Origin: Escherichia coli
GTDB lineage: Bacteria; Pseudomonadota; Gammaproteobacteria; Enterobacterales; Enterobacteriaceae
Length of the DNA: 64,000 nt
Reading direction: 5' to 3' (one strand)
Assembly (NCBI RefSeq): GCF_029227855.1
Contig: NZ_CP074356.1
Shown: piece by piece, positions 1-64,000 of the stretch
Position numbering within the stretch: the first letter of the stretch is position 1
Layout of the letters: each line of letters opens with the position of its first letter
Translations under genes and position numbers: made by a program
The notes under the pieces: generated by a model
Databases searched by the model: none
Seen by the model: the letters and a program-made list of their open reading frames with translations, nothing else
Told to the model about the DNA's origin: nothing

Positions 1-1
1 G

Positions 2-307
2 GTCGGCCTGCAGTTGGATTGTCGAGAACTGCCCGATTATCTACCGCTGTATCTGGAGTACTTAAGCGTACTACCGGACGATCAGGCGAAAGAAGGCTTG
101 CTCAACGTTGCGCCGATCCTCGCCCTGCTTGGCGGACGCTTAAAACAACGCGAGGCACCGTGGTACGCGTTATTTGACACCCTGTTGCAACTGGCAGGAA
201 GTACACTTTCAAGTGACAGTGTCACAAAACAGGTGAACAGTGAGGAGCGCGATGACACCCGCCAGGCTGGATGCGGTGTGGGAAGAGGAACAGGTGAAGT
301 TTATTGA
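2..307 (+). CDS. narW: Nitrate reductase 2 assembly chaperone NarW, 3' portion (5' end lies outside window); upstream frame terminates at 307
   Basis: Open frame from window edge with NarJ/NarW-like sequence (LPDYLPLYLEYLSVLPDD...); immediately upstream of narV. See finding on 3' frame discontinuity. Confidence 0.75.
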   Translation, partial: VGLQLDCRELPDYLPLYLEYLSVLPDDQAKEGLLNVAPILALLGGRLKQREAPWYALFDTLLQLAGSTLSSDSVTKQVNSEERDDTRQAGCGVGRGTGEVY

Positions 308-412
308 AGATAACGCCACGGCGTGTGACAGCTCGCCGCTTAATCAATATCAGCGACGCTTTAGCCAGAATGTCGCGCCGCAGTATGTCGACATCAGTGC
401 GGGAGGTGGGAA

Positions 413-1093
413 ATGATTCAGTATCTGAACGTCTTTTTTTATGATATCTACCCGTACATTTGTGCGACAGTGTTTTTCCTCGGCAGCTGGCTGCGCTACG
501 ACTACGGGCAGTATACCTGGCGCGCCTCCTCGAGTCAGATGCTCGATAAACGCGGGATGGTGATATGGTCGAATCTGTTCCATATCGGCATTTTGGGGAT
601 TTTCTTCGGGCACCTGTTCGGCATGTTAACGCCGCACTGGATGTACGCGTGGTTTCTGCCGGTGGCGGTAAAACAGCAGATGGCGATGGTGCTCGGTGGT
701 ATTTGCGGTGTATTGACGCTGATTGGCGGCGCAGGACTGCTGTGGCGCAGGCTGACAAATCAGCGCGTGCGTGCCACTTCCACTACGCCGGATATTATCA
801 TCATGATCATTTTGCTGATTCAGTGTCTGCTAGGGCTAAGTACCATACCGTTTTCAGCACAGTATCCTGATGGTAGCGAAATGATGAAGCTGGTGGGTTG
901 GGCGCAAAGCATTGTCACTTTCCGTGGTGGATCGTCAGAAATGCTTAACGGCGTAGCGTTCGTTTTCCGCCTGCATCTGGTGTTGGGAATGACCATCTTC
1001 CTGCTCTTCCCGTTCACCCGACTGGTGCATGTGTGGAGCGCGCCGTTTGAGTACTTTACTCGTCGGTATCAGATTGTGCGCTCGCGGCGATAA
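413..1093 (+). CDS. narV: Respiratory nitrate reductase 2 gamma subunit
   Basis: 226-aa multi-helix membrane protein recognised as NarV/NarI family; ATG start; position after narW. Confidence 0.9.
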
Positions 1094-1171
1094 TTTCACC
1101 CTGGCCGGATAGCCCTTCGCTCTCCGGCCACTTGCAGGCTATGATAGTTCTCCAGTCACAGGAGAACGTTA

Positions 1172-2065
1172 ATGAAACCGCAGGTTTACCACGTCGATGC
1201 TTTTACCTCTCAACCATTTCGCGGCAATTCTGCCGGTGTTGTTTTCCCCGCCGATAATCTCAGTGAAGCGCAAATGCAGCTTATCGCCCGCGAATTAGGT
1301 CATTCCGAAACTGCTTTTCTGCTGCACAGCGACGACAGCGATGTGCGCATCCGCTACTTTACGCCAACAGTTGAAGTGCCGATTTGTGGTCACGCGACGG
1401 TAGCAGCGCATTATGTACGTTCGAAGGTATTAGGTTTGGGAAATTGCACGGTCTGGCAAACATCGCTGGCAGGAAAACACCGCGTGACTATAGAAAAGCA
1501 AAATGATGATTATCGTATTTCGCTGGAACAAGGTACTCCTGGCTTTGAGCTACCACTGACAGGTGAAACACGAGCGGCAATTATCAACGCGCTTCATCTC
1601 ACTGAAGACGATATTCTGCCAGGCTTGCCAATTCAGGTGGCTACCACAGGACACTCAAAAGTGATGATTCCACTGAAGCCGGAAGTGGATATCGACGCCC
1701 TTTCGCCTGACCTTAATGTGCTGACCGCTATCAGCAAACAGATTGGCTGCAATGGTTTCTTCCCGTTCCAGATCCGCCCAGGCAAAAACGAAACCGATGG
1801 TCGCATGTTCTCGCCTGCGATTGGTATTGTGGAAGATCCGGTGACCGGCAATGCCAATGGCCCGATGGGTGCATGGTTGGTACATCACAACGTATTGCCC
1901 CACGATGGCAACGTGTTGCGCGTTAAAGGCCATCAGGGGCGCGCATTGGGGCGTGACGGCGTGATTGAAGTGACGGTGACAATTCGCGATAACCAACCGG
2001 AGAAAGTCACCATTTCTGGCACAGCGGTGATTTTGTTTCATGCCGAATGGGCAATCGAATTCTGA
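1172..2065 (+). CDS. yddE: PhzF-family isomerase-like protein
   Basis: 297-aa ORF with GGAGA RBS 8 nt upstream; sequence recognised as YddE (PhzF superfamily). Confidence 0.9.
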   Translation: MKPQVYHVDAFTSQPFRGNSAGVVFPADNLSEAQMQLIARELGHSETAFLLHSDDSDVRIRYFTPTVEVPICGHATVAAHYVRSKVLGLGNCTVWQTSLAGKHRVTIEKQNDDYRISLEQGTPGFELPLTGETRAAIINALHLTEDDILPGLPIQVATTGHSKVMIPLKPEVDIDALSPDLNVLTAISKQIGCNGFFPFQIRPGKNETDGRMFSPAIGIVEDPVTGNANGPMGAWLVHHNVLPHDGNVLRVKGHQGRALGRDGVIEVTVTIRDNQPEKVTISGTAVILFHAEWAIEF

Positions 2066-2115
2066 AACCGTTGCCTGGTGCGCTTCTCTTATCAGGTCTA
2101 CAACCGAGCTAATGT

Positions 2116-2148
2116 ATGCCGGATAAGGCGTTTACGCCGCATCCGGCA
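2116..2148. repeat. REP (repetitive extragenic palindromic) element
   Basis: gccggataaggcgtttacgccgcatccggca imperfect palindrome typical of E. coli REP units in the yddE-nhoA convergent intergenic region. Confidence 0.6.
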
Positions 2149-2160
2149 ACCTGACATAAA

Positions 2161-3006
2161 TTATTTTCCCGCCTCCGGGTGCGTATCAAACGCCGCCATC
2201 ACCAGCGCTAACTCATCCACAGTAAAGCCATGTTTCACATCATCCACGCCCAGACCAAACTGTTCCTGCATCACGGCATATAACGACGCCACATCTGGTA
2301 GATTTCGCTGTTCCACCGCGTGCCCATTTTCATAATGGGTAAAATGAAAATTGGTCAGCGTTAGCTTGCCGCCGTCCGGCAAATGGCGGCACATCAGCAA
2401 ATGATGGCGAAAATGCGACTGTGGCCAGTGCGCCGACCAGAAATTGCCCATCACATAATCGCTTTGTTGCTGCTCGCAGAGATCAAAACGGTACATCGAC
2501 TGCCAGTGCTGATGATGATTAAACTGCAACACCCAATCATCACCCTCCTGTAACAACCGATACTCTCCGTGTGGCGTGATCTGCACGAGATCGGGAACTA
2601 AACGAATCGGCGCGGTTAGCGTCTGTCCACCGAAACCGACATCAGCAATCCATTTTTCCCCTTCCAGTTCCACCAACAGTAAACGATGGGTGCGCGGCGG
2701 CAATGCTGGCGGATTTGATAACACTACACGACCTAACAAGCTGCGAACGTTAAACCCCAGCTCGCGTAACACCCGCTCAAACACGCCATTCTGCTCAAAA
2801 CAGTAACCGCCACGACGGGCTGTCACCAGTTTCTCTTCCAGCGATTGATCATCAAGCTGTATTTCCCTCGGCAGCAAAACGTCGAGGTTTTCAAATGGAA
2901 TGGTGCAATTGTGTTTCAGGTGCAATGCACGCAGCGTATCAATATTGGCCGCAGCAGCTCCCAACCAGTTAATACGGGCAAAATAGTGATTCAGAATGGG
3001 CGTCAT
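2161..3006 (-). CDS. nhoA: Arylamine N-acetyltransferase (N-hydroxyarylamine O-acetyltransferase)
   Basis: 281-aa ORF recognised as NhoA/NAT family. Confidence 0.9.
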   Translation of the reverse strand: MTPILNHYFARINWLGAAAANIDTLRALHLKHNCTIPFENLDVLLPREIQLDDQSLEEKLVTARRGGYCFEQNGVFERVLRELGFNVRSLLGRVVLSNPPALPPRTHRLLLVELEGEKWIADVGFGGQTLTAPIRLVPDLVQITPHGEYRLLQEGDDWVLQFNHHQHWQSMYRFDLCEQQQSDYVMGNFWSAHWPQSHFRHHLLMCRHLPDGGKLTLTNFHFTHYENGHAVEQRNLPDVASLYAVMQEQFGLGVDDVKHGFTVDELALVMAAFDTHPEAGK

Positions 3007-3180
3007 CAGGCGTTTCCCTTAGTGGTTTTCTCAACTTATAACCTGGAATAGACGCCGCACTGGCTATTTTGTGCGATCGCGGACATGCATCACGTTCGCA
3101 AATCGCCAATCCCGTTAATTTCGTTACTTATTGCGTTACGAGCTACGCTTTTAAAACACCCTTCATAGCGAGGCGATATC

Positions 3181-3750
3181 GTGAGCCAATTCATTCCCGT
3201 CGAATTACACCATGCCAGCCGTCTGTTAAATCATGGCCCAACTGTCATGATCACCAGTTTCGATGAGCAATCCCAGCGGCGTAACATTATGGCAGCAGCC
3301 TGGTCAATGCCGGTGGAGTTTGAACCGCCACGCGTGGCGATTGTGGTAGATAAATCGACATGGACCAGGGAGTTGATTGAACGTAATGGTAAGTTTGGCA
3401 TCGTTATCCCGGGTGTTGCAGCAACTAACTGGACGTGGGCGGTGGGAAGTGTGTCGGGGCGTGATGAAGATAAGTTTAATTGCTATGGTATTCCGGTTGT
3501 GAAAGGTCCGGTGCTTGGTTTGCCGCTGGTCGAGGAAAAATGTCTGGCGTGGATGGAGTGTCGCCTGCTACCTGCAACTTCCGCGCAAGAAAAATACGAT
3601 ACGCTATTTGGCGAAGTGGTATCTGCAGCGGCAGACGCACGAGTATTTGTCGAAGGCCGCTGGCAGTTTGATGATGACAAACTCAATACGTTGCATCATT
3701 TAGGTGCTGGCACGTTTGTTACCAGCGGCAAGCGTGTTACGGCAGGTTAA
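3181..3750 (+). CDS. yddH: Flavin reductase-like domain protein
   Basis: 189-aa ORF recognised as YddH; synteny. Confidence 0.85.
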   Translation: MSQFIPVELHHASRLLNHGPTVMITSFDEQSQRRNIMAAAWSMPVEFEPPRVAIVVDKSTWTRELIERNGKFGIVIPGVAATNWTWAVGSVSGRDEDKFNCYGIPVVKGPVLGLPLVEEKCLAWMECRLLPATSAQEKYDTLFGEVVSAAADARVFVEGRWQFDDDKLNTLHHLGAGTFVTSGKRVTAG

Positions 3751-3753
3751 GCA

Positions 3754-3981
3754 TTACATGCTGTAACCGGGTTTCTTTATCAAAGCCTCCATTTGGGGCT
3801 CGATTTCGGCATCCCAGATAGCTTGCCAAGATTCTGGTTGAATCTGCTGTAGAGAAATGCTTATCGAGCTATCTTTACTGTTCAGATGGCGAATAATAAC
3901 GTCGGTAATATCTGCAGCAAGTGCTGCTTTTTGTTGTTCGTCCAGTTCACGCGGAAAACATTTAATGTCTATGTGCGGCAT
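3754..3981 (-). CDS. pptA: Tautomerase PptA (4-oxalocrotonate tautomerase family)
   Basis: Start at MPHIDIK (N-terminal Pro after Met is the tautomerase catalytic signature); 75 aa; longer ORF-track version adds a non-native N-terminal extension. Confidence 0.85.
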
Positions 3982-4286
3982 GATTGTGCTCCTTTTGAAA
4001 GATGTCAGTAAAATTAACACACGTTGTGAATGTCGTGTGTCCGGTAATGCGTTTTTACGGCAATAATGCCTACTTGAAATTGTACATATTTGTACTACAC
4101 ACTTTTAAATAAAGCGCCAATGAAAACGTTAACTTGCAGAATATATTCTTCGCCAACATGCCATTAAGAAAACATCAAGTTCCCGGCTTGCCAATTTGTT
4201 AACGCCCATTATAGTTATTCTTGCCCTCACTAAAAATTTTCATCCGTAATTACCCCCAATAAAAATCCATTCTGGAGACGCTTAAG

Positions 4287-6263
4287 ATGCAGCTTAATCA
4301 TATCGTTAAAAGTCTGCTAATAACGGGATTATTCACCACCAGTTCTTTACCTCTCCTCGCGGCGGAAGCTCCTAAAGACGCCACCGCAGCCACGCAACAA
4401 GCAAACAATTTACTCTACAACCAGTTGCCGTTTGCCGATAACACTGACTTTACTGATGCCCATAAAGGTTTTATTGCCCCTATCCCTCAAGACGTGATTA
4501 AGGGCGAACAAGGGAATGTTATCTGGGATCCACAACATTACGCTTTTATCAAAGAAGGCGATAAAGCCCCTGATACGGTGAATCCGAGTTTATGGCGTCA
4601 GGCGCAACTGATAAATATCAGCGGGTTATTCGAAGTAACTGAAGGTGTCTATCAGATTCGCAATCTCGATCTATCAAATATGACCATCATTGAAGGCAAA
4701 GAGGGTATTACCGTCGTTGATCCCCTTGTTTCAGCAGAAACAGCCAAAGTGGGTATGGATCTCTATTACAAAAATCGCGGCAAAAAACCGGTAGTGGCGG
4801 TTATCTATACACACAGTCATGTCGATCACTACGGTGGTGTTCGTGGCGTAATTGATGAAGCTGACGTTAAATCAGGCAAAGTTAAAATCTATGCGCCAGC
4901 CGGATTTTTGGAGGAAGCCGTTTCCGAAAACATCATGGCTGGCAATGTTATGAGCCGACGAGCCAGTTATATGTATGGCAACTTATTGAAACCTGATGTT
5001 AAAGGCCAGGTGGGGGCTGGACTGGGAACGACTACTTCAGCAGGAACAGTCACGTTGATTGCTCCTACTAACTACATCACCAAAACCGGACAAAAAGAAA
5101 CTATTGACGGGTTGACTTATGATTTCCTGATGGCGCCAGGTTCTGAAGCGCCTTCTGAAATGCTGTGGTTTATTGAAGAAAAGAAACTGATCGAAACCGC
5201 TGAAGATGTCACGCACACCCTTCATAACACCTATTCGCTGCGTGGGGCTAAAATTCGCCAACCGCTGCCGTGGTCAAAATATATTAATGAAGCTCTCAAT
5301 TTGTGGGGTGATAAAGCCGAGATTATTCTCGCTCAACATCACTGGCCAACCTGGGGCAACGATAACGTGGTCAAACTGCTTAAAAGCCAGCGTGATTTGT
5401 ATCGTTACATCAATGATCAAACTCTGCGCATGGCTAATCAAGGGATGACCCGTGATGAAATTGCCGCAAACTTTAAACTGCCCTCTTCACTGGCTAACAC
5501 CTGGGCGAATCGCGGCTATTACGGTTCGGTAAGTCATGACGTGAAAGCAACTTACGTGCTTTATCTCGGCTGGTTTGATGGTAACCCCGCGACGCTTGAT
5601 GAACTGCCGCCAGAAGAAGGCGCAAAAAAATTCGTCGAGTATATGGGCGGTGCTGATGCCATTTTACAGAAAGCCAAACAGGATTATGACCAGGGTAATT
5701 TCCGCTGGGTTGCCCAAGTTGTTAGTAAGGTGGTGTTTGCCGATCCAAACAACCAGGCAGCGAGAGATCTGGAAGCTGATGCGCTTGAGCAGTTAGGCTA
5801 TCAGGCTGAATCTGGGCCGTGGCGTAATTTCTATCTCACTGGTGCACAGGAATTGCGTAATGGCGTACAAAAATTACCAACACCAAATACTGCCAGCCCA
5901 GACACCGTGCGTGCGATGACGCCGGAGATGTTCTTTGATTATCTTGCCGTCCATATTAATGGTGAGAAAGCGGCAGATGCCAAAACCGTGTTGAATTTCG
6001 ATTTTGGTGAAGATGGCGGCACCTATAAAGTGGAGCTTGAAAATGGTGTTCTCAATCATACCGCTGGTGTAGAGGCTTCGGATGCTGATGCCACTATCAC
6101 TCTGTCTCGTGATGTATTGAACAAAATTGTACTGAAAGAAGAGACGCTGAAAGAAGCCACGGCCAAAGGAGATGTCAAAATTACTGGCAATGAGGAAAAA
6201 CTCAACGAGCTGTTAGGTTATATGGATAATTTTGAATTTTGGTTCAATATAGTGACACCATAA
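4287..6263 (+). CDS. Secreted YjcS/SdsA1-like alkyl (aryl) sulfatase, metallo-beta-lactamase fold
   Basis: 658 aa; N-terminal signal peptide (LLITGLFTTSSLPLLAAEA); THSHVDHYGG metal-binding motif; RBS GGAGA upstream. Accessory relative to the K-12 gene order as remembered. Confidence 0.8.
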   Translation: MQLNHIVKSLLITGLFTTSSLPLLAAEAPKDATAATQQANNLLYNQLPFADNTDFTDAHKGFIAPIPQDVIKGEQGNVIWDPQHYAFIKEGDKAPDTVNPSLWRQAQLINISGLFEVTEGVYQIRNLDLSNMTIIEGKEGITVVDPLVSAETAKVGMDLYYKNRGKKPVVAVIYTHSHVDHYGGVRGVIDEADVKSGKVKIYAPAGFLEEAVSENIMAGNVMSRRASYMYGNLLKPDVKGQVGAGLGTTTSAGTVTLIAPTNYITKTGQKETIDGLTYDFLMAPGSEAPSEMLWFIEEKKLIETAEDVTHTLHNTYSLRGAKIRQPLPWSKYINEALNLWGDKAEIILAQHHWPTWGNDNVVKLLKSQRDLYRYINDQTLRMANQGMTRDEIAANFKLPSSLANTWANRGYYGSVSHDVKATYVLYLGWFDGNPATLDELPPEEGAKKFVEYMGGADAILQKAKQDYDQGNFRWVAQVVSKVVFADPNNQAARDLEADALEQLGYQAESGPWRNFYLTGAQELRNGVQKLPTPNTASPDTVRAMTPEMFFDYLAVHINGEKAADAKTVLNFDFGEDGGTYKVELENGVLNHTAGVEASDADATITLSRDVLNKIVLKEETLKEATAKGDVKITGNEEKLNELLGYMDNFEFWFNIVTP

Positions 6264-6275
6264 ATTTACTGCATA

Positions 6276-6301
6276 CCGGGCAGGTATCCTGCCCTTTTTT
6301 G
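6276..6301 (+). terminator. Rho-independent terminator after sulfatase gene
   Basis: GC stem gggcagg-tat-cctgccc followed by T-run (tttttt). Confidence 0.7.
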
Positions 6302-6309
6302 GTTAAAAA

Positions 6310-7407
6310 ATGGCTGAACGAAGAAAAACTCATCACTCATGGAAAACCCGCCGCAATATGGTTATTCGCGGCATGACGATTAGTTTGCCATGGTTTGCTT
6401 TTATCAATGTCAGTTTTGCATTGATAATTTTGCTGCGCCGTGTTCTGTTTAATGACCTTACTCCACCCTGGTTAAATGAAAAAAGCCTTATACATTCTAT
6501 TGATATATCTGCAACGGGTATTCTGCTGATTTGCAGTGGTTTACTACTCATCCCTCGGCAAAAAACATTACCTATCCAGGTGCTATTAGTTGCCCTGAGC
6601 CTGCTATGGTCATGGTGTAGTTATCACTTTATTGCGTACTGGACGCTGCAGTTTGCTTATCCACTATGTGTATTATTAATGCTTAGTGGCGTTGTCGCAA
6701 TTTATTTCCATACCCCATCATTGCTCGCATTTGTCATTCCCTTATGGTTCACCACTCCAATAGCGAGTCTTATGCTTAATCAACAGATCAATATTCATTT
6801 TGCTGTTGTATGGTGTATTTTTTCACTGGCGCTATATGGTGGGCGACTCATTTTGTTACGTTGGTTTGAAGAAGCATGGGTACAAAACAGTTATAACAAC
6901 CAGTTAATTAATCGCCTTGATGCATTAGCACATCGTGCTCCTTTAACTGGGATAGCAAACCGACGTGCAATGAACAGTATCTTACACGACACGATGGATA
7001 ACGGCGGGTCATTTGCTCTTATTATGCTGGATGTCGATTTTTTTAAACGTTACAACGACACTTACGGGCATCCTGCTGGGGATCGTTGTCTAATACAAGT
7101 TGCCGACGCTCTACAGCGTTCAACTCGCCAGTCGGAGGATGTTGTTGTCCGTTATGGTGGCGAAGAGTTTGCCATCATACTTTTTAATGCAACATTGCCG
7201 GAAGCAGAGACGGTAGCAGCCAGAGTGAAGCAAGAACTTAAACTGGCAGCTATCCCACATCAGGCATCTGCTGTTAATGCATTCGTTACGGTTAGTCAGG
7301 GGATTACCTGTTCTGCTCCCGCAAAAACGGCTGAACAAATTATTTCAGATGCCGACGCTGCGTTATACCGGGCGAAAGAAAGTGGGCGAAATCGATGGGC
7401 TTTATAA
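6310..7407 (+). CDS. Membrane-anchored diguanylate cyclase (GGDEF domain, intact GGEEF active site)
   Basis: 365-aa ORF; N-terminal half has multiple hydrophobic helices, C-terminal half has the RYGGEEF motif. Exact start uncertain (alternative ATG at 6358). Confidence 0.75.
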   Translation: MAERRKTHHSWKTRRNMVIRGMTISLPWFAFINVSFALIILLRRVLFNDLTPPWLNEKSLIHSIDISATGILLICSGLLLIPRQKTLPIQVLLVALSLLWSWCSYHFIAYWTLQFAYPLCVLLMLSGVVAIYFHTPSLLAFVIPLWFTTPIASLMLNQQINIHFAVVWCIFSLALYGGRLILLRWFEEAWVQNSYNNQLINRLDALAHRAPLTGIANRRAMNSILHDTMDNGGSFALIMLDVDFFKRYNDTYGHPAGDRCLIQVADALQRSTRQSEDVVVRYGGEEFAIILFNATLPEAETVAARVKQELKLAAIPHQASAVNAFVTVSQGITCSAPAKTAEQIISDADAALYRAKESGRNRWAL

Positions 7408-7480
7408 GCATTAGGGGACTGGACAGATTACGTCTCTCCTCGCTTAACAAGGGCTGACGGAGGGTAATAATTGTCTATAG

Positions 7481-8032
7481 CTATCTTCTTAGCGATGTCT
7501 TTCTGGTATCACATTGGGTCGGTGCAATTATTTTTCCTTTAATACCCATTATGTTAAGAAATTCAGAAACAGCTGTAATCTCATTGTTTTTTTCATTCGT
7601 CTTGATCTTCCAAGGAATCTGACTGTGCATTATTGAGAACACACTAATAACGTGAATCGCTCCCTTGCGACGACTCTTGTCATAAGAGTACCGGAGCGTT
7701 TTTCCATCAATTGCAATGACGTCTTTATCATCTGAAGAATGGCAGTCAAGCATCCAGTTAATAAAGCACTCATGAAATTTTTCAGGACTGATACAGGATA
7801 CAACTCTGGCAATGGTATCGTGAACAGGAATACCATTATCAAAATCACCATATTGCTTCAAAAAATCGAGATGTGTTTCCCCAAAATCCTCTATATCTTC
7901 CCAGCCTTCTGCACCCGAAATAATGGCACAAATAGTCAACAGTAGAATATCCGATAATTTATGTTCCACTTTCCAGGCTTGTCTGTAATCGGGGGTAATA
8001 GAAATATGTTCCATCAATTTTTTAAATTCCAT
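7481..8032 (-). pseudogene. Truncated H-repeat-associated (ISAs1-family) transposase, N-terminal 5' fragment
   Basis: 183-aa ORF about 85 percent identical over roughly 170 aa to the N-terminus of the intact H-rpt ORF at 14075..15211, then diverges and terminates; shared upstream flank as well. Confidence 0.8.
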
Positions 8033-8617
8033 TTTGTTCTCCTTAATTATGTAAGGAGTATTTGATCATGTATAAGCAATAAAAAACAGCTTTAGGTAAT
8101 GAGGAATATCTCAATTTTTAAACATAAAATGCGAATTATTTAGTACAAAAAAGCAGCGTTACGTGATCTTTCCGTGGATCGTCAAATTGTTCGAGAGAAA
8201 ATACCAACATGATGGATTTTACTGTAAAAGTAATGTCGTAGTTTAAAAACTCATCATCCGGTAAAGCCTTGTGGGGCGTGGGCTTTCATACTTTTACCCT
8301 GATGTCTGCTATACGCCGGACACCCTTTACGTAGCATTCGGAATTCACCCGTAAATTTATCACGGCGGTATCACGAAACCTCCGGTTCTGATGCCGCTTA
8401 GGACTAACGACACGTCAACACAGGTTCGGGTTTATTCATTTCACTGTATCTCATATAATCTGAGCACTCCCCCTGCGCTCGCTACTATGACTCTTTACCA
8501 CAGCAACCGGGGTTGTTTGGGATCGGCTTTCAACAGCAGATCCCGGTGGCTATTGCAAGTAAGTCTACTTTCCACATCAGTGTTACTGACACAGAAAATA
8601 ATGAGTTATGATCCTTG

Positions 8618-9103
8618 TCATATTTTTAATATAGCCCCATGAGCTATAGGATCAAAACCTTCTAACCATGAGGTGTTTTTATCGAATAATGCACCTGTTA
8701 TATTTATATCGCCATATCTATCACATAATAAATTAGCGCCACATAAGTCAGCACCAGAAAAATTTGAATCTTTAACGTCTGCATTGCAAAAGGTTGAATT
8801 AGTTAATATAGCACCCTCAAAGTTTGCACCTATTGACCTTGAATTACTAAAGTCACTTCCAGTGAAATCTGAGTTATTAAGAATAGCGTTCATCAGAGCC
8901 GCATTGCGAAAGACAGCATTTCTAGTTGATGTATGTTGAATCATTACATTTCTTAAATGGGAATTTTCAAATTTCGCCCCATCAAGACAATAACCATTGA
9001 GGATGGCACGATGTAGATCCATCCCGCTAAAATCATATCCAGCAAGAGTGGTACTATCTATATCAAGAAATTTATTGGTTATTAAAAACGCGATTCTTAT
9101 CAT
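8618..9103 (-). CDS. Pentapeptide-repeat protein, predicted Rhs immunity protein (positional equivalent of K-12 ydcD)
   Basis: 161 aa; about 20 consecutive A(D/N)(L/F)xx-type pentapeptide repeats ([15 protein letters not shown] ... [15 protein letters not shown]); start codon overlaps the rhs stop in ATGA arrangement; AT-rich. Confidence 0.8.
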
Positions 9104-12100
9104 CTATTCCCCCAATCATCTAACTCCGGAAAAATTTGGCTAAACGGATATAGTGGTGCCGATAATGGACGCGTACCTGGCCGCTCAGGAGGAAGTTTAT
9201 CACATAACAGACCCGCAACCATCCTGTGATTACCATTAACAATCACATTCCCATCCATATCAACCGGTGGTGCTCCACTACCATCTTCCAGCATTTGTAC
9301 GTAGTGAGCTACTACGGGTACTGAGACTTTTTGTTGTACTGTCAACAAGGGACTGTTGGCCACAACCATCCTGATGTTTTCAGGTGTCGCAGGTAAACAT
9401 TTAGTCTTCTCTTGACTAAAGGTATCATCCCACAATTTTGTTAAACCCATCACTGCCTGTTGTCTGTATTTATCCATGGGGTCAGCAATCAACCAAGATG
9501 GACCTGACTGCTCTATGGAATCTTCTCCGGAGAGACCCAACGGATCTATCTTAGTAGTTGGATTCAATGGATACTGATACAGGTTCCATGCACCTCTTAG
9601 CCCAATGGGATCCTGGGTGATATACCGCCCCTGCAACGGGTCATAGTACCGGTTGCGGTTATAGTACAGCCCCGACTCCTCATCATACTGCTGCCCCGGC
9701 AGACGGTACGGCTGTTGCAGTTGCTGCGCGCTGGTTTCGCCCAGCAGGTTTCCCCACTCGTCATACTCCCCCTGCCACGCCGTTTCCCCTACCGGGCTGA
9801 TGAGCGCCTGCGGCAGCCCCCGGTGGTCGCAGTGGTAAAGATGAAGTGTCCTCTCCGGGATGTATTCCGCCTCCATCTGGTTTTTCATCTGTTCCGCCGT
9901 CAGCCCGCACTGCTGAAGCCATGCCTCACTCTCCGCACTCACCGCACCCGCGCGCAGTTCCCGCTCCAGCCTCCCCAGCATCACCGACAGCTCCGCCGGT
10001 AGCGTCACCCCCGTGTCCTCCTGCAACACCTCCGCCAGACTCCGGTGCCGCGCCTTCGCCTGTTCACCATTCTCTGTTTCGATTCTGATGAGCGGCGTGA
10101 AGCTCCCCGGCTGGTATACCGTCTGGATACGCGTGGTGCCGGTCTGTACCGTCGTCAGCCTGTCACCGTCCCACCCGTACCAGGTCTCCTCCGGTTTACG
10201 CGACAGCGACATCCACCCCGTCAGGTCACGCTCCCGCCGCCACACCCGTTTCCCCGTCCGGCGGCCCAGCGGGTCATAGAGGTAGCGGCTCTCCACCTGT
10301 GGTTCGCCGTGCTGTATCCGCGTGTAGAACACCAGGCGGTGCTGGCTGTCGTAATGGTAGTGGTGGGTCCGCTCGTCGTGCATCCGGATAACCCCTTCCG
10401 GGATACGATCCGTCTTCTCCGCCAGCCTGCCGTATTCATCGTGGCGGTAGACATAGTGCGCATCCTCCGCGATGCGGTTATCCGGCCACGCCGTGAAGGT
10501 GCTGTCCGGGTGCAGTTCCGGGTCCGGCAGCCGGTTTCCTGCCGGGTCCGTCGCATACGGGATATCGATATCCAGGTTCGCCGCCGTGGTGTGAACGCCC
10601 GTCAGTCTTCCCGTGTCGCTGTAACGGTACTTCCGGCTCTCCTGCGGGCCGCTGATGCGCACCAGTTGCCCGTTATCGTTCCACGTATACTCACGGTCAA
10701 GCTGCGGAAGGTTCAGGTGCCTGCTCCGGAGCTGCCCTGTGAGGGTGTACGCCATGGCCTGTTCGTACCCCGCTGTACTGCCCGCCCCGCCGAAGCTGCG
10801 GGCCGTCTCACGGTGCAGCCGGTCCCGCGTGTACTCGACCAGCGGCGTTCCGCCCAGCTTCATCCCCGCAAGATAACCGCTGCCATACGTCAGCCACTCC
10901 ACCGGCGGCAGACCGTCCGGCTCCTGACGGGTCGCCAGCCCCTGTTCGCTGTAGACGTGCCTCGTCTCATGCTCCCACAGCATCTCCCCCGTCTCCTGGT
11001 TCTCCACCGTCTGCCGTTCGCCCGTCAGGCGGCCTTTATCGTCATAGCCGTAGTGGACCGCCACACGGTGGCCTTCGCTCAGGTGGCTGATTTCTGTCAG
11101 CCAGCCGTGGTCGTCATACTGCCACTGCTCCGCCGGGTCGCCGTTCACCGTCCGGTGCGTGATGCGCCCGGCGTCATCGTAGTACCACTGCGTGACCTGC
11201 CCCTCATCCTCGCTGCGGATGAGCTGCCCTGTGGCGCTGTACCGGTAACGCTGTGTCCTGCCGTCAAAGCCGCGCTGCTCCGTCAGCCTGTCCACCGGGT
11301 CATACCGGAACGTGGACTGGCTGCCGTTCTCGTTGGTCAGCACGGTGATGCGCCCGGCGGCGTCATACTCCATGCTGCGCGTCAGTCCGCCCTGCGTGGT
11401 GCTGACGGCCTTTCCCCACGCATCATACTGTGTCTCACTCCGGCTGCCGTTCGGGGCAATGATAGCGGTGAGGTCGCCTGCGGCGCTGTACTCATAACGG
11501 GTTTCACGTCCCTGCGCATCCTTCTGACTGACCAGTTGACCACGCGGGTTATAACTGCTGTAAGTGCTGATGCCTTCCTCCCGGTGAACCGCCGTCCTCT
11601 GACCGTACCGGTCGTATTCATACCGCGTCGTGTACCCTGAACAGTCCGTAAATGCCTGAAGCTGACCGTACCGGTTTCGCGTTATTCTCCGCCTCACCCC
11701 GGTTCCGTCTTCCACCGCACAGGGCAGGCCACTGCGGGAAGAATCATAAAACCAGCGCGTAATGTTACCGTTGCGCGAGACCTCTTCCGCCAGCCTGCCC
11801 TGACGGTCATATTTCCGGCTGCGGCGCAGCCCGTCCGGGTACGTCACTGACGTCAGTTGCAACTGGTTGTTGTAACCATACCGTACCGTCCTGCCGTCCG
11901 GCAGTATCACTGAAGTCAGCTTTCCCGACGCCATATGCAGCCGGTACTCCGTCCGCCGTCCCGCCGCATCCGTCTGCGCCTTCAGCCTCCCCGCCTCATC
12001 ATACTCGCTGCGGGTGATGCTCCCGTCCCCATGCTCCTTCTTCACCACCCGCTTCAGGCCGCCCTCGCCCTCCGTGTACAGCACCTCCCGCCGGTTCAGG

Positions 12101-13311
12101 CTGTCCGTGATGGTCACGCGGTCCTGCCCGTACTCAAAGCGGTAGTCCAGCCCCTCCGGGTTGACCTGCTCCGTCACCCGACCGGTATCATCATACCGGT
12201 AGCGGCTCTCCGGCCTCCCCGCATAATGGTGCGCCACCATCCGCCCGGCGTGCTCCGCATCATAAGTAAACCCGCGCACCTGCGTCCCGCTGCGGTCATA
12301 CACCGCCCGCAGTTCTCCGCTGGCCGTGTACGTGTAGCGCGCCAGCGGCGCAGTCGGCAGTTCATCCAGGTATGCCAGGTCGTGTGTCAGCCATACCGCC
12401 TCCAGCCGGATACCGTTATCGGCACCGTACTCTGTACCGGTGGGCAGCGTGTCGGGGAAAACCTGAGAAGAGGAAACAGAACGGGGACTGGCCGGAGAAG
12501 ATAAAGAAGAGGCGCGCTGTTTACGGAAGGCTTTCGCCCGCTGCGCCTGTGTGGTCAGCGCCAGATGAAAACGGCGGCCCGCGCCGTCCGTCACCCCCGT
12601 CACCGCGCCCGCCGCTTCCCCCTCTGCCGCCCGGTGGAAGGCCAGCGTCCGCCCGAAGCTGTCCACCACGCCCGTCAGCACCCGGTATGCGGGCGGCTCC
12701 GGCGGCAGCACCTCGTCCGCCTCCGGCACCCGCTCCGGCCAGCCGAGTATCCACCACGGCCCCTGAAGGCTGTTTGTCGCCAGGTACACATGCGGGCTTA
12801 AGCGGAGACTCTCCGGCAGCACCTGCCAGAGCGCGCTTAGCGGCTGCGAACTGTGCTGCTCCGCCACCCCGCCCCTTGCCAGCCAGAACGACTCGCTGCG
12901 GCTGTAGCTTATCTCGCCGGGAAACAGCGGCTCAAAGTGAATGCTCCTGCCGCCACTGTCGTTGAGTATCAGTTCCCGCTCATGAACCTGTAAGCGGATA
13001 TCGAAGGGCGCTTTCCAGCCGGGACCAAACACCCCCACCGGCGCGGGTGTTCTGGTCCGGTAGCTGCTGTAGGCGCGGGAAAGAATAAACGGCAACGGGC
13101 CGGGCAGCGCAAGATCCGTCTCGCCCGGCAGCACCTTCGCACCCAGTAGCGGGTTCACCGGGTTACCCTTCTGCTCCTCCACCGGGCTGTTGGGACACAC
13201 CGAGCAGGCCACTCCCGTCGGCGCACCTATCAGCACCCCCGCTGAACCCTGCACAATATCCAGTCCCTTGCGGGTCATATCGCCCTGTCGCGCCGCCGGT
13301 TTTCCGCTCAT
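9100..13311 (-). CDS. Rhs polymorphic toxin, full length (PAAR-like N-terminus, YD-repeat core, variable C-terminal tip with ParB-like motif)
   Basis: 1403 aa; N-terminus [11 protein letters not shown]; long GC-rich YD-repeat core; core-end DPxGL motif (..DPIGL..KIDPLGL) followed by an AT-rich roughly 143-aa tip (about 9100..9531). Confidence 0.9.
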
Positions 13312-13731
13312 GGTTTATTCCTTAAATTATTTATGGTTTTATTCTGAGTGCAATCCATACTGATTCATAACCAGTGAATAAGATTTCCCCGAATAATCTA
13401 TATAAATTAGCGAAGTCCTCTTCACTAATTAACCGTAAAATCCCGTACCAATGAAATATAAAAATAACCACCCACACAAATTTATTGCAAATATTATTCA
13501 TTATTGTATATACATCATTCACTGAACGTTCTCAAACTGCATACCTTAGAACCATCAATTAAAGCCACAACAAAAAAATCGATTACTTTATGTCGCATGA
13601 CAAATATGAATTACATATTAATCAACCTTAAAAACAATCATCTCTTATAATTAACAGCATACCATGAGAAACACAAAATCAATTTACCATGCATACCAGG
13701 AGCATAATTAACCTCTCACCGCAGGGCGAAA

Positions 13732-14097
13732 TCATGAAGGCCCGCAGCCAGCAAGGATTAGAGAAAGGTATTCATTCTTACGTCCTGCCCGCTTTTGCTT
13801 GCGTTTAATACCCGCTTTAAAGCTATTCTCTGCGGTCAGTAAATTCATCGCGATATGTCGACAAACTGCCAGATTTTCTCCCGCTTCTCCACGAACAATC
13901 TGGCATTCATCTTCCCGCATCCCCATATCAAGTCGCCAGTGCAGTTGATTTTCTACCGACCAGTGTGCTCGTGTTGCTTCCAGGAGTTCTTTCGCCGTAA
14001 GCGTCACCGAACTTATGTAGTAGCGAAGAATACACTTCTCTGATTTCACCGCTGTTTCTCCTTCCAGGGCAAGATTACGAAAGCCCGCTCCCCGCAA
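13732..14097 (-). pseudogene. H-repeat (ISAs1-family) transposase C-terminal fragment, diverged copy
   Basis: 121-aa ORF whose C-terminal 95 aa align to the C-terminus of the intact H-rpt protein (HWxVENxLHWRLD motif). Confidence 0.65.
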
Positions 14098-15211
14098 GGA
14101 CTGACGCCAGATAGTTTCTGTCCATGGCTGCTTTTCGCATCTTACGTCTTAACCCTGCCTTGAATACCTTATCATTCGTTAAAATATTAATAGCGATGTG
14201 CCGTATCCCTGAAAATAATTCTGCGGCGTTTCCTCTTCCTATTTTGCAGTCGTCTTCATTCATTACCACGTCCAGACGCCAGTGCAGCTTATTCTCCACG
14301 TGCCAGTGGTTTCGGATTGCTGTGGCGAACTTCTCTGCGGTTAAATCAGCAGAACTGATATAATATCTGACCGTCATTTCTGGCTCTTTCTTTTGTTCTG
14401 CTATTATTGACCGAAAGGAGACTGCCACGCATAATTTCTTCAGTCCTTTCCATTCAAACATTAAATCAATAAGTTCATCAGGGACATCACAAACAATGTG
14501 AAGACGGATTTCTTCTCTGCCGTGACTCTTTTCACTAATTGCGTAACTGTCATGCTCTGGATTATTTAATTCTTTCAGTGGGAATTTTTCCTCAAAGGCT
14601 TTATTTAGCCGCCCCTGGTTTCCTTTTACAGCGAATAAATAATCACCTCCCTGTTTTTGTATCTTCTCTGCAATATCTTTCTGGCAACCCATCGCATCAG
14701 TTGTGATGATTTTTCCTTTAATATCCAGCATGTTAAGAAGTTCAGGGATAGCTGTAATTTCATTTGATTTCTCATCCGTCCTGATCTGTCCGATGACCAG
14801 ACTGTGCATTGTTGAGAACGCACTAATGACATGAATCGCTCCCTTGCGGCGACTCTTGTCATAAGGATGCCGGAGTGTTTTTCCATCAATTGCGATGACG
14901 TCTTTATCAGCTGAAGAATGGCAGTCACGCATCCAGTTAATAAAGCACTCGTGAAATTTTGCAGGACTGATACAGGATACAACTCTGGCAATGGTATCGT
15001 GAACAGGAATACCATTTTCAAAATCACCATATTGCTTCAAAAAATCGAGATGTGTTTCCCCAAAATCCTCTATATCTTCCCAGCATTCTGCACCAAAAAT
15101 AACGGCACAAATAGTCAACAGTAGAATATCCGACAATTTATGTTCCACTTTCCAGGCTTGTCTGTAATCGGGGATAATAGAAATATGTTCCATCAATTTT
15201 TTAAGTTCCAT
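14075..15211 (-). CDS. H-repeat-associated protein / ISAs1-family transposase (intact)
   Basis: 378 aa, recognised as E. coli H-rpt (YdcC/YhhI-like) protein. Confidence 0.9.
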
Positions 15212-15487
15212 TTTGTTCTCCTTAATTATGTAAGGAGTATTTGATCATGTATACGCAATAAAAAACAGCTTTAGGTAATAAGGAATATCTCAATTTTTAA
15301 ACATAAAATGCGAATTATTTAGTACAAAAAGTGAACTTCTGATGATCTTTCCCTGCCCATTGGGTTCATTAAGATCAAGAATAATGGGAATATGCTCAAG
15401 AAGACTTTGAATGTTCACCAGACGTCCTTTTCTAATATATTTAATTATTTGGCGATTAAATTTTAATCAAATCAACAAGGTAAAACC

Positions 15488-15525
15488 AAGATTAAAGTTG
15501 TGATGATAATCACAACTTTAATGAT
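15488..15525 (-). terminator. Hairpin downstream of Rhs copy-2 immunity gene (putative terminator)
   Basis: 14-bp perfect stem attaaagttgtgat/atcacaactttaat with a 4-nt loop; a short U-run follows on the minus strand. Confidence 0.45.
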
Positions 15526-15557
15526 CTTCCCCTGATTCCTCCAGTCCTTTTATTTGG

Positions 15558-15932
15558 TTACTCTAATGGTTTTATTAATTGTAAATTTTTAAATGTCATG
15601 CTTAATAAGCCATCAGAAAAATAAAGAAAAAATTTATATATCCTTTTGTTTTTTAATTTCTTTATATACCCATTACTTATATTACCTGACTTGTGATTAT
15701 CGATTAACTCAGCAGAATCCATAGCGAACACTAAATCATCTACATCAGAAAATTCAACTATCATTTTTTCCCTAATGTTCTCATTTTTATAAATGTCAAT
15801 AAATAACGTCATGTTAAAATGAGATTCTTTGAATGTCGTTTTTACTTCTAACAAAACCCCATCATGCCAGTCAATTGAACTCACAATGTCAAAATCGCTC
15901 ATTATATAATCTCCATTATCCGTTTTAATCAT
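15558..15932 (-). CDS. Predicted immunity protein for Rhs copy-2 toxin (hypothetical, AT-rich)
   Basis: Start chosen at MIKTDNGDY so that ATG overlaps the toxin stop (ATGA coupling); very AT-rich; no recognisable domain. Longer alternative start at 15965. Confidence 0.6.
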
Positions 15933-18900
15933 GGAGTAACAACGTTTGCAGGTATTGACCACCAAAGAGGTGGTGCAAGTGAAGGTATAAATCGAATCAC
16001 TCTATATATAACATACCCTGCGCCAATTGTAGCACCAGTTGCAAGAGCCGCATCAGTAGTTGATAGCCCAGAGGTTTTGCATGACAGATCTTTACTTGGT
16101 TCTGGCTCGAAACCATATTTTTTTGCACATTTCTTAATGCTATTTGGTGCTGATGAGTAATCCTCACCATGGGACATACCTCCAAATTCCCCCATTACAC
16201 CACTCCCATTTTTACACTCCCAATGCAAATGTCTTCCGTCACCAACAGCATCGCCATCTATTCGGATTCGACAACCTTTACCACAGTCCTTCCATTTTCC
16301 TGAAGTATGAGCTAATCCCAATGGATCAATCCATTGCACAGGATTGTTCATAACATAACTGTACGGGTTTATTCCCCCCGCCAGCCCTATCGGGTCCTGG
16401 ATGATATACCGCCCCTGCAACGGATCGTAGTACCGGTGACGGTTATAATACAGCCCCGACTCCTCATCGTGTTGCTGCCCTGGCAGACGGTACGGCTGGT
16501 GCAGGTGATGCGGGTTTTCCTCATTCAGCAGGTTCCCCACTCATCATACTCCCCGCTCCACGCCGTATTGCCGTCTTCGCTGATGAGCGCCAGCGGCAGG
16601 CCCCGGTGGTCGCAGTGGTAAAGATGAACTTTTCGCGCCGGTGTGTATTCCGGCTCCACCTGTCTGGCCAGTTGCTCCACCGTCAGCCCGCACTGCGCAA
16701 GCCACGCCCGGCTTTCGTTACTCACGCGGTCTGCCCGGATTTCTCCCTCCAGCCTGTCCAGCAGCCGCACCAGTTCAGCCGGGAACACCACACCGTGCCC
16801 GTCCTCACTCCCTTCCGACTGTAACTTCTCCGCCAGGCTGCGGCGCTGCGCTTTCTCCCGTTCGCCGTTCTCTGTTTCGATGCGGATGAGTGGCGTGAAG
16901 CTTCCCGGCTCGTATACCGTCTGGATACGTGTGGTGTCAGTCTGCACCGTCGTCAGCCTGTCGCCGTCCCACCCGTACCATGTCTCCTCCGGTTTACGCG
17001 ACAGCGACATCCACCCCGTCAGGTCACGCTCCCGCCGCCATACCCGTTTCGCCATTCGCCGTCCCAGCGGGTCGTAGAGGTAGCGGCTCTCGACCAGTGG
17101 CTCGCCATGCTGTATCCGCGTGTAGAACACCAGGCGGTGCTGGCTGTCGTAGTGGTAGTGGTGGGTCCGCTCGTCGTCCGTCCGTATCACACCCGCCGGG
17201 ATGCGGTCCGTCTTCTCTGTCAGCCTGCCGTATTCATCGTGGCGGTAGACATAGTGCGCATCCTCCGCGATGCGGTTATCCGGCCACGCCGTGAGTGTAC
17301 TGTCCGGGTGCAGCTCCGGGTCCGGCAGCCGGTTGCCCGCCGGGTCCGTGGCATACGGGATGCGGATGTCCAGGTCCGGTGCGAGGGTGCGTACACTCGC
17401 CAGCCTGCCCGTGGCACTGTAGCCGTATTCCCGCGTCTGTCGCGGGCCGCTGATGCGCACAAGGTCGCCGTTGTCATTCCACCCGTAGTCACGGTCATAC
17501 ACCAGGCTGTTCAGGTGCTGGCTCTGTAACTGGCCTGCAGGGGTGTATGTGCTGGTCAGTTCGTATGCGGCATTACTGCCTGCCATGCTGCCAAAGCTGC
17601 GCACCGTCTCCCGGTGCAGCCTGTCCCGCGTATACTCGACCCGCGGCGTCCCGCCCAGCTTCATTCCCGCCAGGTAACCGCTGCCATAGGTCAGCCACTC
17701 CACCGGCGGCAGGCTGTCCGGCGTGACGCGGTTTGCCAGCCCCTGTTCGTTGTATGCCTGTTTCGTCTCATGCTGCCACAGCAGTTCCCCCGTCTCCGGG
17801 TTCTTCACCGTCTGGCGCTCACTGGTCAGACGGCCTTTATCGTCATAGCCGTAGTGGACCGCCACACGGTGGCCTTCACTGGTATGGCTGAGGGTGGTTA
17901 ACCACCCGTGCTCATCATACTGCCACTGCTCTGCCGGGTCGCCGTTCACCGTCCGGTGCGTGATGCGGTCTGCTTCATCGTAGTACCACTGCGTGACCTG
18001 CCCCTCATCCTCGCTGCGGATGAGCTGCCCTGTGGCGCTGTACCGGTAACGCTGTGTCCTGCCATCAAAGCCGCGCTGCTCCGTCAGGCGGTCCAGCACA
18101 TCGTAGGTAAATTCACTCCGGCTGCCGTTCTCGTTGGTCAGCGTGGTGACACGTCCTGCCGCGTCATACTCCATACTGCGCGTCAGCCCGCCCTGCGTGG
18201 TGCTGACCGCTTTTCCCCACGCATCGTACTGTGTCTCGCTCCGGTTGCCGTCCGGGGTGATAACGGCAGTCAGGTCGCCTGCGGCGTTGTACTCATACTG
18301 CGTTTCACGGCCCTGTGCGTCTTTCACCGAGGTTAACCGGCCACGGTTGTCATAGCGGCGGTAACGGCTGATACCTTCCTCGCGGTGGACCGCCGTCATC
18401 TGACCAAAGCGGTCGTATTCATAGCGGGTCTGGTAGCCCGAGCAGTCGGTGAACGCCAGCAACTGACCGTAGCGGCTCCAGGTCATCTGCCGGGTGCTGC
18501 CCGTCGCATCCATTGTCGTCGCCGGTAACTCACTGTACGCGTCATCGTAGCGGTAGCGTACTGTCTCCCCGCTGCGCGATGTCTCCGTTACCAGCCTGCC
18601 CGGTTCATCATATGCCCGGCGGCTCTCCAGCCCGTCCGGGGACACCACTGCCGTCACCTGGTTCCCGTCGTTATAGTAAAATTTCGTCTCCCGCCCGTCC
18701 GGTGTGGTGATGTCCGTGATATCGCCTGACACCACATTCAGACCGTACTCTGTCCGCCGTCCCGCCGCGTCCGTCTGCGCCGTAAGCCTTCCTGCCGCGT
18801 CATACCCACTGTGCGTGGCGCTGCCGTCCGCCAGTTCTTTTTTCACCACCCGCCTCAGCCCGGCCCCGCCTTCTGTATGCAGCACCTCACGCCGGTTCAG

Positions 18901-20088
18901 GCTGTCCGTGACGGTGATGCGGTCCTGCTCATACTGGTAGCGGTAACTCAGGCCTGCCGGGTTCAGCTGCTCCACCACCCGCCCCGCATCGTCGTAGCGG
19001 TAGCGCATCTCCGGCCTTCCCGCGTAACGGTGCGCCACCATCCGGCCCGGGTGCTGCGCGTCATACGTGAAAGCGCGCACCTGCGTATTGCTGCGGTCAT
19101 ATACCGCCAGCAGTTCACCGGCTTCCGTATACGTGTACCGCGCCAGTGGCGCACCGGGCAGATTCTCCGGGTATGCCGGGTCATGCATCAGCCACACCGC
19201 TGAAAGACGGATGCCCCTGTCGGGGCCGTATTCCGTACCGGGCAGTGTGTCGGGGAACGCTGAGGCTGAGAGAGGGCGGGAACGGTCAGAAGAAGATAGC
19301 GAAGAGGTGCGGGCCTCTTCCGCCCGCTGCGCCTGCGTGGTCAGCACCAGACGGAACTTCCGCCCGGCACCGTCCGTCACGCCGGTGATTTCCCCGGCCA
19401 GGTCACCGGCGGCCTCACGCCGGTACGTCAGCGTCTGCCCGAAGCGGTCCGCCAGCCCGGTAAGCACCCGGTACGGCGGCAGCGGCGCTGGCAGTACGTC
19501 CTCAGTGCCCGGCACCCGCTCTGACCACCCCAGTATCCACCACGGTCCCTGTGCGCTGTTGGTCGCCAGGTAAAGATGCGGGCTTAACCGGATATCCGGC
19601 GGCAGCGACGGCCACAGCCGTGCCAGCGTGTGGCCGTCCGGCTGCGCTGCCTTACCACCGCGAACCAGCCACATTGACTCGCTGCGGCTGTACACCGCCT
19701 CCCCCGGCAGCAGCGGCTCAAAGTGAATGCTCCGCCCGCCGTTGTCGTTGAGTATCAGTCCGTCATCACGTATCTGTAAGCGGATATCAGAAGGCGCTTT
19801 CCAGCCGGGGCCAAAAATCCCCACCGGCGCAGGCGTCTTCGTCCGGTAGCTGCTGTAGGTGCGGGAGAGAATGAACGGCAGCGGGCCGGGCAGCGCAAGG
19901 TCCGTCTCGCCGGGCAGCACCTTCGCCCCCAGCAGCGGATTTACCGGGTTGCCCGAAGTCATCCCGCCCGGACACACCGAGCACGCCACGCCGGTGGACG
20001 CGCCAATTCTTACACCTGCCGAACCCTGGACAATGGGACCGCCATACTGAGTCATATCTCCCTGACGCGCCGCTGGTTTTCCGCTCAT
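15929..20088 (-). pseudogene. Rhs polymorphic toxin copy 2, interrupted by a 1-nt frameshift between core (16525..20088) and DPxGL/toxin tip (15929..16540)
   Basis: 1187-aa core ORF ends ..EYDEWGTC while a separate 203-aa ORF carries the core end ([38 protein letters not shown]) and a Cys/His-rich tip. Rhs copy 1 has tttcccca where copy 2 has ttcccca (around 16531..16539). Confidence 0.8.
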
Positions 20089-20154
20089 GATTCAATTCCT
20101 TCTTCTGTTTATTTTTAATGCTTGTTTGTTACTGAATACCGAACAGGTACGGGA

Positions 20155-22263
20155 TCAGTACTCTCTCATATCCGGCGTATCCTGCTTTTCATCAGGGGTC
20201 TTCGGTGGGGATTTCGAGGCTGCACAGTTCCAGTTAATCAACAGTGAGTCACCATTAACCTGCTCCTTACCCTGCAAATGAATTTTTGTGCCGTTGAGAA
20301 AAATTTGTCCGTCCTTAGTCAGCACCAGCCTTGCCTTACCACAGCAGAGTTCCAGATGCTCACCGGCGGAGTAAATCGCGGTCTGCCCGGTATCATCCTT
20401 TTTCGTTTTACCAACGGTGAAGGTAACGTTATTTCCGACTTTGACGTCATAACCCAGCCCGACCATCAACGACTTATGCAAACCGATCTGCGAGGACTGC
20501 ATCAGGGCCACCGAGGTGTTCATAATGCCACCTACCGTCGTCTGATACGCCACGCCCACGGTCAGCGCACGAACAAGTCCAATCGTTTCCACCTGAACAG
20601 AGCCCACTTTAATGATCTGGTTACTGCCCACCGTCTCTATCTGGTTAACGCCCACCGTCTGTATCTGATTGTTGGTAACCGCAATCACCTGATTGTTGCC
20701 GATGGTCTCAGCATGGCTGTTTATCACATCCGTGGTTCGGTTATTCAGCACCTCAGTGTTCATGTTCTTCTGCGCGTGGATGTAGACCTGTTCTTTCCCT
20801 GTCGCATCGTCAAACTTCAGTTCATTAAACCCGCTGCCCTTATAGGTTTTCGAACGAATGGTCATCTGCGTCTTTGTTCCCGGCAGGCTGCCGGGGGTGC
20901 GGTTTTCCTGGTGGTAGGTACGCCCCATAATAATCGGCTGGTCCGGATCGCCGTTGAGGAAGTCCACAATGACTTCCTGACCCACACGCGGTATCGCCAG
21001 GTTGCCAAAGCCGGTGCCTGCCCACGCCTGTGCCACACGGATCCAGCATGAACTGTCCTGGTTTGACGGGTTATAGCGGTCCCAGTTAAATTTCACCCGC
21101 ACGCGGCCATGTTCATCACAGAAGATTTCTTCTCCTGCCGGTCCCGTCACGACGGCGCTCTGCGGGCCGTCCACCAGCGGTTTCAGCAACGGCTGTGGCC
21201 GCCATGTTCTGTCTGCCGGTATTACCGCAAAGTGGTTATTCAGCGTGGTACCTGAACCCCTGCGTCCCGGCACCGCCTGCGGCTGCTCGCCGTGCAGTTC
21301 ACTTGCCACCACCTGCCATTCCCGGTTCAGGTTCGCCTGCGGATGCCCCGTCAGCGCAATTCGCCGTCCCGGCCATATCTCCGGCGAACGGCTTGTTCCG
21401 CGCGCCACTTCTGCGTTGTTTCGCCAGCCATCCATCTGCCAGCAGGCAAAGTTCTGCCCGTGGGCACCCTTGAAACGTCCGGGGTAGTCATACACTTCAT
21501 ACTGTGTGCGCTGGTAATCCTGGTGCTGGCCTTCCTGATCAAAACGCCCTGCCCAGCCGGGTCGTTTAAAGGTGTAGTCTTTGGTCACCACGGAAGATGG
21601 GCGGATTTGTGCGCTGTAGCGGAACTGGCTGATGCATAGGGTGCTCACCTCGGTACGGGTGTTCGGATTCCAGGGGATCTCAAAGGACTCCGGCAGATAA
21701 CGCACGGTGTCGCACAGGACCAGGCTCTGGTCGGTACTTTTTTGCGCGTGCTCCTCATAAAAGAAGATGCCTTCCTCCGCCGCCATCCGGCACAGGAAAT
21801 CGTAATCGGTTTCGCCGTACTGGACACAAAACTCACGGGAAGGATGCGGCTCGCTGAACAGCGGACTCCACTCGGTCACCCCGTTTTCTTTCAGGATCGT
21901 CGCGAGTATGCTTTCGATGTCCTCATTCTGGAAGATACGGAAGTTCTGGCGCAGCCCTGTGCGCCACAGCGGTGGGCACACCTTCATGCTGTACAGCATC
22001 TGGTTTTTGTCGTTCTCCCCCAGTTCAAACCAGGTCACCACACCTTTCACCCGGCGCTGTACGTCATCGCCCTGCCATACCGTCAGGTAGGCCATTTTGT
22101 CCAGCACCTGCGCAAATTCAAGGGAGAGAAACTGCTGGCTGACCAGAGAGAGATCGAGGGAAAAGAGCGAAGAGAGTGACTGGTTCAGATGAAAGGAGAC
22201 CACCGCAAACGCGTCCGGTGGCAGGCCGTCCACTTCCAGCGTGAAACGTAATCCGGTTGACAT
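20155..22263 (-). CDS. vgrG: Type VI secretion spike protein VgrG
   Basis: Start taken at MSTGLRFTLEVDG with GGAGG RBS (702 aa); recognised VgrG gp27/gp5-like sequence including repetitive beta-helix segment (VGVNQIETVGSNQIIKVGSVQVETIG); 66 nt upstream of the Rhs copy-2 start. Confidence 0.9.
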   Translation of the reverse strand: MSTGLRFTLEVDGLPPDAFAVVSFHLNQSLSSLFSLDLSLVSQQFLSLEFAQVLDKMAYLTVWQGDDVQRRVKGVVTWFELGENDKNQMLYSMKVCPPLWRTGLRQNFRIFQNEDIESILATILKENGVTEWSPLFSEPHPSREFCVQYGETDYDFLCRMAAEEGIFFYEEHAQKSTDQSLVLCDTVRYLPESFEIPWNPNTRTEVSTLCISQFRYSAQIRPSSVVTKDYTFKRPGWAGRFDQEGQHQDYQRTQYEVYDYPGRFKGAHGQNFACWQMDGWRNNAEVARGTSRSPEIWPGRRIALTGHPQANLNREWQVVASELHGEQPQAVPGRRGSGTTLNNHFAVIPADRTWRPQPLLKPLVDGPQSAVVTGPAGEEIFCDEHGRVRVKFNWDRYNPSNQDSSCWIRVAQAWAGTGFGNLAIPRVGQEVIVDFLNGDPDQPIIMGRTYHQENRTPGSLPGTKTQMTIRSKTYKGSGFNELKFDDATGKEQVYIHAQKNMNTEVLNNRTTDVINSHAETIGNNQVIAVTNNQIQTVGVNQIETVGSNQIIKVGSVQVETIGLVRALTVGVAYQTTVGGIMNTSVALMQSSQIGLHKSLMVGLGYDVKVGNNVTFTVGKTKKDDTGQTAIYSAGEHLELCCGKARLVLTKDGQIFLNGTKIHLQGKEQVNGDSLLINWNCAASKSPPKTPDEKQDTPDMREY

Positions 22264-23369
22264 AGCAACCTCCGTGAAAATGAATAATAATCCGCACATA
22301 TTGCATGTACAACATGTCGGGCGGATGAGATAAGCGAGTCGACATCTGGCGTTACCGGGGAATATCAAAAAAATGTCATGGTTATGTGATGATTTAGTCT
22401 GGGATTTTACTTCAGAGAAACGGGTGTCTGTTTAGTCAACAAAATAATCACAAACGCAACGGATGGGTTCTCGACGTTATTCACGACAGGCTCGTACATT
22501 ACAGCGAGTAATAAAAACCTGATATGCAAAGTCAAACCAATATTCATAATGTCTTTTTATTCACAACAATAAATAATTCAATAACAATCATTGAAATGAA
22601 TGATGGTTTGTATAAGGAATATACGCTACCGCCCCACCCTGATAACATGATCTGCACATTGCCATCTTAACGTCGTTAAACACTGGCTTAATAGTGGATA
22701 TTTAAAATTAGGAATTTATTAAATTCACCTGATGAATATCATAAGCAAATAGCATAGAAAATAATGACAACTCCCCCGAGGGGACCATTTCCAAAGCACT
22801 GCACCACCACCTGGTGCCCGGATGATCTTGCTTCAGTGGTAAGAGTACCTGATTCATTGTTCCCAAAATGGTGTTTTCCCGGGCCCCTCCAATAATGTGC
22901 AACTCTCACGTGATAATCTATTGATTAGGTTATATTAAGAATCAATATTTGAAATACATCCATTTTCTTGAATAAATCAACATGTTTATTTATCAATTGC
23001 TGTTTTAGCTCTGACTCATCAAGCTCTCCATATTTGTCCTACAGATAATCGCGAATAAATACAGAGAACGCCATTTATCCTTTTAGCATACCTGCCGGAT
23101 ATTTTTATTTGTATTAATATTAATTGCATCTCCAACTCCGGGCATATCCATCATTAAAAACATTTTGAGATTATAGAATGCCTGTGATAACAACTGAAAC
23201 ATCTGCACAATGTGAATAGTTAGTTTCTTTTCAGAGGAAATGAAATAGACAAGCTGAATGAAAGGGAGAGTGATATAAATTAAAAAAATAACATGAATCT
23301 AATTAATTACGTCCATCATTGTGGATAAAGTTACTGAATAATAAATAACATAATCTTCTGGTATCCCAC

Positions 23370-23987
23370 TCAAATAATTTCATTCCTTTTTAATACTTCT
23401 TGTAATTTCGGTAACTGACATACAGCTTCAGCGATCGCGCTGATATTCTGCGCATTATCGTGAAACCATTCATGCCCCGGCCCCCATGTGCGCATGGTGC
23501 AGAGATAACAGTCCACCAGCGTTAGTTGCTCGCCAAAGGCATAAGGTTCAGCGGTCAATTGTGAATTCAGCCAGATATAAAGCGATTTACGATATTCAAT
23601 AACATTCTTCTTTAACTGTTCGGGTGCGTCAGGAGCCCAACGCTCAGGGTAATCGGCGAAAGTGAATGTTGGATAGACATTAGCAACCAGCCAGACCAAT
23701 AGCCGTTGAAACTGCTGACGTTCGGCGCGCCCAACCGGTGGCGCAAGGTCCGGGCGACGATCGAGAACCATCAATGCAATCGCCGCTGTCTCCGTCATAA
23801 TCTCGTCATTTTCCAGCGCCAGTGTCGGAATCTGACACAACGGGTTCAGGGTTTTCAATAACTCGCGTGAAGTTCCCTCGTGGTCAAAACCACTGACATC
23901 AACGAACTGATAAGGAATATCAGCCAGTGTTAGCATCAGCTCACTGATTGTAGAGCCCCATCCGGGTACGCCATACACCTTAATCAT
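23370..23987 (-). CDS. yncG: Glutathione S-transferase-like protein
   Basis: 205-aa ORF recognised as YncG (GST fold). Confidence 0.85.
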   Translation of the reverse strand: MIKVYGVPGWGSTISELMLTLADIPYQFVDVSGFDHEGTSRELLKTLNPLCQIPTLALENDEIMTETAAIALMVLDRRPDLAPPVGRAERQQFQRLLVWLVANVYPTFTFADYPERWAPDAPEQLKKNVIEYRKSLYIWLNSQLTAEPYAFGEQLTLVDCYLCTMRTWGPGHEWFHDNAQNISAIAEAVCQLPKLQEVLKRNEII

Positions 23988-24253
23988 ATGCCCCTCACAA
24001 TCTTTTAAAGATTAAGTGTAGGACAGTACACAGGTTAACCAGCAAAAGGATTTGTCATTTTTTCGTCAGTTGTATTATTCCCCTTCAGGATTGTAAGGGG
24101 ATGTTTTGCATCGTTTATCGATAACGGGTAGGATGCTGCGCCGATAGTTTTATACCCATAAAGAATAATGGTGATAACTATCATCGCCAGGATGAATAAA
24201 CATTGTTCATGGCAACTTATATGACTTTTTCATTAAAGCAATCAGGGAGAGCA

Positions 24254-25753
24254 ATGAGTAAACACGACACCGACACTTCAGATCAACACGCCGCGAAACG
24301 CCGCTGGCTTAATGCCCACGAAGAGGGGTATCACAAAGCGATGGGCAATCGCCAGGTGCAGATGATCGCCATTGGCGGCGCGATTGGCACCGGCTTGTTT
24401 TTAGGTGCAGGAGCCCGACTGCAAATGGCGGGGCCAGCACTGGCACTGGTCTATTTAATCTGCGGCCTGTTTTCATTTTTTATTCTGCGTGCATTGGGTG
24501 AGCTGGTGCTACACCGCCCTTCCAGTGGCAGTTTTGTCTCTTATGCCCGTGAGTTTTTAGGAGAGAAAGCCGCTTACGTTGCAGGCTGGATGTACTTCAT
24601 CAACTGGGCGATGACGGGGATTGTCGATATTACCGCCGTTGCACTGTATATGCATTACTGGGGCGCATTTGGTGGTGTACCGCAGTGGGTCTTTGCGCTC
24701 GCTGCACTTACCATCGTTGGCACCATGAATATGATCGGTGTGAAATGGTTTGCGGAGATGGAGTTCTGGTTTGCGCTTATTAAAGTGCTCGCCATTGTGA
24801 CCTTTTTGGTCGTGGGTACAGTGTTCCTCGGTAGTGGTCAGCCGCTGGATGGCAACACCACTGGCTTTCATTTAATCACCGATAATGGCGGCTTCTTCCC
24901 CCACGGTTTGCTGCCTGCGCTGGTGTTGATTCAGGGCGTAGTGTTTGCTTTTGCCTCCATTGAAATGGTGGGTACAGCTGCCGGAGAATGTAAAGATCCG
25001 CAGACCATGGTGCCTAAAGCGATTAACAGTGTGATTTGGCGTATTGGCCTGTTTTACGTCGGCTCCGTGGTGTTGCTGGTTATGTTATTGCCGTGGAGCG
25101 CGTATCAGGCGGGGCAAAGTCCGTTCGTGACGTTTTTCTCTAAACTGGGTGTGCCGTACATCGGCAGCATTATGAACATTGTGGTGCTGACCGCTGCCCT
25201 CTCCAGCCTGAACTCAGGTCTGTACTGCACCGGACGTATTCTGCGCTCGATGGCGATGGGCGGTTCCGCACCGAGTTTTATGGCGAAAATGAGTCGTCAG
25301 CATGTGCCGTATGCCGGAATTCTGGCGACACTGGTTGTGTATGTCGTCGGCGTATTCCTCAACTATCTGGTGCCGTCGCGCGTATTTGAGATTGTGTTGA
25401 ACTTCGCGTCGCTGGGAATCATCGCTTCATGGGCGTTTATCATCGTGTGCCAGATGCGCCTGCGTAAAGCGATTAAAGAAGGCAAAGCAGCGGATGTCAG
25501 TTTTAAACTGCCTGGCGCGCCCTTCACTTCCTGGCTGACATTACTGTTTTTGCTGAGCGTCCTGGTGCTGATGGCGTTCGATTACCCGAACGGGACTTAT
25601 ACTATCGCGGCGCTGCCGATTATCGGTATTCTGCTGGTTATAGGCTGGTTTGGTGTGCGCAAACGCGTTGCTGAAATTCACAGCACTGCGCCAGTCGTCG
25701 AGGAAGATGAAGAACAACAGGAAATTGTGTTTAAGCCTGAAACGGCGAGTTAA
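24254..25753 (+). CDS. ansP: L-asparagine permease (APC family amino acid transporter)
   Basis: Start at MSKHDTD gives 499 aa; multi-helix APC transporter sequence. Confidence 0.9.
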   Translation: MSKHDTDTSDQHAAKRRWLNAHEEGYHKAMGNRQVQMIAIGGAIGTGLFLGAGARLQMAGPALALVYLICGLFSFFILRALGELVLHRPSSGSFVSYAREFLGEKAAYVAGWMYFINWAMTGIVDITAVALYMHYWGAFGGVPQWVFALAALTIVGTMNMIGVKWFAEMEFWFALIKVLAIVTFLVVGTVFLGSGQPLDGNTTGFHLITDNGGFFPHGLLPALVLIQGVVFAFASIEMVGTAAGECKDPQTMVPKAINSVIWRIGLFYVGSVVLLVMLLPWSAYQAGQSPFVTFFSKLGVPYIGSIMNIVVLTAALSSLNSGLYCTGRILRSMAMGGSAPSFMAKMSRQHVPYAGILATLVVYVVGVFLNYLVPSRVFEIVLNFASLGIIASWAFIIVCQMRLRKAIKEGKAADVSFKLPGAPFTSWLTLLFLLSVLVLMAFDYPNGTYTIAALPIIGILLVIGWFGVRKRVAEIHSTAPVVEEDEEQQEIVFKPETAS

Positions 25754-25865
25754 TTGCAAAATTGCCCGGCTACGTGCCGGGCAAATTCAAATTACTGACG
25801 AAGGTGCCGGATACGGCGTGATAAAAGTCAGGCAAGTCTCTCCGTTTTCACCCTCGCCATATCTA

Positions 25866-26927
25866 TTACAGCGCAATACGAATCACATCGTCCGGCTGGG
25901 TAGCTTCCTGCTGTTTAGTGGATTTTTGCTTCACACTGACATACAGCGTTTTACCATCGGCAGACAGCGCCAGGCTGTTCGGATGAGTCGGCGTATCGAA
26001 CGTTTTCACCACTTTATAGCTTTTCGCGTCAATCACACTGACTTTACCTGCCTGACGATGCGTTACATAGGCTTCATTACGCGCCGGGTTAAACAGCACA
26101 GCCAGTGATTCCGGTGCCGCAACCTTCGCCAGAATATTGCCATTACGGGTATCGACCACTAACACTTCTGCCGCTTTAGAATCGGTGATAAATGCACGCT
26201 GCCTGGCGGTATCAAGGCTAATGTTGATAAAGAAGTGCTCTTTGCCGTCATCCAGCAGCTTTTTACGGCTGAGGATTTTATTGTCGGCGGTGTCGATGGT
26301 AATCAATTCGCCGTCAGCGTTAGTGGTGTAAAGACGTTTGCCTTTGCTATCCAGCGCCAGACCGGTACTCATTTTACCGGTGTTCTGGATGGCGGTTTTC
26401 AGTTTGATATTCTCGCCATCAACGACCCAAATCACGCTCTCTTTACCAATACCACTGATGTAAACGGTGTTCGTGGCATCGTCTGCCACCAGCTCACGCG
26501 GTTGCAGCGGGCGCACCTCTTCAGTGCGCTTACGATCATCCAGCACCAGACGGCCTTTCACTTCGCCCGTTTTGGCATCTATCGCCGTGACCGCGCTGTT
26601 TACTGTGTTACCAAACCACAACGTCTGAGTCGTGTTATTGATGGTGGCACCAAACGGCTTGAGATCGTTATGGATCGCCTGCGTCACTTCCAGAGTGACC
26701 GGATCAAGACGATAAACCACGCCGCCTTTATCCAGTTTGCGACTTTGCGAAGTGGCGAGCCACAGCGCGTTTTCTTGCTGGCTATAAGCCATTTCGTAGG
26801 CACCTTTACCTACCGCTTTACGCAGCATTTCTTCTGCGGCCTGCGTACTGAATGATGAAGCAACAAGCAATGAACCTAACAGTAATGAACCACGCAGGCG
26901 CGATGAAAACAGATGACGTAAATGCAT
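25866..26927 (-). CDS. yncE: Periplasmic beta-propeller protein YncE
   Basis: 353 aa with signal peptide; recognised as YncE. Confidence 0.85.
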   Translation of the reverse strand: MHLRHLFSSRLRGSLLLGSLLVASSFSTQAAEEMLRKAVGKGAYEMAYSQQENALWLATSQSRKLDKGGVVYRLDPVTLEVTQAIHNDLKPFGATINNTTQTLWFGNTVNSAVTAIDAKTGEVKGRLVLDDRKRTEEVRPLQPRELVADDATNTVYISGIGKESVIWVVDGENIKLKTAIQNTGKMSTGLALDSKGKRLYTTNADGELITIDTADNKILSRKKLLDDGKEHFFINISLDTARQRAFITDSKAAEVLVVDTRNGNILAKVAAPESLAVLFNPARNEAYVTHRQAGKVSVIDAKSYKVVKTFDTPTHPNSLALSADGKTLYVSVKQKSTKQQEATQPDDVIRIAL

Positions 26928-27168
26928 GACGACTCCCTTTGATGAACCGATATTTGTGCTGCTTCACAATGCTTCGCTAAGCGTAATCATCGTTACGCTC
27001 TTGTTATAAATGGGAATGGTAATCATTATTTTCTCAAATGTGGAGCATTTCTTGCCGTTACGACTACAATTTTCTCAATTACTTAACGTATCGTGCCGTT
27101 TCGTTTTCCATAAATTTACAATTTTATTACCATAGCGGCGTTTTCCCATTCTTAACCTGGCTTTTTTC

Positions 27169-29271
27169 ATGAAGATTTTTTCCGTCCGACAGACCGTTTT
27201 GCCCGCACTGCTTGTCCTTTCCCCTGTTGTTTTTGCCGCTGATGAACAGACCATGATTGTCAGTGCCGCGCCGCAGGTGGTTTCAGAACTGGATACCCCA
27301 GCAGCCGTGAGCGTGGTGAATGGCGAGGAGATGCGTCTGGCAACACCGCGCATTAACTTGTCTGAATCACTGACCGGCGTGCCTGGTTTGCAGGTACAAA
27401 ACCGGCAGAACTATGCGCAAGATTTACAGCTGTCGATTCGCGGATTTGGCTCCCGCTCCACTTACGGAATTCGCGGTATTCGCCTGTATGTTGACGGTAT
27501 TCCCGCTACCATGCCCGACGGACAAGGGCAGACATCCAATATCGATTTAAGCAGTGTGCAAAATGTGGAAGTGCTGCGTGGCCCCTTCTCTGCCCTGTAT
27601 GGCAACGCGTCTGGCGGTGTAATGAATGTCACCACCCAGACCGGACAACAGCCACCAACCATTGAAGCCAGTAGTTATTACGGCAGTTTTGGCAGCTGGC
27701 GCTATGGGCTGAAAGCAACGGGCGCAACGGGAGACGGCACACAGCCCGGCGATGTCGATTACACCGTCTCAACCACGCGTTTTACGACCCACGGCTATCG
27801 TGACCATAGTGGCGCACAGAAAAATTTAGCCAATGCCAAACTGGGCGTACGCATTGATGACGCCAGCAAATTAAGCCTGATTTTCAATAGTGTGGATATC
27901 AAAGCAGATGACCCAGGTGGGCTAACCAAAGCAGAATGGAAGGCGAATCCGCAACAAGCGCCACGCGCTGAACAGTACGACACGCGAAAAACCATCAAGC
28001 AAACTCAGGCTGGGTTGCGCTATGAACGTAGCCTGAGCGCACAAGATGATATGAGTGTGATGATGTATGCCGGGGAGCGAGAAACGACCCAGTACCAGTC
28101 AATCCCGATGGCACCACAACTTAACCCGTCGCATGCGGGCGGCGTGATTACTCTGCAACGCCATTATCAGGGGATAGACAGCCGCTGGACACACCGTGGC
28201 GAGCTGGGCGTTCCGGTCACGTTCACTACTGGCCTGAACTACGAAAACATGAGTGAAAACCGCAAGGGCTACAATAACTTCCGCCTGAATAGCGGCGTGC
28301 CGGAATACGGGCAAAAAGGTGAGTTGCGCCGCGACGAACGCAATCTGATGTGGAACGTCGATCCCTATTTACAGACGCAGTGGCAGCTGAGCGAAAAACT
28401 GTCGCTGGATGCTGGCGTGCGCTACAGCTCCGTGTGGTTTGATTCCAACGACCATTACGTTACTCCGGGTAACGGCGATGACAGCGGTGATGCCAGTTAT
28501 CACAAATGGCTACCTGCCGGTTCGTTAAAATATGCAATGACCGATGCCTGGAATATCTATCTGGCAGCCGGGCGAGGTTTTGAAACGCCGACGATTAATG
28601 AGCTGTCTTATCGTGATGACGGTCAAAGCGGTATGAACTTTGGTTTAAAACCATCCACCAACGATACAATTGAGATCGGCAGTAAAACGCGTATTGGTGA
28701 TGGGCTGCTTAGTCTCGCATTGTTCCAGACCGACACCGATGATGAAATTGTTGTCGATAGCAGTAGCGGTGGGCGTACGACTTACAAAAATGCCGGAAAG
28801 ACCCGTCGCCAAGGCGCTGAACTGGCATGGGATCAACGTTTCGCGGGAGATTTTCGCGTAAAAGCGTCCTGGACCTGGCTTGATGCGACCTATCGCAGCA
28901 ATGTTTGCAATGAACAGGATTGTAACGGTAACCGGATGCCAGGGATCGCCCGTAATATGGGCTTTGCGTCGATAGGTTATGTACCGGAAGATGGCTGGTA
29001 TGCAGGTACGGAAGCGCGTTACATGGGCGATATTATGGCAGATGATGAAAATACGGCAAAAGCGCCGTCTTATACTCTCGTCGGCTTATTCACCGGGTAT
29101 AAATACAATTACCACAATTTAACTGTGGATTTATTTGGTCGTGTCGATAATTTATTCGATAAAGAATACGTTGGTTCTGTCATTGTCAATGAGTCAAACG
29201 GGCGATATTACGAACCTGCGCCCGGGCGAAATTATGGTGTGGGCATGAATATTGTGTGGCGATTTGAGTAA
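27169..29271 (+). CDS. yncD: TonB-dependent outer membrane receptor
   Basis: 700 aa; signal peptide, TonB box region, C-terminal aromatic residue (..IVWRFE). Confidence 0.9.
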   Translation: MKIFSVRQTVLPALLVLSPVVFAADEQTMIVSAAPQVVSELDTPAAVSVVNGEEMRLATPRINLSESLTGVPGLQVQNRQNYAQDLQLSIRGFGSRSTYGIRGIRLYVDGIPATMPDGQGQTSNIDLSSVQNVEVLRGPFSALYGNASGGVMNVTTQTGQQPPTIEASSYYGSFGSWRYGLKATGATGDGTQPGDVDYTVSTTRFTTHGYRDHSGAQKNLANAKLGVRIDDASKLSLIFNSVDIKADDPGGLTKAEWKANPQQAPRAEQYDTRKTIKQTQAGLRYERSLSAQDDMSVMMYAGERETTQYQSIPMAPQLNPSHAGGVITLQRHYQGIDSRWTHRGELGVPVTFTTGLNYENMSENRKGYNNFRLNSGVPEYGQKGELRRDERNLMWNVDPYLQTQWQLSEKLSLDAGVRYSSVWFDSNDHYVTPGNGDDSGDASYHKWLPAGSLKYAMTDAWNIYLAAGRGFETPTINELSYRDDGQSGMNFGLKPSTNDTIEIGSKTRIGDGLLSLALFQTDTDDEIVVDSSSGGRTTYKNAGKTRRQGAELAWDQRFAGDFRVKASWTWLDATYRSNVCNEQDCNGNRMPGIARNMGFASIGYVPEDGWYAGTEARYMGDIMADDENTAKAPSYTLVGLFTGYKYNYHNLTVDLFGRVDNLFDKEYVGSVIVNESNGRYYEPAPGRNYGVGMNIVWRFE

Positions 29272-29280
29272 TTACCTTGA

Positions 29281-29310
29281 TGCCCGGTATTTGCCGGGCA
29301 TTTAATTTAA
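29281..29310 (+). terminator. Putative intrinsic terminator after yncD
   Basis: Hairpin gcccgg-tatttg-ccgggc followed by a T-rich tract (atttaattt). Confidence 0.45.
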
Positions 29311-29972
29311 CGATTGTATTGCTGGTATAGAATAGCAATATTCTGTTGCATAATTTCAGCAAGACAATGTCTGCATCCCTCTTTGTCTTTTGCTTTTAGC
29401 GTGGCGAGTAATAGATGATAGTTTTCTATACGCTCCCGTAATTCCGCTGGATTAATCGCTTCATAGAGATAATGTAAACCAGGTCCCATCCTGACCCACA
29501 GTTGCTCAATCATCTCACACAGGATGGGCATATTTGAACGATGATAAATCGCTAAGCGAAATAGCCTGTTCGCATTAATGATTTGTTCCATGTCGCCCTT
29601 TTCTTGCGCCTGCTGTAATTTATCGAGCAATTCCTCGAGTTCCGCCAGGTCTTGCGGGGTGAGGTTTTCAACAGCCAGAGTAACTGCCATTAATTCCAGC
29701 TCGTAACGGATCCGATTGATTTCGTCTAATTGACGTTTCCCCACTTCCGGAACTGTAAATGCTTGCGCTGGTGCGACAGAAAGCGCATTCACCGAAACCA
29801 GACGTAATAATGCTTCACGCACAGGTGTAATACTCATACCTAATTGCTCTGCCAGATTTTTAGTAATCAGGCGTGCGCCAGGTTTTAGTGCGCCAATACA
29901 AAGCTGATGTTTCAGATCGTTCTCAACCTGCAGAGTCAAACTGACATGTTTCATTTTTTCCGTTCCAGGCAT
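29307..29972 (-). CDS. mcbR: GntR/FadR-family transcriptional regulator McbR
   Basis: Start at MPGTEK gives 221 aa; N-terminal winged-HTH then FCD domain. Confidence 0.85.
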   Translation of the reverse strand: MPGTEKMKHVSLTLQVENDLKHQLCIGALKPGARLITKNLAEQLGMSITPVREALLRLVSVNALSVAPAQAFTVPEVGKRQLDEINRIRYELELMAVTLAVENLTPQDLAELEELLDKLQQAQEKGDMEQIINANRLFRLAIYHRSNMPILCEMIEQLWVRMGPGLHYLYEAINPAELRERIENYHLLLATLKAKDKEGCRHCLAEIMQQNIAILYQQYNR

Positions 29973-30169
29973 TTTAATTCCTTCGCGTGTTTTCTGTCCA
30001 ACCCTGCCTGCATGGCAGAAGGAGTTCACCTGGTGTATTAAAGTGAATAATCATAAACCACTCACCTTTGTTGTTATTAGCAGCAGAACAATGACGTGGT
30101 TAGTTAATTAAAGCTGAAAATAAGCTTTTTGCCTGGATTTTTATGGCGGCTTACGCCGCCGTTGAAACT

Positions 30170-31207
30170 TTAATCATCACCCGCCACGCGGATCACCACT
30201 TTGCCGAAGTTTTTACCCTTCAGCAGGCCGATAAACGTCTGTGGCGCATTCTCTAAACCATCAGTAATTTCTTCGCGGTAGTGGATTTTATCCTCTTTCA
30301 CCCATTGCCCCATCTCCTTCTGAAACTCATGGATGCGGTGACCATAATCCTGAGCGATAATAAATCCTTGCAAGCGAATACGTTTTTTCAGCACTGTAGC
30401 CATCAACAGAGGTAAACGATCCGGACCGAGTGGTAGCTCTGGTGCGTTATAGCTGCTCACTAAGCCACAAACGGGAATGCGCGCAGATGTATTAAGTAAC
30501 GGTAGCACTGCATCAAATACCTTACCGCCCACGTTTTCATAATAGATATCAATACCTTTTGGGCACGCTTTCGCCAGTTGTTCGGCAAAATCATCCGCGT
30601 GATGGTCAAGACAAACATCGAAGCCCTGCACCTCAGTAGCATGGCGGCATTTTTCCGCGCCACCGGCCACCCCAACCACTCTACAACCTTTAAGTTTGCC
30701 GATTTGACCCACCGTCGCCCCTACTGGTCCTGTCGCCGCAGCTACCACCAGCGTTTCGCCCTCTTTAGGCTGGCCGATATCCAGTAGGCCCATATAAGCA
30801 GTAAAGCCTGGCATCCCCAGCACACCCAGCGACCACGATGGATTTTGCGGATGATCGCCAAGTTTCACCAAATCATCACCACTGGATATGTCATAGTCCT
30901 GCCATCCACTGTAGCCCAGCACCCAGTCGCCAGGCTGGTAATCAGGATGATTCGACTCCACGACACGGCTCACCGTACCGCCGACCATCACGCCGCCAAT
31001 ATCAACCGGCGGTGAATAAGATGGCTCATCGCTCATACGTCCACGCATATACGGGTCCAGTGACAAATAAACTGTGCGCAGTAACACCTGTCCTTCACCC
31101 GGTGTGGCGACATCATCTTCTTCAAGACGAAAATTCTCCGGAACCGGCGCGCCATGCGGACGCGAGGCCAGAACCCAACGTCGATTACGCTGCTTTTGTT
31201 GCCCCAT
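30170..31207 (-). CDS. curA: NADPH-dependent curcumin/dihydrocurcumin reductase (MDR family)
   Basis: Start at MGQQKQ gives 345 aa; medium-chain dehydrogenase/reductase sequence. Confidence 0.85.
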   Translation of the reverse strand: MGQQKQRNRRWVLASRPHGAPVPENFRLEEDDVATPGEGQVLLRTVYLSLDPYMRGRMSDEPSYSPPVDIGGVMVGGTVSRVVESNHPDYQPGDWVLGYSGWQDYDISSGDDLVKLGDHPQNPSWSLGVLGMPGFTAYMGLLDIGQPKEGETLVVAAATGPVGATVGQIGKLKGCRVVGVAGGAEKCRHATEVQGFDVCLDHHADDFAEQLAKACPKGIDIYYENVGGKVFDAVLPLLNTSARIPVCGLVSSYNAPELPLGPDRLPLLMATVLKKRIRLQGFIIAQDYGHRIHEFQKEMGQWVKEDKIHYREEITDGLENAPQTFIGLLKGKNFGKVVIRVAGDD

Positions 31208-31387
31208 AATGCTCTCCTGTGCTTTTGGCATGAATCCATCAATAGTAGCAGGCTCACAGGAATGGTTTTGTTTGCAGCCGTCACATCCCCTCTGCAACAC
31301 GCAATAATTTCATCGAGGAATCCGTTGCTTCGGGCTGTTTTCGATAGTATTGATAACGTCATCATCATTATTTAATCGAGGCCAAAC

Positions 31388-31906
31388 ATGTCCATCCGTT
31401 TTGCCCGCAAAGCCGACTGTGCTGCCATTGCGGAAATTTATAACCACGCCGTGTTGTATACGGCGGCTATCTGGAATGACCAAACGGTGGATGCAGATAA
31501 CCGCATTGCCTGGTTCGAAGCGCGGACTTTAGCAGGTTATCCAGTGCTGGTGAGCGAGGAAAACGGCGTAGTGACGGGATATGCCTCGTTTGGCGACTGG
31601 CGTAGTTTCGATGGTTTTCGCCATACCGTGGAACATTCGGTTTATGTCCATCCCGATCATCAGGGCAAAGGTCTGGGGCGTAAATTGTTAAGCCGATTGA
31701 TTGATGAAGCGCGGGATTGCGGGAAGCATGTCATGGTCGCCGGGATCGAATCGCAAAACCAGGCTTCGCTGCATCTCCACCAGTCGCTGGGATTTGTCGT
31801 CACCGCGCAAATGCCGCAGGTAGGCACTAAATTTGGTCGTTGGCTGGATCTGACATTTATGCAGTTGCAACTCGACGAGCGCACTGAACCGGACGCGATT
31901 GGATGA
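31388..31906 (+). CDS. mnaT: GNAT-family L-amino acid N-acyltransferase
   Basis: 172 aa; GNAT fold motifs; overlaps ydcZ start by 4 nt. Confidence 0.85.
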   Translation: MSIRFARKADCAAIAEIYNHAVLYTAAIWNDQTVDADNRIAWFEARTLAGYPVLVSEENGVVTGYASFGDWRSFDGFRHTVEHSVYVHPDHQGKGLGRKLLSRLIDEARDCGKHVMVAGIESQNQASLHLHQSLGFVVTAQMPQVGTKFGRWLDLTFMQLQLDERTEPDAIG

Positions 31907-32352
31907 ATCAGTCGCTCACCCTTGCTTTTTTGATTGCCGCCGGAATTGGTCTGGTAGTCCAGAACACGCTGATGGTGCGCATCACCCAGACCTCCTCTAC
32001 CATTCTCATCGCCATGTTGCTGAACTCACTGGTGGGGATTGTGCTATTCGTCTCCATTTTATGGTTTAAACAAGGGATGGCAGGGTTTGGCGAACTGGTT
32101 TCCAGCGTGCGTTGGTGGACACTGATTCCTGGCTTGCTGGGATCATTTTTTGTCTTTGCCAGTATCAGCGGATATCAAAACGTTGGCGCGGCAACGACCA
32201 TTGCAGTACTGGTCGCCAGTCAGTTGATTGGAGGGCTGGCGCTGGATATTTTGCGTAGCCATGGTGTGCCGCTGCGGGCGCTAATCGGCCCAATTTGTGG
32301 CGCGATTTTACTCGTGGTTGGCGCCTGGCTGGTGGCCAGGCGCACATTTTAA
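31903..32352 (+). CDS. ydcZ: Inner membrane protein YdcZ (DMT-like)
   Basis: 149-aa hydrophobic ORF; synteny. Confidence 0.8.
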   Translation: MNQSLTLAFLIAAGIGLVVQNTLMVRITQTSSTILIAMLLNSLVGIVLFVSILWFKQGMAGFGELVSSVRWWTLIPGLLGSFFVFASISGYQNVGAATTIAVLVASQLIGGLALDILRSHGVPLRALIGPICGAILLVVGAWLVARRTF

Positions 32353-32586
32353 TCAGAGGATGGTGCCACCTTTGGTTAACTGTTCGTGGCGCGCTTCCAT
32401 ATCTTCTTTATGTTTGCGACCGTGATGGGCGATCGCTGTGCGCAGACGCTGCTGCTGGGTATAGCGTTCTTCCCGACTTAACTCCGCATCATCGCTCAGG
32501 GCGATTAATAATTCGTTCATATGGGCAATGACGCTCTCTTCAATCGCGGCATCCACGCGCGCGATGACTTCATCCAGATGCGACAT
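32353..32586 (-). CDS. ydcY: Small protein YdcY
   Basis: 77-aa ORF; synteny. Confidence 0.75.
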   Translation of the reverse strand: MSHLDEVIARVDAAIEESVIAHMNELLIALSDDAELSREERYTQQQRLRTAIAHHGRKHKEDMEARHEQLTKGGTIL

Positions 32587-32671
32587 ACTTTCTCCTTAGC
32601 CACTTGTGAAATTTATCGATTCATCCAAATGATATAAGTCTGCGTGGTGCCGTCAAGCCAGTGAGTAAGAT

Positions 32672-32845
32672 TTAAAACAGTGAAAACAACAGCGCCACCG
32701 GGAAACTCATCGGCCATGTTGCCCCCACCAGAAAGGCGCTTAAGAAACGGATGCGTTTCTTATCGTGAGAAAGAAACCAGGTGATAAGAAATGAGATTGC
32801 TGCCATAACCGCATAAAAAACAAGCATATGTTGATAGAGAGACAT
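32672..32845 (-). CDS. ortT: Orphan small membrane toxin OrtT (YdcX)
   Basis: 57 aa starting MSLYQHMLVFYAV..; single hydrophobic helix. Confidence 0.75.
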   Translation of the reverse strand: MSLYQHMLVFYAVMAAISFLITWFLSHDKKRIRFLSAFLVGATWPMSFPVALLFSLF

Positions 32846-33039
32846 GTACGGGCGTCCAGCCAGATGAATAAAACGCGCGCAAATATGCGTCATTTTTTGA
32901 CGTACATCAAGTTTTTTAACCGGTTTGAGAAAAAAACATCAAACAGCAACTTGCCCTTATCCATCTTCAGAATGAGTATTATTGCGGATTTTCTTAACCC
33001 GTACTATACACATAGGGGCAATGATAAAAGGTGGCAAAA

Positions 33040-33135
33040 ATGAATGTTTCCAGTAGAACTGTAGTACTGATAAATGTCTTTGCTGCTGTTGGTTTGTTTA
33101 CTCTTATCTCTATGAGATTTGGCTGGTTTATTTGA
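33040..33135 (+). CDS. yncL: Small membrane protein YncL
   Basis: 31-aa ORF MNVSSRTVVLINVFAAVGLFTLISMRFGWFI with RBS aaaggtgg; below ORF-track length cut-off. Confidence 0.7.
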   Translation: MNVSSRTVVLINVFAAVGLFTLISMRFGWFI

Positions 33136-33157
33136 TGTAGTGATTTTGCACGCAGCA

Positions 33158-33192
33158 CGTACTGTCAGAGAAATCAGTGCTCTGACAGTACG
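33158..33192. repeat. Perfect 13-bp inverted repeat (hairpin) between yncL and patD
   Basis: cgtactgtcagag-aaatcagtg-ctctgacagtacg; no U-run follows, so not a canonical terminator. Confidence 0.5.
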
Positions 33193-33231
33193 CAAGATCT
33201 TCTCATACTCTTACGATCTGCAATATTATCC

Positions 33232-34656
33232 TTAATGTTTAACCATGACGTGGCGGACGACGGTGTAATCCTCCAGCCCATAAAGTGACATATCCTTGCC
33301 GTAACCAGAAAGTTTCTGCCCACCGTGCGGCATTTCACTTACCAGCATGAAATGGGTATTGACCCAGGTACAACCATATTGCAGCCGCGCGCTGACGCGA
33401 TGCGCCCTGCCCACATCTTTCGTCCATACCGAGGATGCAAGTCCGTACTGGCTGTCATTTGCCCAGTTTACCACCTGTTCTTCATTGTCGAAGAGCGTAA
33501 CACTCACTACTGGACCAAATACCTCTTTTTGCACGATGGCATCGTCCTGTAATGCGCCAGCCAGTAGCGTCGGCGCATAGTAATAGCCATTACCCTTGCG
33601 CTTTTCACCGCCAGTGATCACTTTGATGTGCCCTGTCGCTTTCGCCTCTTCTACCGCCTTGCTGACGCGTTCGAGATGCGCCAGCGAACTTAAAGGTCCA
33701 AGCTCCGTAGAGTCGTCATCCGGCGCACCCGATTTTAACGTTGCCACTGCAGCACCAAGTTTTTCCACCAGCGTATCGTAAATGCCTTTTTGCGCATAGA
33801 TCCGACAAGCCGCTGTACAATCCTGTCCGGCATTGTAATAGCCAAAAGTACGTACACCTTCGACCACCGCTTCAATATCCGCATCATCAAAAACTATCAC
33901 TGGCGCTTTGCCACCAAGTTCCATATGAGTACGCTTTATGGACGGCGCAGTATGGCTGATGATGTGTTCCCCAGTGGCGATAGAGCCCGTCAGCGACACC
34001 ATCCGCACTTTAGGATGTCCGGTCAGCGGATCGCCCACCGTTTTGCCTCTGCCAAACAGTACGTTAATCACGCCTGCCGGGAAGATATCTTTCGCCAGCT
34101 CTGCCAACTTCAACGCGGTCAGCGGGGTAATTTCTGATGGTTTAAGCACTACGCAGTTTCCTGCCGCCAGCGCCGGAGCCAGTTTCCACGCGGCCATCAT
34201 CAGCGGATAATTCCACGGTGCGATCGAAGCCACGACCCCCAACGGATCGCGACGGATCATCGAAGTATGACCTTTAAGATATTCACCTGCCGCCAGACCA
34301 TTCAGACAGCGCGCCGCACCAGCGAAAAAGCGAAAAACATCGACAATCGCCGGGATTTCATCATTGAACGCACTATGCAGCGGTTTGCCACAATTACGGG
34401 ACTCCAGTTCGGCAAAAACCTGACCATTTTCTTCGATAACATCAGCCAGTTTCAGCAGACATTCCGCACGCACTTTCGGCGTGGTTTGCCCCCATTCGGC
34501 AAATGCTGCATCTGCCGCGCGCACAGCAGCATCGACCTGCTCTGCGGATGCCTCGGCAATCTCCAGTAAAACGTCCCCCGTTGCCGGATTATAGACAGGC
34601 TGTTTTTCCCCTTCGCCGCTAACCAGTTCTCCGTTAATCAGTAAATTATGTTGCAT
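33232..34656 (-). CDS. patD: Gamma-aminobutyraldehyde dehydrogenase
   Basis: 474-aa aldehyde dehydrogenase family sequence. Confidence 0.9.
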
Positions 34657-34677
34657 AGCATATTCCTGTATCAGTGG

Positions 34678-35472
34678 TTATTGACCATTGTCGCCTTCGC
34701 GGGTTAGCCACCAGGCCCCCAGGATCGGCAAGGTTGTTACCAACATAACCAGCAGTGCCACCACGTTGGTTACCGGTACATCACGCGGTCGCCCAAGCTG
34801 ATTGAGCAACCACAACGGTAACGTTCGTTCATGACCTGCCGTAAAGGTCGTCACGATGATTTCATCGAACGACAAGGCAAACGCCAGCATTCCTCCTGCC
34901 AGTAGCGCCGAACTGAGATTCGGCAACACTACGTAGCGGAAGGTTTGCCAGCCATTGGCCCCAAGATCCATTGATGCCTCAACCAGACTCCACGAGGTGC
35001 GGCGAAAACGGGCGATGACATTGTTAAACACCACCACTACGCAAAAAGTCGCATGGCCGACCACGATGGTGAAAAATCCCGGCTCCAGATTGATGGTTTT
35101 AAAGGCGGTTAATAGCACCAGACCAGTGACAATGCCCGGCAGCGCAATGGGCAGCAGCAGTAACAGCGAAATGGCATTTTTGCCGAAAAAGTCTCGTCGC
35201 CACAGCGCAGCAGCTGCCAGCGTCCCTAACACCAGCGCGATTAATGTCGCCAGCGCTGCCACTTTAAGTGACAGTGTCACTGCATCAAGAATATCACTAC
35301 GCTGTGCTGCCACGCTAAACCAGCGCAGCGTCAGGCCTTGCGGTGGAAAACTAAACGCCGCATCTTCAGTGTTAAACGCATAGGCGGCGATAATCAGGAT
35401 GGGAAAATGTAGGAAAACCACGCCGCCCCAGGCCGCCAGTTTGAGGAAAAACGGTGCGCGTTCAGAGTGCAT
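34678..35472 (-). CDS. ydcV: ABC transporter permease
   Basis: 264-aa membrane permease; operon position. Confidence 0.85.
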
Positions 35473-36403
35473 CGAACGCTCCCAGACGTTTCACGAACGC
35501 CAGGTACAGTGCGATAAGAACAATCGGCACCAGGGTGAATGCCGCCGCCATCGGCATATTGCCAATCGCTCCCTGCTGGGAATAAACCATATTGCCGATA
35601 AAATATCCTGGAGGGCCAACCAGCTGAGGAACAATAAAATCGCCCAGTGTGAGTGAAAAGGTAAAGATAGAGCCAGCGGCAATACCAGGGATTGCCAGCG
35701 GCAGCACCACATAGCGAAAGGTTTGCCGTGGACGCGCGCCAAGATCAGCCGACGCCTGCAACAATGACAGCGGCAAACGCTCAAGCGCCGCCTGCACGGG
35801 CAGGATCATGAACGGCAACCAGATATAGAGAAACACCAGAAAGCGCCCCAGCCCGGAAGTTGACAGCGTATTGCCGCCCACCGCAGGTAATGTAAGGAAC
35901 GCAGTCAGCAGTGGTTCCAGCCCAAGATGTTGTAAAAACCACTGAGCCACGCCATCTTTTGCCAGCAATAACGTCCAGGCATAGGCTTTAACAATGTAGC
36001 TCGCCCACATCGGCAACATTACCGCAATATAAAAAAACGCTTTCATTTTCCCGCTGGTATAGCGCGCCATATACCACGCCATTGGAAAAGCCAGAATGGC
36101 GCTGGCGATAGTGACTGCCACAGCCATGGTCAGCGTGCGGAGAATGATGTCGTAATTCGCTGGATTAAACAGCGCACGGATATTCGCCAGCGTCAGTTCC
36201 GGCGTTACCGACATGGTGAAATCGTCAAAAGTATAAAAGCCCTGCCATAACAGCGTTAACAGCGAGCCGAAATAGACAATGCCAAACCACATTAGCGGGC
36301 CAAGCAGTAGCAAAAATAGCCCCAGTCCTGGTTTTCGCCAGAAAAAGCCGGATATCTTTCCAACTCCTGGACGTGAAGGTGATTGCAATACGTTCATCGC
36401 CAT
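35462..36403 (-). CDS. ydcU: ABC transporter permease
   Basis: 313-aa membrane permease; overlaps ydcV start. Confidence 0.85.
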
Positions 36404-37417
36404 TCACCTCTCCTCAACCAGCGATACCATCACATCACGCGACCAGGAAACCATCACCTGTTGTCCGGGCGTGAGCGTGGCGGGCAGTTCTTCGCCTGTC
36501 ATATTGGCCTGACTCACAAGCAGTTTTTCACCGCCGCTCAATTTCAGTTCAAAACGAGTTGCCGCGCCCTGATATTGCACCGCCTGGATCGTGCCATTGG
36601 CCTGCAGTTCACCAGGGGTGTTGAGGCGGATATGTTCCGGTCGCAGGGCGAAGCTTCCCGTCATGCCACAAAGTTTCTCTGCCATCAGTCCATCAAAAAC
36701 ATTCGATGTACCAACGAACCCGGCAACAAACGGCGTGCGCGGGCGCATATAGAGATCACGCGGGGAATCGACCTGCTCAATGCGTCCATTATTGAAAACC
36801 GCCACACGATCGGACATCGATAACGCTTCGCCCTGATCGTGGGTAACGAAGATAAAAGTGATACCGAGAGACTGTTGCAGCTTTTTCAGTTCCAGTTGCA
36901 TCTGCTCACGCAATTTGAGATCCAGTGCGCCGAGCGGTTCATCCAGCAATAACACACGCGGTTCGTTCACCAGTGCTCTGGCGATGGCGACTCGCTGGCG
37001 CTGACCACCAGAAAGTTGTGACGGTTTGCGTTGCTGTACAAACCCCAACGCCACTTTCTCCAGCGCCTCTTGCGCCATTGCGTGTCGCTGCTTTTTATTC
37101 ACGCCTTTGACCATCAGCCCATAGGCGACATTGTCAAGAATCGACATATGCGGAAATAGTGCGTAGTCCTGGAAGACAGTATTCACGTCCCGCTCCCACG
37201 GTGGCAGATTGCTGGCGGGTTTACCAAAGATAGAGATAGCCCCGCCGGAAAGCTGTTCGAAGCCAGCAATCAGGCGCAGGCAGGTGGTTTTGCCGGAGCC
37301 GGACGGCCCCAGCATAGAGAAGAACTCACCATCTTTTATCGCAATACTGACGCCATCTACTGCGCGCACGTCACCGTACAACCGCGAGACGTTGTCAAAC
37401 TCCACTGCGTACGTCAT
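36404..37417 (-). CDS. ydcT: ABC transporter ATP-binding protein
   Basis: 337 aa; Walker A GPSGSGKTT, signature LSGGQRQR. Confidence 0.9.
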   Translation of the reverse strand: MTYAVEFDNVSRLYGDVRAVDGVSIAIKDGEFFSMLGPSGSGKTTCLRLIAGFEQLSGGAISIFGKPASNLPPWERDVNTVFQDYALFPHMSILDNVAYGLMVKGVNKKQRHAMAQEALEKVALGFVQQRKPSQLSGGQRQRVAIARALVNEPRVLLLDEPLGALDLKLREQMQLELKKLQQSLGITFIFVTHDQGEALSMSDRVAVFNNGRIEQVDSPRDLYMRPRTPFVAGFVGTSNVFDGLMAEKLCGMTGSFALRPEHIRLNTPGELQANGTIQAVQYQGAATRFELKLSGGEKLLVSQANMTGEELPATLTPGQQVMVSWSRDVMVSLVEER

Positions 37418-37434
37418 AAAACACCCCAGCGAAG

Positions 37435-38580
37435 TTAGCGACCGCCCATAATGGCAATGTAATCCTGCGTCCAGCGACTGTAGGGAACAAACTTGCCCCC
37501 TTCTGCTATAGGTGTTTTCCAGAAGGCGATTTTATCGAAATAGTTAAAACCGTTTGTTTCACACCCTTTCTCGCCTAATAACGGACTGGCTTTACACCCT
37601 TCCGGCACTACCGGTAACGAGCCAAACCAGGCCGCCACATCGCCCTGCACTTTTGGCGTTAATGACCAGTTCATCCATTTGTAGGCGCAAACCGGATGTT
37701 TCGCTTCACTATGTAGCATGGTGGTGTCAGCCCAACCGGTAACGCCCTCTTTCGGGAATACGGTCGCGACAGGCTGGCCTTCGGCTTTCAGGGCGTTGGC
37801 CTGATAGGGCCATGCACTGGAAGCAACCACACCCTCGTTTTTGAAATCGCTCATTTGCACGGTAGTGTCATGCCAGTAGCGATGGATCAAACTATGTTGA
37901 TCGCGCAGCACTTTCAGCACCGCCTGGTACTGTTCTTCGGTGAGTTGATACGGATCGCTGATGCCCAACTGCGGCTGAGTGGCTTTAACGAACAACGCAG
38001 CGTCCGCAATGTAGATAGGGCCATCATAAGCCTGAACGCGGCCTTTATTGCTCTTGCCGTCCGGCAGATTCTGCTCAACAAAAACCACTTGCCAGCTATC
38101 CGGCGGCGTCGGGAAGGTTTTAGTGTTGTACATCAGCAGGTTCGGTCCCCATTGGTAAGGTGTGCCGTAAACTTTGCCGCCAACGTTAAACCAGTCGCCT
38201 TTAACCACGCGCGGATCGAGCGCTTTCCAGTTGGGAATCAAGGCGGTATTAATCGGCTGCACGCGTTTGCCCATAATCAAACGCAGCGAGGCATCGCCAG
38301 ATGCCGTAACCAGATCGTAACCCCCTTTGGTCATCAGACTGACCATTTCATCGGAAGTCGCGGCGGTTTTCACATTCACCGCGCAGCCTGTCTCTTTTTC
38401 GAATTGCGTTACCCAGTCGTATTGTTTATCAGTTTGTCCGCGTTCGATGTATCCCGGCCAGGCGATAATATCCAGTCGCCCTTCCGGTTTATCTAAATTG
38501 GTAGGCGGTTCGGCGGCGTGAGCGGTCATTATTGTCATGGTGAGCGCACACAGGCTGCTGCGGGCAAATGTCTTGCTCAT
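37435..38580 (-). CDS. ydcS: Periplasmic substrate-binding protein (polyamine-type) of ABC transporter
   Basis: 381 aa with signal peptide. Confidence 0.85.
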   Translation of the reverse strand: MSKTFARSSLCALTMTIMTAHAAEPPTNLDKPEGRLDIIAWPGYIERGQTDKQYDWVTQFEKETGCAVNVKTAATSDEMVSLMTKGGYDLVTASGDASLRLIMGKRVQPINTALIPNWKALDPRVVKGDWFNVGGKVYGTPYQWGPNLLMYNTKTFPTPPDSWQVVFVEQNLPDGKSNKGRVQAYDGPIYIADAALFVKATQPQLGISDPYQLTEEQYQAVLKVLRDQHSLIHRYWHDTTVQMSDFKNEGVVASSAWPYQANALKAEGQPVATVFPKEGVTGWADTTMLHSEAKHPVCAYKWMNWSLTPKVQGDVAAWFGSLPVVPEGCKASPLLGEKGCETNGFNYFDKIAFWKTPIAEGGKFVPYSRWTQDYIAIMGGR

Positions 38581-38824
38581 AAGGTCTTACTCCTGTCGTA
38601 ATTAATTGTTCAGCCGCCGTGCCGTAAAAATATCTCCTTGTTTAACCATAGACGGCGGCTTGCAGGCACACCTTCGCCCCTGAGAAAATTTAATCAGGTT
38701 GTGAGCTACCGCGCATTATGCCGTCTGTAAGGTTATCTTCTGGAGTATAGACAAGGAGTTAGGAAATATGACTGCTATTCGAAATTCATATTACTTAACC
38801 TGAGAGGAATTAAATTAAACGCTA

Positions 38825-40231
38825 TTACAGTCGTTCTTGAATAAGTTTGCCTAATTGTTTAACCGCCTGTTCTTCGCGCTCGCCCCACTGCCACGCGGTA
38901 TTAAAACGGAAAAAACGTGACCAGTTTTCACCGGTAGAAAACATTTTACCCGGCGCAATACTGATATGATGCGCCAGTGCCTCCAGGCTTAATTCGCCCG
39001 CATCTAACGGCGCGGGGAGCTCCAGCCAGAGAAAATAACCGCTGTCATTATGATGAATTTTCACTTCCGCAGGCAGATAACGCAGCAGTGCCTGCCAGGC
39101 ACGTTGTTTACGCTCCGCAAGCTGGCGACGCAAGCGACGAAGATGGGCGTCGTATCGGCGCGTGGAAAGGTAATCCACCAGTGCAAGCTGCATCGGTGAG
39201 CTGGTGGAAAGCGTACTCATCAACTGCAAGCGTTGAATTTTACGGGCATGTTTTCCGGCGGCGACCCAACCAATACGAAAACCAGGCACCAGACATTTCG
39301 AAAACGAAGAGCAATACAAAACGCCATCGTGGCGATCCCACGCTTTCGCAGGCAGCGGTTTTTCCCGTCCAAAATAAAGTTCGCTGTACACGTCATCTTC
39401 AATCAGCGTTACGTTGTACTGATTGAGCAACGCTACCAGACTCGCTTTTTTCTGCGGCGTTAAGGTAAATCCGAGTGGATTCTGGCTATTAGTCATCAGC
39501 CAGCACGCTTTCACCGGATACTCCTGCAACGCCAGTTCCAGCGCCTTGAGATCAATCCCTTCTTTAACGTCCGTCGCCACCGATAACGCCTTCAGCCGTA
39601 ACCGCTCCAGCGCCTGCAACGCGCCGTAGAAACAAGGATTCTCAACTATCACCCAATCGCCCGGTTCAGTTACCGCTTGCAAACTGAGGTTTAATGCCTC
39701 TAACGCCCCGGCGGTAATGACAATTTCATCAGGAGAGATAGTGATGCCCTGTAAGGCATAGCGACGAGCAATAGCCTGACGCAGTTCTGCGTTTCCTGGC
39801 GGTAAGTTTTCAATCACGCTCATCGCCGTGGCGGTTTTGCTTACCTGCGCCAACGAGCGGTTGAGTTGTTGAAGCGGAAACAGTCGCGGGTCGGGAAAGG
39901 CCGAGGCAAACGGAACTACCGACGGATCGCGACTGGCCTGCAACATATCAAAAATATAGGTGTTGATATCGACTGCTTCATCTCGAGTGACAGGAATGAC
40001 TGGCGCTTTCGGCATTTTTATTGCCTGTGGCGCAACGTAATAACCCGATTGCGGTCGAGCGATAATATGTCCCTGACTTTCGAGCAACTGATAGGCATGG
40101 CTGACAGTCATAAAGCTCATGCCAGAAAGCGCCACCTGGTCACGCAACGAAGGCAAACGATCGCCAGGTTGCCAGATACCCGACGCAATCTGCTCGCGTA
40201 ATTGTTCTGCAAGCTGCTGGTATTTTTTCAT
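38825..40231 (-). CDS. ydcR: MocR-family regulator (GntR HTH fused to aminotransferase-like domain)
   Basis: 468 aa; N-terminal HTH, C-terminal PLP-fold domain. Confidence 0.85.
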   Translation of the reverse strand: MKKYQQLAEQLREQIASGIWQPGDRLPSLRDQVALSGMSFMTVSHAYQLLESQGHIIARPQSGYYVAPQAIKMPKAPVIPVTRDEAVDINTYIFDMLQASRDPSVVPFASAFPDPRLFPLQQLNRSLAQVSKTATAMSVIENLPPGNAELRQAIARRYALQGITISPDEIVITAGALEALNLSLQAVTEPGDWVIVENPCFYGALQALERLRLKALSVATDVKEGIDLKALELALQEYPVKACWLMTNSQNPLGFTLTPQKKASLVALLNQYNVTLIEDDVYSELYFGREKPLPAKAWDRHDGVLYCSSFSKCLVPGFRIGWVAAGKHARKIQRLQLMSTLSTSSPMQLALVDYLSTRRYDAHLRRLRRQLAERKQRAWQALLRYLPAEVKIHHNDSGYFLWLELPAPLDAGELSLEALAHHISIAPGKMFSTGENWSRFFRFNTAWQWGEREEQAVKQLGKLIQERL

Positions 40232-40309
40232 TATCGAATCGTAATTATGTGCAGATGATTCGGCAGTCTATATCAGTTGTTAAAAATGACAACTTTTCGT
40301 TAACTGTAA

Positions 40310-40726
<417 letters not shown>

Positions 40727-40771
40727 AATTTCGACTGTCTCTCGCATGTCATTAACCTTTTTAATTGGCGA

Positions 40772-40948
40772 TTAACTCAAACCGAGTTGCTTCAGGATTG
40801 CTTTACGCAATGGTTCTTTTATCTCATCACTGGGGTGACGCGGCATGACACTGCGTCGCCCTTGAAACCTGAGTTTCAAATGGTTGCTGCCATTCGCTAC
40901 ATCGACGCCCTGAGATTCGAGCCAACGTCTGAACTCGCTTTGTTTCAC
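40772..40948 (-). CDS. hicA: Toxin HicA (mRNA interferase)
   Basis: Hand-translated 58-aa ORF MKQSEFRRWLESQGVDVANGSNHLKLRFQGRRSVMPRHPSDEIKEPLRKAILKQLGLS with GTG start; below ORF-track cut-off. Confidence 0.8.
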   Translation of the reverse strand: MKQSEFRRWLESQGVDVANGSNHLKLRFQGRRSVMPRHPSDEIKEPLRKAILKQLGLS

Positions 40949-41169
40949 ATCGCCTCCCTGCCGCTGAGTATATCAACAAAGTAAACATTAGTGTTTACCT
41001 CCGTGTGTAATTTGCTCGAAAATAGCACTAAATCGCCGCAACGGCAGAATGCAATGCAAAATCAGGAAGGAAGATTCCAGAATTTCTTTGCGCTAATTTG
41101 CAAAACTGAATAATAACCTCAAGAAACTATCGGCATCATAGCGGCAAAAGGTGAGAAAAAGGTGGCGGG

Positions 41170-41400
41170 ATGTTTACGAAGGCGTTATCGGTTGTCTTAT
41201 TAACGTGTGCGCTGTTCTCAGGACAACTCATGGCAGGGCACAAAGGACATGAATTTATGTGGGTAAAGAATGTGGATCATCAGCTACGTCATGAAGCGGA
41301 CAGCGATGAATTGCGTGCCGTGGCGGAAGAGTCGGCGGAAGGTTTGCGCGAGCATTTTTACTGGCAAAAATCGCGCAAACCAGAAGCGGGACAACGTTGA
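41170..41400 (+). CDS. yncJ: Small secreted protein YncJ
   Basis: 76 aa with signal peptide. Confidence 0.8.
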   Translation: MFTKALSVVLLTCALFSGQLMAGHKGHEFMWVKNVDHQLRHEADSDELRAVAEESAEGLREHFYWQKSRKPEAGQR

Positions 41401-41410
41401 GTCATTTATT

Positions 41411-41440
41411 GCCGGATGCGGCGTGACGCCTTACCCGGCC
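41411..41440. repeat. REP element
   Basis: gccggatgcggcgtgacgccttacccggcc matches the E. coli REP consensus. Confidence 0.65.
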
Positions 41441-41491
41441 AACAATATCATGCAGATTCAATAAGTTGTGAGTAACCAGAAAACTGGCGTT

Positions 41492-43495
41492 TTACCCTTT
41501 TCGCTTCGGCAATGTTTTCAGCAGCTCATCCGGACTTACGGAGGCGACAACACTTCCCGGTAACGGCATTTTCAGAATGTGATTTTTAATTTTGCCGATG
41601 ACGTGCATCTCGCATGGGCGGCAATCAAACTTTAGCGTTAATACTTCATCGCCGTTAACCAGTTGCATTGGCGTCGCCTTCCAGCTTTTGATATTGCCTT
41701 TCGCCTGTTTCGGGCACAGATTGAAGGCAAAGCGCAAACAATGCTTAGTGATCATCACCGGGACTTCGCCCTTCTCTTCATGTGCCTCATACGCCGCGTC
41801 AATCAGCTGCACACCGTAGCGATGATAAAATTCACGCGCTTTCTGGTTGTATACGTTCGCGAGGAAACTCAGATGCGTTTGCGGATAAACCGGCGCAGGA
41901 TCAGCAACCGGTTTACGGCTGCCCCGCTGGTAACCGGCAAGACGTGCAGCATCCAGCATGTCGGCGGCTTCACGGCGGAACTGGTTTAACAGACTGTTTG
42001 GTACAAACAGCGCACCCGGCAAATTAATTTGCACATCGCGGGCGTAATAGATGGTTTGCCCCAGTTTTGCCAGACCATCCTTTAGATTGTTCATTGCTTT
42101 TTCGGCGTTATTGGCTTCGTCGAACTGCCCATCCAGCGTATGCGTGATGCTGACACCCTCTTCACTGGTGAGGGTCAGAATCAGTTGTTCCTGCCAGCCG
42201 CCCAGTTCAATGTCTACCGCCACCCGACGTTCGCTGGAGGTTTTTGTCAGTGCCTGCTGCCAGTTATGATCAAGATTACGGTTTAGTGGGTGATGCGGGC
42301 GAATTTTGTGCAACTCTGCTGGCATTTCATTGGGCCAGACGCGGTACTGATTTTCTCCGGTTTTCTCGACCGTATTGGCACGAAAGCCGACGACTTCACG
42401 TTTAATCATCACGTTCAGGCCATCGCCATTTGCCAGTGGTTCGGAAACGGCAACATCGAGATGATCTTTCGCCACTTTCAATACTTCACCCACCGGCAGG
42501 CCGATAAATTTCGGCGAATCGAACGCGCCAATATCGCCTTTACGGGCATTCACAAAATAATCTGTGCTACCACGGTGGAAAGTCTTTTCCGTCGATGGAA
42601 CAAAGAAATGTTCAGTACGACCTGATGAAGCACGCGTCAGATCGCCACGTTCTTCAATAATGGCATCCAGCATCTGGCGATAATGGGCGGTGATATTCTT
42701 CACGTAGCTCATATCTTTGTAACGCCCTTCAATCTTGAAGGAGCGTACGCCAGCATCAATCAGCGCGCCGAGGTTGGCAGTCTGATCGTTATCTTTCATC
42801 GACAGCAGATGTTTTTCATAGGAAACCACCCGCCCCTGATCGTCTTTCAATGTGTATGGCAAACGGCACGCCTGCGAGCAATCGCCACGGTTGGCGCTAC
42901 GCCCTGTTTGCGCATGAGAAATGTAGCACTGACCCGAATAGGCCACGCACAGTGCGCCATGAATAAAGAATTCAATGGTCGCGTCCGTGGCCTGGTGAAT
43001 CGCGCGGATCTGCTCAAGATTCAGCTCTCGCGCCAGCACAATCTGCGTGAAGCCAACATCAGAGAGGAACTTCGCTTTTTCTACTGTACGAATGTCGCAC
43101 TGCGTACTGGCGTGCAGTTCAATCGGCGGAATATCAAGTTCCAGAATCCCCATATCCTGAACAATCAGCGCATCGACGCCGGTCTGGTAGAGGTCAGTAA
43201 TCAGCCGTTGCGCGGGTTCCAGCTCATCATCATGCAAAATTGTGTTAAGCGTGACGAAAATTTTTGCACCATAACGATGGGCAAACGGCACCAGCTCGGC
43301 AATATCTTTCAGGCTATTACTGGCATTATGACGGGCACCAAAACCAGGGCCGCCGATATAAACAGCATCGGCACCGTGCAAAATAGCTTCGCGGGCAATG
43401 GCGGCATCGCGTGCCGGACTTAACAGTTCAAGACGATGAGAAGATACGGTCACTTTCTTATCCAGTAGCTGAAAAATGGCGGCTATTTTAGCCAC
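41492..43495 (-). CDS. rlhA: Peptidase U32-family protein (RlhA/YdcP)
   Basis: 667-aa ORF as tracked (non-ATG start); U32 family sequence; true start may be about 14 codons downstream. Confidence 0.8.
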   Translation of the reverse strand: MAKIAAIFQLLDKKVTVSSHRLELLSPARDAAIAREAILHGADAVYIGGPGFGARHNASNSLKDIAELVPFAHRYGAKIFVTLNTILHDDELEPAQRLITDLYQTGVDALIVQDMGILELDIPPIELHASTQCDIRTVEKAKFLSDVGFTQIVLARELNLEQIRAIHQATDATIEFFIHGALCVAYSGQCYISHAQTGRSANRGDCSQACRLPYTLKDDQGRVVSYEKHLLSMKDNDQTANLGALIDAGVRSFKIEGRYKDMSYVKNITAHYRQMLDAIIEERGDLTRASSGRTEHFFVPSTEKTFHRGSTDYFVNARKGDIGAFDSPKFIGLPVGEVLKVAKDHLDVAVSEPLANGDGLNVMIKREVVGFRANTVEKTGENQYRVWPNEMPAELHKIRPHHPLNRNLDHNWQQALTKTSSERRVAVDIELGGWQEQLILTLTSEEGVSITHTLDGQFDEANNAEKAMNNLKDGLAKLGQTIYYARDVQINLPGALFVPNSLLNQFRREAADMLDAARLAGYQRGSRKPVADPAPVYPQTHLSFLANVYNQKAREFYHRYGVQLIDAAYEAHEEKGEVPVMITKHCLRFAFNLCPKQAKGNIKSWKATPMQLVNGDEVLTLKFDCRPCEMHVIGKIKNHILKMPLPGSVVASVSPDELLKTLPKRKG

Positions 43496-43525
43496 AAGCG
43501 CGACGTTGCGAAATAGTTTTCCCGC

Positions 43526-44062
43526 TTAACTGCGCGGGTAATGGATGAGGGAATGAAAATGTACGGTTTGCTCCCCTCCATTACGATAGACATGCGTGAC
43601 GTCTGCAGCAAATCGAGCGCCGTCCCCACAATTAAGGCTCTGCCATTCACCATCAACGCACAGATCAAGTTGTCCATCAATGACGACAACATGTTCGATT
43701 ACCCCCTTCTCATGGGGCGTCGATTCGCTTATTGCACCGGGTGCCATCTGAATCGAGAAGTGTTCAAAGCAGAGTTGTGGATCATAAGGAAACAGCGAAG
43801 TGATCACCATCGCCTGCTGTTGCGGATCATAAACTGAAGGCGTAGCGGACTGAGGCGGAGAAATAAATGTCGAAAATGGCACGTTCAACCCGGTGGCTAT
43901 TTTCCATAATGTCGCGACCGTCGGGCTGGATTCATTACGCTCAATCTGCCCTAACATCGCTTTAGAAACGCCCGTCGCTTCTGCCAGTCGCGAAAGACTC
44001 CAGCCGCGCTGCTGACGTAGTTGTTTAAGTGTGGTGGATAAAAAGCGAGCGAGATTTTCCAT
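43526..44062 (-). CDS. ydcN: XRE-family HTH regulator with cupin domain
   Basis: 178 aa; N-terminal HTH; divergent from ydcO. Confidence 0.85.
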   Translation of the reverse strand: MENLARFLSTTLKQLRQQRGWSLSRLAEATGVSKAMLGQIERNESSPTVATLWKIATGLNVPFSTFISPPQSATPSVYDPQQQAMVITSLFPYDPQLCFEHFSIQMAPGAISESTPHEKGVIEHVVVIDGQLDLCVDGEWQSLNCGDGARFAADVTHVYRNGGEQTVHFHSLIHYPRS

Positions 44063-44153
44063 GCGACTCCTCCGGCAAAACGTAAGTTTATCACTTGTGC
44101 GTTATAACGGACAAATGCTACGGTGCCTGTATGCTATAACGCACGAGGTGACT

Positions 44154-45326
44154 ATGCGTCTGTTTTCTATTCCTCCGCCCACGCTACTTGCGGGGTTTCT
44201 GGCGGTATTAATTGGCTACGCCAGTTCAGCGGCAATAATCTGGCAAGCAGCGATTGTCGCCGGAGCCACCACTGCACAAATCTCTGGCTGGATGACGGCG
44301 CTGGGGTTGGCAATGGGCGTCAGTACGCTGGCTCTGACATTATGGTATCGCGTACCTGTTCTCACCGCATGGTCAACGCCTGGCGCGGCTTTGTTGGTCA
44401 CCGGATTACAGGGACTAACACTTAACGAAGCCATCGGCGTTTTTATTGTCACCAACGCGTTAATAGTCCTCTGCGGCATAACGGGACTCTTTGCTCGTCT
44501 GATGCGCATTATTCCGCACTCGCTTGCGGCGGCAATGCTTGCCGGGATTTTATTACGCTTTGGTTTACAGGCGTTTGCCAGTCTGGATGGTCAATCTACG
44601 TTGTGTGGAAGTATGTTGCTGGCATGGCTGGCAGCCAAGGCCGTTGCGCCGCGCTATGCGGTAATTGCCGCGATGATTATTGGGATCGTCATCGTTATCG
44701 CGCAAGGTGACGTTGTCACAAATGATGTTGTCTTTAAACCCGTTCTCCCCACTTATATTACCCCTGATTTTGCGTTTGCTCACAGCCTGAGCGTTGCACT
44801 CCCCCTTTTTCTGGTGACGATGGCATCGCAAAACGCACCGGGTATCGCAGCAATGAAAGCCGCCGGATATTCGGCTCCTGTTTCGCCATTAATTGTATTT
44901 ACTGGATTACTGGCACTGGTTTTTTCCCCTTTCGGCGTTTATTCCGTCGGTATTGCGGCAATCACCGCGGCTATTTGCCAAAGCCCGGAAGCGCATCCGG
45001 ATAAAGATCAACGTTGGCTGGCCGCTGCCGTTGCAGGCATTTTCTATTTGCTCGCAGGTCTGTTTGGTAGTGCCATTACCGGGATGATGGCTGCCCTGCC
45101 CGTAAGTTGGATCCAGATGCTGGCAGGTCTGGCGCTGTTGAGTACCATTGGCGGCAGTTTGTATCAGGCGCTGCATAATGAGCGTGAGCGCGACGCGGCG
45201 GTGGTGGCATTTCTGGTAACGGCAAGTGGATTGACGCTGTTCGGGATTGGTTCTGCGTTTTGGGGATTAATTGCCGGAGGCGTTTGTTACGTGGTGTTGA
45301 ATTTAATCGCTAACAGAAACCGATAA
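44154..45326 (+). CDS. ydcO: BenE-family membrane transporter
   Basis: Start at MRLFSIPPPT gives 390 aa; highly hydrophobic. Confidence 0.8.
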   Translation: MRLFSIPPPTLLAGFLAVLIGYASSAAIIWQAAIVAGATTAQISGWMTALGLAMGVSTLALTLWYRVPVLTAWSTPGAALLVTGLQGLTLNEAIGVFIVTNALIVLCGITGLFARLMRIIPHSLAAAMLAGILLRFGLQAFASLDGQSTLCGSMLLAWLAAKAVAPRYAVIAAMIIGIVIVIAQGDVVTNDVVFKPVLPTYITPDFAFAHSLSVALPLFLVTMASQNAPGIAAMKAAGYSAPVSPLIVFTGLLALVFSPFGVYSVGIAAITAAICQSPEAHPDKDQRWLAAAVAGIFYLLAGLFGSAITGMMAALPVSWIQMLAGLALLSTIGGSLYQALHNERERDAAVVAFLVTASGLTLFGIGSAFWGLIAGGVCYVVLNLIANRNR

Positions 45327-45352
45327 TAAAAAGCGCCATCTAACGATGGCGC
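45326..45352 (-). terminator. Intrinsic terminator for ydcL (between convergent ydcO and ydcL)
   Basis: Hairpin gcgccatc-taac-gatggcgc followed on the minus strand by a U-run. Confidence 0.6.
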
Positions 45353-45360
45353 GTCTGGAA

Positions 45361-46029
45361 CTACTTTTTGTTAACGTCAAACATGGTGGCATCGGTCGCC
45401 ATGTCATCAATAACTTGTTTAATATTTTCGAAAGCCATTGGCGTACTTTCGTTATTCAGGTCTTTACCTTCGCCCTGACGAACGACTTTGATAACCGGTT
45501 TATTAGTCGCTGCATCAATCAGCTCACCTTCAAAATAGAGGCGAGTATCCATGGTACGGTGGCCTGTAGCCATTTGCGTCCCCGCAACCACTAATGCAAC
45601 AGGAACCACTTCATAGAATTGCAGCCCTTCTTTGCTGGTATCTACACCGGTAATGGCCCCACGGAAAATCAGACTATGCGGCCCAGCGGTGGTAACCAGT
45701 GGTTTACGCTGCGCTATCGCTTCTTTCATTTCGGTGTTGGTATAGTTCAAAATTTTATCCAGAACTTTCTGCCCTACCTGGGTAGAAGGTTTCGGTACCG
45801 GATAATAAGTGATTGGGTTCCAGACGATGCTGTCATATTTGCTTTGATCAAAACTTGGGTCTACCCAACGTAAAACAGGTTTACCTGTTGCCGAGGTTGT
45901 TTCTTTTAAATCAGAGTAATTGTTTAAAAAACCAGAATATTTATCTGGCTGGGTGATTTTAGAGGCACAACCAGACAGAGCCAACAAGCCGCATAAAGCT
46001 GCAACTTTCGCAAATGATGTGGTACGCAT
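45361..46029 (-). CDS. ydcL: Lipoprotein YdcL
   Basis: 222 aa; lipobox LALSGC. Confidence 0.85.
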   Translation of the reverse strand: MRTTSFAKVAALCGLLALSGCASKITQPDKYSGFLNNYSDLKETTSATGKPVLRWVDPSFDQSKYDSIVWNPITYYPVPKPSTQVGQKVLDKILNYTNTEMKEAIAQRKPLVTTAGPHSLIFRGAITGVDTSKEGLQFYEVVPVALVVAGTQMATGHRTMDTRLYFEGELIDAATNKPVIKVVRQGEGKDLNNESTPMAFENIKQVIDDMATDATMFDVNKK

Positions 46030-46331
46030 GAATAGTTTCCTGAGATGATTATATTACTTTCTAAGTTATAGCAAAAAGCGCCGCTTCGTGTTGTGGCAAA
46101 AAAAGTGTTGGTGAAAATAAATTTTTTAGCCCCTTTTCAGACGACATAGTCAATGCCGAAAAAGGGGCTAAGTCAATCATCAGTAGTTAAATTTCAGTAA
46201 GTTAAGCGGCTAAAAAACTTCGACTACTGTGATTAATTTCACATCCCTTCGATAAAAAATATGCTTACCGAAAAGAAGAACAGTAAACCATCTCAGCGTG
46301 GGGAATTTTCACGCGCTTTGTTCTTACCGGA

Positions 46332-46925
46332 TCATTTTTTACGTGCCAGCATCGTGGCGAAACGCAGTTTAATACGATTACCGTTGGCGTCGGTGCGGTG
46401 CAGCTCGCCGACGTCTTCATTGTATTTCACCATCTCCCAGCCTTCGTAATATCGACGTAATTCCCCCTCTTTGAAGGCAAACGGGAAGCCGACGGTACAT
46501 GGATAATCAGCGGTATCCATCGCCGCCACAATCAGGTTGTAACCGCCAGGTTTAGTGCAACGTTGCATATTGGCAATCAGCCCTGGGATGGTTTTAGCCT
46601 CAAGGAACATCAGCACCACAGTCGAAAGAATAAAATCGTACTGTCCATCAAATGTGAGGTTATTCAGATCAACGACCCGGGTGTGTAAATTATCCAGATT
46701 TTCAATGGACTTAATGCGCTCGACGTTGGCGATACTCATGGCATTTTTATCCCATGCGTCAACATCATAACCATTGGCTGCCAGGTAAAGACTGTTACGA
46801 CCATTGCCACAGCCCAGATCCAGCGTTTTACCCGGTTTAACCACTTTCACCGCTTCCAGTACTTCAGAGTGTGTGCGGGTTAATTCATATTTATCAGTAA
46901 AATAGTTTTCGTCACGAATGATCAT
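46332..46925 (-). CDS. tehB: Tellurite methyltransferase
   Basis: 197-aa SAM-dependent methyltransferase ([10 protein letters not shown]). Confidence 0.9.
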
Positions 46926-47914
46926 TCTTTGTCCTCTGCTTTCATTAAAACGGCGCGCTCGGTTCTGACTAACAATTTTCCCTGCATCAGAAGCGCAAAA
47001 GTACGGATGAGCAGTATTGCAATAATAAAATTGGTAAAGATAAACAGCGGCACCGCCAGCGTATGGAAAAATCCATTATCGCTGCCACTCCCCAGATGCA
47101 AACCGGTGGTTGCCAGTGCAGATACGCCGAACGAGAAACTCCAGAATGAAGCATTAAATGGCTGGGAGAGATACCATGGCATCAGACGTAGCATAAACAG
47201 CAGTTGCAGCAGTCCATAACCGAAAAGCATTTTCGCCAGCGTGTCACCCTCGCCGCCGTTGACGCTCAGCCAGGCACTACAGGCCACCAGCGCAGGAGCG
47301 AGCTGAATGCCGAGTGATGTCCGCAGCGCCGTGGGTAATTCTCCCGAACTGCGCAGACGCTGCAAGATCACAGGTTCAAGGCTTAGCCATGAGAAAACGC
47401 CTGCGCCTAAAAACACCAGACCGGCGTCGGTGTAGCCCAACGCACCACAGGCCATTGCGCTGATAAAGTTGTTGGCAACTGTCGGCAGATACAGTCCAGG
47501 CGTGGTAGCTTCTTCAGGGTGAGATCCGCGCCATAATCCCGCAGTTTGCCATGCGGCATAAGCCAGTTGCACCACGACACCAAAACTGAACAGGCACACC
47601 GCCAGTGGGCGAAACCACGGAACAAAACCAATCGCCACCAGCATCGTCGTTGCCGGAAACAAACTCACAAAACTACTCAGCACTGGATGGCGCACTTCCG
47701 CCAGCACGCTATGCGGAAAGCGTATGAGTCGGGTAATAAATGCGCTAGTTAATAATCCCCAGATGATCATCGCCAGAATCACCAGCCCATCCCCTAACCA
47801 GTGGCTGACCTGCCAAACCTGGCTGGCATAGCGCCAGGCAAATCCCATCCCTATCGTCCCCAACACAATACCAAAGTAGCCTGCCGGCAAATTGAGCACT
47901 TTATCGCTCTGCAT
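46922..47914 (-). CDS. tehA: Tellurite resistance membrane protein TehA
   Basis: Start at MQSDKVLNL gives 330 aa; 4-nt overlap with tehB. Confidence 0.85.
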
Positions 47915-48037
47915 CTTCTTACTCATTTTGTTTAATTTATAAAGTATATTTGAAATGCATTTTATGGAATTTTCTCGAGCATAGCCAGAGCCGCAGAATT
48001 TGCTACGGTTATAGTAAGTCACCTGTGGGAAAACGCT

Positions 48038-49018
48038 ATGCGCAAATATCGTCTAAGTGAAGAACAGCGAGCCTTTAGTTATCAGGAAGATGGCACTAAA
48101 AAAAGTGTGTTATTACGGCAGATTATCGCCATTAGCGATTTTAACGATGTGATAGCAGGAACCGCTGGCGGCTGGATCGATCGCGAAACGGTGTTAGCAC
48201 AGGAAGGAAATTGCTGGATTTACAACCAGAATGCTATTGCGTTCGGCGGAACGGTGATTTCCGGTAATACGCGTATCACCGGCACCAGCATGCTGTGGGG
48301 AGAGGTTTACGCAACGGATAACGTCTGGATCGATAATAGTGAAATCAGCCAGGGTGCATATATAAGTGACAGTGTCACCATTCATGACTCATTAGTTTAC
48401 GGGCAATGTAGAATATTTGGTCACGCCTTAATTGATCAACATTCTATGATCGTCGCCGCACAAGGCTTAACGCCCGACCATCAACTCCTGCTCCAAATTT
48501 ATGATCGCGCAAGGGTTAGCGCCTCGCGTATTGTCCACCAGGCACAAATTTATGGCGATGCCGTCGTCCGGTATGCTTTTATTGAACATCGCGCCGAAGT
48601 TTTTGATTTTGCCAGCGTTGAAGGTAATGAAGAGAACAACGTCTGGCTATGCGATTGCGCTAAAGTCTACGGTCACGCGCAGGTGAAAGCTGGCATAGAA
48701 GAAGATGCCATTCCGACGATTCATTACAGTTCGCAGGTGGCGGAATATGCCATTGTGGAAGGTAATTGTGTGTTAAAACATCATGTCTTGATTGGCGGAA
48801 ATGCCGTGGTATGTGGCGGACCGATTCTGCTCGACGAGCACGTTGTCATACAAGGTGAGAGCCGTATTACAGGTGCGGTGATAATTGAAAACCATGTGGA
48901 GTTAACCGACCACGCCGTCGTTGAAGCCTTTGATGGCGACACGGTTCATGTCCGTGGTCCAAAAGTCATTAACGGCGAGGAACGCATTACTCGAACGCCA
49001 CTGGCAGGGTTATTGTGA
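48038..49018 (+). CDS. ydcK: Hexapeptide-repeat (left-handed beta-helix) protein YdcK
   Basis: 326 aa with repetitive hexapeptide pattern. Confidence 0.85.
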
Positions 49019-49549
49019 ATCGATAATAAGCGCGTATAAGTTCACATCATCATAGGCATCATTCAGGAACTCAGCCTGTTTCAGGCAACCTTCAAGGATA
49101 AAACCATTGCGCAAAGCGACCTGGTTGCTTTGCGCATTGTCCACCCGACATTTGATCACGAAGCGTCTAAGTTCACCAGACTGAGCGTAATGATGAATCA
49201 ATGCCTGCAGCGCCTGAGAAATGATCCCCTGCCCCTGATGAGATTCGTCCAGCCAGTAGCCGATTTCAGCGGTTTTATTCAGTGGTTCAATACGATTAAA
49301 CGAGATAACGCCGATAAGTTCATCTTCTTTGAAAATCATGAACATTTTGGCATATCCGCGTTGATGCAACATTACATTGCCCTGCACCGTTTTTCGCGTG
49401 TCCTCTTCACTTTGAACAAACTGCGGCCAGTTTAGCGACTGCTGTAACCAGGTTTTATTTTTACAGATTAACTGATAAAGAGGTGTGACGTGATTTTCTG
49501 CAACAGCATGTAATTCAAGTGATTCGCTTACTTTTATCGTTTCAGTCAT
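49010..49549 (-). CDS. rimL: Ribosomal protein L7/L12 serine acetyltransferase
   Basis: Start at MTETIKV gives 179 aa; GNAT. Confidence 0.85.
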
Positions 49550-49604
49550 CTTATCTCCAGTCACTCCATGCAGTTGTTAATAAATATCCTCCGGCATAGC
49601 CGGA

Positions 49605-50320
49605 GGTTTTTCAAATGCGCCTATAAGGCTCTCTTACCAGCCGCGCCCTAACAGGCGCACACGATCTGACATTTGCATCCAACTTCGTTACTTACGGCCC
49701 GTAAACGGGCTGCCCGGATAGGGAATCGATAACTGCTCTCCCATTTTATCCTCTTCAAGCTGGTGCTTTGTGTAATCCTGTATCTTCGCCGTGTTCTTAC
49801 CCACTGTATCGACGTAGTACCCTCTGCACCAGAACTCCCTGTTCCTGTATTTGAATTTCAAATCACCAAACTGCTCGTAAAGCATCAGACTGCTTTTCCC
49901 TTTCAGATATCCCATAAACCCGGATACGCTCATTTTAGGCGGGATCTCCACAAGCATATGGATATGATCTGCACAGCATTCAGCTTCCAGAATCCGTACG
50001 CTTTTCCACTCACACAGCTTTCTCAAAATACTGCCTATTGCTCTACGCTTCTCTCTGTAGAACACCTGTCTTCGGTATTTTGGCGCAAAAACTATGTGAT
50101 ATTTACAGTTCCATCGGGTGTGCGCTAAGCTCTTTTCGTTCCCCATTGGGACCCCCTTTTGATTTCTTGTTTGACACTTGCAGTTGCCAGACCGCAAGGT
50201 GTTTTAACAAATCAAAAGGGGTTTTAATAACAGGCTCAAAGCTGAAAGCTTTCCGGAACCCCCAGCCTAGCTGGGGGTTTTCTGTGCACAAAAAAGCCGC
50301 CTGGCTGGCGGCTTAGGAAA
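49605..50320 (-). mobile_element. IS200 insertion sequence (IS200/IS605 family)
   Basis: About 0.71 kb element with 459-bp tnpA, perfect palindrome near the tnpA-proximal end (aacccccagcctagctgggggtt, about 50260..50283) and a second hairpin; boundaries approximate. Confidence 0.75.
49688..50146 (-). CDS. tnpA: IS200 Y1 (HUH) transposase TnpA
   Basis: 152 aa starting MGNEKSLAHTRWNCKYHIVFAPKYRR; catalytic HxH (DHIHMLVEIPP) and Tyr region; near-identical to IS200 TnpA as remembered. Confidence 0.9.
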   Translation of the reverse strand: MGNEKSLAHTRWNCKYHIVFAPKYRRQVFYREKRRAIGSILRKLCEWKSVRILEAECCADHIHMLVEIPPKMSVSGFMGYLKGKSSLMLYEQFGDLKFKYRNREFWCRGYYVDTVGKNTAKIQDYTKHQLEEDKMGEQLSIPYPGSPFTGRK

Positions 50321-50322
50321 GT

Positions 50323-50547
50323 TTACACCTCTTTGACGCTCTCCTGCTGCAGGATTTTGAGCATCTCATCTTTTAACTGTAGCTTTTGTTTTTTCATGCG
50401 GACCACTTCCGCATTGTACCCTCGACCGTCGGAACCTTCCTTTCTGGCAATTTCATGATCAAGTTTATTGTGTTTATCGAACAAGGACATAAAGCGAGGA
50501 TTTTCGTTTTTCAGACGGGATATTAAATCTCGATATTCTGGAAACAT
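50323..50547 (-). CDS. ydcH: Small protein YdcH (DUF465)
   Basis: 74 aa from the second in-frame Met; synteny. Confidence 0.75.
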   Translation of the reverse strand: MFPEYRDLISRLKNENPRFMSLFDKHNKLDHEIARKEGSDGRGYNAEVVRMKKQKLQLKDEMLKILQQESVKEV

Positions 50548-50686
50548 ACGCACTCCCTGTTAGTGGCTGACAAGGTGTATCTGAAATACACACCATCAGA
50601 TTACTCATTTAACTTAGGGAAAAATGCGAGCGGGATCGTGTTTAACCAGACGGCACCTCCCGAAGAAGGTGCCGAAGAAAAAACGA

Positions 50687-52342
50687 CTAACTCATCACGC
50701 GGTCGTCAACATACTGACGTTTATCCGGCGCTGGCGGGAAATACTGATACAGCCATGTTTCACTGATAGCGTCCCCCTGACAACGCAGATACATCCGCAT
50801 ATCGACCGGATCAGTGGAGTCCGAAGTCGGATACCAGTCAAACTGAATACGATAACCATCAATTGGTTCAATATAGAGAATTTCGATTTGCTTCGCTTCC
50901 CCACTGGAAAGCGTAATCACCGGCTCAATGCCTTTTGGCGCGGCAGCTTTCAGATCACCACCAACGAAATCGACGGCAAAACGACGCGCCCATTTTTCGG
51001 GATAGTGTTCACCTGGAGCCCAACCTTCCGGGAAACCGCCCATGCCGGTACGCGTCGCCATAACGCGCGCTAATGGGCAATGAACAGGCGGTTGCGCGCT
51101 CCAGTACAAACGATACTGGAATGCAAACTCATCACCCGCTTTTACAGCTTTTTCTGGCTGCCAGAAGCAGACAATGTTATCCAGCGTTTCACCCGTAGTA
51201 GGGATTTCCATCAGGCCGATGGTGCCCTTACCCCACTTGTTACGCGGCTCCACCCACAGACTTGGGCGTTTGTTATACCAGCCCATAATGTCCTGATAAT
51301 GAGAGAAATCACGATCCAGTTGCAATAAACCAAACCCTTTCGGGTTGTTGTCGGTGTAAGCATTGAACTGCAATTTTTGCGGATTGTTCAGCGGACGACA
51401 AATCCACTCGCCATTGCCCCGCCACATGGACAGACGATCTGAGTCATGGATTTGCGGATGAATGGTGTCGCACATCCGACGTTCATTAGTACCGCAGCTG
51501 AACATGCTGGTCATCGGCGCAATGCCCAGCTGTTTAATGTCTTTGCGCGCATACAGGTGATTTTCCACATCCATAATCACCTGACTTTTCTCACAATGGA
51601 TAGTGAACTTATAGGCACCAGTAATGCTGGCGCTATCGAGCAACGCATAAACGGTAAAGGTGGTTGCCCCCGGTTTTACCGTATCAAACCAGAAGGCAGT
51701 AAAGTCGGGGAACTCTTCTTTACTGTCGGTGTAAGTGTCGATCGCCAGGCCGCGAGCCGACAAACCGTATTGATATGTATCATCAACCGCGCGGAAATAA
51801 CTCGCGCCGAGGAATGATACGACATCACGGCGCGCCAGTTCGGGGGCTTTAAACACGCGAAAACCGGCAAAACCGAGATCGCTTTGCCCTTCTAATTGTT
51901 TGGTATCAACACCCGCATCGTTGTATTTGAACAACTCCGGGCGAAAGTGAATTTCACGCGCCAGATGTGTTGCGGGATCAACAGAAAACATACGAACGCG
52001 GCGGCGGAATCCCATTCCCATATGGAAGAACTGAGCGTCTAGTTGACGGTTCTCAACGTTATGCCAGAGCGATTTTTCGGCGTCGTATTGAATACTGTTA
52101 TAAGCCTGCGGCGTCATTGTCGCCAGCGTGTCAGGTAACGGACGAGGCGCACCACGCCACGCGGTTTGCGCTAAGTCGTGCGCCATTGACTGTAGAATGG
52201 AGAAGTCAAAACGTTGGGTTTGCCCGTCGGCAATATCAGAATCTGCCGCGAATGCCGCCTGAGAAAAAAGAGAAGCAATGCCGCTGGTACCGCACACGGC
52301 GGCCATAGCCATTGAACCTTTAATAAATCGTCTACGATCCAT
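50687..52342 (-). CDS. opgD: Glucans biosynthesis protein D (periplasmic, Tat signal)
   Basis: 551 aa; twin-arginine signal [10 protein letters not shown]. Confidence 0.9.
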
Positions 52343-52566
52343 ACCTGAAAGTGAGTCCTTCTGGTGTTGTGAATGGTCCCGCGCTGGTCGTTTTCAGCGG
52401 CAAGAAAGTGCTTATTTATGACCGCTCACTCTAGACAATATTTATTAATAATCCAATTGTTGAACTGAGAGAATATGCATAAATCGGCAATTTTTTTATG
52501 TCGATGGGATGAGCCTGATTCGTTTGTAAAATCAGGCAAATTTTTGCAAAGGCGGATGGTCAGAAT

Positions 52567-53910
52567 TTAAAGCAAACCACAGCGACGTTTACTGCGTTCT
52601 TCCGCTTCCTGATAAAGCTGGAACTCATCCAAAACCGGGCAGCCCAACGCCTGCTCAAATGCTTCGCGACTGGCATTACCGTGACTGCGTGCCTGCGTTT
52701 CATTACCCAGATTTGACTGGAAGATCCCCGCCGCGCTAACAGGCAAGAAATCTTCATAGGTAATGGGTTGCGCCACTACCCAACCACGTTCAATTAAGGG
52801 CTGTGGATCGTCTCCGGGATGAATCGCCTGACGATGCGCCTCACCTGAAGGCGTCAGACGGTACCGGAACCATGCCAACCCTTGCTGACGCATTAAAAAC
52901 TCACTGTCAGGAAAAGTGCGGAAGGTTTCCTGTAAATGCATTTGGTGAGTGAGATTATCCTGCCCGGTTCCAGCGTTCCGCAGTAGATCATCATACAGTT
53001 GTCGTCCTTTCGGCGTTAATGCCACGCCACGCTGCTCTATTTCACCAAAGCGCGCGGTATGCGTGCCCTGTTTCTGCCCTGCAAACAACACCGTCTCTTC
53101 CAGTGCTTTAAAACTGGTCTGGCGTAGTAAAATGGGTACATCGCGGCGCGGCGGCCCTTCGATCAGAATTTTGGGTTCAATTCCGCATTCAGGCATCATC
53201 GACTGCACCCGGTCAATATCCAGCGTGCGTGGCGTCAGGTGGTTGATATGGCATCCAGGAAAACAGACCACATCAGCAATCAGCCGATGTTCGTTATGCA
53301 AGGCGCGATAGGTTACTTCATCCACCGTTGCTGACTGGTGCCAGCGAAACGTTTCCAGGGCTTCCTGCACAAATTCCTGTGCCTGTGTTTCGTTAAAACC
53401 GCCCCGCTGCTCATACTCCTCTAACAGTTGTCGACAACGTGGGGTGAAGATATCGCGCTGACGCAGAATCTCCGCCGCTTTCTGGCGCAAAAATTCGTTC
53501 TCGATAAGCTCAAGGCGGAGTAATGAGGTAAAAATGCGGAAGGGATTATGCGCCAGAGAAGCATCATCAATGGGCCGAAATGCTGTGGAATGTACCGGCA
53601 CTCCCGCCTGCGAGAGATCGTAATAGCTCACCGGGTACATCCCCATAATGGCAAACATCCGCCGAAGAGTAGCAAGCTCTTGTGCAGTCCCAACGCGAAT
53701 TGCCCCATGACGTTCAACATTCAGTCGCGCCAGCTCGTCTGCATTTACCATTTTTTCGTGCAGTTGAGGATTGTTTTCCAGCACAGCCAGATTCACATCA
53801 GCTACCAGTTCCTGCAGCGTGCCGTACTGCGGAACTTCTTGCTGGTACATGGCTGACATTGCCTGCGAAAACTGTTCCCGAATCTCATCCGCCGTGATGC
53901 TGTTCGCCAT
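52567..53910 (-). CDS. ydcJ: DUF1338-family protein YdcJ
   Basis: 447-aa ORF; synteny. Confidence 0.85.
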   Translation of the reverse strand: MANSITADEIREQFSQAMSAMYQQEVPQYGTLQELVADVNLAVLENNPQLHEKMVNADELARLNVERHGAIRVGTAQELATLRRMFAIMGMYPVSYYDLSQAGVPVHSTAFRPIDDASLAHNPFRIFTSLLRLELIENEFLRQKAAEILRQRDIFTPRCRQLLEEYEQRGGFNETQAQEFVQEALETFRWHQSATVDEVTYRALHNEHRLIADVVCFPGCHINHLTPRTLDIDRVQSMMPECGIEPKILIEGPPRRDVPILLRQTSFKALEETVLFAGQKQGTHTARFGEIEQRGVALTPKGRQLYDDLLRNAGTGQDNLTHQMHLQETFRTFPDSEFLMRQQGLAWFRYRLTPSGEAHRQAIHPGDDPQPLIERGWVVAQPITYEDFLPVSAAGIFQSNLGNETQARSHGNASREAFEQALGCPVLDEFQLYQEAEERSKRRCGLL

Positions 53911-54126
53911 AGTGTCTGCCTCCAGTGGTCAGTAATCTGGAGTGTAGGTAACCGCATTCACTCCGGCGGGAAGAATTTACAAACTGTGATCTCGCCGCGA
54001 AAACATCAATATTATCCATTTTGCTGTAACATAATTACTTTAATTGTTAATAATATTTTGCAATCAAGTTATCATAATCAAACAACTTCACTTGTCAGCG
54101 ACACCGCTTCGTTTTTAACATCGCTT

Positions 54127-55050
54127 ATGGAAAAAAATAGTCTGTTTAGTCAGCGCATCCGTTTGCGCCACCTTCATACATTCGTAGCTGTCGCACAACA
54201 AGGAACTTTGGGGCGCGCGGCTGAAACCCTTAATTTGAGTCAACCTGCGCTCTCTAAGACATTGAATGAACTGGAGCAGCTGACGGGCGCTCGCTTGTTT
54301 GAGCGTGGTCGTCAGGGGGCGCAACTTACCTTACCCGGCGAACAATTTTTAACGCATGCAGTCAGAGTTCTTGACGCCATCAACACTGCTGGACAGTCGC
54401 TTCATCGTAAAGAAGGTCTTAATAATGATGTCGTCAGGGTTGGTGCACTACCGACCGCGGCACTGGGGATATTACCTTCGGTTATAGGTCAGTTTCATCA
54501 GCAACAAAAAGAGACGACCTTGCAAGTTGCGACAATGAGTAACCCTATGATTCTTTCGGGTTTAAAAACCGGGGAAATCGATATCGGCATTGGTCGGATG
54601 TCAGATCCTGAACTGATGACCGGACTTAATTACGAACTGCTGTTTCTTGAATCGCTGAAGCTGGTTGTCCGCCCTAATCACCCGCTACTTCAGGAAAACG
54701 TAACGCTAAGCCGGGTGCTGGAATGGCCGGTCGTTGTATCACCAGAAGGCACTGCGCCACGCCAGCATTCAGATGCATTAGTGCAGAGCCAGGGATGTAA
54801 AATTCCTTCGGGTTGTATCGAAACGCTGTCTGCTTCGCTATCTCGTCAACTTACGGTTGAATACGACTACGTGTGGTTTGTCCCTTCTGGCGCTGTAAAA
54901 GACGACCTGCGTCATGCCACGCTGGTGGCCCTGCCTGTTCCGGGACATGGTGCAGGCGAACCGATTGGAATACTGACCCGCGTAGATGCAACGTTCTCTT
55001 CTGGTTGCCAGTTGATGATTAACGCTATTCGAAAATCAATGCCGTTCTGA
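54127..55050 (+). CDS. ydcI: LysR-family transcriptional regulator
   Basis: Start at MEKNSLF gives 307 aa; N-terminal HTH. Confidence 0.85.
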   Translation: MEKNSLFSQRIRLRHLHTFVAVAQQGTLGRAAETLNLSQPALSKTLNELEQLTGARLFERGRQGAQLTLPGEQFLTHAVRVLDAINTAGQSLHRKEGLNNDVVRVGALPTAALGILPSVIGQFHQQQKETTLQVATMSNPMILSGLKTGEIDIGIGRMSDPELMTGLNYELLFLESLKLVVRPNHPLLQENVTLSRVLEWPVVVSPEGTAPRQHSDALVQSQGCKIPSGCIETLSASLSRQLTVEYDYVWFVPSGAVKDDLRHATLVALPVPGHGAGEPIGILTRVDATFSSGCQLMINAIRKSMPF

Positions 55051-55088
55051 AAGGTGAAGGGATCTGTCGATCCCTTCCTTGAACATTT

Positions 55089-56729
55089 TCACACCGTAGC
55101 GAAACTAACTGGTTCACCCGCTCCGCGAGGTACTGCCGACACGGAATGTTTGTTCAGACGGAATACGTCCACCGCCTCAGTTAATCGTGCAGCCTGTTCT
55201 TCAAGGGACACCGCCGCCGCTGAGGCCTCTTCTACCAGAGAAGCATTCTGTTGCGTCACCTTATCCATTTCAGAAATCGCCTGGCTAACCTGCGTTATGC
55301 CTCTACTTTGTTCATCCGAGGCGGCGGCGATTTCCTGCATGATATGTGTGACACTCGCGACGGCATCAACAATAGTGCTCATGGTTTTACCTGCCGTTGC
55401 CACCTCATCCGATCCCAGGTCAATTAATCTGACTGATTCACTGATCAAGCCTTCAATCTCTTTCGCCGCCTGAGCGCTGCGGCTTGCGAGTGTCCGTACT
55501 TCGCTGGCGACAACGGCAAATCCACGTCCTTGCTCACCCGCTCGCGCGGCTTCAACGGCAGCATTCAGTGCCAGAATATTCGTCTGGAAAGCAATACTGT
55601 TGATGACGGAAGTGATCTCGGAAATTTTCTTCGAACTCGTGGAGATAGCGCCCATCGTTTTTACTACACCGGAAACCGTCTGCCCGCCATCGCTGGCTTT
55701 AATAGAAGCCTCTTGCGCCAGTTTGCTGGCATGATGCGCGTTATCCGCATTCTGTTTCACCGTCGCAGTGAGTTGCTCCATGCTGGCGGCAGTTTGTTCG
55801 ATTGCCGCCGCTTGTTCTTCGGTGCGAGATGAAAGGTCCGCATTGCCAGCGGAAATTTCGCTGGTGCCACGATAAATCTCTTCCGCACCCTGTCGAACAG
55901 TCCCTACTGTCATCCCCAGTGAATGCTGCATTTGCTGTAAATGACGACTTAAGCGACCGATTTCATTACGACTCGCCGGTTCATCATTCATCGTCAGATC
56001 GCCACTGGCGATTTTTTCAATTCGTTGTGCGGCATGTTGCAGTGGACGAATGACGATCCGACGTAGCACTATAAATGTTATCAGCGTCATGACCAGGGCA
56101 AGCACAAACGCGCCAATCATGAACATCCCACCCAGGCGGGTGCGCTGATGGGCCAGTTCCGCCAGTTGGTTGGCTCTGGTGCTACGTATCTTAACGGCTT
56201 TGCTCAAAATATCGGTATAAGCATTATCCAGCGGTCGGATCTGCTCACTTTCATGATTGATAATCGCTTCAAACATGCCATTTTTGGCATATTTCAACAT
56301 CGGTTGCATACCCGTGATATAAGCCTGGAAGCGTTGATTTAATTCAGTGTCGAGGGCTTCATCAGCAGGTGTTTTCACCGACCGATTCTGATAAGCACGA
56401 TAACCTTGCTGCGACTGTTTAATCTCCGATTCGGCTTGCGCAATATTTCGCTTCATTGCTTCCATTTCCGCAATACGACTCGCAGCACCGGCCTGAATCA
56501 TATTGATCCGGGCTGAACGCAAAAAATCTGAACTGTTCGCTAACCCGGTCCGAATCTCAATCTCCGCAGTAACATCACGCTGATCGCGATCGGCCTGCCA
56601 AAGGAAATAGCCGGCCAGGGCTGAACTTAATGCGAATAGAACTAAGATACCGCCAAGAATGCAGGCAAATAACGGAACCAGCCTGATGTGATGCAAAAAA
56701 CCTAATCGCTGTGAGGGAGTTGTATTCAT
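55089..56729 (-). CDS. trg: Methyl-accepting chemotaxis protein III (ribose/galactose sensor)
   Basis: 546 aa; two TM segments, HAMP, MCP signalling domain. Confidence 0.9.
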
Positions 56730-56994
56730 TACCGTTGTCTCTCTTCCAGGTTTACTCCTGATAGAAAGTCATCGGCACTTGACGGTAATTTCTTACGACC
56801 AAAAACCTCTTTGCGTCACATTTTTACAACAATTATGGCAGAGAAGAATAATGCCATTGGAATGAAGAGAGTAACGAATGATTAAACTGGCTAAACCGAA
56901 TGACGAAAAATTCTGGAAAACAGCACGCAATTTCGTGAAGTGATTATTTTCGTCCCTAAGGAAACCTCATAGGATGCCTGCGGGTGCCTGAGAC

Positions 56995-57069
56995 TTTCTG
57001 TTTTCAGGCTAACCGGGAATCAGAAAGACGAAGGCCCCGACCGATATTTCTATCAACCGAGGCCAACGA

Positions 57070-57075
<6 letters not shown>
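56995..57075 (-). ncRNA. sokB: sokB antisense RNA (approximate position, inferred from hok/sok architecture)
   Basis: Not delimited from sequence; placed opposite the mokB translation initiation region by analogy with hok/sok loci. Confidence 0.3.
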
Positions 57076-57277
<202 letters not shown>

Positions 57278-57348
57278 GGGCAAGCGCGGGGATTTTCCCC
57301 GCGCATCTGACTAGCAGATTCATTTTCTCATGGCACCCCTTTTACACT

Positions 57349-57522
57349 TCAGTTAGTGCATGTTTTTTTCGATGCACTAATAGAACCATCATTACAGACA
57401 AATTTGCCGCCTGCCGTACAGTGTGAGATCCCCCCTTTCGAACCAGAACAGGGTTTGCGCCCGGCATCGGCATAAAAGGAAACAAGCGTTCCCATAAACA
57501 AGATAAGTGCCAGTTTTTTCAT
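57349..57522 (-). CDS. ydcA: Small secreted protein YdcA
   Basis: Hand-translated 57 aa MKKLALILFMGTLVSFYADAGRKPCSGSKGGISHCTAGGKFVCNDGSISASKKTCTN. Confidence 0.75.
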   Translation of the reverse strand: MKKLALILFMGTLVSFYADAGRKPCSGSKGGISHCTAGGKFVCNDGSISASKKTCTN

Positions 57523-57692
57523 ATAACCTCCATGGTTTATCGAATCTTATGTTCGATTTGAACGTTATACGCTGGTTTATTTTGATACCGTTGATGAGAT
57601 CAAAGATCGGGTGAATTGATTAAAGATAAGCCAGATGGACGTATGGATAAGGATTATGGTTTTATTTGTCATACAAATAAATATAATAGGCG

Positions 57693-57756
57693 CTTCCGAT
57701 GTAGACCCGTATTCTTCGCCTGTACCACGGGTCGGTTTTAGTACAGGCGTTTTCTT
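57693..57756 (+). ncRNA. rydC: Hfq-dependent small RNA RydC
   Basis: Sequence cttccgatgtagacccgtattcttcgcctgtaccacgggtcggttttagtacaggcgttttctt matches RydC as remembered, with terminal hairpin and U-run. Confidence 0.8.
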
Positions 57757-57766
57757 TAAATATCCT

Positions 57767-58297
57767 TCAGGAACGTTTACGCGGCATCATGCGTAGAAGT
57801 GTGTTGTCCTTCCAGAAATAGTGGTGTGCCAGTGCAGCCGCAGCGTGCAACCCGATGACAAAATATCCCAGATTCGCCAGCATTTCATGCCACGACTTTA
57901 AGCTATCAACCCGTTCGAAATTGGTCTCTGATGCATAAGGCATCGTCAAACCAAACGCAAACCACGGGTTGCCTCGGTTATACATCATCACCAAACCAAT
58001 CACTGGCAGCGCAATAAACAGGAGATAAATCACCAAATGTCCCAAATGCGCCAGTCCCGTCATCATCGGTTTTGGCTTAGGTATAATCGGCGGGGTTGGG
58101 TATTTCAGCCTTAACAAAAGACGAACGACCATCAGCACGAGAATTGATATGCCACAGGAAACATGAATCATGTTGATGAGTGGCCGATCGCTACGTGGGA
58201 AGAAACCCCGAAACTCCATTGCGCAATACGCTGCAATAACCAGCAAAAAGACCAGCCAGTGAATGCTGATTTGTAACCTTGAGTATTTATTTCCCAT
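57767..58297 (-). CDS. cybB: Cytochrome b561
   Basis: Start at MGNKYS gives 176 aa; four hydrophobic helices with conserved His. Confidence 0.85.
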   Translation of the reverse strand: MGNKYSRLQISIHWLVFLLVIAAYCAMEFRGFFPRSDRPLINMIHVSCGISILVLMVVRLLLRLKYPTPPIIPKPKPMMTGLAHLGHLVIYLLFIALPVIGLVMMYNRGNPWFAFGLTMPYASETNFERVDSLKSWHEMLANLGYFVIGLHAAAALAHHYFWKDNTLLRMMPRKRS

Positions 58298-58485
58298 AAC
58301 ATTTCCTGCTTTAACATAATTTGCCGTTAACATAACGAGCTTTTCTTAAAATTTCATTAAATATTGTTCACCCGTTTTCAGTACGTTACGTTTCACGGCA
58401 AGAATGTAGATTGCCCATCCCGCCATCGTGGTCTAAGCCTGGAAAGGATCAATTTTCATCCGAACGTTCCTGACAGGAGAAGACC

Positions 58486-59487
58486 ATGAGTAAAGTTGGT
58501 ATTAATGGTTTTGGTCGTATCGGTCGACTGGTGTTGCGTCGATTACTTGAAGTCAAAAGCAACATAGACATTGTTGCTATTAATGATCTCACTTCCCCAA
58601 AAATTCTCGCCTACCTGTTGAAACATGATTCAAACTACGGACCGTTCCCCTGGAGCGTTGATTTTACGGAAGATTCACTTATCGTTGATGGAAAAAGTAT
58701 CGCGGTTTACGCCGAAAAAGAGGCTAAAAATATTCCGTGGAAAGCGAAAGGCGCAGAAATCATTGTCGAATGTACTGGCTTTTATACCTCCGCCGAGAAA
58801 TCGCAGGCGCATCTTGATGCTGGTGCGAAGAAGGTGTTGATTTCCGCCCCTGCCGGTGAAATGAAAACCATCGTTTATAACGTCAATGACGACACACTGG
58901 ATGGCAACGACACCATTGTTTCCGTGGCGTCATGCACCACTAATTGTCTTGCACCGATGGCCAAAGCCTTGCACGACAGTTTCGGAATAGAAGTCGGCAC
59001 GATGACGACCATTCATGCCTATACCGGCACTCAGTCACTGGTGGATGGCCCGCGTGGTAAAGATCTACGCGCTTCACGTGCAGCGGCAGAAAATATCATT
59101 CCCCACACTACGGGGGCGGCAAAAGCCATTGGTCTGGTGATCCCAGAACTGAGCGGCAAACTGAAAGGTCATGCACAACGCGTACCCGTGAAAACCGGTT
59201 CGGTGACTGAACTGGTGTCTATTCTTGGAAAAAAAGTGACTGCCGAAGAGGTGAACAACGCGCTTAAAAACGCGACAAACAATAACGAGTCATTTGGTTA
59301 TACCGATGAAGAAATAGTCTCTTCCGATATCATTGGCAGCCATTTCGGTTCGGTGTTTGATGCCACGCAAACCGAAATTACCGCCGTGGGCGATTTACAG
59401 CTGGTGAAAACGGTCGCCTGGTATGATAACGAATATGGCTTCGTCACGCAGCTTATTCGCACCCTCGAAAAATTCGCTAAACTCTGA
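58486..59487 (+). CDS. gapC: Glyceraldehyde-3-phosphate dehydrogenase C, apparently intact
   Basis: Uninterrupted 333-aa GAPDH ([18 protein letters not shown] active-site Cys). Confidence 0.85.
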
Positions 59488-59496
59488 CGCACACAG

Positions 59497-59517
59497 GCGG
59501 AGGAAAAACCTCCGCCT
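59497..59517. terminator. Hairpin between convergent gapC and aldA (putative bidirectional terminator)
   Basis: ggcggagg-aaaaa-cctccgcc perfect stem-loop. Confidence 0.5.
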
Positions 59518-59527
59518 CTTCCACTCA

Positions 59528-60967
59528 TTAAGACTGTAAATAAACCACCTGGGTCTGCAGATATTCATGCAGGCCATGTTTACCATCTGCGCCGCCAATA
59601 CCGGATTTACGCCATCCGGCGTGGAATCCTTGCATAGCTTCGAAGTTTTCACGGTTGATGTAAGTTTCACCAAACTTCAGCCCTTTAATGGCTTTCATCG
59701 CGACGTTCAGATTTTGGGTATAGATTGATGAGGTCAGGCCGTAATCACTGTCATTAGCCATTGCGATAGCCTCTTCCAGCGTGTCAAATGCGACCACTGG
59801 CAGCACCGGGCCAAAGGTTTCCTCGTGCATAATCGACATATCCTGGCGAACATCCAGCAGCAATGTCGGCGGATAATAATATCCTTTCCCCTCTACCGCT
59901 TTGCCACCCAACGCCACTCTCGCCCCTTCTTCTACTGCGCGCGCCACTTTTTGCTCGACCCTTTCCAGCGCCGCGGCGTTAATCAACGGCCCCATCGCAA
60001 TGTCGTTGCGTTCAGCGGGGTTACCAAATTGAACCGCCTGCAACGCTTCACCCAGCCGATTGACGAACTGATCATAAATGCCTTTCTGTACATAAACACG
60101 TTCTGCACAGTTACACACTTGCCCACTATTAATGACGCGTGAATCAACGATGGCTTTGACTGCCAGTTCAAGATCGGCATCGTCCATTACGATAGCCGGT
60201 GCTTTACCCCCCAGTTCCAGGCACACTTTGGTGATGTTTTTCGCCGCAGTCGCCATAATCTTTTCACCTGCAGAGACGCTGCCTGTCATACTGACCATTG
60301 CGACCTTTGGGTTACCCGCCAGTTCTTGCCCAACGGTTTCACCACGCCCCAGAACAAGGTTAAACACGCCGCGCGGAAGGCCTATTTCATCGACGATTTT
60401 GGCGAATGCAATCGCATTGTTTGGCGTAAATTCACTGGGTTTAATGACGATGGTATTACCGGTCAAAAGAGCGGGAGCCATTTTGCGGGCAATGAGGAAG
60501 AACGGGAAGTTCCACGGCAGAATGCCGGTAGTCACGCCAAGCGCACGTTTGAACAGAAGAATATTTTCTCCTGGACGATCGCTTTGAATAATCTCGCCTT
60601 CATAACGCCGTGCCCACTCCGCCATGTAATCGATATAGTCCGCAGTAAAAGCCACTTCGACTTCAGCCAGCTGCTGGATCTTGCCCCCTTCTTCAACAAT
60701 CAGCGCACTGATTTCGCTGGCGCGTTTGCGGATCCCGGCGGAGATTTTGCGCAACCAACTGGCGCGTTCAATAGCAGGCAACGCTTCCCATTCTGGTTGT
60801 GCACGTTCTGCTGCATCGATTGCCTTACGGGCATCCTCGGCCTGACCATCGGGAATGCGGGAAATGACAGCCTCTGTAGCAGGGTTTACCACATCAATCC
60901 ATGCGTCTCCACGCCAGGTAACAAACTGTCCATCAATATACATAGGATGTTGAACGGGTACTGACAT
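59528..60967 (-). CDS. aldA: Lactaldehyde dehydrogenase
   Basis: 479-aa aldehyde dehydrogenase. Confidence 0.9.
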   Translation of the reverse strand: MSVPVQHPMYIDGQFVTWRGDAWIDVVNPATEAVISRIPDGQAEDARKAIDAAERAQPEWEALPAIERASWLRKISAGIRKRASEISALIVEEGGKIQQLAEVEVAFTADYIDYMAEWARRYEGEIIQSDRPGENILLFKRALGVTTGILPWNFPFFLIARKMAPALLTGNTIVIKPSEFTPNNAIAFAKIVDEIGLPRGVFNLVLGRGETVGQELAGNPKVAMVSMTGSVSAGEKIMATAAKNITKVCLELGGKAPAIVMDDADLELAVKAIVDSRVINSGQVCNCAERVYVQKGIYDQFVNRLGEALQAVQFGNPAERNDIAMGPLINAAALERVEQKVARAVEEGARVALGGKAVEGKGYYYPPTLLLDVRQDMSIMHEETFGPVLPVVAFDTLEEAIAMANDSDYGLTSSIYTQNLNVAMKAIKGLKFGETYINRENFEAMQGFHAGWRKSGIGGADGKHGLHEYLQTQVVYLQS

Positions 60968-61163
60968 GAGCGGCTCCTGTGATTTATATGTTTGTTTTTG
61001 GTAAATACATTGTTAATTAACATCAATCATCAGAGAGACGGCATCATGAAAGGACAATTCTGTGAAGGGCTTCATAAAAACAAGTGTAAAAGGAATAAGA
61101 GGCAGAAATAAAAGGCAGGAGTTATGCCCGTTTGCAAACAAGTGGTTCACAAACGGGCAATTT

Positions 61164-61964
61164 TTAACGTAACGAGCGACTTTCCATCGCCTCGATGAGC
61201 ACCGCATCGTGTTTCAGAGTTTGCCATGCATGGATGACTTCTGCCGGAAAATCAACGTGAACGATAAAATCTCGCCCGCGGGGACCGTAGCCATCGCTAT
61301 CATCGCGTAAACGCGGCAGCTCGCCAGTGAGTAGTGAGAGATAACGCTCAACCGGCCATAATCCTTGCAACGGATTAACAAAGATTACACTGTCTGCGTT
61401 ATTTCCTAACTGAGGAACGAATCCGGGATAACTTAACCAGCGTGGTGCATCGGGATTGTCCCCAGTCATACGGCGGAACGTCGCCATCGTGCGCCGCTGC
61501 ATGGTGGGGTCCTGAACAACGATAGCCGTATGAACTCGTTCTACGGCCTGATTCAATAGCGCGATGCTAAAGCGTGCGTTTTCACCGCAGTTTGTTGACT
61601 GGTCTTCAATCCAGATTTTTTCATGCGGAATGTGCCAGAACTGATGAGCGATATCCGCCAGGATGGTCGCTTCTGCTCTGCCAGTGGTGCGGATAGTGTT
61701 GTAGTGCAGATGCTGTGCGATGGCGCTATACAAAAAAGTTGTCGAGTGACCGATACCACCACTAATCAGTAAAGGAATTTGCTGATCGCGGGCAATCTTA
61801 CATGCCGCATCTATAGTCGGCATAACCGCATTGCCTGCAAGGATCACGCAATCGGCCTGATACGGCATCTCACCGGAGAAATCATCCTGCGCCAGCCACT
61901 GACCGATAACATTTATGGCATCTATGGTTGCCGGCGAAAGCGTCGGAAACGGGGTAATGTTCAT
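61164..61964 (-). CDS. ydcF: DUF218 domain protein YdcF
   Basis: 266-aa ORF; synteny. Confidence 0.85.
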
Positions 61965-62232
61965 GGTTCCTCCTTATCGTTCCCTTAAGAATACTGCGTG
62001 AGATAATAATGAGAAGCGGAGCACTCTGAAAGGAGGAAGTCGTATGTCCTTAACCGCCACTCCGAAAGCCTGACATATCTTTTAAGGAAATGCTGTAGAT
62101 AAACATTATTCATCTTGCAGCAGAGAATTGTATTTTTCTGAATTCCTGAATTTTTACCCTTACCGTTTTAGAATTAATAAACCCGGCGCTAGATGCTTAC
62201 CGGGTTTTAGATTTATCAGGCAAATAGCAGGG

Positions 62233-64000
62233 TTAACCGCTAATCTGCTCCATCGCCTGCAAAATACGCTTATCCGAAATCGGATAAGGCGTACCCAGTC
62301 GTTGAGCGAAGTAGCTGACGCGCAGCTCTTCTATCATCCAGCGGATCTCTTTCACGTCTTCATCCTCACGACGTGCAGGCGGTAGTTTGTTGAACCATTG
62401 CTGCCACGCCTGCTGGACGTTTTCGACTTTCAGCATCTGAGCACGGTCACGATGCGGATCAACCGCCAGTTTTTCCAGTCGTTTTTCAATCGCCTGCAAA
62501 TAACGCAGCGTGTCGCCCAGCCGTTTAAAACCGTTACCAGTGACAAAACCGCGATACACCAGCCCGCCCATCTGCGCTTTAATGTCAGAAAGCCCCAGCG
62601 CCATGGTCATATCCACCCGCCCTTTCAGACGTTTATTGATATTGAACACCGCAGTGAGGATTTGCTCGACCTGCTTCGCAATATCCACCACCGTGTCGTT
62701 CAGTTCAGCACGGACTTTTTCATGCAGCGCAGCAAAACCTTCTTCCGTCCAGACCGGGCCACCATTGGCATCGATCAGTTGATCCACACCGCAGGAGATA
62801 CAGTCGTCGATCAGCTCCAGCACTTTGCCATACGGGTTAAAGTAAAGTCCCAGCTTGGCTTTGTTTGGTAACTTCTCATGCAAATACTTGATCGGCGATG
62901 GAATATTCAGCAGCAGTAGACGGCGAAGACCGTTCCACATTGCCTGTTTTTGCTCCAGCGGGTTATCAAACAGTTTGATCGCCACACTGTCGCGCTCATC
63001 CACCAACGCTGGCCACGCCTTCACTTTGTAGTTGCCACGCTTCTGTTCGTAGCTTTCCGGCAGTTGCCCAAAACTCCAGATATGTAAGCCGCTCTGCTCG
63101 ATACCGTCATCCGCCACCGCAGACAGCGTTTCCTGCACTTTGCCTTTCAGCGCATCTTTCAGATCTTGTAGAGAGCGCCCTTCTTTTAGCTTCTTGTTTT
63201 TGTCATCCACCACGCGGAAGGTGATTTTCAGGTGATCAGGCACCTGATCCCAGTGCCAGTCTTCGCGGTCAACGGTAACGCCGGTCATCCGCCGTAACTC
63301 GCGCTCAAGGCTGTCGAGCAACGGTAACTCCAGCGGTGTGACGCGGCCTAAAAACGCTTCGGCGTAGTTTGGCGCGGGCACAAAATTACGGCGTACCGGT
63401 TTCGGCAACGATTTAATCAGTGCGATGATCAGTTCACGACGCAGGCCGGGGATTTGCCATTCAAACCCGCTCTCTTCTACCTGATTAAGCAGCGGCAGCG
63501 GAATATGCACGGTCACACCGTCCGCGTCCGCGCCGGGCTCAAACTGATAGCTCAAACGCAGCTTGAGATTGCCCTGATGCCAGAAGTTCGGATAATCCAG
63601 CTTGCTGATTTTTTCCGCCCCTTCTTTGATCAACATGCTCTTTTCAAAGTTGAGCAAATCAGGCGTTTCGCGGCTGACTTTTTTCCACCAGCTATCGAAG
63701 TGACGAGCGGAGATTACATCGTGGCTGATGCGCTGGTCGTAGAACTCAAACAGCGTTTCGTCATCAACCAGAATATCGCGGCGACGTGATTTGTGCTCCA
63801 GCTCTTCCACTTCGGCCCGTAGTTTCAGGTTTTCACGGAAGAATGCGTGACGCGTCTGCCAGTCACCTTCCACCAGCGCGTGGCGAATAAAGAGTTCACG
63901 ACATAACGCCGGATCGATCTGGCTGTAGTTGACCTTGCGCGCGGCAACAATCGGCAAGCCATAAACAGTGACTTTTTCCGTTGCCATCACCGCGCCCTGC
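62233..64000 (-). CDS. hrpA: ATP-dependent RNA helicase HrpA, C-terminal portion (5' end outside window)
   Basis: Open frame running to window edge; C-terminal HrpA-like sequence ending ..ILQAMEQISG. Confidence 0.85.
   Translation of the reverse strand, partial: QGAVMATEKVTVYGLPIVAARKVNYSQIDPALCRELFIRHALVEGDWQTRHAFFRENLKLRAEVEELEHKSRRRDILVDDETLFEFYDQRISHDVISARHFDSWWKKVSRETPDLLNFEKSMLIKEGAEKISKLDYPNFWHQGNLKLRLSYQFEPGADADGVTVHIPLPLLNQVEESGFEWQIPGLRRELIIALIKSLPKPVRRNFVPAPNYAEAFLGRVTPLELPLLDSLERELRRMTGVTVDREDWHWDQVPDHLKITFRVVDDKNKKLKEGRSLQDLKDALKGKVQETLSAVADDGIEQSGLHIWSFGQLPESYEQKRGNYKVKAWPALVDERDSVAIKLFDNPLEQKQAMWNGLRRLLLLNIPSPIKYLHEKLPNKAKLGLYFNPYGKVLELIDDCISCGVDQLIDANGGPVWTEEGFAALHEKVRAELNDTVVDIAKQVEQILTAVFNINKRLKGRVDMTMALGLSDIKAQMGGLVYRGFVTGNGFKRLGDTLRYLQAIEKRLEKLAVDPHRDRAQMLKVENVQQAWQQWFNKLPPARREDEDVKEIRWMIEELRVSYFAQRLGTPYPISDKRILQAMEQISG

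Follow-up and report, generated by a model that had tools for sequence, protein, structure and literature searches.

In Escherichia coli, the chaperones NarJ and NarW each support nitrate reductase A as well as nitrate reductase Z, and the role of NarW can be taken over by NarJ (PMC10609526). NarJ contacts NarG at two sites, namely the N-terminus and a core site that is required for cofactor insertion (PMC10609526). An engineered E. coli NarJ that lacks the last 50 residues, referred to as NarJT, equals full-length NarJ in its binding of the NarG(1-15) peptide (PMC3501500). When we searched the literature for the publication that describes PDB 8jzd/8jzc, and for in vivo results with NarJT, nothing beyond this last study turned up (PMC3501500).

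The two paralogues are 57% identical overall. Over NarW residues 176-196 (RDDTRQALDAVWEEEQVKF..), 18 of the 21 positions are identical between them, and a second block of the C-terminal tail, QRRF..VAPQY, is also common to both. Judged from these sequences, the near-identical tail block implies that the tail has a conserved function.

Here we compare with these systems the gene narW, which encodes the molybdenum-cofactor assembly chaperone of nitrate reductase Z and lies at the beginning of a 64,000-nt stretch of E. coli DNA (contig NZ_CP074356.1, referred to below as the window). The gene enters the window at about NarW codon 94, and frame 2 is open from the window start (2..307, plus strand), with a translation that ends in ..RDDTRQAGCGVGRGTGEVY (..SEERDDTRQAGCGVGRGTGEVY) at a TGA at 305..307. 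Frame 3 is open from 237, after a preceding stop at 234..236, contains a GTG at 240 and an ATG at 252, and terminates at 414..416, where its stop codon overlaps the ATG of narV at 413..415 (ATGA). An earlier note, made from the sequence alone, had described a NarW-like frame ending at 305..307 and a second frame that opens at 237 and runs into an ATGA overlap with narV, and our translation and reading of the sequence agree with it on both counts.

Both frames match the NarW equivalog NF011628 (NCBIfam), frame 2 at profile positions 94-182 (E 2.3e-52, 178 bits) and frame 3 at profile positions 181-231 (E 6.2e-30, 104.6 bits). The curated cut-off of this model is 410 bits, and no single full-length polypeptide above it is encoded in the window; the family is instead represented by two fragments in different frames, codons 1-93 lying outside the window. 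Because two abutting pieces of one family occupy two frames, the frame discontinuity is confirmed as real, far beyond what chance would give.

The earlier note offered two explanations for this arrangement, of which the first, which puts the native C-terminus of NarW in the second frame and a small indel in this copy, is borne out by the narW of E. coli strain JNEC-KY178, which is identical save for two extra bases. According to the second, the sequence is in its native state, with a downstream frame and an ATGA overlap that arose by coincidence. We found no point in favour of this second explanation, and its probability is close to nil: the supposedly coincidental frame is itself NarW, matching profile positions 181-231 at an E-value of 6.2e-30, and every relative has a continuous NarW of 231 aa ending in ..AGGGK. 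None of the reference proteins ends in ..GEVY, the ending by which the earlier note would have recognised the early stop as native. The native-state reading is therefore refuted by the NF011628 matches together with the alignment to the intact narW of JNEC-KY178.

Base-level alignment identified the lesion as a deletion of CA (equivalently AC) between window positions 266 and 267, a few bases 3' of the interval 252..262 in which the earlier note had looked for the shift. Its placement at 267|268 is equally valid, since the reference reads GG-CA-CTGG. Across the junction, CCAGG[CA]CTGG in the relatives has become CCAGGCTGG in the window, the intact form being CCAGGCACTGG; JNEC-KY178 reads CGCCAGGCACTGGATG where the window reads CGCCAGGCTGGATG, and the two are otherwise identical over 1,100 nt. 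The two bases are present in JNEC-KY178, in strains GMF054 and CFSAN018748, and in eight sibling contigs. Directly 5' of the deletion is a Dcm methylation motif, CCAGG (262..266).

The deletion shifts the last 49 codons of narW to the +1 frame, and translation ends at 305-307. The 5' segment (2..307, plus strand) thus keeps the original frame and is native through Ala182 (codon 266-268). From residue 183, the first that differs from intact NarW, it continues with 12 out-of-frame residues (GCGVGRGTGEVY) up to the premature TGA. The 3' segment (267..416, plus strand) stands in the +1 frame and encodes residues 183-231 of native NarW (LDAVWEEEQVKF...ISAGGGK), and its TGA at 414-416 overlaps the narV ATG. 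A frame-breaking indel relative to intact orthologues is hence combined with a premature stop, which is how a frameshift pseudogene is recognised. Compared with the E. coli narW of JNEC-KY178 (NF011628; WP_033870869.1), the 416 nt in the window are identical save two bases and have the same place in the operon, upstream of narV with an ATGA junction, but the window frame is split after codon 182 and the predicted product has 194 aa, not 231.

We then asked how the deletion is distributed among relatives. In a megablast search with window positions 1-1100, 5,391 of 5,426 complete E. coli genomes proved to have the locus, and all best matches aligned the 1,100 query bases to 1,102 genome bases, annotated as narW and narI. 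The closest match, JNEC-KY178, has an intact narW (WP_033870869.1) whose 231-aa product ends in ..ISAGGGK and whose reading frame has a 4-nt overlap with the gamma-subunit gene. A 72-nt query centred on the junction had no match of >=99% identity in the 5,426 complete genomes; its best matches were all at 97.3%, which equals a 2-nt gap. Exact-product look-ups in an index of 153 billion genes gave the same picture, as the 194-aa truncated NarW, the 54-aa ORF that starts at the ATG, and the 58-aa ORF that starts at the GTG were all absent from it, while intact NarW, which served as positive control, is on record there in 289 blocks.

The window is a near-clone of JNEC-KY178 (NZ_AP045174.1, 2580435..2644435), from which it differs by eight SNPs and two indels over 64 kb, and JNEC-KY178 is the only complete genome that matches its first 25 kb end to end. 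GMF054 and CFSAN018748 served as outgroups to polarise the differences between the two: the narW deletion and six SNPs proved private to the window, and two SNPs and the loss of one base in an RHS gene proved private to JNEC-KY178. A clone-specific variant of YddE, encoded right beside narV, retrieved 16 sibling contigs. The junction was intact in all eight sibling loci that were read (YddE-retrieved contigs and two retrieved with intact NarW), and three of these loci are otherwise identical to the window over 2,100 nt save for the 2-nt gap. The lesion is a derived singleton, private within a very young clone and seen in no other E. coli examined. As the sibling contigs carry intact narW, they provide no independent support for the deletion.

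A singleton of this kind may be either a mutation of the isolate or an error in its consensus sequence. That the narW deletion is a genuine and recent frameshift mutation, private to this isolate within the clone, is the reading we favour, although we place it only slightly on the probable side. The other reading, a serious one that falls somewhat short of probable, is an artefact of assembly or base-calling, by which the isolate has an intact narW and two bases beside the Dcm-methylated CCAGG were dropped from the consensus, for example in a long-read assembly that lacked methylation-aware polishing. Nanopore consensus sequences are known to retain errors at methylated motifs. The deletion abuts such a motif (262-266), and although the window has 144 CCWGG sites, only 1.1-1.6% of its positions lie in or adjoin one. 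The allele is also distributed as an error would be, being absent from the 5,426 complete genomes, the eight sibling contigs and the exact-product index. Moreover, an RHS gene of JNEC-KY178 is frameshifted by the loss of a single base, itself suspicious (CCCCGCCCC -> CCCCCCCC), so that consensus-type indels do occur in assemblies of this clone.

Other properties of the window speak for a clean assembly and hence for a genuine mutation. The narW deletion is its sole private indel in 64 kb. The remaining 143 CCWGG sites show no differences, and the other six private differences are all >37 nt from any CCWGG site. The deletion does not lie in a homopolymer, and 2-base losses outside homopolymers are not the commonest type of sequencing error. 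At the other indel, it is the window that has the intact RHS allele and JNEC-KY178 that is the odd one, so the window allele is correct where that of its sister is defective. Among the coding SNPs, four are private to the window, three of them synonymous and one a replacement (E1174V in an RHS protein); both of those private to JNEC-KY178 are synonymous. As these SNPs are mostly synonymous, their pattern suggests real, selection-filtered variation rather than random error.

What a genuine deletion would do to NarW can be predicted by reconstructing its product, for which we took codons 1-93 from JNEC-KY178. The reconstructed protein has 194 aa (182 native and 12 aberrant residues) compared with 231 in intact NarW, the last 49 native residues being lost. 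The Pfam domain PF02613 (Nitrate_red_del) covers residues 36-151 in the intact protein and in the 194-aa product alike (49.1 bits versus a cut-off of 22.2), and the narJ model TIGR00684 reaches to about NarW residue 154; the NarW tail alone matched no Pfam domain. Truncated NarW is therefore predicted to keep the whole conserved core of the NarJ family and to lose the C-terminal tail, including the LDAVWEEEQVKF block that it has in common with NarJ. The deletion cuts exactly at the start of this first tail block conserved between NarJ and NarW.

The closest experimental likeness to such a protein is NarJT. Residue 186 of NarJ aligns to residue 179 of NarW and the window keeps NarW 1-182, so that the truncation falls three residues from the end point of NarJT. 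The likeness has its limits, as NarJT is a His-tagged laboratory construct of a 57%-identical paralogue, whereas the window product would end in 12 aberrant residues. The E. coli NarJ construct that was crystallised (PDB 8jzd, a 192-residue chain) likewise aligns only to NarW residues 4-177. The conserved NarJ/NarW tail (window 267..413, corresponding to NarW 183-231) was omitted from both NarJT and PDB 8jzd.

By analogy with NarJT, the truncated chaperone would probably still bind the N-terminus of NarZ, and any tail-dependent step would probably be lost. Since the tail blocks are strongly conserved between NarJ and NarW, the loss of the tail may be more damaging than the comparison with NarJT suggests. 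It could also be supposed that this is a natural NarJT-like NarW, in which the core (1-182) suffices to mature nitrate reductase Z, or does so together with a 54-aa tail translated on its own, but we regard this as improbable. The lesion may be tolerated because nitrate reductase Z is a secondary enzyme and NarJ, to judge from the paralogue, can mature both nitrate reductases. The expected outcome is an ordinary, recent mutation that is either pseudogenising or hypomorphic.

The 54-aa tail would be the product of an ORF that owes its frame to the deletion. A Shine-Dalgarno-like GAGGAG (242-247) lies 4 nt before an ATG (252-254) on the plus strand, and the deletion brings this ATG in frame with the NarW tail, which gives a potential 54-aa ORF at 252..416 that ends in the native ATGA junction; the peptide MTPARLDAVWEEEQVK would be a marker of its predicted product. 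In principle, this ORF could express the tail separately and restore the coupling to narV, and this spacing and the restored ATGA coupling are what might be said for a functional split gene, in which the core (1-182) and the 54-aa tail cooperate. However, the GAGGAG-ATG pair is also present, out of frame, in the intact genes and is therefore fortuitous, and the tail alone has no Pfam domain match. A related possibility is recoding, in which a +1 shift yields full-length NarW, and for which the rare codon AGA at 284-286, within the overlap zone, might be cited; but the conserved LDAVWEEEQ block would be scrambled by any shift that occurred 3' of 267. Neither proposal is helped by conservation, since the arrangement occurs in none of the relatives examined (5,426 complete genomes and eight of eight sibling contigs, all unshifted). 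Such an absence from the relatives examined means that the split arrangement has not been maintained by selection, and we consider a functional split gene or recoding very improbable. Inspection of 237..307 for slippery or stimulatory motifs revealed no prfB-like CUU UGA and no X XXY YYZ heptamer, the context of the stop being UAU UGA A. Programmed ribosomal frameshifting was thus rejected, as there is neither conservation among the relatives examined nor a known +1 slippery motif in 237..307.

Downstream, narV (413..1093, plus strand) encodes an intact gamma subunit of nitrate reductase Z of 226 aa, which matches TIGR00351 narI over its full length (E 3.2e-128). The operon context is that of narZ-narY-narW-narV with stop-start overlap, narZ and narY(H) being found upstream in syntenic JNEC-KY178, beyond the window edge, and narV having its ATGA overlap with the frame-3 stop. 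Since ribosomes that translate narW now terminate 105 nt short of narV, stop-start coupling through the ATGA would be lost. Translation of narV would then depend on its own Shine-Dalgarno site, a strong, near-ideal GGAGGT (402..407, plus strand) located 5 nt upstream of the ATG, and is expected to drop at most moderately. Occlusion of this ribosome-binding site by RNA structure was considered and rejected, since the fold of 300-450 is unremarkable (z = 0.20, no exceptional structure).

Whether it is a mutation or a consensus error, the narW lesion is an ordinary kind of event in a well-known, functionally redundant gene, and no new kind of element. Similar to other frameshift pseudogenes of E. 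coli (e.g., the 'frameshifted' RHS core genes of the sister genome), it is a small coding indel in a non-essential gene and is restricted in lineage; it differs from them in being private to one sequence, in sparing the core that defines the family, and in affecting stop-start coupling. An annotation of this sequence should present narW as one frameshifted gene, with the remark that it is a pseudogene or possibly a sequencing error, and not as two genes. Should the deletion prove real, the isolate would offer a ready-made tail-less NarW mutant that mimics NarJT and could be used to probe the conserved tail. This tail has been removed from every construct used for structural work, and its role is a narrow question. 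A strong phenotype is not to be expected, since nitrate reductase Z is the minor enzyme and the work of NarW can be done by NarJ.

The comparison with relatives also turned up differences elsewhere in the window. Transversions account for six of the eight SNPs that separate it from JNEC-KY178, a proportion that is unusual for natural variation in E. coli, yet five of the six coding SNPs are synonymous. One of the private changes, a G>A at position 6355, falls in the translation-initiation region of a GGDEF-domain (diguanylate cyclase) gene, 3 nt before its start codon, and could alter the expression of that gene. The first 25 kb of the window are only 78% shared with other relatives of the phylogroup.

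Two RHS core genes are present on the minus strand. The first (9100..13311) is intact in the window, encoding 1,403 aa with no internal stop; its E1174V substitution results from the SNP at 9791, and the 1,403-aa protein with this substitution has no exact match on record in the gene index. The same gene is 'frameshifted' in JNEC-KY178, where a G is missing at 12871, and GMF054 agrees with the window at this position; the indel looks like a consensus error or a private mutation of the JNEC-KY178 record. The second RHS core gene (about 15929..20088), upstream of vgrG, is frameshifted in the window and in JNEC-KY178 alike, with longest open stretches of 1,188 and 203 codons. Compared with the intact gene of CFSAN018748, it has indels near 16532 and 17640-17654: a short T run has lost one base (AGGTTTCCCC -> AGGTTCCCC), and 15 nt have been inserted in frame. 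As its lesion is common to two assemblies, this gene is probably a genuine pseudogene of the clone.

The two RHS cores (9599-11674 and 16383-18475) share about 82% identity, and two remnants of an ISAs1-family transposase (7482-8151 and 14660-15330) are 91% identical. These internal repeats flank a T6SS vgrG-RHS island that is variable between strains.

Follow-up and report, generated by a model that had tools for sequence, protein, structure and literature searches.

The window analysed here is a stretch of 64,000 nucleotides from Escherichia coli (contig NZ_CP074356.1, assembly GCF_029227855.1), which carries two intact open reading frames on the same strand, 4287..6263 (658 aa) and 6310..7407 (365 aa), separated by 46 nt. 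The first encodes a predicted alkylsulfatase and the second is the cyclase gene dgcY, for which RefSeq uses an internal start at 6358 that gives a product of 349 aa. The first-pass annotation had placed both frames exactly here (4287-7407), between pptA and an Rhs island; the RefSeq annotation agrees, with pptA upstream and an ISAs1 fragment, Rhs and vgrG genes downstream. The features of the locus, with the source of each assignment, are the following:

3754..3981, minus strand: pptA (tautomerase), conserved left flank (RefSeq annotation)
3982..4286, no strand: AT-rich divergent intergenic region between pptA and the sulfatase gene, GC 0.367 (composition)
4287..6263, plus strand: sulfatase gene, with a putative Sec-type signal peptide at residues 1-25 (Pfam, PDB matches)
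6278..6300, plus strand: intrinsic terminator 3' of the sulfatase gene (terminator scan, folding energy)
6310..7407, plus strand: dgcY, MASE5-GGDEF diguanylate cyclase, alternative start at 6358 (Pfam, alignment, hydropathy)
7400..7488, no strand: short tail beyond dgcY (junction sequences, blastn)
7481..8032, minus strand: truncated ISAs1 (H-rpt) transposase fragment, left edge of the vgrG/Rhs island (RefSeq annotation)
23369..23986, minus strand: yncG, conserved right flank (RefSeq annotation)

The vgrG/Rhs/ISAs1 island extends over about 7400-23368 (16 kb) and includes the ISAs1 fragment, two Rhs core genes and vgrG. It is absent from E. coli SMS-3-5 and from the loci L003 and L086, where, as in island-free E. 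coli, dgcY directly adjoins yncG. The GC content of the sulfatase gene (0.458) and of dgcY (0.434) is lower than that of narV, yddE, nhoA and yddH (0.51-0.52), as the first-pass annotation had said of the flanking genes; pptA (0.434) and mcbR (0.438) are, however, as low as the pair. The pair lies below the Escherichia genome mean in GC, which would also be compatible with its arrival in the genus by an old transfer.

Judging from its domains and conserved residues, the product of 4287..6263 is a type III (metallo-beta-lactamase fold) primary alkylsulfatase similar to SdsAP and SdsA1. Pfam recognises Lactamase_B, Alkyl_sulf_dimr (E = 1e-62) and Alkyl_sulf_C (E = 3e-44), that is, the metallo-beta-lactamase catalytic, dimerisation and SCP2-like C-terminal domains of type III alkylsulfatases, an architecture that confirms the alkyl sulfatase first proposed here. 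In SdsAP the binuclear zinc centre is held by the HxHxDH motif, two glutamates and one histidine, and the specificity for primary alkyl chains depends on Tyr246 and Gly263 (PMC5426288); all nine metal, catalytic and specificity residues are kept in the window sulfatase (H176, H178, D180, H181, E287, E306, H351, Y230 and G247). The alignment with SdsAP of Pseudomonas sp. S9 (PDB 4nur) covers the full length with 1036 bits, and SdsA1 of Pseudomonas aeruginosa (2cfu) has the same three-domain signature; these enzymes differ in host and genomic context from the window sulfatase, which is known from its sequence. PDB matches also include 4pdx and 7tl5, an unnamed structural-genomics entry that is the nearest solved chain. 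A candidate signal peptide, recognised by eye from its n-, h- and c-regions, is MQLNHIVKSLLITGLFTTSSLPLLAA, with EAPKD following a cleavage site between LAA and E, and the crystallised homologues begin at residues 26-29. The sulfatase would thus be a periplasmic, binuclear-zinc enzyme that most likely cuts primary alkyl sulfates, for example SDS, to the alcohol and sulfate; SDS hydrolysis is proposed because SdsAP, a relative with 73% similarity, carries out this reaction. In NCBIfam neither this protein nor DgcY has a specific model, and the only matches were generic GGDEF and metallo-beta-lactamase models below cut-off.

The enzyme belongs to the same family as YjcS of E. coli K-12 (PDB 4pdx) and is of the same length, with 49% identity over 627 residues. 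This low identity, together with the location of K-12 yjcS elsewhere (between ytcA and alsK), rules out orthology, and the relationship, which had been left for a database comparison, is that of a paralogue. Its orthologues are EcSMS35_1714 and the Salmonella gene that also bears the name 'yjcS'.

The second protein consists of a MASE5 domain (PF17178, E = 4e-43; model positions 2-192 of 192, about 6382-6927) followed by a GGDEF domain (E = 3e-46; positions 4-161 of 161, about 6937-7395). Six hydrophobic segments joined by short loops lie between residues 26 and 184 of the hydropathy profile and correspond to six predicted membrane helices, in agreement with the membrane GGDEF cyclase with a multi-helix domain described initially. 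The active-site motif is GGEEF; RYGGEEF is invariant among 14 orthologues, as are other GGDEF residues in the alignment, and the domain looks active. An RxxD site five residues before GG(D/E)EF mediates product inhibition. In DgcY the canonical form of this site is absent, given that in RQSED-VVVRY-GGEEF the arginine is one position out of register, and the orthologues likewise have R-x-x-x-D. DgcY would be predicted to make c-di-GMP in response to a signal perceived by its six-helix MASE5 sensor; sensing within the membrane is proposed because the predicted periplasmic loops are of 15 residues at most.

DgcY is reportedly the diguanylate cyclase of SMS-3-5 and CE10 in the E. coli pan-genome survey of Povolotsky and Hengge of 2016. 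The window protein is 98% identical to WP_000236738.1, the cyclase found at the same locus in SMS-3-5, and SalmoNet2 equates the SMS-3-5 cyclase with dgcY and the neighbouring gene with EcSMS35_1714 (bioRxiv 10.1101/2021.12.20.473597); the name given to 6310-7407 comes from this secondary citation and from the identity of the locus. DgcX, also an extra cyclase absent from K-12 and, like DgcT and CdgI (MASE4-GGDEF), a membrane-anchored GGDEF protein, was considered and ruled out as the identity of the cyclase: its MASE4 domain has eight helices, its RxxD site is intact, and its gene lies at attB beside lambdoid prophages, in contrast to the six-helix MASE5 domain, the lack of a canonical RxxD site and the fixed chromosomal slot of dgcY.

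Both the genes and their pairing are therefore already known, as dgcY and EcSMS35_1714 in E. coli (strains SMS-3-5 and CE10) and as yreP and 'yjcS' in Salmonella. In SMS-3-5 the order at the same locus is pptA, the sulfatase gene (WP_001176575.1), the GGDEF gene and yncG; both proteins are 98% identical to those of the window and the cyclase has the same MASE5-GGDEF architecture. The Salmonella sulfatase is an orthologue with 85% identity, and YreP is a MASE5-GGDEF protein with 47% identity to DgcY. The Salmonella genes are adjacent and diverge from a shared region of 285 bp, whereas the window genes are on the same strand, and their flanks (ydbK ... ttcA, dbpA region) differ from those of the window. 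Nothing further turned up in the literature on DgcY, MASE5 or yreP.

The gap between the two genes contains a hairpin, GGGCAGG-TAT-CCTGCCC, with a G+C-rich stem of 7 bp followed by TTTTTT (folding energy -13.5 kcal/mol, z = -2.4). This hairpin is kept in the loci L086, L003, L101 and L098 and in Escherichia albertii, and a different G+C-rich hairpin stands at the same place in the Enterobacter locus L006. The genes share a strand and a gap of 46 nt, as expected for a two-gene operon, but have this conserved terminator between them, so that mostly separate transcription is proposed, with read-through as a possibility. Upstream of the sulfatase gene, a candidate sigma-70-like site, TTGCCA-16-TATAGT (4188-4215, plus strand, 10 of 12 matches), is likely its promoter, in a scan that overall stood at chance level (12 sites against 10.0 expected from shuffles). 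For dgcY the same scan gave no convincing sigma-70 site between the terminator and either start codon, and the nearest one (6401-6428) lies within the gene. Rfam gave no match in 3600-8200, and hence no riboswitch or known sRNA there.

The first-pass annotation had proposed a functional unit made up of the two genes. In such a unit, the MASE5 domain of DgcY would sense alkyl sulfates or the fatty alcohol that the sulfatase sets free, and the level of c-di-GMP would increase and promote aggregation or a biofilm, with the sulfatase meanwhile clearing the detergent; expression may be coupled by read-through of the terminator or by a shared regulator. We regard such a unit as possible, although not as the likelier state of affairs. 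In its favour, the orthologous genes lie side by side in four genera (Escherichia, Enterobacter, Leclercia and Salmonella), with three different sets of flanking genes and in two relative orientations, and the sulfatases from Enterobacter, Leclercia and Salmonella are 85-87% identical to that of the window, as compared with 49% for YjcS. The genes are adjacent in Enterobacter hormaechei and Enterobacter asburiae, in Leclercia the order is tynA-sulf-DGC-feaB, and the Salmonella pair is head to head and reportedly has a regulatory region in common (SalmoNet2, bioRxiv 10.1101/2021.12.20.473597). Metagenome contigs were searched with a DNA motif of the MASE5-linker region, given that patterns from full-length alignments fell in the GGDEF domain and matched generic GGDEF proteins; among the 80 loci gathered, the sulfatase gene is upstream of all eight Escherichia-type cyclases and of 25 of the Enterobacter type, at a distance of 50-106 nt in the eight and in 24 of the 25 and with a gap of 484 nt in the remaining one. 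Moreover, the MASE5 domain, almost without periplasmic exposure, would suit the sensing of an amphiphile. As a functional precedent, work on the SiaABCD system of P. aeruginosa reports that exposure to SDS triggers a c-di-GMP-dependent aggregation through SiaA/D (PMC4768041); SiaD, however, is a soluble cyclase under a phosphorylation partner switch that lacks MASE5 and is not encoded beside sdsA1, unlike DgcY and its neighbouring sulfatase.

The conserved terminator that separates the genes speaks against this coupling, and so does the fact that each gene is found without the other: the cyclase lacks an adjacent sulfatase in 22 Enterobacter-type loci, in Enterobacter cloacae, Hafnia and Pantoea and in the L096 type, and the sulfatase occurs without the cyclase in Citrobacter and in E. 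albertii. The rates of evolution also differ strongly, to the point that the L101 sulfatase shares 98% identity with that of the window and the L101 DgcY only 80%, and neighbouring genes tend to remain adjacent by inertia alone. The evidence for a functional link is suggestive. A more specific version, in which DgcY perceives, within the membrane, alkyl-sulfate detergents or the long-chain alcohols released from them, as part of a conserved enterobacterial 'degrade and aggregate' module of detergent defence that Salmonella retains preferentially in invasive serovars, seems unlikely to us; the yreP/'yjcS' pair has been reported as associated with extraintestinal serovars (SalmoNet2, bioRxiv 10.1101/2021.12.20.473597).

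Among 5426 complete E. coli genomes, 438 (about 8%) have one chromosomal copy that covers 80% or more of window 4100-7500. The distribution over the pan-genome, raised as a check by the first-pass annotation, is therefore variable, and the presence in most E. coli that it had named as contrary to its proposal is not what was found. Its statement that K-12 has neither gene and continues from pptA into H-rpt genes was correct, since in MG1655 pptA is followed after 99 bp by ydcC (ISAs1). Most E. coli have an ISAs1 copy at a short and variable distance beyond pptA. Homology in pair-free E. coli stops at six or more different points, namely window positions 4356, 4214, 4070, 4031, 3861 and 3810 in end-point classes drawn from 60 records taken at even intervals among 4665, which represent neither a full tally nor a phylogeny. 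An ISAs1 copy or fragment follows four of the five end points examined (4356, 4070, 4031 and 3810), and SymE/Rhs remnants follow end point 4214. As the end points differ and mostly abut ISAs1, they indicate that repeated deletion has removed the pair from most E. coli.

The order pptA-sulfatase-dgcY is found in divergent Escherichia (L003, L101 and L098, with 89.6%, 91% and 83% nucleotide identity, respectively). The sulfatase occupies the same yddH...yncG slot, with 92-94% identity, in E. albertii, Citrobacter sedlakii and Citrobacter amalonaticus, and in a contig type as divergent as Citrobacter it is the cyclase alone that occupies it. At the other end of the pair, two junction types exist. 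In one, that of the window, dgcY ends in WAL and a stop codon and a conserved tail follows; this tail (7400..7488) is shared with divergent Escherichia contigs, up to 7488 in L101 and up to 7432 in L098, and in the window the 16-kb island follows dgcY. In the other, dgcY ends in WEK and a stop codon and abuts yncG, as in SMS-3-5, and homology of the window to the island-free SMS-3-5, KFu014 and L003 ends at 7399. Each type spans species-level divergence, and the order of change at the dgcY/yncG junction can be read either way.

It could be argued that the genes are decaying leftovers without a current function in the window strain, since most E. coli do without them, the sulfatase gene of L003 is frameshifted, the cyclase gene of one genome is interrupted by an IS, and another genome retains only internally deleted remnants of both genes. 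This explanation is very improbable in view of the integrity of both frames in the window and in the sampled genomes, the conservation of every catalytic motif, and dN/dS values far below 1 across large synonymous distances (sulfatase 0.03-0.09, DgcY 0.15-0.25); purifying selection acts on both.

Still less credible is the horizontal acquisition, by a minority of E. coli, of an islet at the pptA/Rhs junction, which would accord with the 438 carriers, with a GC of 0.43-0.46 against 0.51 in the flanks and with the adjoining mobile ISAs1/Rhs DNA, and which is already contradicted by the same gene order at the same locus in Escherichia with 9-17% nucleotide divergence and in island-free E. coli, by a synteny of each gene that reaches Citrobacter-level relatives, by the gene remnants in genomes that lack the genes, by a low GC that is common to E. 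albertii, and by the lack of a tRNA gene or noteworthy direct repeat at the pair and of an integrase among the adjoining annotated genes. The flanking repeats are short and at chance level, and from genus to genus the GC of the two genes varies with that of the host genome. The pair thus shows none of the hallmarks of a genomic island (integrase, tRNA target, direct repeats, absence from sister taxa), and the term accessory module, which implies acquisition, does not hold for it: divergent Escherichia have it at the same position, as expected of an ancestral segment.

We consider it quite probable, in consequence, that the locus holds two old chromosomal genes of Escherichia, mostly transcribed separately and not recently acquired, which constitute a pair that has already been described. 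According to this reading of two old genes, the ancestral order would be pptA-sulfatase-dgcY-yncG, the vgrG/Rhs/ISAs1 island would then have entered between dgcY and yncG, and deletions adjacent to ISAs1 would subsequently have removed the pair to varying extents in most lineages, leaving it in about 8% of the complete genomes.

Few c-di-GMP enzymes vary from one E. coli strain to another, and DgcY is one of them. If the genes are ancestral and have been eroded by deletions adjacent to ISAs1, the question becomes why some lineages keep the pair, and not what the strains that carry it have gained. Without a coupling of the two proteins the locus would be an ordinary, already catalogued, strain-variable pair. 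The adjacency across genera nonetheless leads to a concrete hypothesis, namely that alkyl sulfates or their alcohols are the signal of DgcY; if this coupling is true, it would provide a class of ligands for the uncharacterised MASE5 domain and would tie the chemistry of detergents and sulfate esters to the control of biofilm formation in enteric bacteria.

The window carries two intact genes between pptA and Rhs DNA, as the first-pass annotation had read them, and its gene calls were correct. The features of the locus are:

3754..3981, minus strand, pptA, left neighbour of the pair
4287..6263, plus strand, alkylsulfatase ORF, 658 aa, intact
6310..7407, plus strand, diguanylate cyclase ORF (dgcY), 365 aa, intact
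7400-23368, 16-kb island between dgcY and yncG

To the right of the pair there is an ISAs1 fragment, followed by two Rhs core genes, more ISAs1 copies, vgrG and yncH, and then yncG. In JNEC-KY178, the E. coli genome from which the annotation was taken and which is identical to the window over the stretches compared, the two genes are annotated as an alkyl/aryl-sulfatase and a GGDEF protein, the latter starting at 6358. The K-12 gene order given there is also correct: in MG1655, pptA is followed after 99 bp by the ISAs1 element ydcC, and neither gene is present. No tRNA gene or meaningful flanking repeat was found around the pair, nor any integrase among the annotated genes adjoining it. Farther along the window, a hicAB toxin-antitoxin pair (40309-40947), the orphan toxin gene ortT (32671-32844) and an IS200C transposase (49687 onward) are annotated.

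The pair had been taken for an accessory module. It is indeed strain-variable: in a search of 5426 complete E. coli genomes, with presence defined as at least 80% of window 4100-7500 covered, the stretch was found in 438, as a single chromosomal copy, and identity to 4100-7500 is at least 99% in 340 of the 534 genomes having any match. Records labelled plasmids account for one of the matches to the sulfatase-dgcY stretch and for 16 of those to the pptA junction. When the pptA-to-sulfatase junction was used as the query, 4652 E. coli genomes matched, and homology ended at window 4356, 4214, 4070, 4031, 3861 or 3810, depending on the genome. Among 60 matching records, sampled at even spacing, 4070 accounts for about half (K-12, O157:H7), 4031 for about a quarter and 3810 for about a tenth (ST131).

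Sequence that follows the end point of homology
K-12: ISAs1/ydcC
CLSC36: ISAs1, reached 70 bp into the sulfatase gene
UTAK-5: ISAs1 fragment
ST131: ISEc1, then directly ansP
EC12: SymE and Rhs remnants

Strain OkiPb01695 retains the final 39 sulfatase codons and both dgcY ends. Such gene scars, together with the several end points, indicate that the pair was repeatedly deleted, rather than repeatedly gained, in E. coli.

What did not stand is the acquisition that an accessory module implies: the evidence points to an ancestral pair, which occupies the same slot in divergent Escherichia, and the sulfatase is syntenic into Citrobacter. L003, a GTDB species representative labelled E. coli SCPM-O-B-8794 (89.6% nucleotide identity), is collinear with window 1-7399 and resumes at 23372; its order is pptA, a frameshifted sulfatase, dgcY and yncG. 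The pair is also present on the SRA/metagenome contigs L101 (91% identity) and L098 (83%, with pptA preceding the sulfatase); the E. albertii identity over this stretch, 85%, sets the scale. In that species pptA is followed by a sulfatase of 94% identity, the same terminator and Rhs DNA, with no cyclase. In Citrobacter sedlakii the order is yddH, sulfatase, yncG, and in C. amalonaticus it is yddH, two other genes, sulfatase, pptA; a contig type at ~75% identity has yddH, a cyclase (63% identical) and yncG, without the sulfatase. The order in contig L119 is yddH, cyclase, pptA, yncG, and in L092 sulfatase, then pptA. Since pptA lies downstream of the slot in Citrobacter-level relatives and upstream in Escherichia, the slot was rearranged locally.

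Low GC had been put forward as a mark of both genes. The values (sulfatase 0.458, cyclase 0.434) are indeed below those of narV, yddE, nhoA and yddH (0.51-0.52), but pptA and mcbR are equally low, and the GC of both genes tracks the host (Enterobacter/Leclercia 0.55-0.59, Salmonella 0.50, Citrobacter 0.53, E. albertii 0.44).

The island includes a truncated ISAs1, a pentapeptide-repeat protein, a Rhs core gene (9100..13311), two ISAs1 ORFs, a small ORF, the second Rhs core gene, vgrG and yncH; GC is 60-67% in the Rhs cores and 30-40% elsewhere in the island. A 531-aa ORF (10045-11640, plus strand), antisense within the G+C-rich Rhs core, is most likely a composition artefact. The whole island is absent from SMS-3-5, KFu014 and L003. 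Comparison of the dgcY 3' junctions (window 7390-7490; KFu014, L086, 9290-9310; L003 11080-11100; L101 3400-3490) revealed two types: WAL* followed by a conserved tail of 30-90 nt (window, L101, L098), and WEK*, whose stop codon touches that of yncG (SMS-3-5, KFu014, L003). Each is common to lineages at species-level divergence, and the outgroup ends WAR*. We conclude that the sulfatase and dgcY are probably long-standing residents of the slot, and the island an insertion.

The sulfatase has the type III alkylsulfatase triad (Pfam Lactamase_B, Alkyl_sulf_dimr, Alkyl_sulf_C/SCP2). Among solved structures the closest are 7tl5, an unnamed entry (1193 bits), and SdsAP of Pseudomonas sp. S9 (4nur, 1036 bits); E. 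coli YjcS (4pdx), Pisa1 and SdsA1 are the other best relatives. SdsAP hydrolyses SDS with a Km of 74 uM, using zinc ligands His192, His194, Asp196, His197, Glu303, Glu322 and His367 and specificity residues Tyr246 and Gly263 (PMC5426288). All 9/9 are kept in the window protein, at positions 176, 178, 180, 181, 287, 306 and 351, and at 230 and 247. Whether it is a yjcS paralogue had been raised as a check; it is, because identity to YjcS is only 49% and yjcS lies at a different K-12 locus. By inspection, its N-terminus resembles a Sec signal peptide with LAA|E at its end; the crystallised homologues start at residues 26-29.

The cyclase comprises MASE5 (residues 25-206, E = 4e-43) and GGDEF (210-362, E = 3e-46) domains (Pfam). 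Hydropathy gives six membrane segments (residues 26-184), a strongly basic N-tail and loops of at most 15 residues, and with such segments and loops the predicted sensor would be essentially intramembrane. No solved structure spans the whole MASE5, the best match, 8wcn, beginning at residue 127. An alignment of 14 orthologues shows no change in RYGGEEF or at the other catalytic positions, and the RxxD inhibitory site is shifted out of register (RQSED) in the window protein and in orthologues. The frame 5' of Met17 is open in Enterobacter and other Escherichia, with a conserved Trp/Arg pattern, which leads us to prefer 6310 over 6358 as the probable, though unproven, start.

Functional coupling of the two products is doubtful. 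A plausible, speculative form would be that MASE5 senses membrane-partitioning alkyl sulfates or their alcohols; a precedent is SDS-triggered, SiaD-dependent aggregation in P. aeruginosa (PMC4768041). In favour, a sulfatase orthologue (85-87% identity, YjcS having 49%) lies directly upstream of a MASE5-GGDEF orthologue (47-51%) in E. asburiae, E. hormaechei and Leclercia, where tynA and feaB flank the two genes; in Salmonella, a third context, they are arranged head to head across 285 bp. A search of metagenome contigs with a MASE5-linker DNA motif gave 80 loci, every one encoding a MASE5-GGDEF protein; the sulfatase is upstream in 8/8 Escherichia-type and in 25 Enterobacter-type loci (gap 69-106 nt in 24, 484 nt in one). 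An adjacent sulfatase is absent from the Hafnia-type (0/5), Pantoea-type (0/8, one at 3.9 kb) and L096-type (0/2) loci. Across the tynA-feaB interval of the Enterobacter complex (L105, L109, L006, L005 and about 50 metagenome loci, L110-L189), the MASE5-GGDEF gene is always present and the sulfatase is a presence/absence polymorphism (25 with, 22 without, tynA then lying directly upstream); two more loci, L129 and L183, have short sulfatase remnants.

Against coupling, the 46-nt intergenic gap is taken up by a hairpin (7 bp, G+C-rich; -13.5 kcal/mol, z = -2.4) and its T run, which all Escherichia loci have kept, with a different hairpin in the same place in Enterobacter; several lineages have one gene without the other; neighbours are also kept adjacent by inertia; and the genes evolve at unequal rates (dN/dS 0.03-0.09 for the sulfatase, 0.15-0.25 for DgcY). 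DgcY has diverged much faster than the sulfatase beside it: over L101 282-3410 the sulfatase is 98.3% identical to that of the window and DgcY 79.6%, the change being concentrated in MASE5 (dN 0.16 vs 0.05 in GGDEF); the values for L098 (1919-5047) are 94.8% and 76.2%. Synonymous divergence from KFu014 over window 4287-7404 amounts to 0.076 for the sulfatase and only 0.006 for dgcY, a difference that suggests recombination with a break between the genes.

The pair is already catalogued as dgcY and its alkylsulfatase neighbour: a passage of the SalmoNet2 preprint (10.1101/2021.12.20.473597, citing Povolotsky & Hengge 2016) gives Salmonella yreP as "dgcY in E. coli" and EcSMS35_1714 as the neighbour, both first described together in E. 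coli SMS-3-5 and CE10. The order in SMS-3-5 is pptA, sulfatase WP_001176575.1, GGDEF protein WP_000236738.1 and yncG, the two proteins being the same as in KFu014 and 98% identical to those of the window. To this description the present analysis adds the loss of the pair by ISAs1 deletion, the conserved terminator between its genes, and the reach and limits of their adjacency across genera.

Follow-up and report, generated by a model that had tools for sequence, protein, structure and literature searches.

The window analysed, a 64-kb stretch of E. coli DNA, comprises a locus with the gene order nhoA (minus strand), yddH (plus), pptA (minus), alkyl/aryl sulfatase (plus), diguanylate cyclase (plus), ISAs1 remnant (minus), pentapeptide-repeat gene (minus) and Rhs (minus). 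The features of the sulfatase-cyclase unit are as follows.

4188..4215, plus strand: predicted sigma-70-type sulfatase promoter, TTGCCA-16 nt-TATAGT (10/12 matches, the best site in 4000-9000)
4287..6263, plus strand: alkyl/aryl sulfatase gene, 658 aa, metallo-beta-lactamase type (Pfam Lactamase_B, Alkyl_sulf_dimr, Alkyl_sulf_C; RefSeq 'alkyl/aryl-sulfatase')
6278..6294, plus strand: terminator stem-loop GGGCAGG-TAT-CCTGCCC (sequence, folding, rarity test, cross-genus alignment)
6295..6300, plus strand: T6 run (U-tract)
6301..6309, plus strand: 9-nt spacer GGTTAAAAA, A-rich, without a Shine-Dalgarno sequence (sequence, anti-SD scan)
6310..7407, plus strand: MASE5-GGDEF diguanylate cyclase ORF, long form, 365 aa (ORF, Pfam), 6310 being the probable true start
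6358..6360, plus strand: ATG of Met17, the RefSeq/PGAP start giving a 349-aa form
6373..6375, plus strand: ATG of Met22, the third candidate start

The N-terminus of the sulfatase resembles a signal peptide and the enzyme is probably exported. The product of 6310-7407 is, by its domain content, a MASE5-GGDEF diguanylate cyclase: MASE5 (PF17178) covers residues 25-206 with an E value of 2.9e-43 and GGDEF (PF00990) residues 210-362 with an E value of 2.5e-46, and the RYGGEEF motif, which conforms to GG[DE]EF, is invariant among the homologues. The ATG codons of Met17 and Met22 are in frame with ATG 6310, and since MASE5 begins at residue 25 both domains would be intact from any of the three starts. 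The 1.7-kb sulfatase-cyclase junction is accessory and was detected in 443 of 5426 complete E. coli genomes (~8 %), APEC O2-211 and MS 69-1 being among the carriers. A literature search on the cyclase gene and the sulfatase-cyclase pair returned nothing relevant, but did not extend to the papers that compare and name the GGDEF proteins of E. coli; those on nomenclature reportedly list a further accessory cyclase, DgcY, which may or may not be the present gene.

The TAA stop codon of the sulfatase occupies 6261-6263 and the stem begins 14 nt further on. Its arms, GGGCAGG (6278-6284) and CCTGCCC (6288-6294), form a perfect 7-bp duplex with 6 G-C pairs around the loop TAT, and the T6 run abuts the stem directly. 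The folding energy of the hairpin is -13.5 kcal/mol in context and -12.1 kcal/mol for the bare stem, with a pair probability of 0.97-1.00 in a 460-nt ensemble, and no terminator-like site within 4000-9000 ranks higher. With the quality class defined by a perfect stem of 7 bp or more, 5 or more G-C pairs and a minimum of 6 T among the 8 positions that follow, 5 distinct sites were found in the window versus 0.06 per dinucleotide shuffle; the exact hairpin pattern occurs once versus 0.02 expected. A G+C-rich stem-loop, an abutting U-tract and a position 3' of the stop codon on the same strand are all present, and by sequence criteria the hairpin with T6 is a canonical, non-random intrinsic terminator. 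The preliminary description, which had placed a gggcagg/cctgccc hairpin and a T-run ahead of the cyclase ATG, is borne out by the sequence, the folding and the rarity against shuffles. The terminator is unidirectional, since the opposite strand has no T-run; a bidirectional terminator was ruled out on this ground and because no convergent gene is present. A repeated element of the REP/BIME type was likewise ruled out, the hairpin being single-copy in the window.

The distance between the terminator and the cyclase is short, as originally noted, but the T-run does not end at 6301: its six T end at 6300, 6301-6302 being GG, and the gap to ATG 6310 is 9 nt instead of 8 (15 nt when counted from the stem). 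For the other four terminators of the same quality class the next same-strand ORF lies 89-1529 nt away versus 9 nt here, in a small sample.

The A-rich spacer, present in all Escherichia alleles compared, offers only GGU at the optimal spacing for an anti-SD interaction. The absence of an obvious Shine-Dalgarno sequence, also noted before, was confirmed and extends to all three candidate ATGs, the best anti-SD duplexes reaching -2.2 kcal/mol for 6310, -3.3 kcal/mol for 6358 and -2.2 kcal/mol for 6373. The accessibility of the mRNA did not discriminate among the starts (mean unpaired probability 0.41, 0.33 and 0.29 for 6310, 6358 and 6373, respectively).

An internal start of the cyclase had been put forward as one explanation of this arrangement, and part of the evidence agrees with it. 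In every RefSeq/PGAP record checked the cyclase starts at Met17 (6358), the Met17-Val18 pair is invariant in 23 of 23 homologues, and in Leclercia, where the N-terminal extension has been lost, the cyclase begins at the equivalent of Met17, 4 nt past the hairpin, this being the only start available. Met22 is not conserved, many homologues having Leu or Ile there. Codon-level conservation of the 16 codons upstream of Met17 nevertheless favours 6310. An open, ATG-initiated N-terminal extension is found in the homologues from Citrobacter, Enterobacter, Lelliottia, Salmonella, Hafnia and Pantoea (46-63 % identity), with the shared pattern M-x-x-[KR]R...W-x-x-[RH]-x-x-MV, and in the Enterobacter group the W-P-T-R codons vary at third positions only (CCG/CCT/CCA, ACC/ACC/ACG, CGC/CGT/CGT). 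Among Escherichia alleles pS in the extension was 0.30-0.43 versus a pN of 0.07-0.10 in two of the three pairs, pN being about equal to pS in the third (16 codons, hence very low power), and the difference in extension length in one allele (E69) stays in frame. In E. mori and E. hormaechei the long-form ATG has an SD-like AAGGA ahead of it, and in Salmonella aagg/gaggg; the long form is also the one chosen by Prodigal-type calls in metagenomes (P0002). Taken on these comparative grounds, ATG 6310 is likely to be a used start and the RefSeq start is probably a misannotation, 16 codons too short. The short form could still be real, or a second product, since Met17-Val18 is invariant, Leclercia uses Met17 and PGAP picks it; dual initiation from 6310 and Met17 is possible.

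The -10 region of the predicted promoter, TTATAGTTA, is invariant across five genera in an alignment that includes Enterobacter, Lelliottia and Leclercia. We propose 4188-4215 as the promoter of the whole sulfatase-cyclase unit. The best indirect support for the cyclase being normally driven from there is that the promoter core still precedes the cyclase in two lineages, E. mori (L090) and L096, which lost the sulfatase independently. A consensus scan, which is blind to weak, activator-dependent and alternative-sigma promoters, found no sigma-70-like promoter in the 57 nt between the hairpin and 6358 or overlapping the hairpin. Neither the scan nor inspection by eye gave acceptable hexamers for a leaderless start at 6310, 6358 or 6373, for TGGTTAAAA as an extended -10 or for an UP element made up of the T6/A6 run, and these options were dropped; sigma-32, sigma-54 and sigma-E-like readings of TTGAAT...CACCAT were dropped by eye, the spacing or core bases being a misfit.

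The suggestion, also made at the outset, that a promoter is embedded in the 3' end of the sulfatase gene or in the terminator did not gain support: no good sigma-70-like site was found there and the synonymous sites are average. No synonymous constraint was detected in the last 30 sulfatase codons, where codon identity was 0.37-0.63 versus 0.42-0.66 for the whole gene; this stretch ranks between the 33rd and the 73rd percentile of windows, and Salmonella, the control with divergent genes, behaves alike. A promoter at this position is further disfavoured because its transcripts must still pass the terminator.

In E. coli, Lelliottia, Leclercia and E. hormaechei the sulfatase and the cyclase follow each other in tandem at a distance of 40-66 nt, and in the last three the pair is located between tynA and feaB. 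In Salmonella enterica subsp. indica the two genes are divergent and share a common intergenic region of 285 nt. Such conserved pairing is the usual signature of co-regulated genes. In Hafnia and Pantoea the cyclase stands alone behind a long upstream region, and the Salmonella cyclase also has a long upstream region; in all three the cyclase presumably has its own promoter, and dependence on the sulfatase promoter is therefore not universal.

The sulfatase has been lost at least four times with the cyclase kept. In E. mori a deletion joins the sulfatase promoter to the cyclase about 60 nt before the SD-equipped long-form ATG, and the hairpin is lost. L096 still has the promoter, the hairpin and the final 50 codons of the sulfatase. 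In lineage L097, which has kept the hairpin, a ParE toxin-antitoxin pair stands in place of the sulfatase, and Citrobacter carries the hairpin and 36 nt of the sulfatase end behind yddH; neither of these two has kept the sulfatase promoter. That the hairpin survived the loss of the sulfatase in Citrobacter, L096 and L097 suggests that it may do more than end the sulfatase transcript.

All tandem lineages carry a G+C-rich hairpin 5-14 nt past the sulfatase stop codon. The hairpins of Escherichia, Citrobacter, Enterobacter and Leclercia align as one homologous element, GGGC(A/G)G...C(T/C)GCCC. When the stem pairs of E. coli were projected on nine sequences, 95 % of the cells could pair versus 52-64 % with the partner slid, and two stem pairs show G-C/A-U compensatory changes. 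Among Escherichia alleles that differ at 16-50 % of synonymous sites the stem is identical at all 14 positions, in contrast to the loop, the 14 nt ahead of the stem and the distal part of the spacer, which vary. Judged by this alignment, the inter-cistronic hairpin is ancestral to the sulfatase-cyclase module. The geometry, initially called unusual, may be regarded so for Escherichia but not as a peculiarity of the window, a hairpin 4-45 nt before the cyclase start being a trait of the family. The element itself is of an ordinary kind and its geometry is mildly unusual.

The tails of the hairpins read UUUUUUGG in E. coli, GUUUUAC in Citrobacter, CUCUCUUC in Lelliottia, UCAAGGAA in E. hormaechei and AGAU in Leclercia. 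The first eight tail bases include 5-6 U in the Escherichia alleles (T6 in E. coli, 5 in the others) and 4 in Citrobacter; the tails of Leclercia and E. hormaechei have 1-2 U, and that of Lelliottia is C/T-rich with 4 scattered U and no U-run. It is in the tail that the lineages differ, so an old hairpin carries a canonical U-tract almost only in Escherichia and, in a weak form, in Citrobacter. In Enterobacter, Lelliottia and Leclercia, where a long G+C stem is followed by a U-poor tail, the main function of the hairpin is probably that of a stabiliser or a weak terminator; the full U-tract of Escherichia would imply stronger polarity.

From the anatomy, conservation and synteny of the locus and the retention of its promoter we infer co-transcription, a leaky terminator and the start codon of the cyclase. 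The flanking genes are co-oriented and their adjacency is evolutionarily conserved, as is required of an intra-operon terminator. In the model that we hold with middling confidence, the hairpin and T-run would serve both as the sulfatase terminator and as a leaky internal terminator of a sulfatase-cyclase operon, keeping the cyclase scarce. Transcription would begin at the conserved promoter 4188-4215, and most transcripts would stop at 6300 to give a stable sulfatase mRNA. A minority would read through and carry the cyclase, which would be translated poorly, most likely from ATG 6310 in its A-rich context lacking a Shine-Dalgarno sequence, some initiation at Met17 being possible. The cell would thereby make much sulfatase but little of the membrane-bound c-di-GMP synthase. 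Among the native intrinsic terminators of E. coli the read-through fraction ranges from 0.004 to above 1 (PMC9023263). Against the model, the perfect stem with U6 may leave very little read-through. Regulated read-through had been among the options listed in the preliminary description; read-through is the best of those options and agrees with the tandem synteny and the promoter retention, whereas its regulation is unsupported, since neither an antiterminator nor a known cis-regulatory RNA was found.

Of the other readings, the one that treats the cyclase as an independent unit assumes full termination and a weak or activator-dependent promoter of its own that overlaps the T-run/A-run or the first 48 nt of the long ORF, with a start at Met17 or Met22. 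We consider it unlikely. It would fit the uniform PGAP start at 6358, the invariance of Met17-Val18, the Leclercia gene with Met17 as its sole start and the solitary cyclases of Hafnia and Pantoea with their long upstream regions. Many E. coli GGDEF genes are, moreover, RpoS-dependent with poor -35 elements, which is in keeping with a promoter of this kind; dgcX and yneF are examples (PMC4287979). However, no -10/-35 pair with more than 7/12 matches exists in the 57 nt from the T-run to 6358, the starts at 6358 and 6373 lack a Shine-Dalgarno sequence as well, and the 16 upstream codons are conserved as protein with synonymous-only variation in homologues, an in-frame ATG with no intervening stop being kept in Escherichia, Citrobacter, Enterobacter, Salmonella, Hafnia and Pantoea. 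A rather improbable reading is that the gain of the U-tract in Escherichia insulated the cyclase from its sole promoter, leaving a near-silent, cryptic gene that drifts toward loss. The U-tract is indeed specific to Escherichia, the cyclase evolves much faster than the sulfatase (identity 78 % vs 95 % within E. coli and 46-50 % vs 85-88 % between genera), frameshifted, truncated or partial cyclase copies exist and the ISAs1 remnant lies directly downstream. The cyclase is nonetheless full-length in 438 of the 443 carrier genomes, and the hairpin, the U-tract and the A-rich leader are all kept among diverged alleles. The dN/dS of 0.15-0.24 among Escherichia alleles, which diverged while already carrying the terminator, indicates purifying selection, and the cyclase should therefore be expressed somehow.

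The hairpin could also be an attenuator whose efficiency answers to some signal, such as an RNA or protein acting in trans or a ribosome reaching the sulfatase stop codon 14 nt upstream, so that cyclase output is gated and not just lowered. Conservation of the hairpin across genera, its survival of sulfatase loss and the 5-14 nt between stop codon and stem in all tandem lineages speak for such conditional read-through, and a terminating ribosome could interfere with the folding of the hairpin because this distance is short. We find it quite improbable, as no alternative antiterminator pairing was found for either stem arm: the competing duplexes reach -7.1 to -9.7 kcal/mol against -12.1 kcal/mol for the stem, and the best of them lies more than 100 nt away in translated sequence. 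The loop and the flanks are unconserved, the 46-nt spacer is too small for a leader peptide or an aptamer and the region 5900-6700 gave no Rfam match at E<=1; a riboswitch or other known cis-RNA was ruled out by the lack of a match and of an antiterminator. A more far-reaching version, to which we give a very low probability, regards the hairpin as a conserved gate of the cyclase that, with the gain of the U-tract in Escherichia, became a switch set by the sulfatase ribosome trailing RNA polymerase. It draws on the compensatory evolution in four genera, the position 4-45 nt before the cyclase start and the survival after sulfatase loss. The resulting circuit would be analogous in outcome to SiaA/D of Pseudomonas aeruginosa, where SiaA/D-dependent aggregation is induced by SDS (PMC4768041); if it were true, c-di-GMP synthesis would report on sulfatase translation or export, linking alkyl sulfates or detergents to biofilm. 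Least probable of all is a promoter within the terminal ~60 nt of the sulfatase gene with the hairpin as a 5' leader element, a stabiliser or attenuator, of a cyclase-specific mRNA. The weak -10-like hexamers TATAGT (6248-6253) and TAAATT (6261-6266) and the Citrobacter locus, which retains ~36 nt of the sulfatase 3' end and the hairpin with the rest deleted, would agree with it, but the -35 elements are poor or off in spacing (7-9/12 matches), TATAGT is lost in other alleles (TATTGT, CATTGT, GATGGT), the last 30 codons lack excess synonymous conservation, the transcripts would meet the terminator within 20-40 nt, and E. mori has lost the whole segment and kept the cyclase.

The dosage of diguanylate cyclases decides the commitment of E. 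coli to biofilm. A link to pathotype behaviour has been made for accessory cyclases, DgcX among them (PMC4287979). For reporter or complementation constructs of the present cyclase, the DNA to be included hinges on the strong terminator, the missing ribosome-binding site and the probable dependence on the sulfatase promoter. The comparative series provides a natural gradient for the evolution of operon polarity, from the U-poor stabiliser of Enterobacter through the full terminator of Escherichia to the hairpin loss and promoter fusion of E. mori, and the conserved pairing with the sulfatase hints at the signal sensed by MASE5. Current concepts are left unchanged; the locus is of mild interest for its tight geometry, the stabiliser-to-terminator series, the probable systematic misannotation of the start and the conserved pairing.

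The operon design favoured here, a leaky terminator between the sulfatase and the cyclase, is already known, and the case is a further example and not a new mechanism. In the rpsU-dnaG-rpoD operon of E. coli an internal terminator precedes dnaG, which has a poor ribosome-binding site, and this organisation is experimentally established. The resemblance lies in the succession of a highly expressed gene, an intrinsic terminator and the gene for a low-abundance enzyme with weak translation signals reached by read-through; the genes are unrelated, and the sulfatase-cyclase arrangement is deduced from comparative genomics. The trp and pyrBI attenuators and riboswitch platforms likewise place a terminator hairpin just upstream of a same-strand start, theirs lying 20-30 nt before the first structural gene, but they need an antiterminator fold and a leader peptide or aptamer, none of which is present here, and the upstream sequence in our case is the end of a 658-codon gene and not a leader.

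DgcX of EAEC and O104:H4 is comparable: it too is an accessory and horizontally mobile GGDEF cyclase, its N-terminal domain passes through the membrane several times, and a minority of E. coli strains carry it. Its gene, located at attB beside lambdoid prophages, shows very strong expression (PMC4287979), and the protein is of the MASE4-GGDEF type (PMC10459773); identity of the present gene with dgcX was ruled out, a MASE5 protein encoded in the nhoA-yddH-pptA region being set against a MASE4 protein encoded at attB beside a prophage. In ABC-importer operons internal terminators with a long GC stem and a U-poor tail set transcript ratios, for instance 3' of the genes for substrate-binding proteins (PMC9045158). 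There too a GC-rich stem-loop follows the gene of an abundantly needed extracytoplasmic protein and precedes a same-strand gene for a membrane protein. The E. coli sulfatase-cyclase version differs in being short and canonical, with a full U6 and 9 nt to the start, and in that partial termination is reasoned from comparison, whereas the hairpins of Enterobacter, Lelliottia and Leclercia have exactly the long-stem, U-poor-tail form of the importer operons.

The diguanylate cyclase with MASE5 and GGDEF domains is started at Met17 (ATG at 6358) by RefSeq/PGAP in all the records opened, to give a protein of 349 aa. The comparative codon evidence suggests that the true start is at 6310, 16 codons upstream of the annotated one, which, if true, would mean a systematic misannotation across approximately 440 genomes. 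The T6-GGTT-A6 sequence (6295-6310), which begins with the U-tract of the terminator hairpin separating the cyclase from the upstream alkyl sulfatase gene, forms an inverted repeat by itself, and the minimum-free-energy structure predicted for 6230-6400 has the U-tract paired with the A-run just 5' of the start codon. On read-through transcripts such predicted pairing could act as a weak mask of the cyclase start.

The cyclase of Leclercia (L086, 2961-3003) is devoid of the N-terminal extension. The hairpin at this locus has a 9-bp stem (11-bp as folded), an energy of -20 kcal/mol and no U-tract, and the ATG equivalent to Met17 is placed only 4 nt 3' of it, so the ribosome-binding region is buried in the stem or abuts it.

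The cyclase borders a variable island. Of the features listed below, the first three directly follow the cyclase, and the two terminators lie elsewhere in the window:

7481-8032, minus strand, frameshifted remnant of an ISAs1 transposase
8618-9103, minus strand, pentapeptide-repeat ORF overlapping the end of the Rhs core protein gene
9100-13311, minus strand, Rhs core protein of 1403 aa, with further Rhs sequence beyond
50259-50285, plus strand, strong terminator, back to back with the next
50287-50313, minus strand, strong terminator

The pentapeptide-repeat ORF overlapping the Rhs end likely represents a toxin-immunity arrangement. The two terminators, both within 55 nt, constitute a convergent pair between the ORFs 49763-50128 (plus strand) and 50687-52342 (minus strand).

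The sulfatase has been deleted with the cyclase kept on at least four independent occasions (L090, L096, L097, L005, L006 and L095), and the end-points of the deletions differ: in one case the promoter became fused to the cyclase, in others 50 codons or 36 nt of the sulfatase were left, and in another a ParE toxin-antitoxin pair took its place. In E. coli OkiPb01695 the locus is decayed: most of the sulfatase has disappeared and only part of the cyclase is left, adjoining an intact ISAs1 as well as a reverse transcriptase of a group II intron. Of 444 copies of the sulfatase-cyclase junction, one was plasmid-borne.

The two partners have evolved at very different rates. The sulfatase (4287-6263) retains 85-88 % identity across genera and 95 % among E. 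coli alleles, whereas the corresponding values for the cyclase (6310-7407) are only 46-50 % and 78 %; despite this fast divergence its dN/dS is approximately 0.15-0.24.

Across Enterobacteriaceae the alkyl sulfatase gene forms a conserved pair with that of the MASE5 diguanylate cyclase (4287-7407 in the window; L082, L084, L086 and L087), the two being arranged in tandem or divergently depending on the lineage. This conserved pairing is a hint that the signal perceived by MASE5 may be alkyl sulfates, detergents or products of these. In Pseudomonas aeruginosa SDS induces c-di-GMP-dependent aggregation via SiaA/D (PMC4768041); the outcome would parallel that proposed for the sulfatase-cyclase pair, although the proteins are unrelated.

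Follow-up and report, generated by a model that had tools for sequence, protein, structure and literature searches.

A stretch of 64,000 nucleotides from Escherichia coli (NZ_CP074356.1; the window) carries two rhs genes whose long cores lie in the same orientation, together with segments of H-rpt elements. Are such repeats built-in recombination substrates that collapse the array by homologous recombination, as an earlier note on this DNA proposed, or have rearrangements at the locus followed other joints? The array sits at the E. coli yncG/yncH-pptA locus (rhsE, 'position 6'), and the overall biology of a tandem Rhs locus is already known. Three subfamilies of Rhs cores are recognised (ABCF, DE and GH), position 6 corresponds to yncG-pptA, and two core types occur together there in SE11 and Sh. 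sonnei (PMC2935791). The term 'rearrangement hot spot' goes back to unequal crossover between rhsA and rhsB in K-12 (Lin, Capage & Hill 1984, as summarised in PMC2935791).

Here we describe the region as what is very probably a composite Rhs toxin array, in which two diverged cores have undergone short-patch conversion and the fixed rearrangements run through other joints. The value of this result is mainly corrective, in that length by itself does not turn repeats into a recombination hotspot. It leaves the general understanding of Rhs loci unchanged.

Organization of the array

All genes of the array are on the minus strand, in the order vgrG, rhs-A and its immunity gene, ISEc1, an ISAs1 3' stump, rhs-B and its immunity gene, and an ISAs1 5' stump. 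The features are as follows.

20155..22263, minus strand: vgrG (T6SS spike), directly upstream of rhs-A; Pfam Phage_GPD, Gp5_trimer_C and Phage_base_V; labelled 'type VI secretion system Vgr family protein' by PGAP
15929..20088, minus strand: rhs-A, vgrG-linked gene of the RhsD/E subfamily (copy 2 of the earlier note)
16383-20088, minus strand: core of rhs-A, followed by the tip at 15929-16382 (Tox-WTIP)
15558..15902, minus strand: presumed immunity gene of tip A, directly after the tip; 114 aa, GC 0.27
14064..15355, minus strand: complete ISEc1 (H-rpt, ISAs1 family); transposase ORF 14075-15211 with DDE_Tnp_1_assoc and DDE_Tnp_1
13732..14063, minus strand: 3' stump of a second element of the ISAs1 family, diverged; C-terminal part of DDE_Tnp_1
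9100..13311, minus strand: rhs-B, intact, 1403 aa, putatively of an RhsG/H-like third core lineage (copy 1 of the earlier note)
9599-13311, minus strand: core of rhs-B, followed by the tip at 9100-9598
8618..9103, minus strand: pentapeptide-repeat protein (Pfam Pentapeptide families), presumed immunity of tip B
7482..8176, minus strand: 5' stump of a third ISAs1 copy, forming the other H-rpt arm; ORF 7481-8032

The Rhs-type layout is evident in base composition: the cores have a GC content of 0.64, the tips of 0.44-0.45 and the immunity ORFs of 0.27/0.35. Both cores end in DPxG-(18)-DPxG followed by a variable tip. These DPIG...DPLG motifs (nt 16396-16316 in rhs-A and 9612-9535 in rhs-B) are the only DPxG-18-DPxG motifs in the 64-kb window, and the core ends proposed previously (9532 and 16340) agree with them in lying near the second DPxG. 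Pfam identified RHS_repeat twelve times, DUF6531 and PF03527 in the ORF at 16525-20088, Tox-WTIP in the ORF at 15929-16540, and RHS_repeat eleven times, DUF6531 and PF03527 in rhs-B. The PF05593 stretches (12 in rhs-A, 11 in rhs-B, E about 1e-74) are those of YD-repeat cores, and PF03527 is common to both genes.

The rhs-A gene is broken by a 1-nt deletion at approximately 16535-16541, about 50 codons ahead of the DPIG motif. The frameshift is evident against strain 789, K-12 and CFSAN018748, and PGAP also marks the gene 'frameshifted'. The same PGAP label on rhs-B, the ORF of which is intact, is explained by a single nucleotide in which the window and the RefSeq record differ. For annotation, the functional rhs copy is B and the decayed copy is A.

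Tip A is presumably a toxin and its neighbour, which accompanies it in 405 genomes and has no Pfam family match, presumably the immunity gene. Tip B had no Pfam match (E up to 5) and no sequence match in PDB. Its linkage to the pentapeptide-repeat gene in 143 genomes is compatible with a presumed toxin and immunity pair here as well.

Extent and identity of the repeats

No long repeats other than the core pair and the H-rpt pair occur in the 64-kb window, and both pairs are in direct orientation. In self-BLAST the cores (9599-13323 and 16383-20101) aligned at 77.9% identity over 3764 columns, with 749 mismatches and 34 gap openings (E=0), and nucleotide homology fades at 9599/16383. Scored per 100 nt, identity varies between 50% and 96%, and the longest exact matches measure 89, 74, 59, 47 and 44 nt. 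The cores had been described as long, highly similar direct repeats; they are long and direct, at about the positions proposed, but this level of identity is not high similarity.

One H-rpt arm is the 5' half of ISEc1 (14660-15330), which aligns with 7482-8151 at 91.2% identity over 672 columns (E=0), the longest exact runs being 67, 55 and 50 nt. The duplication of the H-rpt 5' segment is therefore real but not almost identical, and the 'upstream flank' thought to be duplicated with it belongs to the element itself, as its untranslated 5' end. Identical blocks as long as the minimal processing segment (MEPS, about 25 nt) or longer number eight in the core pair and another eight in the pair of H-rpt arms. 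Neither pair reaches the identity of at least about 95% over hundreds of bp that characterizes an efficient RecA substrate.

The long direct core repeats recall rhsA and rhsB of K-12, where the repeats are RecA substrates. However, rhsA, rhsB and rhsC of K-12 are nearly identical (97% between rhsA and rhsC), whereas the cores of the window are 78% identical; they also differ from rhsA and rhsB in lying only about 6.8 kb apart.

Sequence exchange between the cores

An alignment of ten cores revealed one further feature.

17935..18087, minus strand: core-B-type patch within core A; B counterpart 11134-11286

In the four-taxon comparison, 493 of the 545 informative sites set A apart from B. The discordant ones make up a single block of 39 consecutive sites, compared with a longest run of 6 in 20,000 shuffles. 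Over approximately 18087-17935 core A matches Bwin and B545, whereas A789, A1190, AOki and the K-12 rhsD share another sequence. The 89-nt identical run lies inside this patch, and the reverse exchange between core types is seen in strain 789. At the level of sequence this demonstrates that the cores have exchanged segments, a B-type patch of about 150 bp residing in core A and the reverse in 789. Parsimony over a handful of reference cores suggests the direction and timing of the conversion. Because the patched A allele is common to about 108 genomes, the event is old and may have taken place elsewhere than in this tandem array.

The cores do interact, through rare short-patch gene conversion. 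Jackson et al. 2009 considered recombination between cores of different loci to be 'infrequent (if any)' (PMC2935791), a view that this one statistically clean conversion tract refines.

The predicted deletion

On the reading opened by the earlier note, the cores are an active deletion substrate, RecA crossover would regularly collapse the array and K-12-like loci would be the outcome. We consider this unlikely, although the geometry was predicted correctly. Since all genes are on the minus strand, a crossover between the cores would join the vgrG-linked N-terminus to the distal tip. Lost with it would be the tip nearest vgrG together with its immunity gene, the H-rpt elements, and the distal gene's 5' end. 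When a crossover was placed in each of the eight identical blocks of 25 nt or more, the resulting ORF was intact and in frame, and every such chimera bypasses the rhs-A frameshift. A core-core deletion is thus physically possible and would yield an intact chimeric gene. Direct 3.7-kb repeats with eight such blocks, and the passage of sequence between the cores, also favour an active substrate. So does Salmonella, where Rhs main/orphan recombination has been shown experimentally (PMC3967940).

The Salmonella partners, however, share 95% identity over 522 bp (PMC3967940), compared with 78% between the cores here. Start points of MEPS size within identical blocks number only about 209 of 3,706, and the judgement of Jackson et al. 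on inter-locus core recombination also weighs against an active substrate. Given how far the cores have diverged, core-core deletion should be rare. Mismatch repair is said to cut exchange by orders of magnitude at about 20% divergence (Shen & Huang 1986; Rayssiguier 1989; Vulic 1997).

The predicted product was not encountered in other genomes. A synthetic junction of core A with tip B was found end to end in 0 of 5,426 complete genomes (best coverage 86%, without the tip), and a synthetic H-rpt deletion product reached 80% coverage in none. All 143 carriers of tip B have the whole 4.7-kb rhs-B at 99% identity or above, with none at 95-99%. The whole array is present in only one of the 5,426 genomes (JNEC-KY178), so the chance of sampling its own deletion product is small and the missing product says little about the rate within a culture.

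K-12 had been put forward as essentially the arrangement that such a deletion would leave. Its rhsE is a 5'-truncated D/E-type core, 94% identical to the vgrG-linked copy and 81% to the distal copy, and the locus retains two H-rpt copies and a ydcD-linked third tip. With a D/E core that has lost its 5' part, no vgrG and a different tip, K-12 is rejected as a product of core-core recombination; its rhsE locus is a different deletion derivative. The single-Rhs loci of CFSAN018748 and AR_0372 also argue against collapse through the cores, as they retain a 3' core of the A type that carries a tip of their own, and have their breakpoints at an IS end.

The only vgrG-coupled copy, rhs-A, is frameshifted, and the intact rhs-B has no vgrG ahead of it. 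The tandem might be a latent toxin switch, in which a rare crossover in any of the eight identical blocks would re-arm the T6SS spike with tip B in subpopulations, a proposal that we regard as improbable. If it were true, the vgrG-linked chimera would carry tip B and keep the pentapeptide immunity gene. The event would resemble the activation of orphans in Salmonella, except that its partners would be full-length genes from different subfamilies.

Rearrangements at IS ends and at the core/tip junction

Comparison with other E. coli genomes, which the earlier note had suggested, revealed that the locus is highly variable between strains. The variants observed have their ends either at the termini of ISAs1 elements or at the DPxG junction of core and tip. 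Fixed rearrangements here follow these two kinds of joint, and the long cores swap only short patches.

IS-bounded variants are present in Ecol_545, KE55, CFSAN018748, AR_0372, 1190 and K-12. Large rearrangements through ISAs1/ISEc1 termini would be consistent with IS-adjacent deletion or with IS-end recombination, and the coincidence of breakpoints with IS termini points to IS-mediated deletion at the locus. The ISEc1 at 14064-15355 has the transposase domains, the length (about 1.3 kb) and the terminal inverted repeats (CAGGGAAAGAT / CCAGGGCAAGAT) of the ISAs1 family; the segments at 7482-8176 and 13732-14063 are partial ISAs1 copies. It is 96.7% identical to the ydcC H-rpt of K-12 over the full 1292 bp, at the same locus and in the same orientation relative to rhsE, but its 3' end abuts an ISAs1 stump and not pptA-proximal DNA. 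The stump stops at 14063/14065, directly against the end of the complete ISEc1. A diverged H-rpt 3' fragment had been noted at 13732-14097; it is genuine, although it derives from a different ISAs1-family element (99.7% identity to the 3' end of the full-length Ecol_545 copy versus 68-70% to ISEc1). The remnant at 7482..8176 contains DDE_Tnp_1_assoc and a partial DDE domain, is truncated beside a GGDEF gene, and is annotated by PGAP as partial and frameshifted. No target-site duplications flanking ISEc1 were found in five strains, so simple insertion and adjacent deletion are indistinguishable. KE55 and Ecol_545 have a 368-bp flank adjoining the IS, the first 127 bp of which resemble window 8177-8303 and 37 bp of which resemble a site upstream of vgrG, a pattern compatible with more than one order of events.

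Through the second joint, the DPxG-coding core end, tips would be exchanged between a 'main' and an 'orphan' position. The window, 1190, GF43 and N3 have tip A on a full core. Strain 789, the OkiPb01701 isolates and the majority of 30 entries sampled from the 405 carriers have it as a downstream orphan, and in these the orphan-tip array is at the same locus. The main/orphan junction lies at the DPIG codons of the core end. As in described orphan-tip arrays (PMC2935791, PMC3967940), the tip and its immunity gene are orphan in some strains and core-fused in others, with the joint at the DPxG-coding core end. The junction homology is only tens of bp, compared with the 522 bp at 95% in Salmonella (PMC3967940), because the core remnant of the orphan in 789 is badly degraded. 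The window differs from these arrays, as a motif search of its 64 kb found no orphan tip (a promoterless core 3' fragment with tip and immunity gene), and C-terminal displacement is therefore visible only by comparing strains.

Authenticity of the assembly

It is very improbable that the array is an assembly artefact in which repeat-bearing contigs were joined wrongly. The full arrangement is known from a single complete genome, JNEC-KY178, and between the window and that record there is an indel in one C-run of rhs-B. However, assemblers can tell apart repeats of 78-91% identity, and every junction was found independently in other genomes. The joint of ISEc1 with the ISAs1 stump is also in KE55, the series rhs-A::WTIP, immunity gene and ISEc1 is also in strain 1190, and the rhs-B block is in 143 genomes.

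Origin of the two cores

Core A is 94.2% identical to rhsD and 94.4% to rhsE of K-12 but 77% to rhsA/C, which, with a divergence of 22-29% between subfamilies, places rhs-A in RhsD-E. Core B has 77-81% identity with D/E cores, 72.6% with rhsA/C and 88.9% with the second rhs gene of strain 789. Over its 5' half, rhs-B shares 90.8% identity with a T6SS-linked core of AR_0137, located at fadE-yafV beside hcp, vgrG and tssBCEFG, and this half has a copy of 90-95% identity in 1,994 genomes. Position and divergence serve as a proxy in assigning rhs-B to the putative RhsG/H-like third lineage, whose members should cluster with the core at position 1 (dnaQ-fadE, T6SS cluster) and apart from ABCF and DE. 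The cores are homeologous, belong to different Rhs subfamilies and separated anciently. Their direct-repeat arrangement reflects the side-by-side position of two members of an old gene family. A recent tandem duplication now diverging, for which the shared orientation, length and domain layout of the cores might speak, is rejected on the subfamily identities as next to impossible, since the cores are 22% divergent, each has counterparts of 89-94% identity at other loci or in other strains and is found alone at this locus in other genomes, and the tips and immunity genes are unrelated.

An RhsE/RhsH tandem at min 32.8 was reportedly described by Wang, Zhao & Hill in 1998 (J Bacteriol 180:4102). 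The window shares with it the yncG-pptA locus, a D/E core and a third-subfamily core in the same orientation, and an adjacent H-rpt, and the inter-subfamily divergence of 22-27% agrees. It differs in the Tox-WTIP tip, in the other tip with its pentapeptide-repeat immunity gene, in the frameshift of rhs-A and in the composite ISEc1/ISAs1 junction. The names RhsG and RhsH were given to unrelated fragments in a 2020 EHEC paper.

Organization of the rhs array

The array lies between yncG/yncH and pptA. This site is the rhsE locus of K-12 and was termed 'position 6' by Jackson and colleagues (2009, PMC2935791). From vgrG through the 5' stump of an ISAs1 element, every gene of the array is carried by the minus strand.

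Features of the array and its flank
20155-22263, minus strand: vgrG
15929-20088, minus strand: rhs-A, the vgrG-linked Rhs gene, with a Tox-WTIP tip (tip A)
15558-15902, minus strand: presumed immunity gene of tip A, 114 aa
14064-15355, minus strand: complete ISEc1/H-rpt, of the ISAs1 family
13732-14063, minus strand: 3' stump of another ISAs1-type element
9100-13311, minus strand: rhs-B, the distal Rhs gene
8618-9103, minus strand: pentapeptide-repeat gene
7482-8176, minus strand: 5' stump of a third ISAs1 copy
4287-7407, plus strand: GGDEF gene and alkyl/aryl-sulfatase gene, between pptA and the ISAs1 remnant

The window corresponds to the E. coli JNEC-KY178 chromosome (NZ_AP045174.1), from which 4 substitutions and 2 indels set it apart over 29 kb. 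The GGDEF and sulfatase genes are missing at the same spot in K-12 and strain 789 and always accompany rhs-B-type or CFSAN018748-type arrangements. A 127-bp segment (8177-8303), which adjoins the 5' end of the ISAs1 remnant from outside, has counterparts (84% identity) directly outside the 5' ends of the Ecol_545 ISAs1 and the KE55 ISEc1; it could represent a favoured target or a piece of a larger mobile unit. About 420 nt (13312-13731) separate the rhs-B start codon from the ISAs1 stump; the DUF3969 gene and 414-nt ORF found upstream of the second rhs in strain 789 have no counterpart there.

The repeats are two old paralogous cores and two H-rpt arms

Self-BLAST of the whole window identified exactly two repeat families, both direct. 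The cores (9599-13323 and 16383-20101) are 77.9% identical in an alignment of 3764 columns that has 34 gap openings, and the 5' parts of H-rpt (7482-8151 and 14660-15330, the H-rpt arms) are 91.2% identical over 672 columns. These repeats are real, far above chance and roughly where an earlier note on this DNA had placed them, and the similarity is not confined to the protein level. However, the description of the cores as highly similar and of the H-rpt segments as almost identically duplicated was overstated. Identity is uneven along the cores, with values per 100 nt anywhere between 50% and 96%, and the homology ends abruptly where the first DPxG motif lies. Between the cores, the longest stretches without a mismatch measure 89, 74, 59, 47, 44, 35, 28 and 25 nt; between the arms they measure 67, 55, 50 and 48 nt.

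The window cores A and B (of rhs-A and rhs-B) were aligned with K-12 rhsA, rhsC, rhsD and rhsE and with the two rhs genes that strain 789 has at this locus. For core A the identity is 94% with rhsD and rhsE and 77% with rhsA/C. Core B reaches 88.9% with the second rhs gene of strain 789, 77-81% with the D/E cores and 72.6% with rhsA/C. Because these identities fall into separate subfamilies, the repeat is two old paralogues side by side. A fresh duplication of the cores is ruled out by the same subfamily identities. A tandem of RhsH and RhsE at min 32.8 was reportedly described by Wang et al. in 1998. Three Rhs core subfamilies, ABCF, DE and GH, are recognized (cited in PMC2935791), and the divergences among A, B and the K-12 cores agree with them. 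SE11 and Sh. sonnei likewise carry two core types side by side at position 6 (PMC2935791). Copies of the 5' half of core B with 90-95% identity are present in 1,994 genomes; the AR_0137 copy is at fadE-yafV, which is position 1 of Jackson et al. (PMC2935791), adjoining hcp, vgrG and tssBCEFG.

Sequence exchange between the cores

That the cores have exchanged sequence is shown by a site-pattern test on the A and B cores of the window and strain 789. A pairs with A and B with B at 493 of the 545 biallelic informative sites. Nearly all of the 52 discordant sites fall in a single run of 39 (A 18060-17878, B 11259-11077), while the longest discordant run in 20,000 shuffles was 6. A ten-sequence alignment likewise places the sequence of the window and Ecol_545 B cores in window core A from about 18087 to 17935, where the A cores of strains 789, 1190 and OkiPb01701 and K-12 rhsD have one common, different sequence. 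The B core of strain 789 has D/E-type sequence over part of this stretch, and Ecol_545 has no A core at the yncG-pptA locus. Judged from these patterns, the exchanges are short gene-conversion patches, in both directions and in different lineages. The patched A allele occurs at at least 99% identity in approximately 108 genomes; the conversion event is therefore old and not specific to this strain.

Besides IS termini, the locus has a second joint of rearrangement, the core/tip junction. Core A has main-gene sequence as far as the DPIG codons and the orphan's tip sequence beyond. This is the outcome expected of main/orphan exchange, as experimentally shown in Salmonella (PMC3967940). Alternatively, the fusion of core A to the WTIP tip could be the ancestral state before displacement. 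Of 30 rows sampled from the 405 carriers of tip A, most have it as an orphan fragment, and a minority have it joined to a full core. In strain 789 the orphan WTIP fragment (15979-16554 of that locus, compared with window 16383-16500) has about 150 nt of core-like sequence, heavily degraded and with in-frame stops; only some 30-40 nt around the DPIG codons are still usable for exchange with the main gene.

The predicted deletion between the cores

The earlier note had predicted that recombination between the cores would delete tip A, its immunity gene and H-rpt. A synthetic query of 6,845 nt (A-core, B-core, tip B and immunity gene, joined in the 89-nt block) had no end-to-end cover among 5,426 genomes; the best places covered 86%, starting after the tip. 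Tip B with the pentapeptide gene occurs in exactly 143 genomes, and the whole 4.7-kb rhs-B with its immunity gene matches exactly 143 records at at least 99% and none at 95-99%, so tip B is always on its own core. The predicted deletion was thus not seen as a route in nature. The H-rpt-mediated deletion product was found at at least 80% coverage in 0 genomes. Because the full array of the window is present in 1 of 5,426 genomes, the absence of deletion products limits what becomes fixed, not the cellular rate.

RecA exchange reportedly requires about 25 nt of uninterrupted identity (Shen and Huang, 1986). In cells with active mismatch repair it declines sharply as the sequences diverge (reported by Rayssiguier et al., 1989, and Vulic et al., 1997). 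Start points inside identical blocks number 209 of 3,706 in the cores and 152 of 646 in the H-rpt arms, making the 3.7-kb cores a barely larger effective target than the 0.67-kb IS arms. Heteroduplex extension between the cores would meet mismatches at once. A crossover could nevertheless take place: in each of the eight candidate blocks it gives an intact chimera of 1395-1401 aa, in frame, with tip B at its end and without the rhs-A frameshift. This supports a reading of the cores as a 'latent switch', although that reading is unlikely.

Arrangements in other strains

Arrangements of the locus in compared strains
789 and OkiPb01701: vgrG, rhs-A with another tip and immunity gene, orphan WTIP tip with immunity gene, ISEc1, second rhs
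Ecol_545: without vgrG or rhs-A; intact diverged ISAs1 copy before rhs-B; 99.6% to window 3000-14065
KE55: ISEc1/ISAs1-stump junction as in the window; the 5' end of ISEc1 borders directly on yncG-proximal DNA
CFSAN018748 and AR_0372: single intact rhs-A (99.0% to window rhs-A), followed by an orphan stump of 108 nt that adjoins the end of the ISAs1 5' remnant and the GGDEF/sulfatase block
1190: vgrG, rhs-A::WTIP, immunity gene, ISEc1, then yddH
K-12: without vgrG and the 5' 60% of rhsE; different, ydcD-linked tip; yncI and ydcC H-rpt copies kept

The locus is indeed plastic, as these differing arrangements attest. K-12, whose arrangement the earlier note likened to the recombination product, is not that product, given its missing vgrG and 5' rhsE, other tip and retained H-rpt copies. 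The earlier observation is confirmed in part and its interpretation supported in part: the geometry, the plasticity and the exchange between cores stand, and the K-12 comparison and the deletion as a natural route do not. The CFSAN018748 VgrG protein is the same as that of the window. Across the compared strains the 3' terminus of ISEc1 has four different adjoining sequences, which puts the breakpoints at IS termini; we infer that IS-adjacent deletion or recombination at IS ends may lie behind them. All results agree with what has been published on Rhs loci, namely that they are rearrangement hot spots with cores of three subfamilies, associated H-rpt/ISAs1 elements, displacement of C-termini and recombination with orphans.

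Condition of rhs-A, rhs-B and their tips

Comparison with K-12 rhsE, with the copy in strain 789 and with the intact allele of CFSAN018748, which is otherwise 99% identical, shows a 1-nt deletion in rhs-A at about 16535-16541, approximately 50 codons upstream of DPIG. The gene is probably inactive, unless both assemblies share a sequencing error at this position. Core A also differs from the CFSAN018748 allele by a 15-nt in-frame indel (17642-17656).

In the window, rhs-B is an intact ORF of 1403 codons. NZ_AP045174.1 lacks one G at 12871 (C8 in the record) that splits two C4 runs in the window, hence the PGAP 'frameshifted' call on rhs-B there; probably one version or the other carries a homopolymer consensus error. 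The other differences from this record are at 267, 6355, 9791, 28197 and 28809.

Tip B (9100-9598, about 145 aa after DPLG) has no sequence relative in Pfam or PDB. Its predicted immunity protein (8618-9103) is a pentapeptide-repeat protein, and related pentapeptide genes (95% over 320 nt) are found paired elsewhere in many genomes.

Follow-up and report, generated by a model that had tools for sequence, protein, structure and literature searches.

The unannotated gap between a pentapeptide-repeat gene and a truncated H-rpt transposase gene in an Escherichia coli Rhs locus is a patchwork of mobile-element debris, mostly a 252-base stretch from the interior of a group II intron. Its origin can be explained in large part, though only in part: of the 441 nt that lie outside the adjoining H-rpt end, the intron accounts for 252 nt (58%), and a further 35-nt relic of an insertion sequence (IS) end brings the assigned share to 65%. 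We put at roughly 85% the probability that this spacer is a stack of mobile-element relics without a function of its own, formed by the history proposed below.

Anatomy of the spacer and its Rhs locus

The window, the whole 64-kb stretch of DNA analysed here, corresponds to an E. coli Rhs locus, with its gene order taken from the RefSeq annotation of a genome that is 100% identical to it (Table 1). The two ORFs that flank the gap are both supported by Pfam, and the gap therefore exists. The pentapeptide-repeat gene, which is the spacer's upstream neighbour on the minus strand, encodes a Pentapeptide domain (PF00805, 1.3e-19), and the truncated transposase matches DDE_Tnp_1_assoc (PF13808) at 4.8e-33 and, partially, PF01609 at 0.0028. 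Read on the minus strand, the interval between them resolves into four or five pieces.

Table 1. Genes and sequence modules of the Rhs locus, with their positions in the window
Feature	Position	Strand	Basis or remark
narW, narI, yddE, nhoA, yddH, pptA	window start		annotation of 100% identical genome
Sulfatase gene	4287-6263		annotation of 100% identical genome
GGDEF gene	end at 7407		annotation of 100% identical genome
Truncated H-rpt (ISAs1-family, ISEc1-like) transposase gene, N-terminal 183 aa only	7481-8032	minus	ORF, Pfam, RefSeq
Unannotated gap (spacer)	8033-8617		between H-rpt transposase gene and pentapeptide-repeat gene
H-rpt left end, 144 nt (terminal inverted repeat and transposase leader)	8033-8176	minus	
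Module c2, ~80 nt	8177-8257		contiguous with c1
Module c1, relic resembling H-rpt/ISAs1 right end	8267-8301	plus	inverted relative to truncated H-rpt; ends ...CCCTG at 8301
Internal fragment of group II intron domain I (class D, E.c.I9-like), nt 80-339 equivalent	8302-8553	minus	Rfam and alignment
Putative EBS1 loop CGUGAU	8370-8375	minus	candidate by alignment position
Module a, 64 nt	8554-8617		immediately past immunity gene stop codon
Pentapeptide-repeat protein gene, presumed Rhs immunity	8618-9103	minus	Pfam, RefSeq WP_000618048.1
Rhs core gene	9100-13311	minus	annotation of 100% identical genome
Complete H-rpt (#2), transposase gene	14074-15210		followed by second Rhs gene, then vgrG

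The first-pass annotation had described this interval as a non-coding spacer of mixed GC content, devoid of any credible ORF and opening with a duplicate of some 130 bp of the H-rpt upstream flank. The interval is indeed non-coding, and GC content does vary as described, from 0.25-0.39 at the edges (8000-8300 and 8550-8650) to 0.46-0.54 across 8250-8550. The statement on ORFs holds for the minus strand, on which none is longer than 27 aa, and fails on the plus strand, where an 83-aa ATG ORF without a Pfam match (8391-8642) runs antisense to the intron fragment and overlaps the end of the immunity gene. The duplication is likewise real (7482-8151 versus 14660-15330, 91% identity), and its length has to be corrected. 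Complete H-rpt elements in three other loci (L003, L005 and L006) have left ends with 96-98% identity to 8033-8176, and homology ends at 8176, so that the H-rpt part measures 144 nt and not ~130. On the minus strand, the first letters of the element at this point read CACGGAAAGATCACG/TAACG. In searches with 8100-8620 as query, thousands of E. coli genomes align up to query position 77-80.

The H-rpt to which this left end belongs is itself a remnant. Its transposase gene aligns at 91% identity with the full H-rpt at 14060-15360, and 183 aa are left of the ~378 aa of the full DDE transposase ORF; RefSeq describes the product as 'ISAs1 family transposase, incomplete, missing C-terminus'. Of the two inverted repeats (CAGGG...), the left one is present at 8176 and the matching right one has been deleted. 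The spacer thus holds a normal H-rpt/ISEc1 left end and a second piece, module c1, that resembles a right end; unlike in complete H-rpt/ISEc1 copies, neither of them is part of a complete element.

Of the 35 nt of module c1, 28 are the same as in the final 35 nt of H-rpt #2 (window 14099-14065). The aligned sequence includes the last part of the transposase ORF as well as the terminal ...CCCTG, and it finishes exactly at the IS terminus. The local alignment score of 35 compares with a maximum of 28 in 2000 shuffles, and in tblastx the same stretch matches the right ends of all H-rpt copies in loci L003-L006. The end of this terminus coincides with the point at which intron homology stops (8301/8302). 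We read 8267-8301 as the putative right end of an ISAs1-family element that inserted, in inverted orientation, into intron domain I, on the evidence of an alignment that spans 35 nt at 80% identity and beyond which the sequence is non-homologous.

The block formed by c1 and c2 (8177-8289) recurs with 85.8% identity at positions 5001-5113 of L006, an unrelated, ISAs1-rich locus of strain 2020CK-00188 in which no H-rpt follows the module. Since c1 and c2 are contiguous there as well, the junction between these two pieces is old. This was the only other E. coli locus in which module c was detected (86%), and no copy was found in plasmids; an exact 24-base pattern had 0 matches in 100,044 representative genomes, in a scan that a copy of ~86% identity would rarely match. 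The 8177-8257 segment contains no conserved ORF. Its candidacy as the C-terminus of a diverged ISAs1 transposase found no support, with stops in all frames and only noise (E>0.9) in tblastn with an ISAs1 protein. In L006, the region around the module c copy (4830-5190) has a hypothetical gene on one side and a peptidoglycan-binding protein/LprI gene pair on the other, within an ISAs1-rich island beside flagellar genes, and presents two tandem degenerate motifs resembling H-rpt right ends (GGGCTTTCATGTTCTTGC GGGCTTTCGTGCTCTCACC).

Module a was inherited together with the immunity gene in every case seen, and no homology to the intron, to H-rpt ends or to Rhs sequences was found for it. A diverged H-rpt left end was considered and discarded, as the observed score was reached by 219-395 of 500 shuffles across both ends and both orientations. 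Together, module a and the 8177-8257 segment make up the ~145 nt for which the homology searches returned no origin.

Other pieces of this IS family are scattered through the neighbourhood. Directly downstream of H-rpt #2 and overlapping its end, a 121-aa ORF annotated as ISAs1 family transposase (13731-14096, minus strand) shows only ~70% nucleotide identity to H-rpt over 76 nt, and is therefore a fragment of a more diverged ISAs1-family element. On the other side of H-rpt #2, after a hypothetical gene (15557-15901), a solitary H-rpt left terminus, CAGGGGAAGATCA, occupies 15535-15523 on the minus strand, in the same 5' context as the terminus that carries an intact intron in strain 2014C-3061 (see below). 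No intron follows it in the window (15356-15535); instead there are 167 nt that open with a perfect 12-bp palindromic hairpin, TTAAAGTTGTGATTATCATCACAACTTTAA, and then the complete H-rpt #2 from 15355.

A dead piece of an E.c.I9-like group II intron

The 8302-8553 segment is a true group II intron fragment, but a dead one. Scans of a 2.5-kb region and of the whole window with Rfam returned a single above-threshold match in the spacer, to RF01999 (group-II-D1D4-2), at 8442-8550 on the minus strand (48 bits against a GA of 36, E=4.9e-8). The closest intron is the E.c.I9 copy in locus L001 of strain 2014C-3061, to which the segment is 83.5% identical over a 260-nt alignment (84.6% by megablast); identity to an E.c.I2-like intron in locus L005 is 70.6%.

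In 2014C-3061 the match falls within the same Rhs locus (nhoA-pptA...yncH), and just downstream of it is an ltrA gene whose annotation reads group II reverse transcriptase/maturase. The intron is complete there, spanning 1887 nt from GTGTGCC... to ...CTCACT, with Rfam matches for domain I (92 bits) and for domain V/VI (RF00029, 61.9 bits). Its reverse transcriptase ORF starts at nt 488 and encodes a 440-aa protein (TIGR04416, 1.7e-127), and domain V begins at nt 1814. This intact intron interrupts an H-rpt left end, 14-15 nt from the IS terminus, and its 3' exon, ...TTTTTGTACTAAATAATTCGC, matches window 8151-8091 at 100%. The H-rpt that hosts it is cut after ~70 nt (L001 4239-4442) by a deletion that extends into pptA, annotated in 2014C-3061 as missing its N-terminus; the host IS of the intron is therefore a relic there too.

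Both E.c.I9 and E.c.I2 belong to class D and are known to target specifically the IS of Rhs loci (ISEc1-5), at two different positions (Leclercq & Cordaux 2012, PMC3522654). The E.c.I2-like intron of L005 resides within an ISAs1 transposase ORF and is accompanied by ltrA (TIGR04416). E.c.I2 is a related ribozyme (70.6% over domain I) that shares its host IS family with the window fragment, but it has its full length, including ltrA and domains V and VI, while its site, read by an EBS1 of sequence CGUCCAG, is the transposase ORF and not the IS left end. We take E.c.I2 to be the group II intron in Rhs H-rpt of Knoop & Brennicke (1994) and Ferat et al. (1994).

In the spacer, intron homology begins at nt 80, so that the intact GUGYG 5' boundary and the IBS1/IBS2 exon are missing, and the 64 nt upstream of the fragment are unrelated to the GTGTGCCGTAGG... 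start present in L001, L003 and L004. The rest of the intron is equally absent: domain V/VI (RF00029) occurs nowhere in the 64-kb window, no ltrA or other reverse transcriptase/maturase ORF is present in or near the spacer or elsewhere in the window, and BLAST with full-length E.c.I9 and E.c.I2 detected no further intron pieces in it. Devoid of the 5' splice site, of domains II-VI and of the reverse transcriptase, the fragment is incapable of splicing or movement.

A consensus fold was derived from an alignment of 10 domain I sequences (n=10) comprising the window, two E. coli introns, and introns of Xenorhabdus, Photorhabdus and two metagenome-assembled genomes (MAGs), the latter located by a core-pattern scan of representative genomes. 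It contains 70 pairs, 20 of them with compensatory changes. Intact introns keep between 62 and 70 of these pairs (all 70 in seven sequences, 69 in Photorhabdus and 62 in E.c.I9 of L001), and the window fragment retains 57. Seven of its losses are due to a 12-nt deletion that takes out one hairpin arm, and four to substitutions.

Fragments of E.c.I9 have already been described in Rhs regions, and the one in the window is a new, more diverged example. Fragments of 193 bp (E.c.I9-1/tr1) and 159 bp (E.c.I9-tr2, in BL21 and REL606) are known (Leclercq & Cordaux 2012, PMC3522654), and both types were recovered here, as nt 1-193 at the same locus of O157:H7 (L004) and as nt 1-159 in L003. In each, an H-rpt left terminus lies upstream as 5' exon (CAGGGAAAGATCAYCG/GTGTG), and the fragment ends at the first base of a complete H-rpt. 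The window fragment shares with them the intron family and domain I architecture, the niche, flanked by an Rhs immunity gene on one side and an H-rpt on the other (and, for one of them, the chromosomal locus as well), and the condition of a dead piece bounded by an H-rpt terminus. It differs in being internal (nt 80-339) and not 5'-terminal, in lacking the 5' splice site and the H-rpt 5' exon, in its ~16% divergence from E.c.I9 as against 1-3%, in carrying CGUGAU instead of GAUGAU in the EBS1-like loop, and in its boundary, which is an inverted IS right end where theirs is a direct IS left end.

Sequences similar to E.c.I9 were identified in 2702 of the 5426 complete E. coli genomes surveyed, at full length in 84. 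The 1-193 and 1-159 fragments are present in thousands of genomes, and the window type (nt 80-339, 84.6%) in 144 of 5426. The latter has no entry in Table S2 of the 2012 survey of enterobacterial introns (PMC3522654), and it constitutes a third, more divergent type of E.c.I9-like relic besides the two described in Rhs regions. Its condition fits the published picture of enterobacterial group II introns as short-lived invaders that survive mostly as inactive fragments. As a separate observation, nt ~152-166 of E.c.I9 domain I (in L001 and L003) read CAGGGGGAACGATCA, similar to the H-rpt terminal repeat CAGGGAAAGATCA, and the breakpoint of the 159-bp fragment of L003 falls inside this motif, possibly by coincidence.

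The module boundaries and homologies were observed directly, as was the absence throughout the window of the intron 5' end, of domains V/VI and of a reverse transcriptase ORF. In the order of events that we infer from them, a class D group II intron close to E.c.I9, an intron that retrohomes into the left end of H-rpt/ISEc1 elements, would once have stood downstream of this Rhs tip/immunity cassette. An ISAs1-family element would then have inserted in inverted orientation into intron domain I, leaving its right terminus abutting nt 339 at 8301/8302. Further rearrangements would have stripped the intron of its first 79 nt and of all that followed nt 339 (what remained of domain I, along with domains II-VI and the gene for the reverse transcriptase). 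They would also have left only ~125 nt of the inserted element and placed the left end of the present H-rpt at 8176. The truncation of this H-rpt at 7481 would have come afterwards.

The candidate EBS1 loop and the lineage of the fragment

A terminal loop at alignment columns 196-205 is the candidate for the exon-binding site EBS1. In E.c.I2, this loop (CGUCCAG) pairs with the end of the 5' exon (CUGGACG) at 7 of 7 positions, and in the Xenorhabdus and Photorhabdus introns UUUCUAUC pairs with the exon end GAUAGAAA at 8 of 8; in E.c.I9, the loop is UGAUGAU and the exon end AUCAUCG. The window loop, CGUGAU, is perfectly complementary to AUCACG at 8167-8162, in the H-rpt left end ~200 nt away (GATCACG/TAACG). 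Furthermore, the two positions at which the H-rpt alleles differ are matched by two loop changes between the window and E.c.I9. As judged from these pairings, the data suggest that the fragment may derive from a once-active sister lineage of E.c.I9 whose target had shifted to the other H-rpt allele; with the 5' exon of the fragment itself lost, such a shift is something we can only infer. The loop would offer a modest instance of EBS1/IBS1 co-variation linking an intron to the alleles of its host IS.

The same features can be read differently. The fragment occupies the same chromosomal Rhs locus as the 2014C-3061 intron and the O157:H7 193-bp piece, between an H-rpt and the immunity gene, and it could be an orthologous copy of that same insertion (E.c.I9-1) that decayed in place. 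The four broken pairs and the 12-nt deletion would agree with such decay, and so would the paired positions that differ from E.c.I9, all of which are changed on one side only, without double compensatory changes. However, the fragment departs by ~16% from E.c.I9, while the other fragments in Rhs regions are 97-99% identical to it, and its putative EBS1 loop differs exactly where complementarity to a different H-rpt allele is restored (CGUGAU/AUCACG in the window, GAUGAU/AUCAUC in E.c.I9). Its breakpoints, at nt 80 and nt 339, are also unlike those of both known fragments. We therefore regard decay in place of the shared insertion as unlikely. Given this disparity in divergence, the window fragment is probably separate from any copy of that insertion, and not a decayed form of it.

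Searches of the 5426 E. coli genomes, of representative genomes from other species and of metagenome contigs returned no full-length copy of the lineage, the exact-pattern scans among them being of limited sensitivity. A conserved-core pattern detected in representative genomes only the Xenorhabdus, Photorhabdus and MAG introns, at ~70%, and a 33-mer specific to the window retrieved six metagenome contigs, all with the same spacer context. In addition, three independent H-rpt/ISAs1 termini adjoin intron domain I, at nt 159, 193 and 339. A bolder proposal, which we view as a long shot, is that the fragment might be the sole surviving trace of an unsampled sister lineage of E.c.I9, with its loop changed from GAUGAU to CGUGAU, and that H-rpt/ISAs1 elements tend to insert into, and inactivate, the intron that parasitizes them. 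Were this the case, two selfish elements nested in Rhs loci would be engaged in reciprocal antagonism and co-evolution.

Distribution of the spacer and the question of function

Of 5426 complete E. coli genomes, 143 contain the whole spacer with an identity of 100% or close to it (megablast with 8161-8617), and 42 others, 2014C-3061 among them, presented an 84.6% match to 8302-8549 alone. A base-by-base comparison with two metagenome contigs (L015 and L017) revealed zero differences over 8141-9389, an interval that spans spacer, immunity gene and Rhs tip. The flanks of this block are mosaic in both contigs, with identities of 90-99% in the H-rpt and of 95-99.9%, with dense patches of mismatches, in the Rhs core, and the per-segment identities of four other metagenome contigs with the locus agree with this pattern. 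An identical block amid differing flanks indicates that the spacer was carried along with the tip/immunity cassette, and recombination in the Rhs core and H-rpt repeats on either side appears to be the means by which the block of tip, immunity gene and spacer passes from strain to strain. The block illustrates how such cassettes take their junk along when they recombine between strains. The perfect conservation of the block reflects recency and not constraint; as a product of recent spread, the 100% identity neither supports nor excludes constraint.

In one of these contigs (L017, 10869-12756), the H-rpt adjoining the same spacer is full length and carries a 1.9-kb E.c.I2-like intron in its transposase ORF, 99.9% identical to the copy in L005. 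The corresponding homing site in H-rpt #2 of the window (~14269-14271) is unoccupied. The L017 example underlines that these IS copies are recurrent targets of introns.

The first-pass annotation had offered two explanations for the spacer, namely a displaced Rhs tip or immunity cassette of which a degenerate remnant is left, or an encoded RNA. It was right that the region is a degenerate remnant, and mistaken as to its source, which is a retroelement together with IS ends. Downstream of Rhs genes, orphan tip/immunity cassettes occur frequently, as in L001 and L003, and the 64 nt of 8554-8617 and 80 nt of 8177-8257 could in principle be debris of one. However, when 8177-8617 was compared by tblastx with the two Rhs genes of the window and with five further Rhs loci (L001 and L003-L006), no similarity to Rhs core, tip or immunity sequences emerged. 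No ORF on the Rhs strand exceeds 27 aa, and the intron and IS-end assignments given at the outset already cover most of the 441 nt. The spacer shows no remnant of a core C-terminus followed by tip and immunity ORFs, as would be expected in an orphan cassette, and we consider a cassette origin extremely improbable.

The suggestion of an RNA is correct in the limited sense that the intron piece stems from a catalytic RNA. A stronger version would have the spacer, wholly or partly, encode a functional non-coding RNA or supply the rhs-immunity operon with a regulatory 3' UTR. Read-through transcription is plausible, as the minus strand has no predicted intrinsic terminator from the stop codon of the immunity gene to the H-rpt; the intron piece is inherently structured (MFE -78 kcal/mol), and the block is 100% conserved among its carriers. 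Against this, the sole Rfam match is the intron fragment itself, and no small RNA family reaches threshold in the spacer. A match to RsmY at 8263-8360 (15.8 bits against a GA of 57, E=0.72) was dismissed as a chance hit. Fold z-scores are unremarkable, at -1.72 for the intron piece and -0.30 for 8177-8301, and promoter-like and terminator-like sites occur at shuffle expectation. Conservation of the block equals that of the adjacent genes, which reflects recency, and the region is limited to about 2.7% of E. coli genomes. As far as can be told from the DNA, the spacer appears to have neither a promoter or terminator of its own, nor a conserved structured transcript, nor a match to an RNA family, and with only nt 80-339 of a ~1.9-kb intron left, without 5' end, domains V/VI or reverse transcriptase, a functional RNA is not to be expected. 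We deem an RNA function very improbable.

The anatomy of the spacer, taken together with scans that are negative but weak, thus points to a stack of relics that is almost certainly non-functional, and the region would now be at most a passively transcribed 3' flank. For annotation, this means that a label, group II intron relic plus IS ends, is now available for ~450 bp left blank by RefSeq in ~140 complete E. coli genomes, so that their pursuit as a candidate sRNA or orphan toxin module becomes unnecessary. Elsewhere in the window, and unrelated to the spacer, Rfam detects ordinary E. coli small RNA genes at GA level: STnc490 (50156-50279, minus strand, 145 bits), the sok antitoxin RNA (56982-57133, plus strand, 111 bits) and RydC (57693-57756, plus strand, 92 bits).
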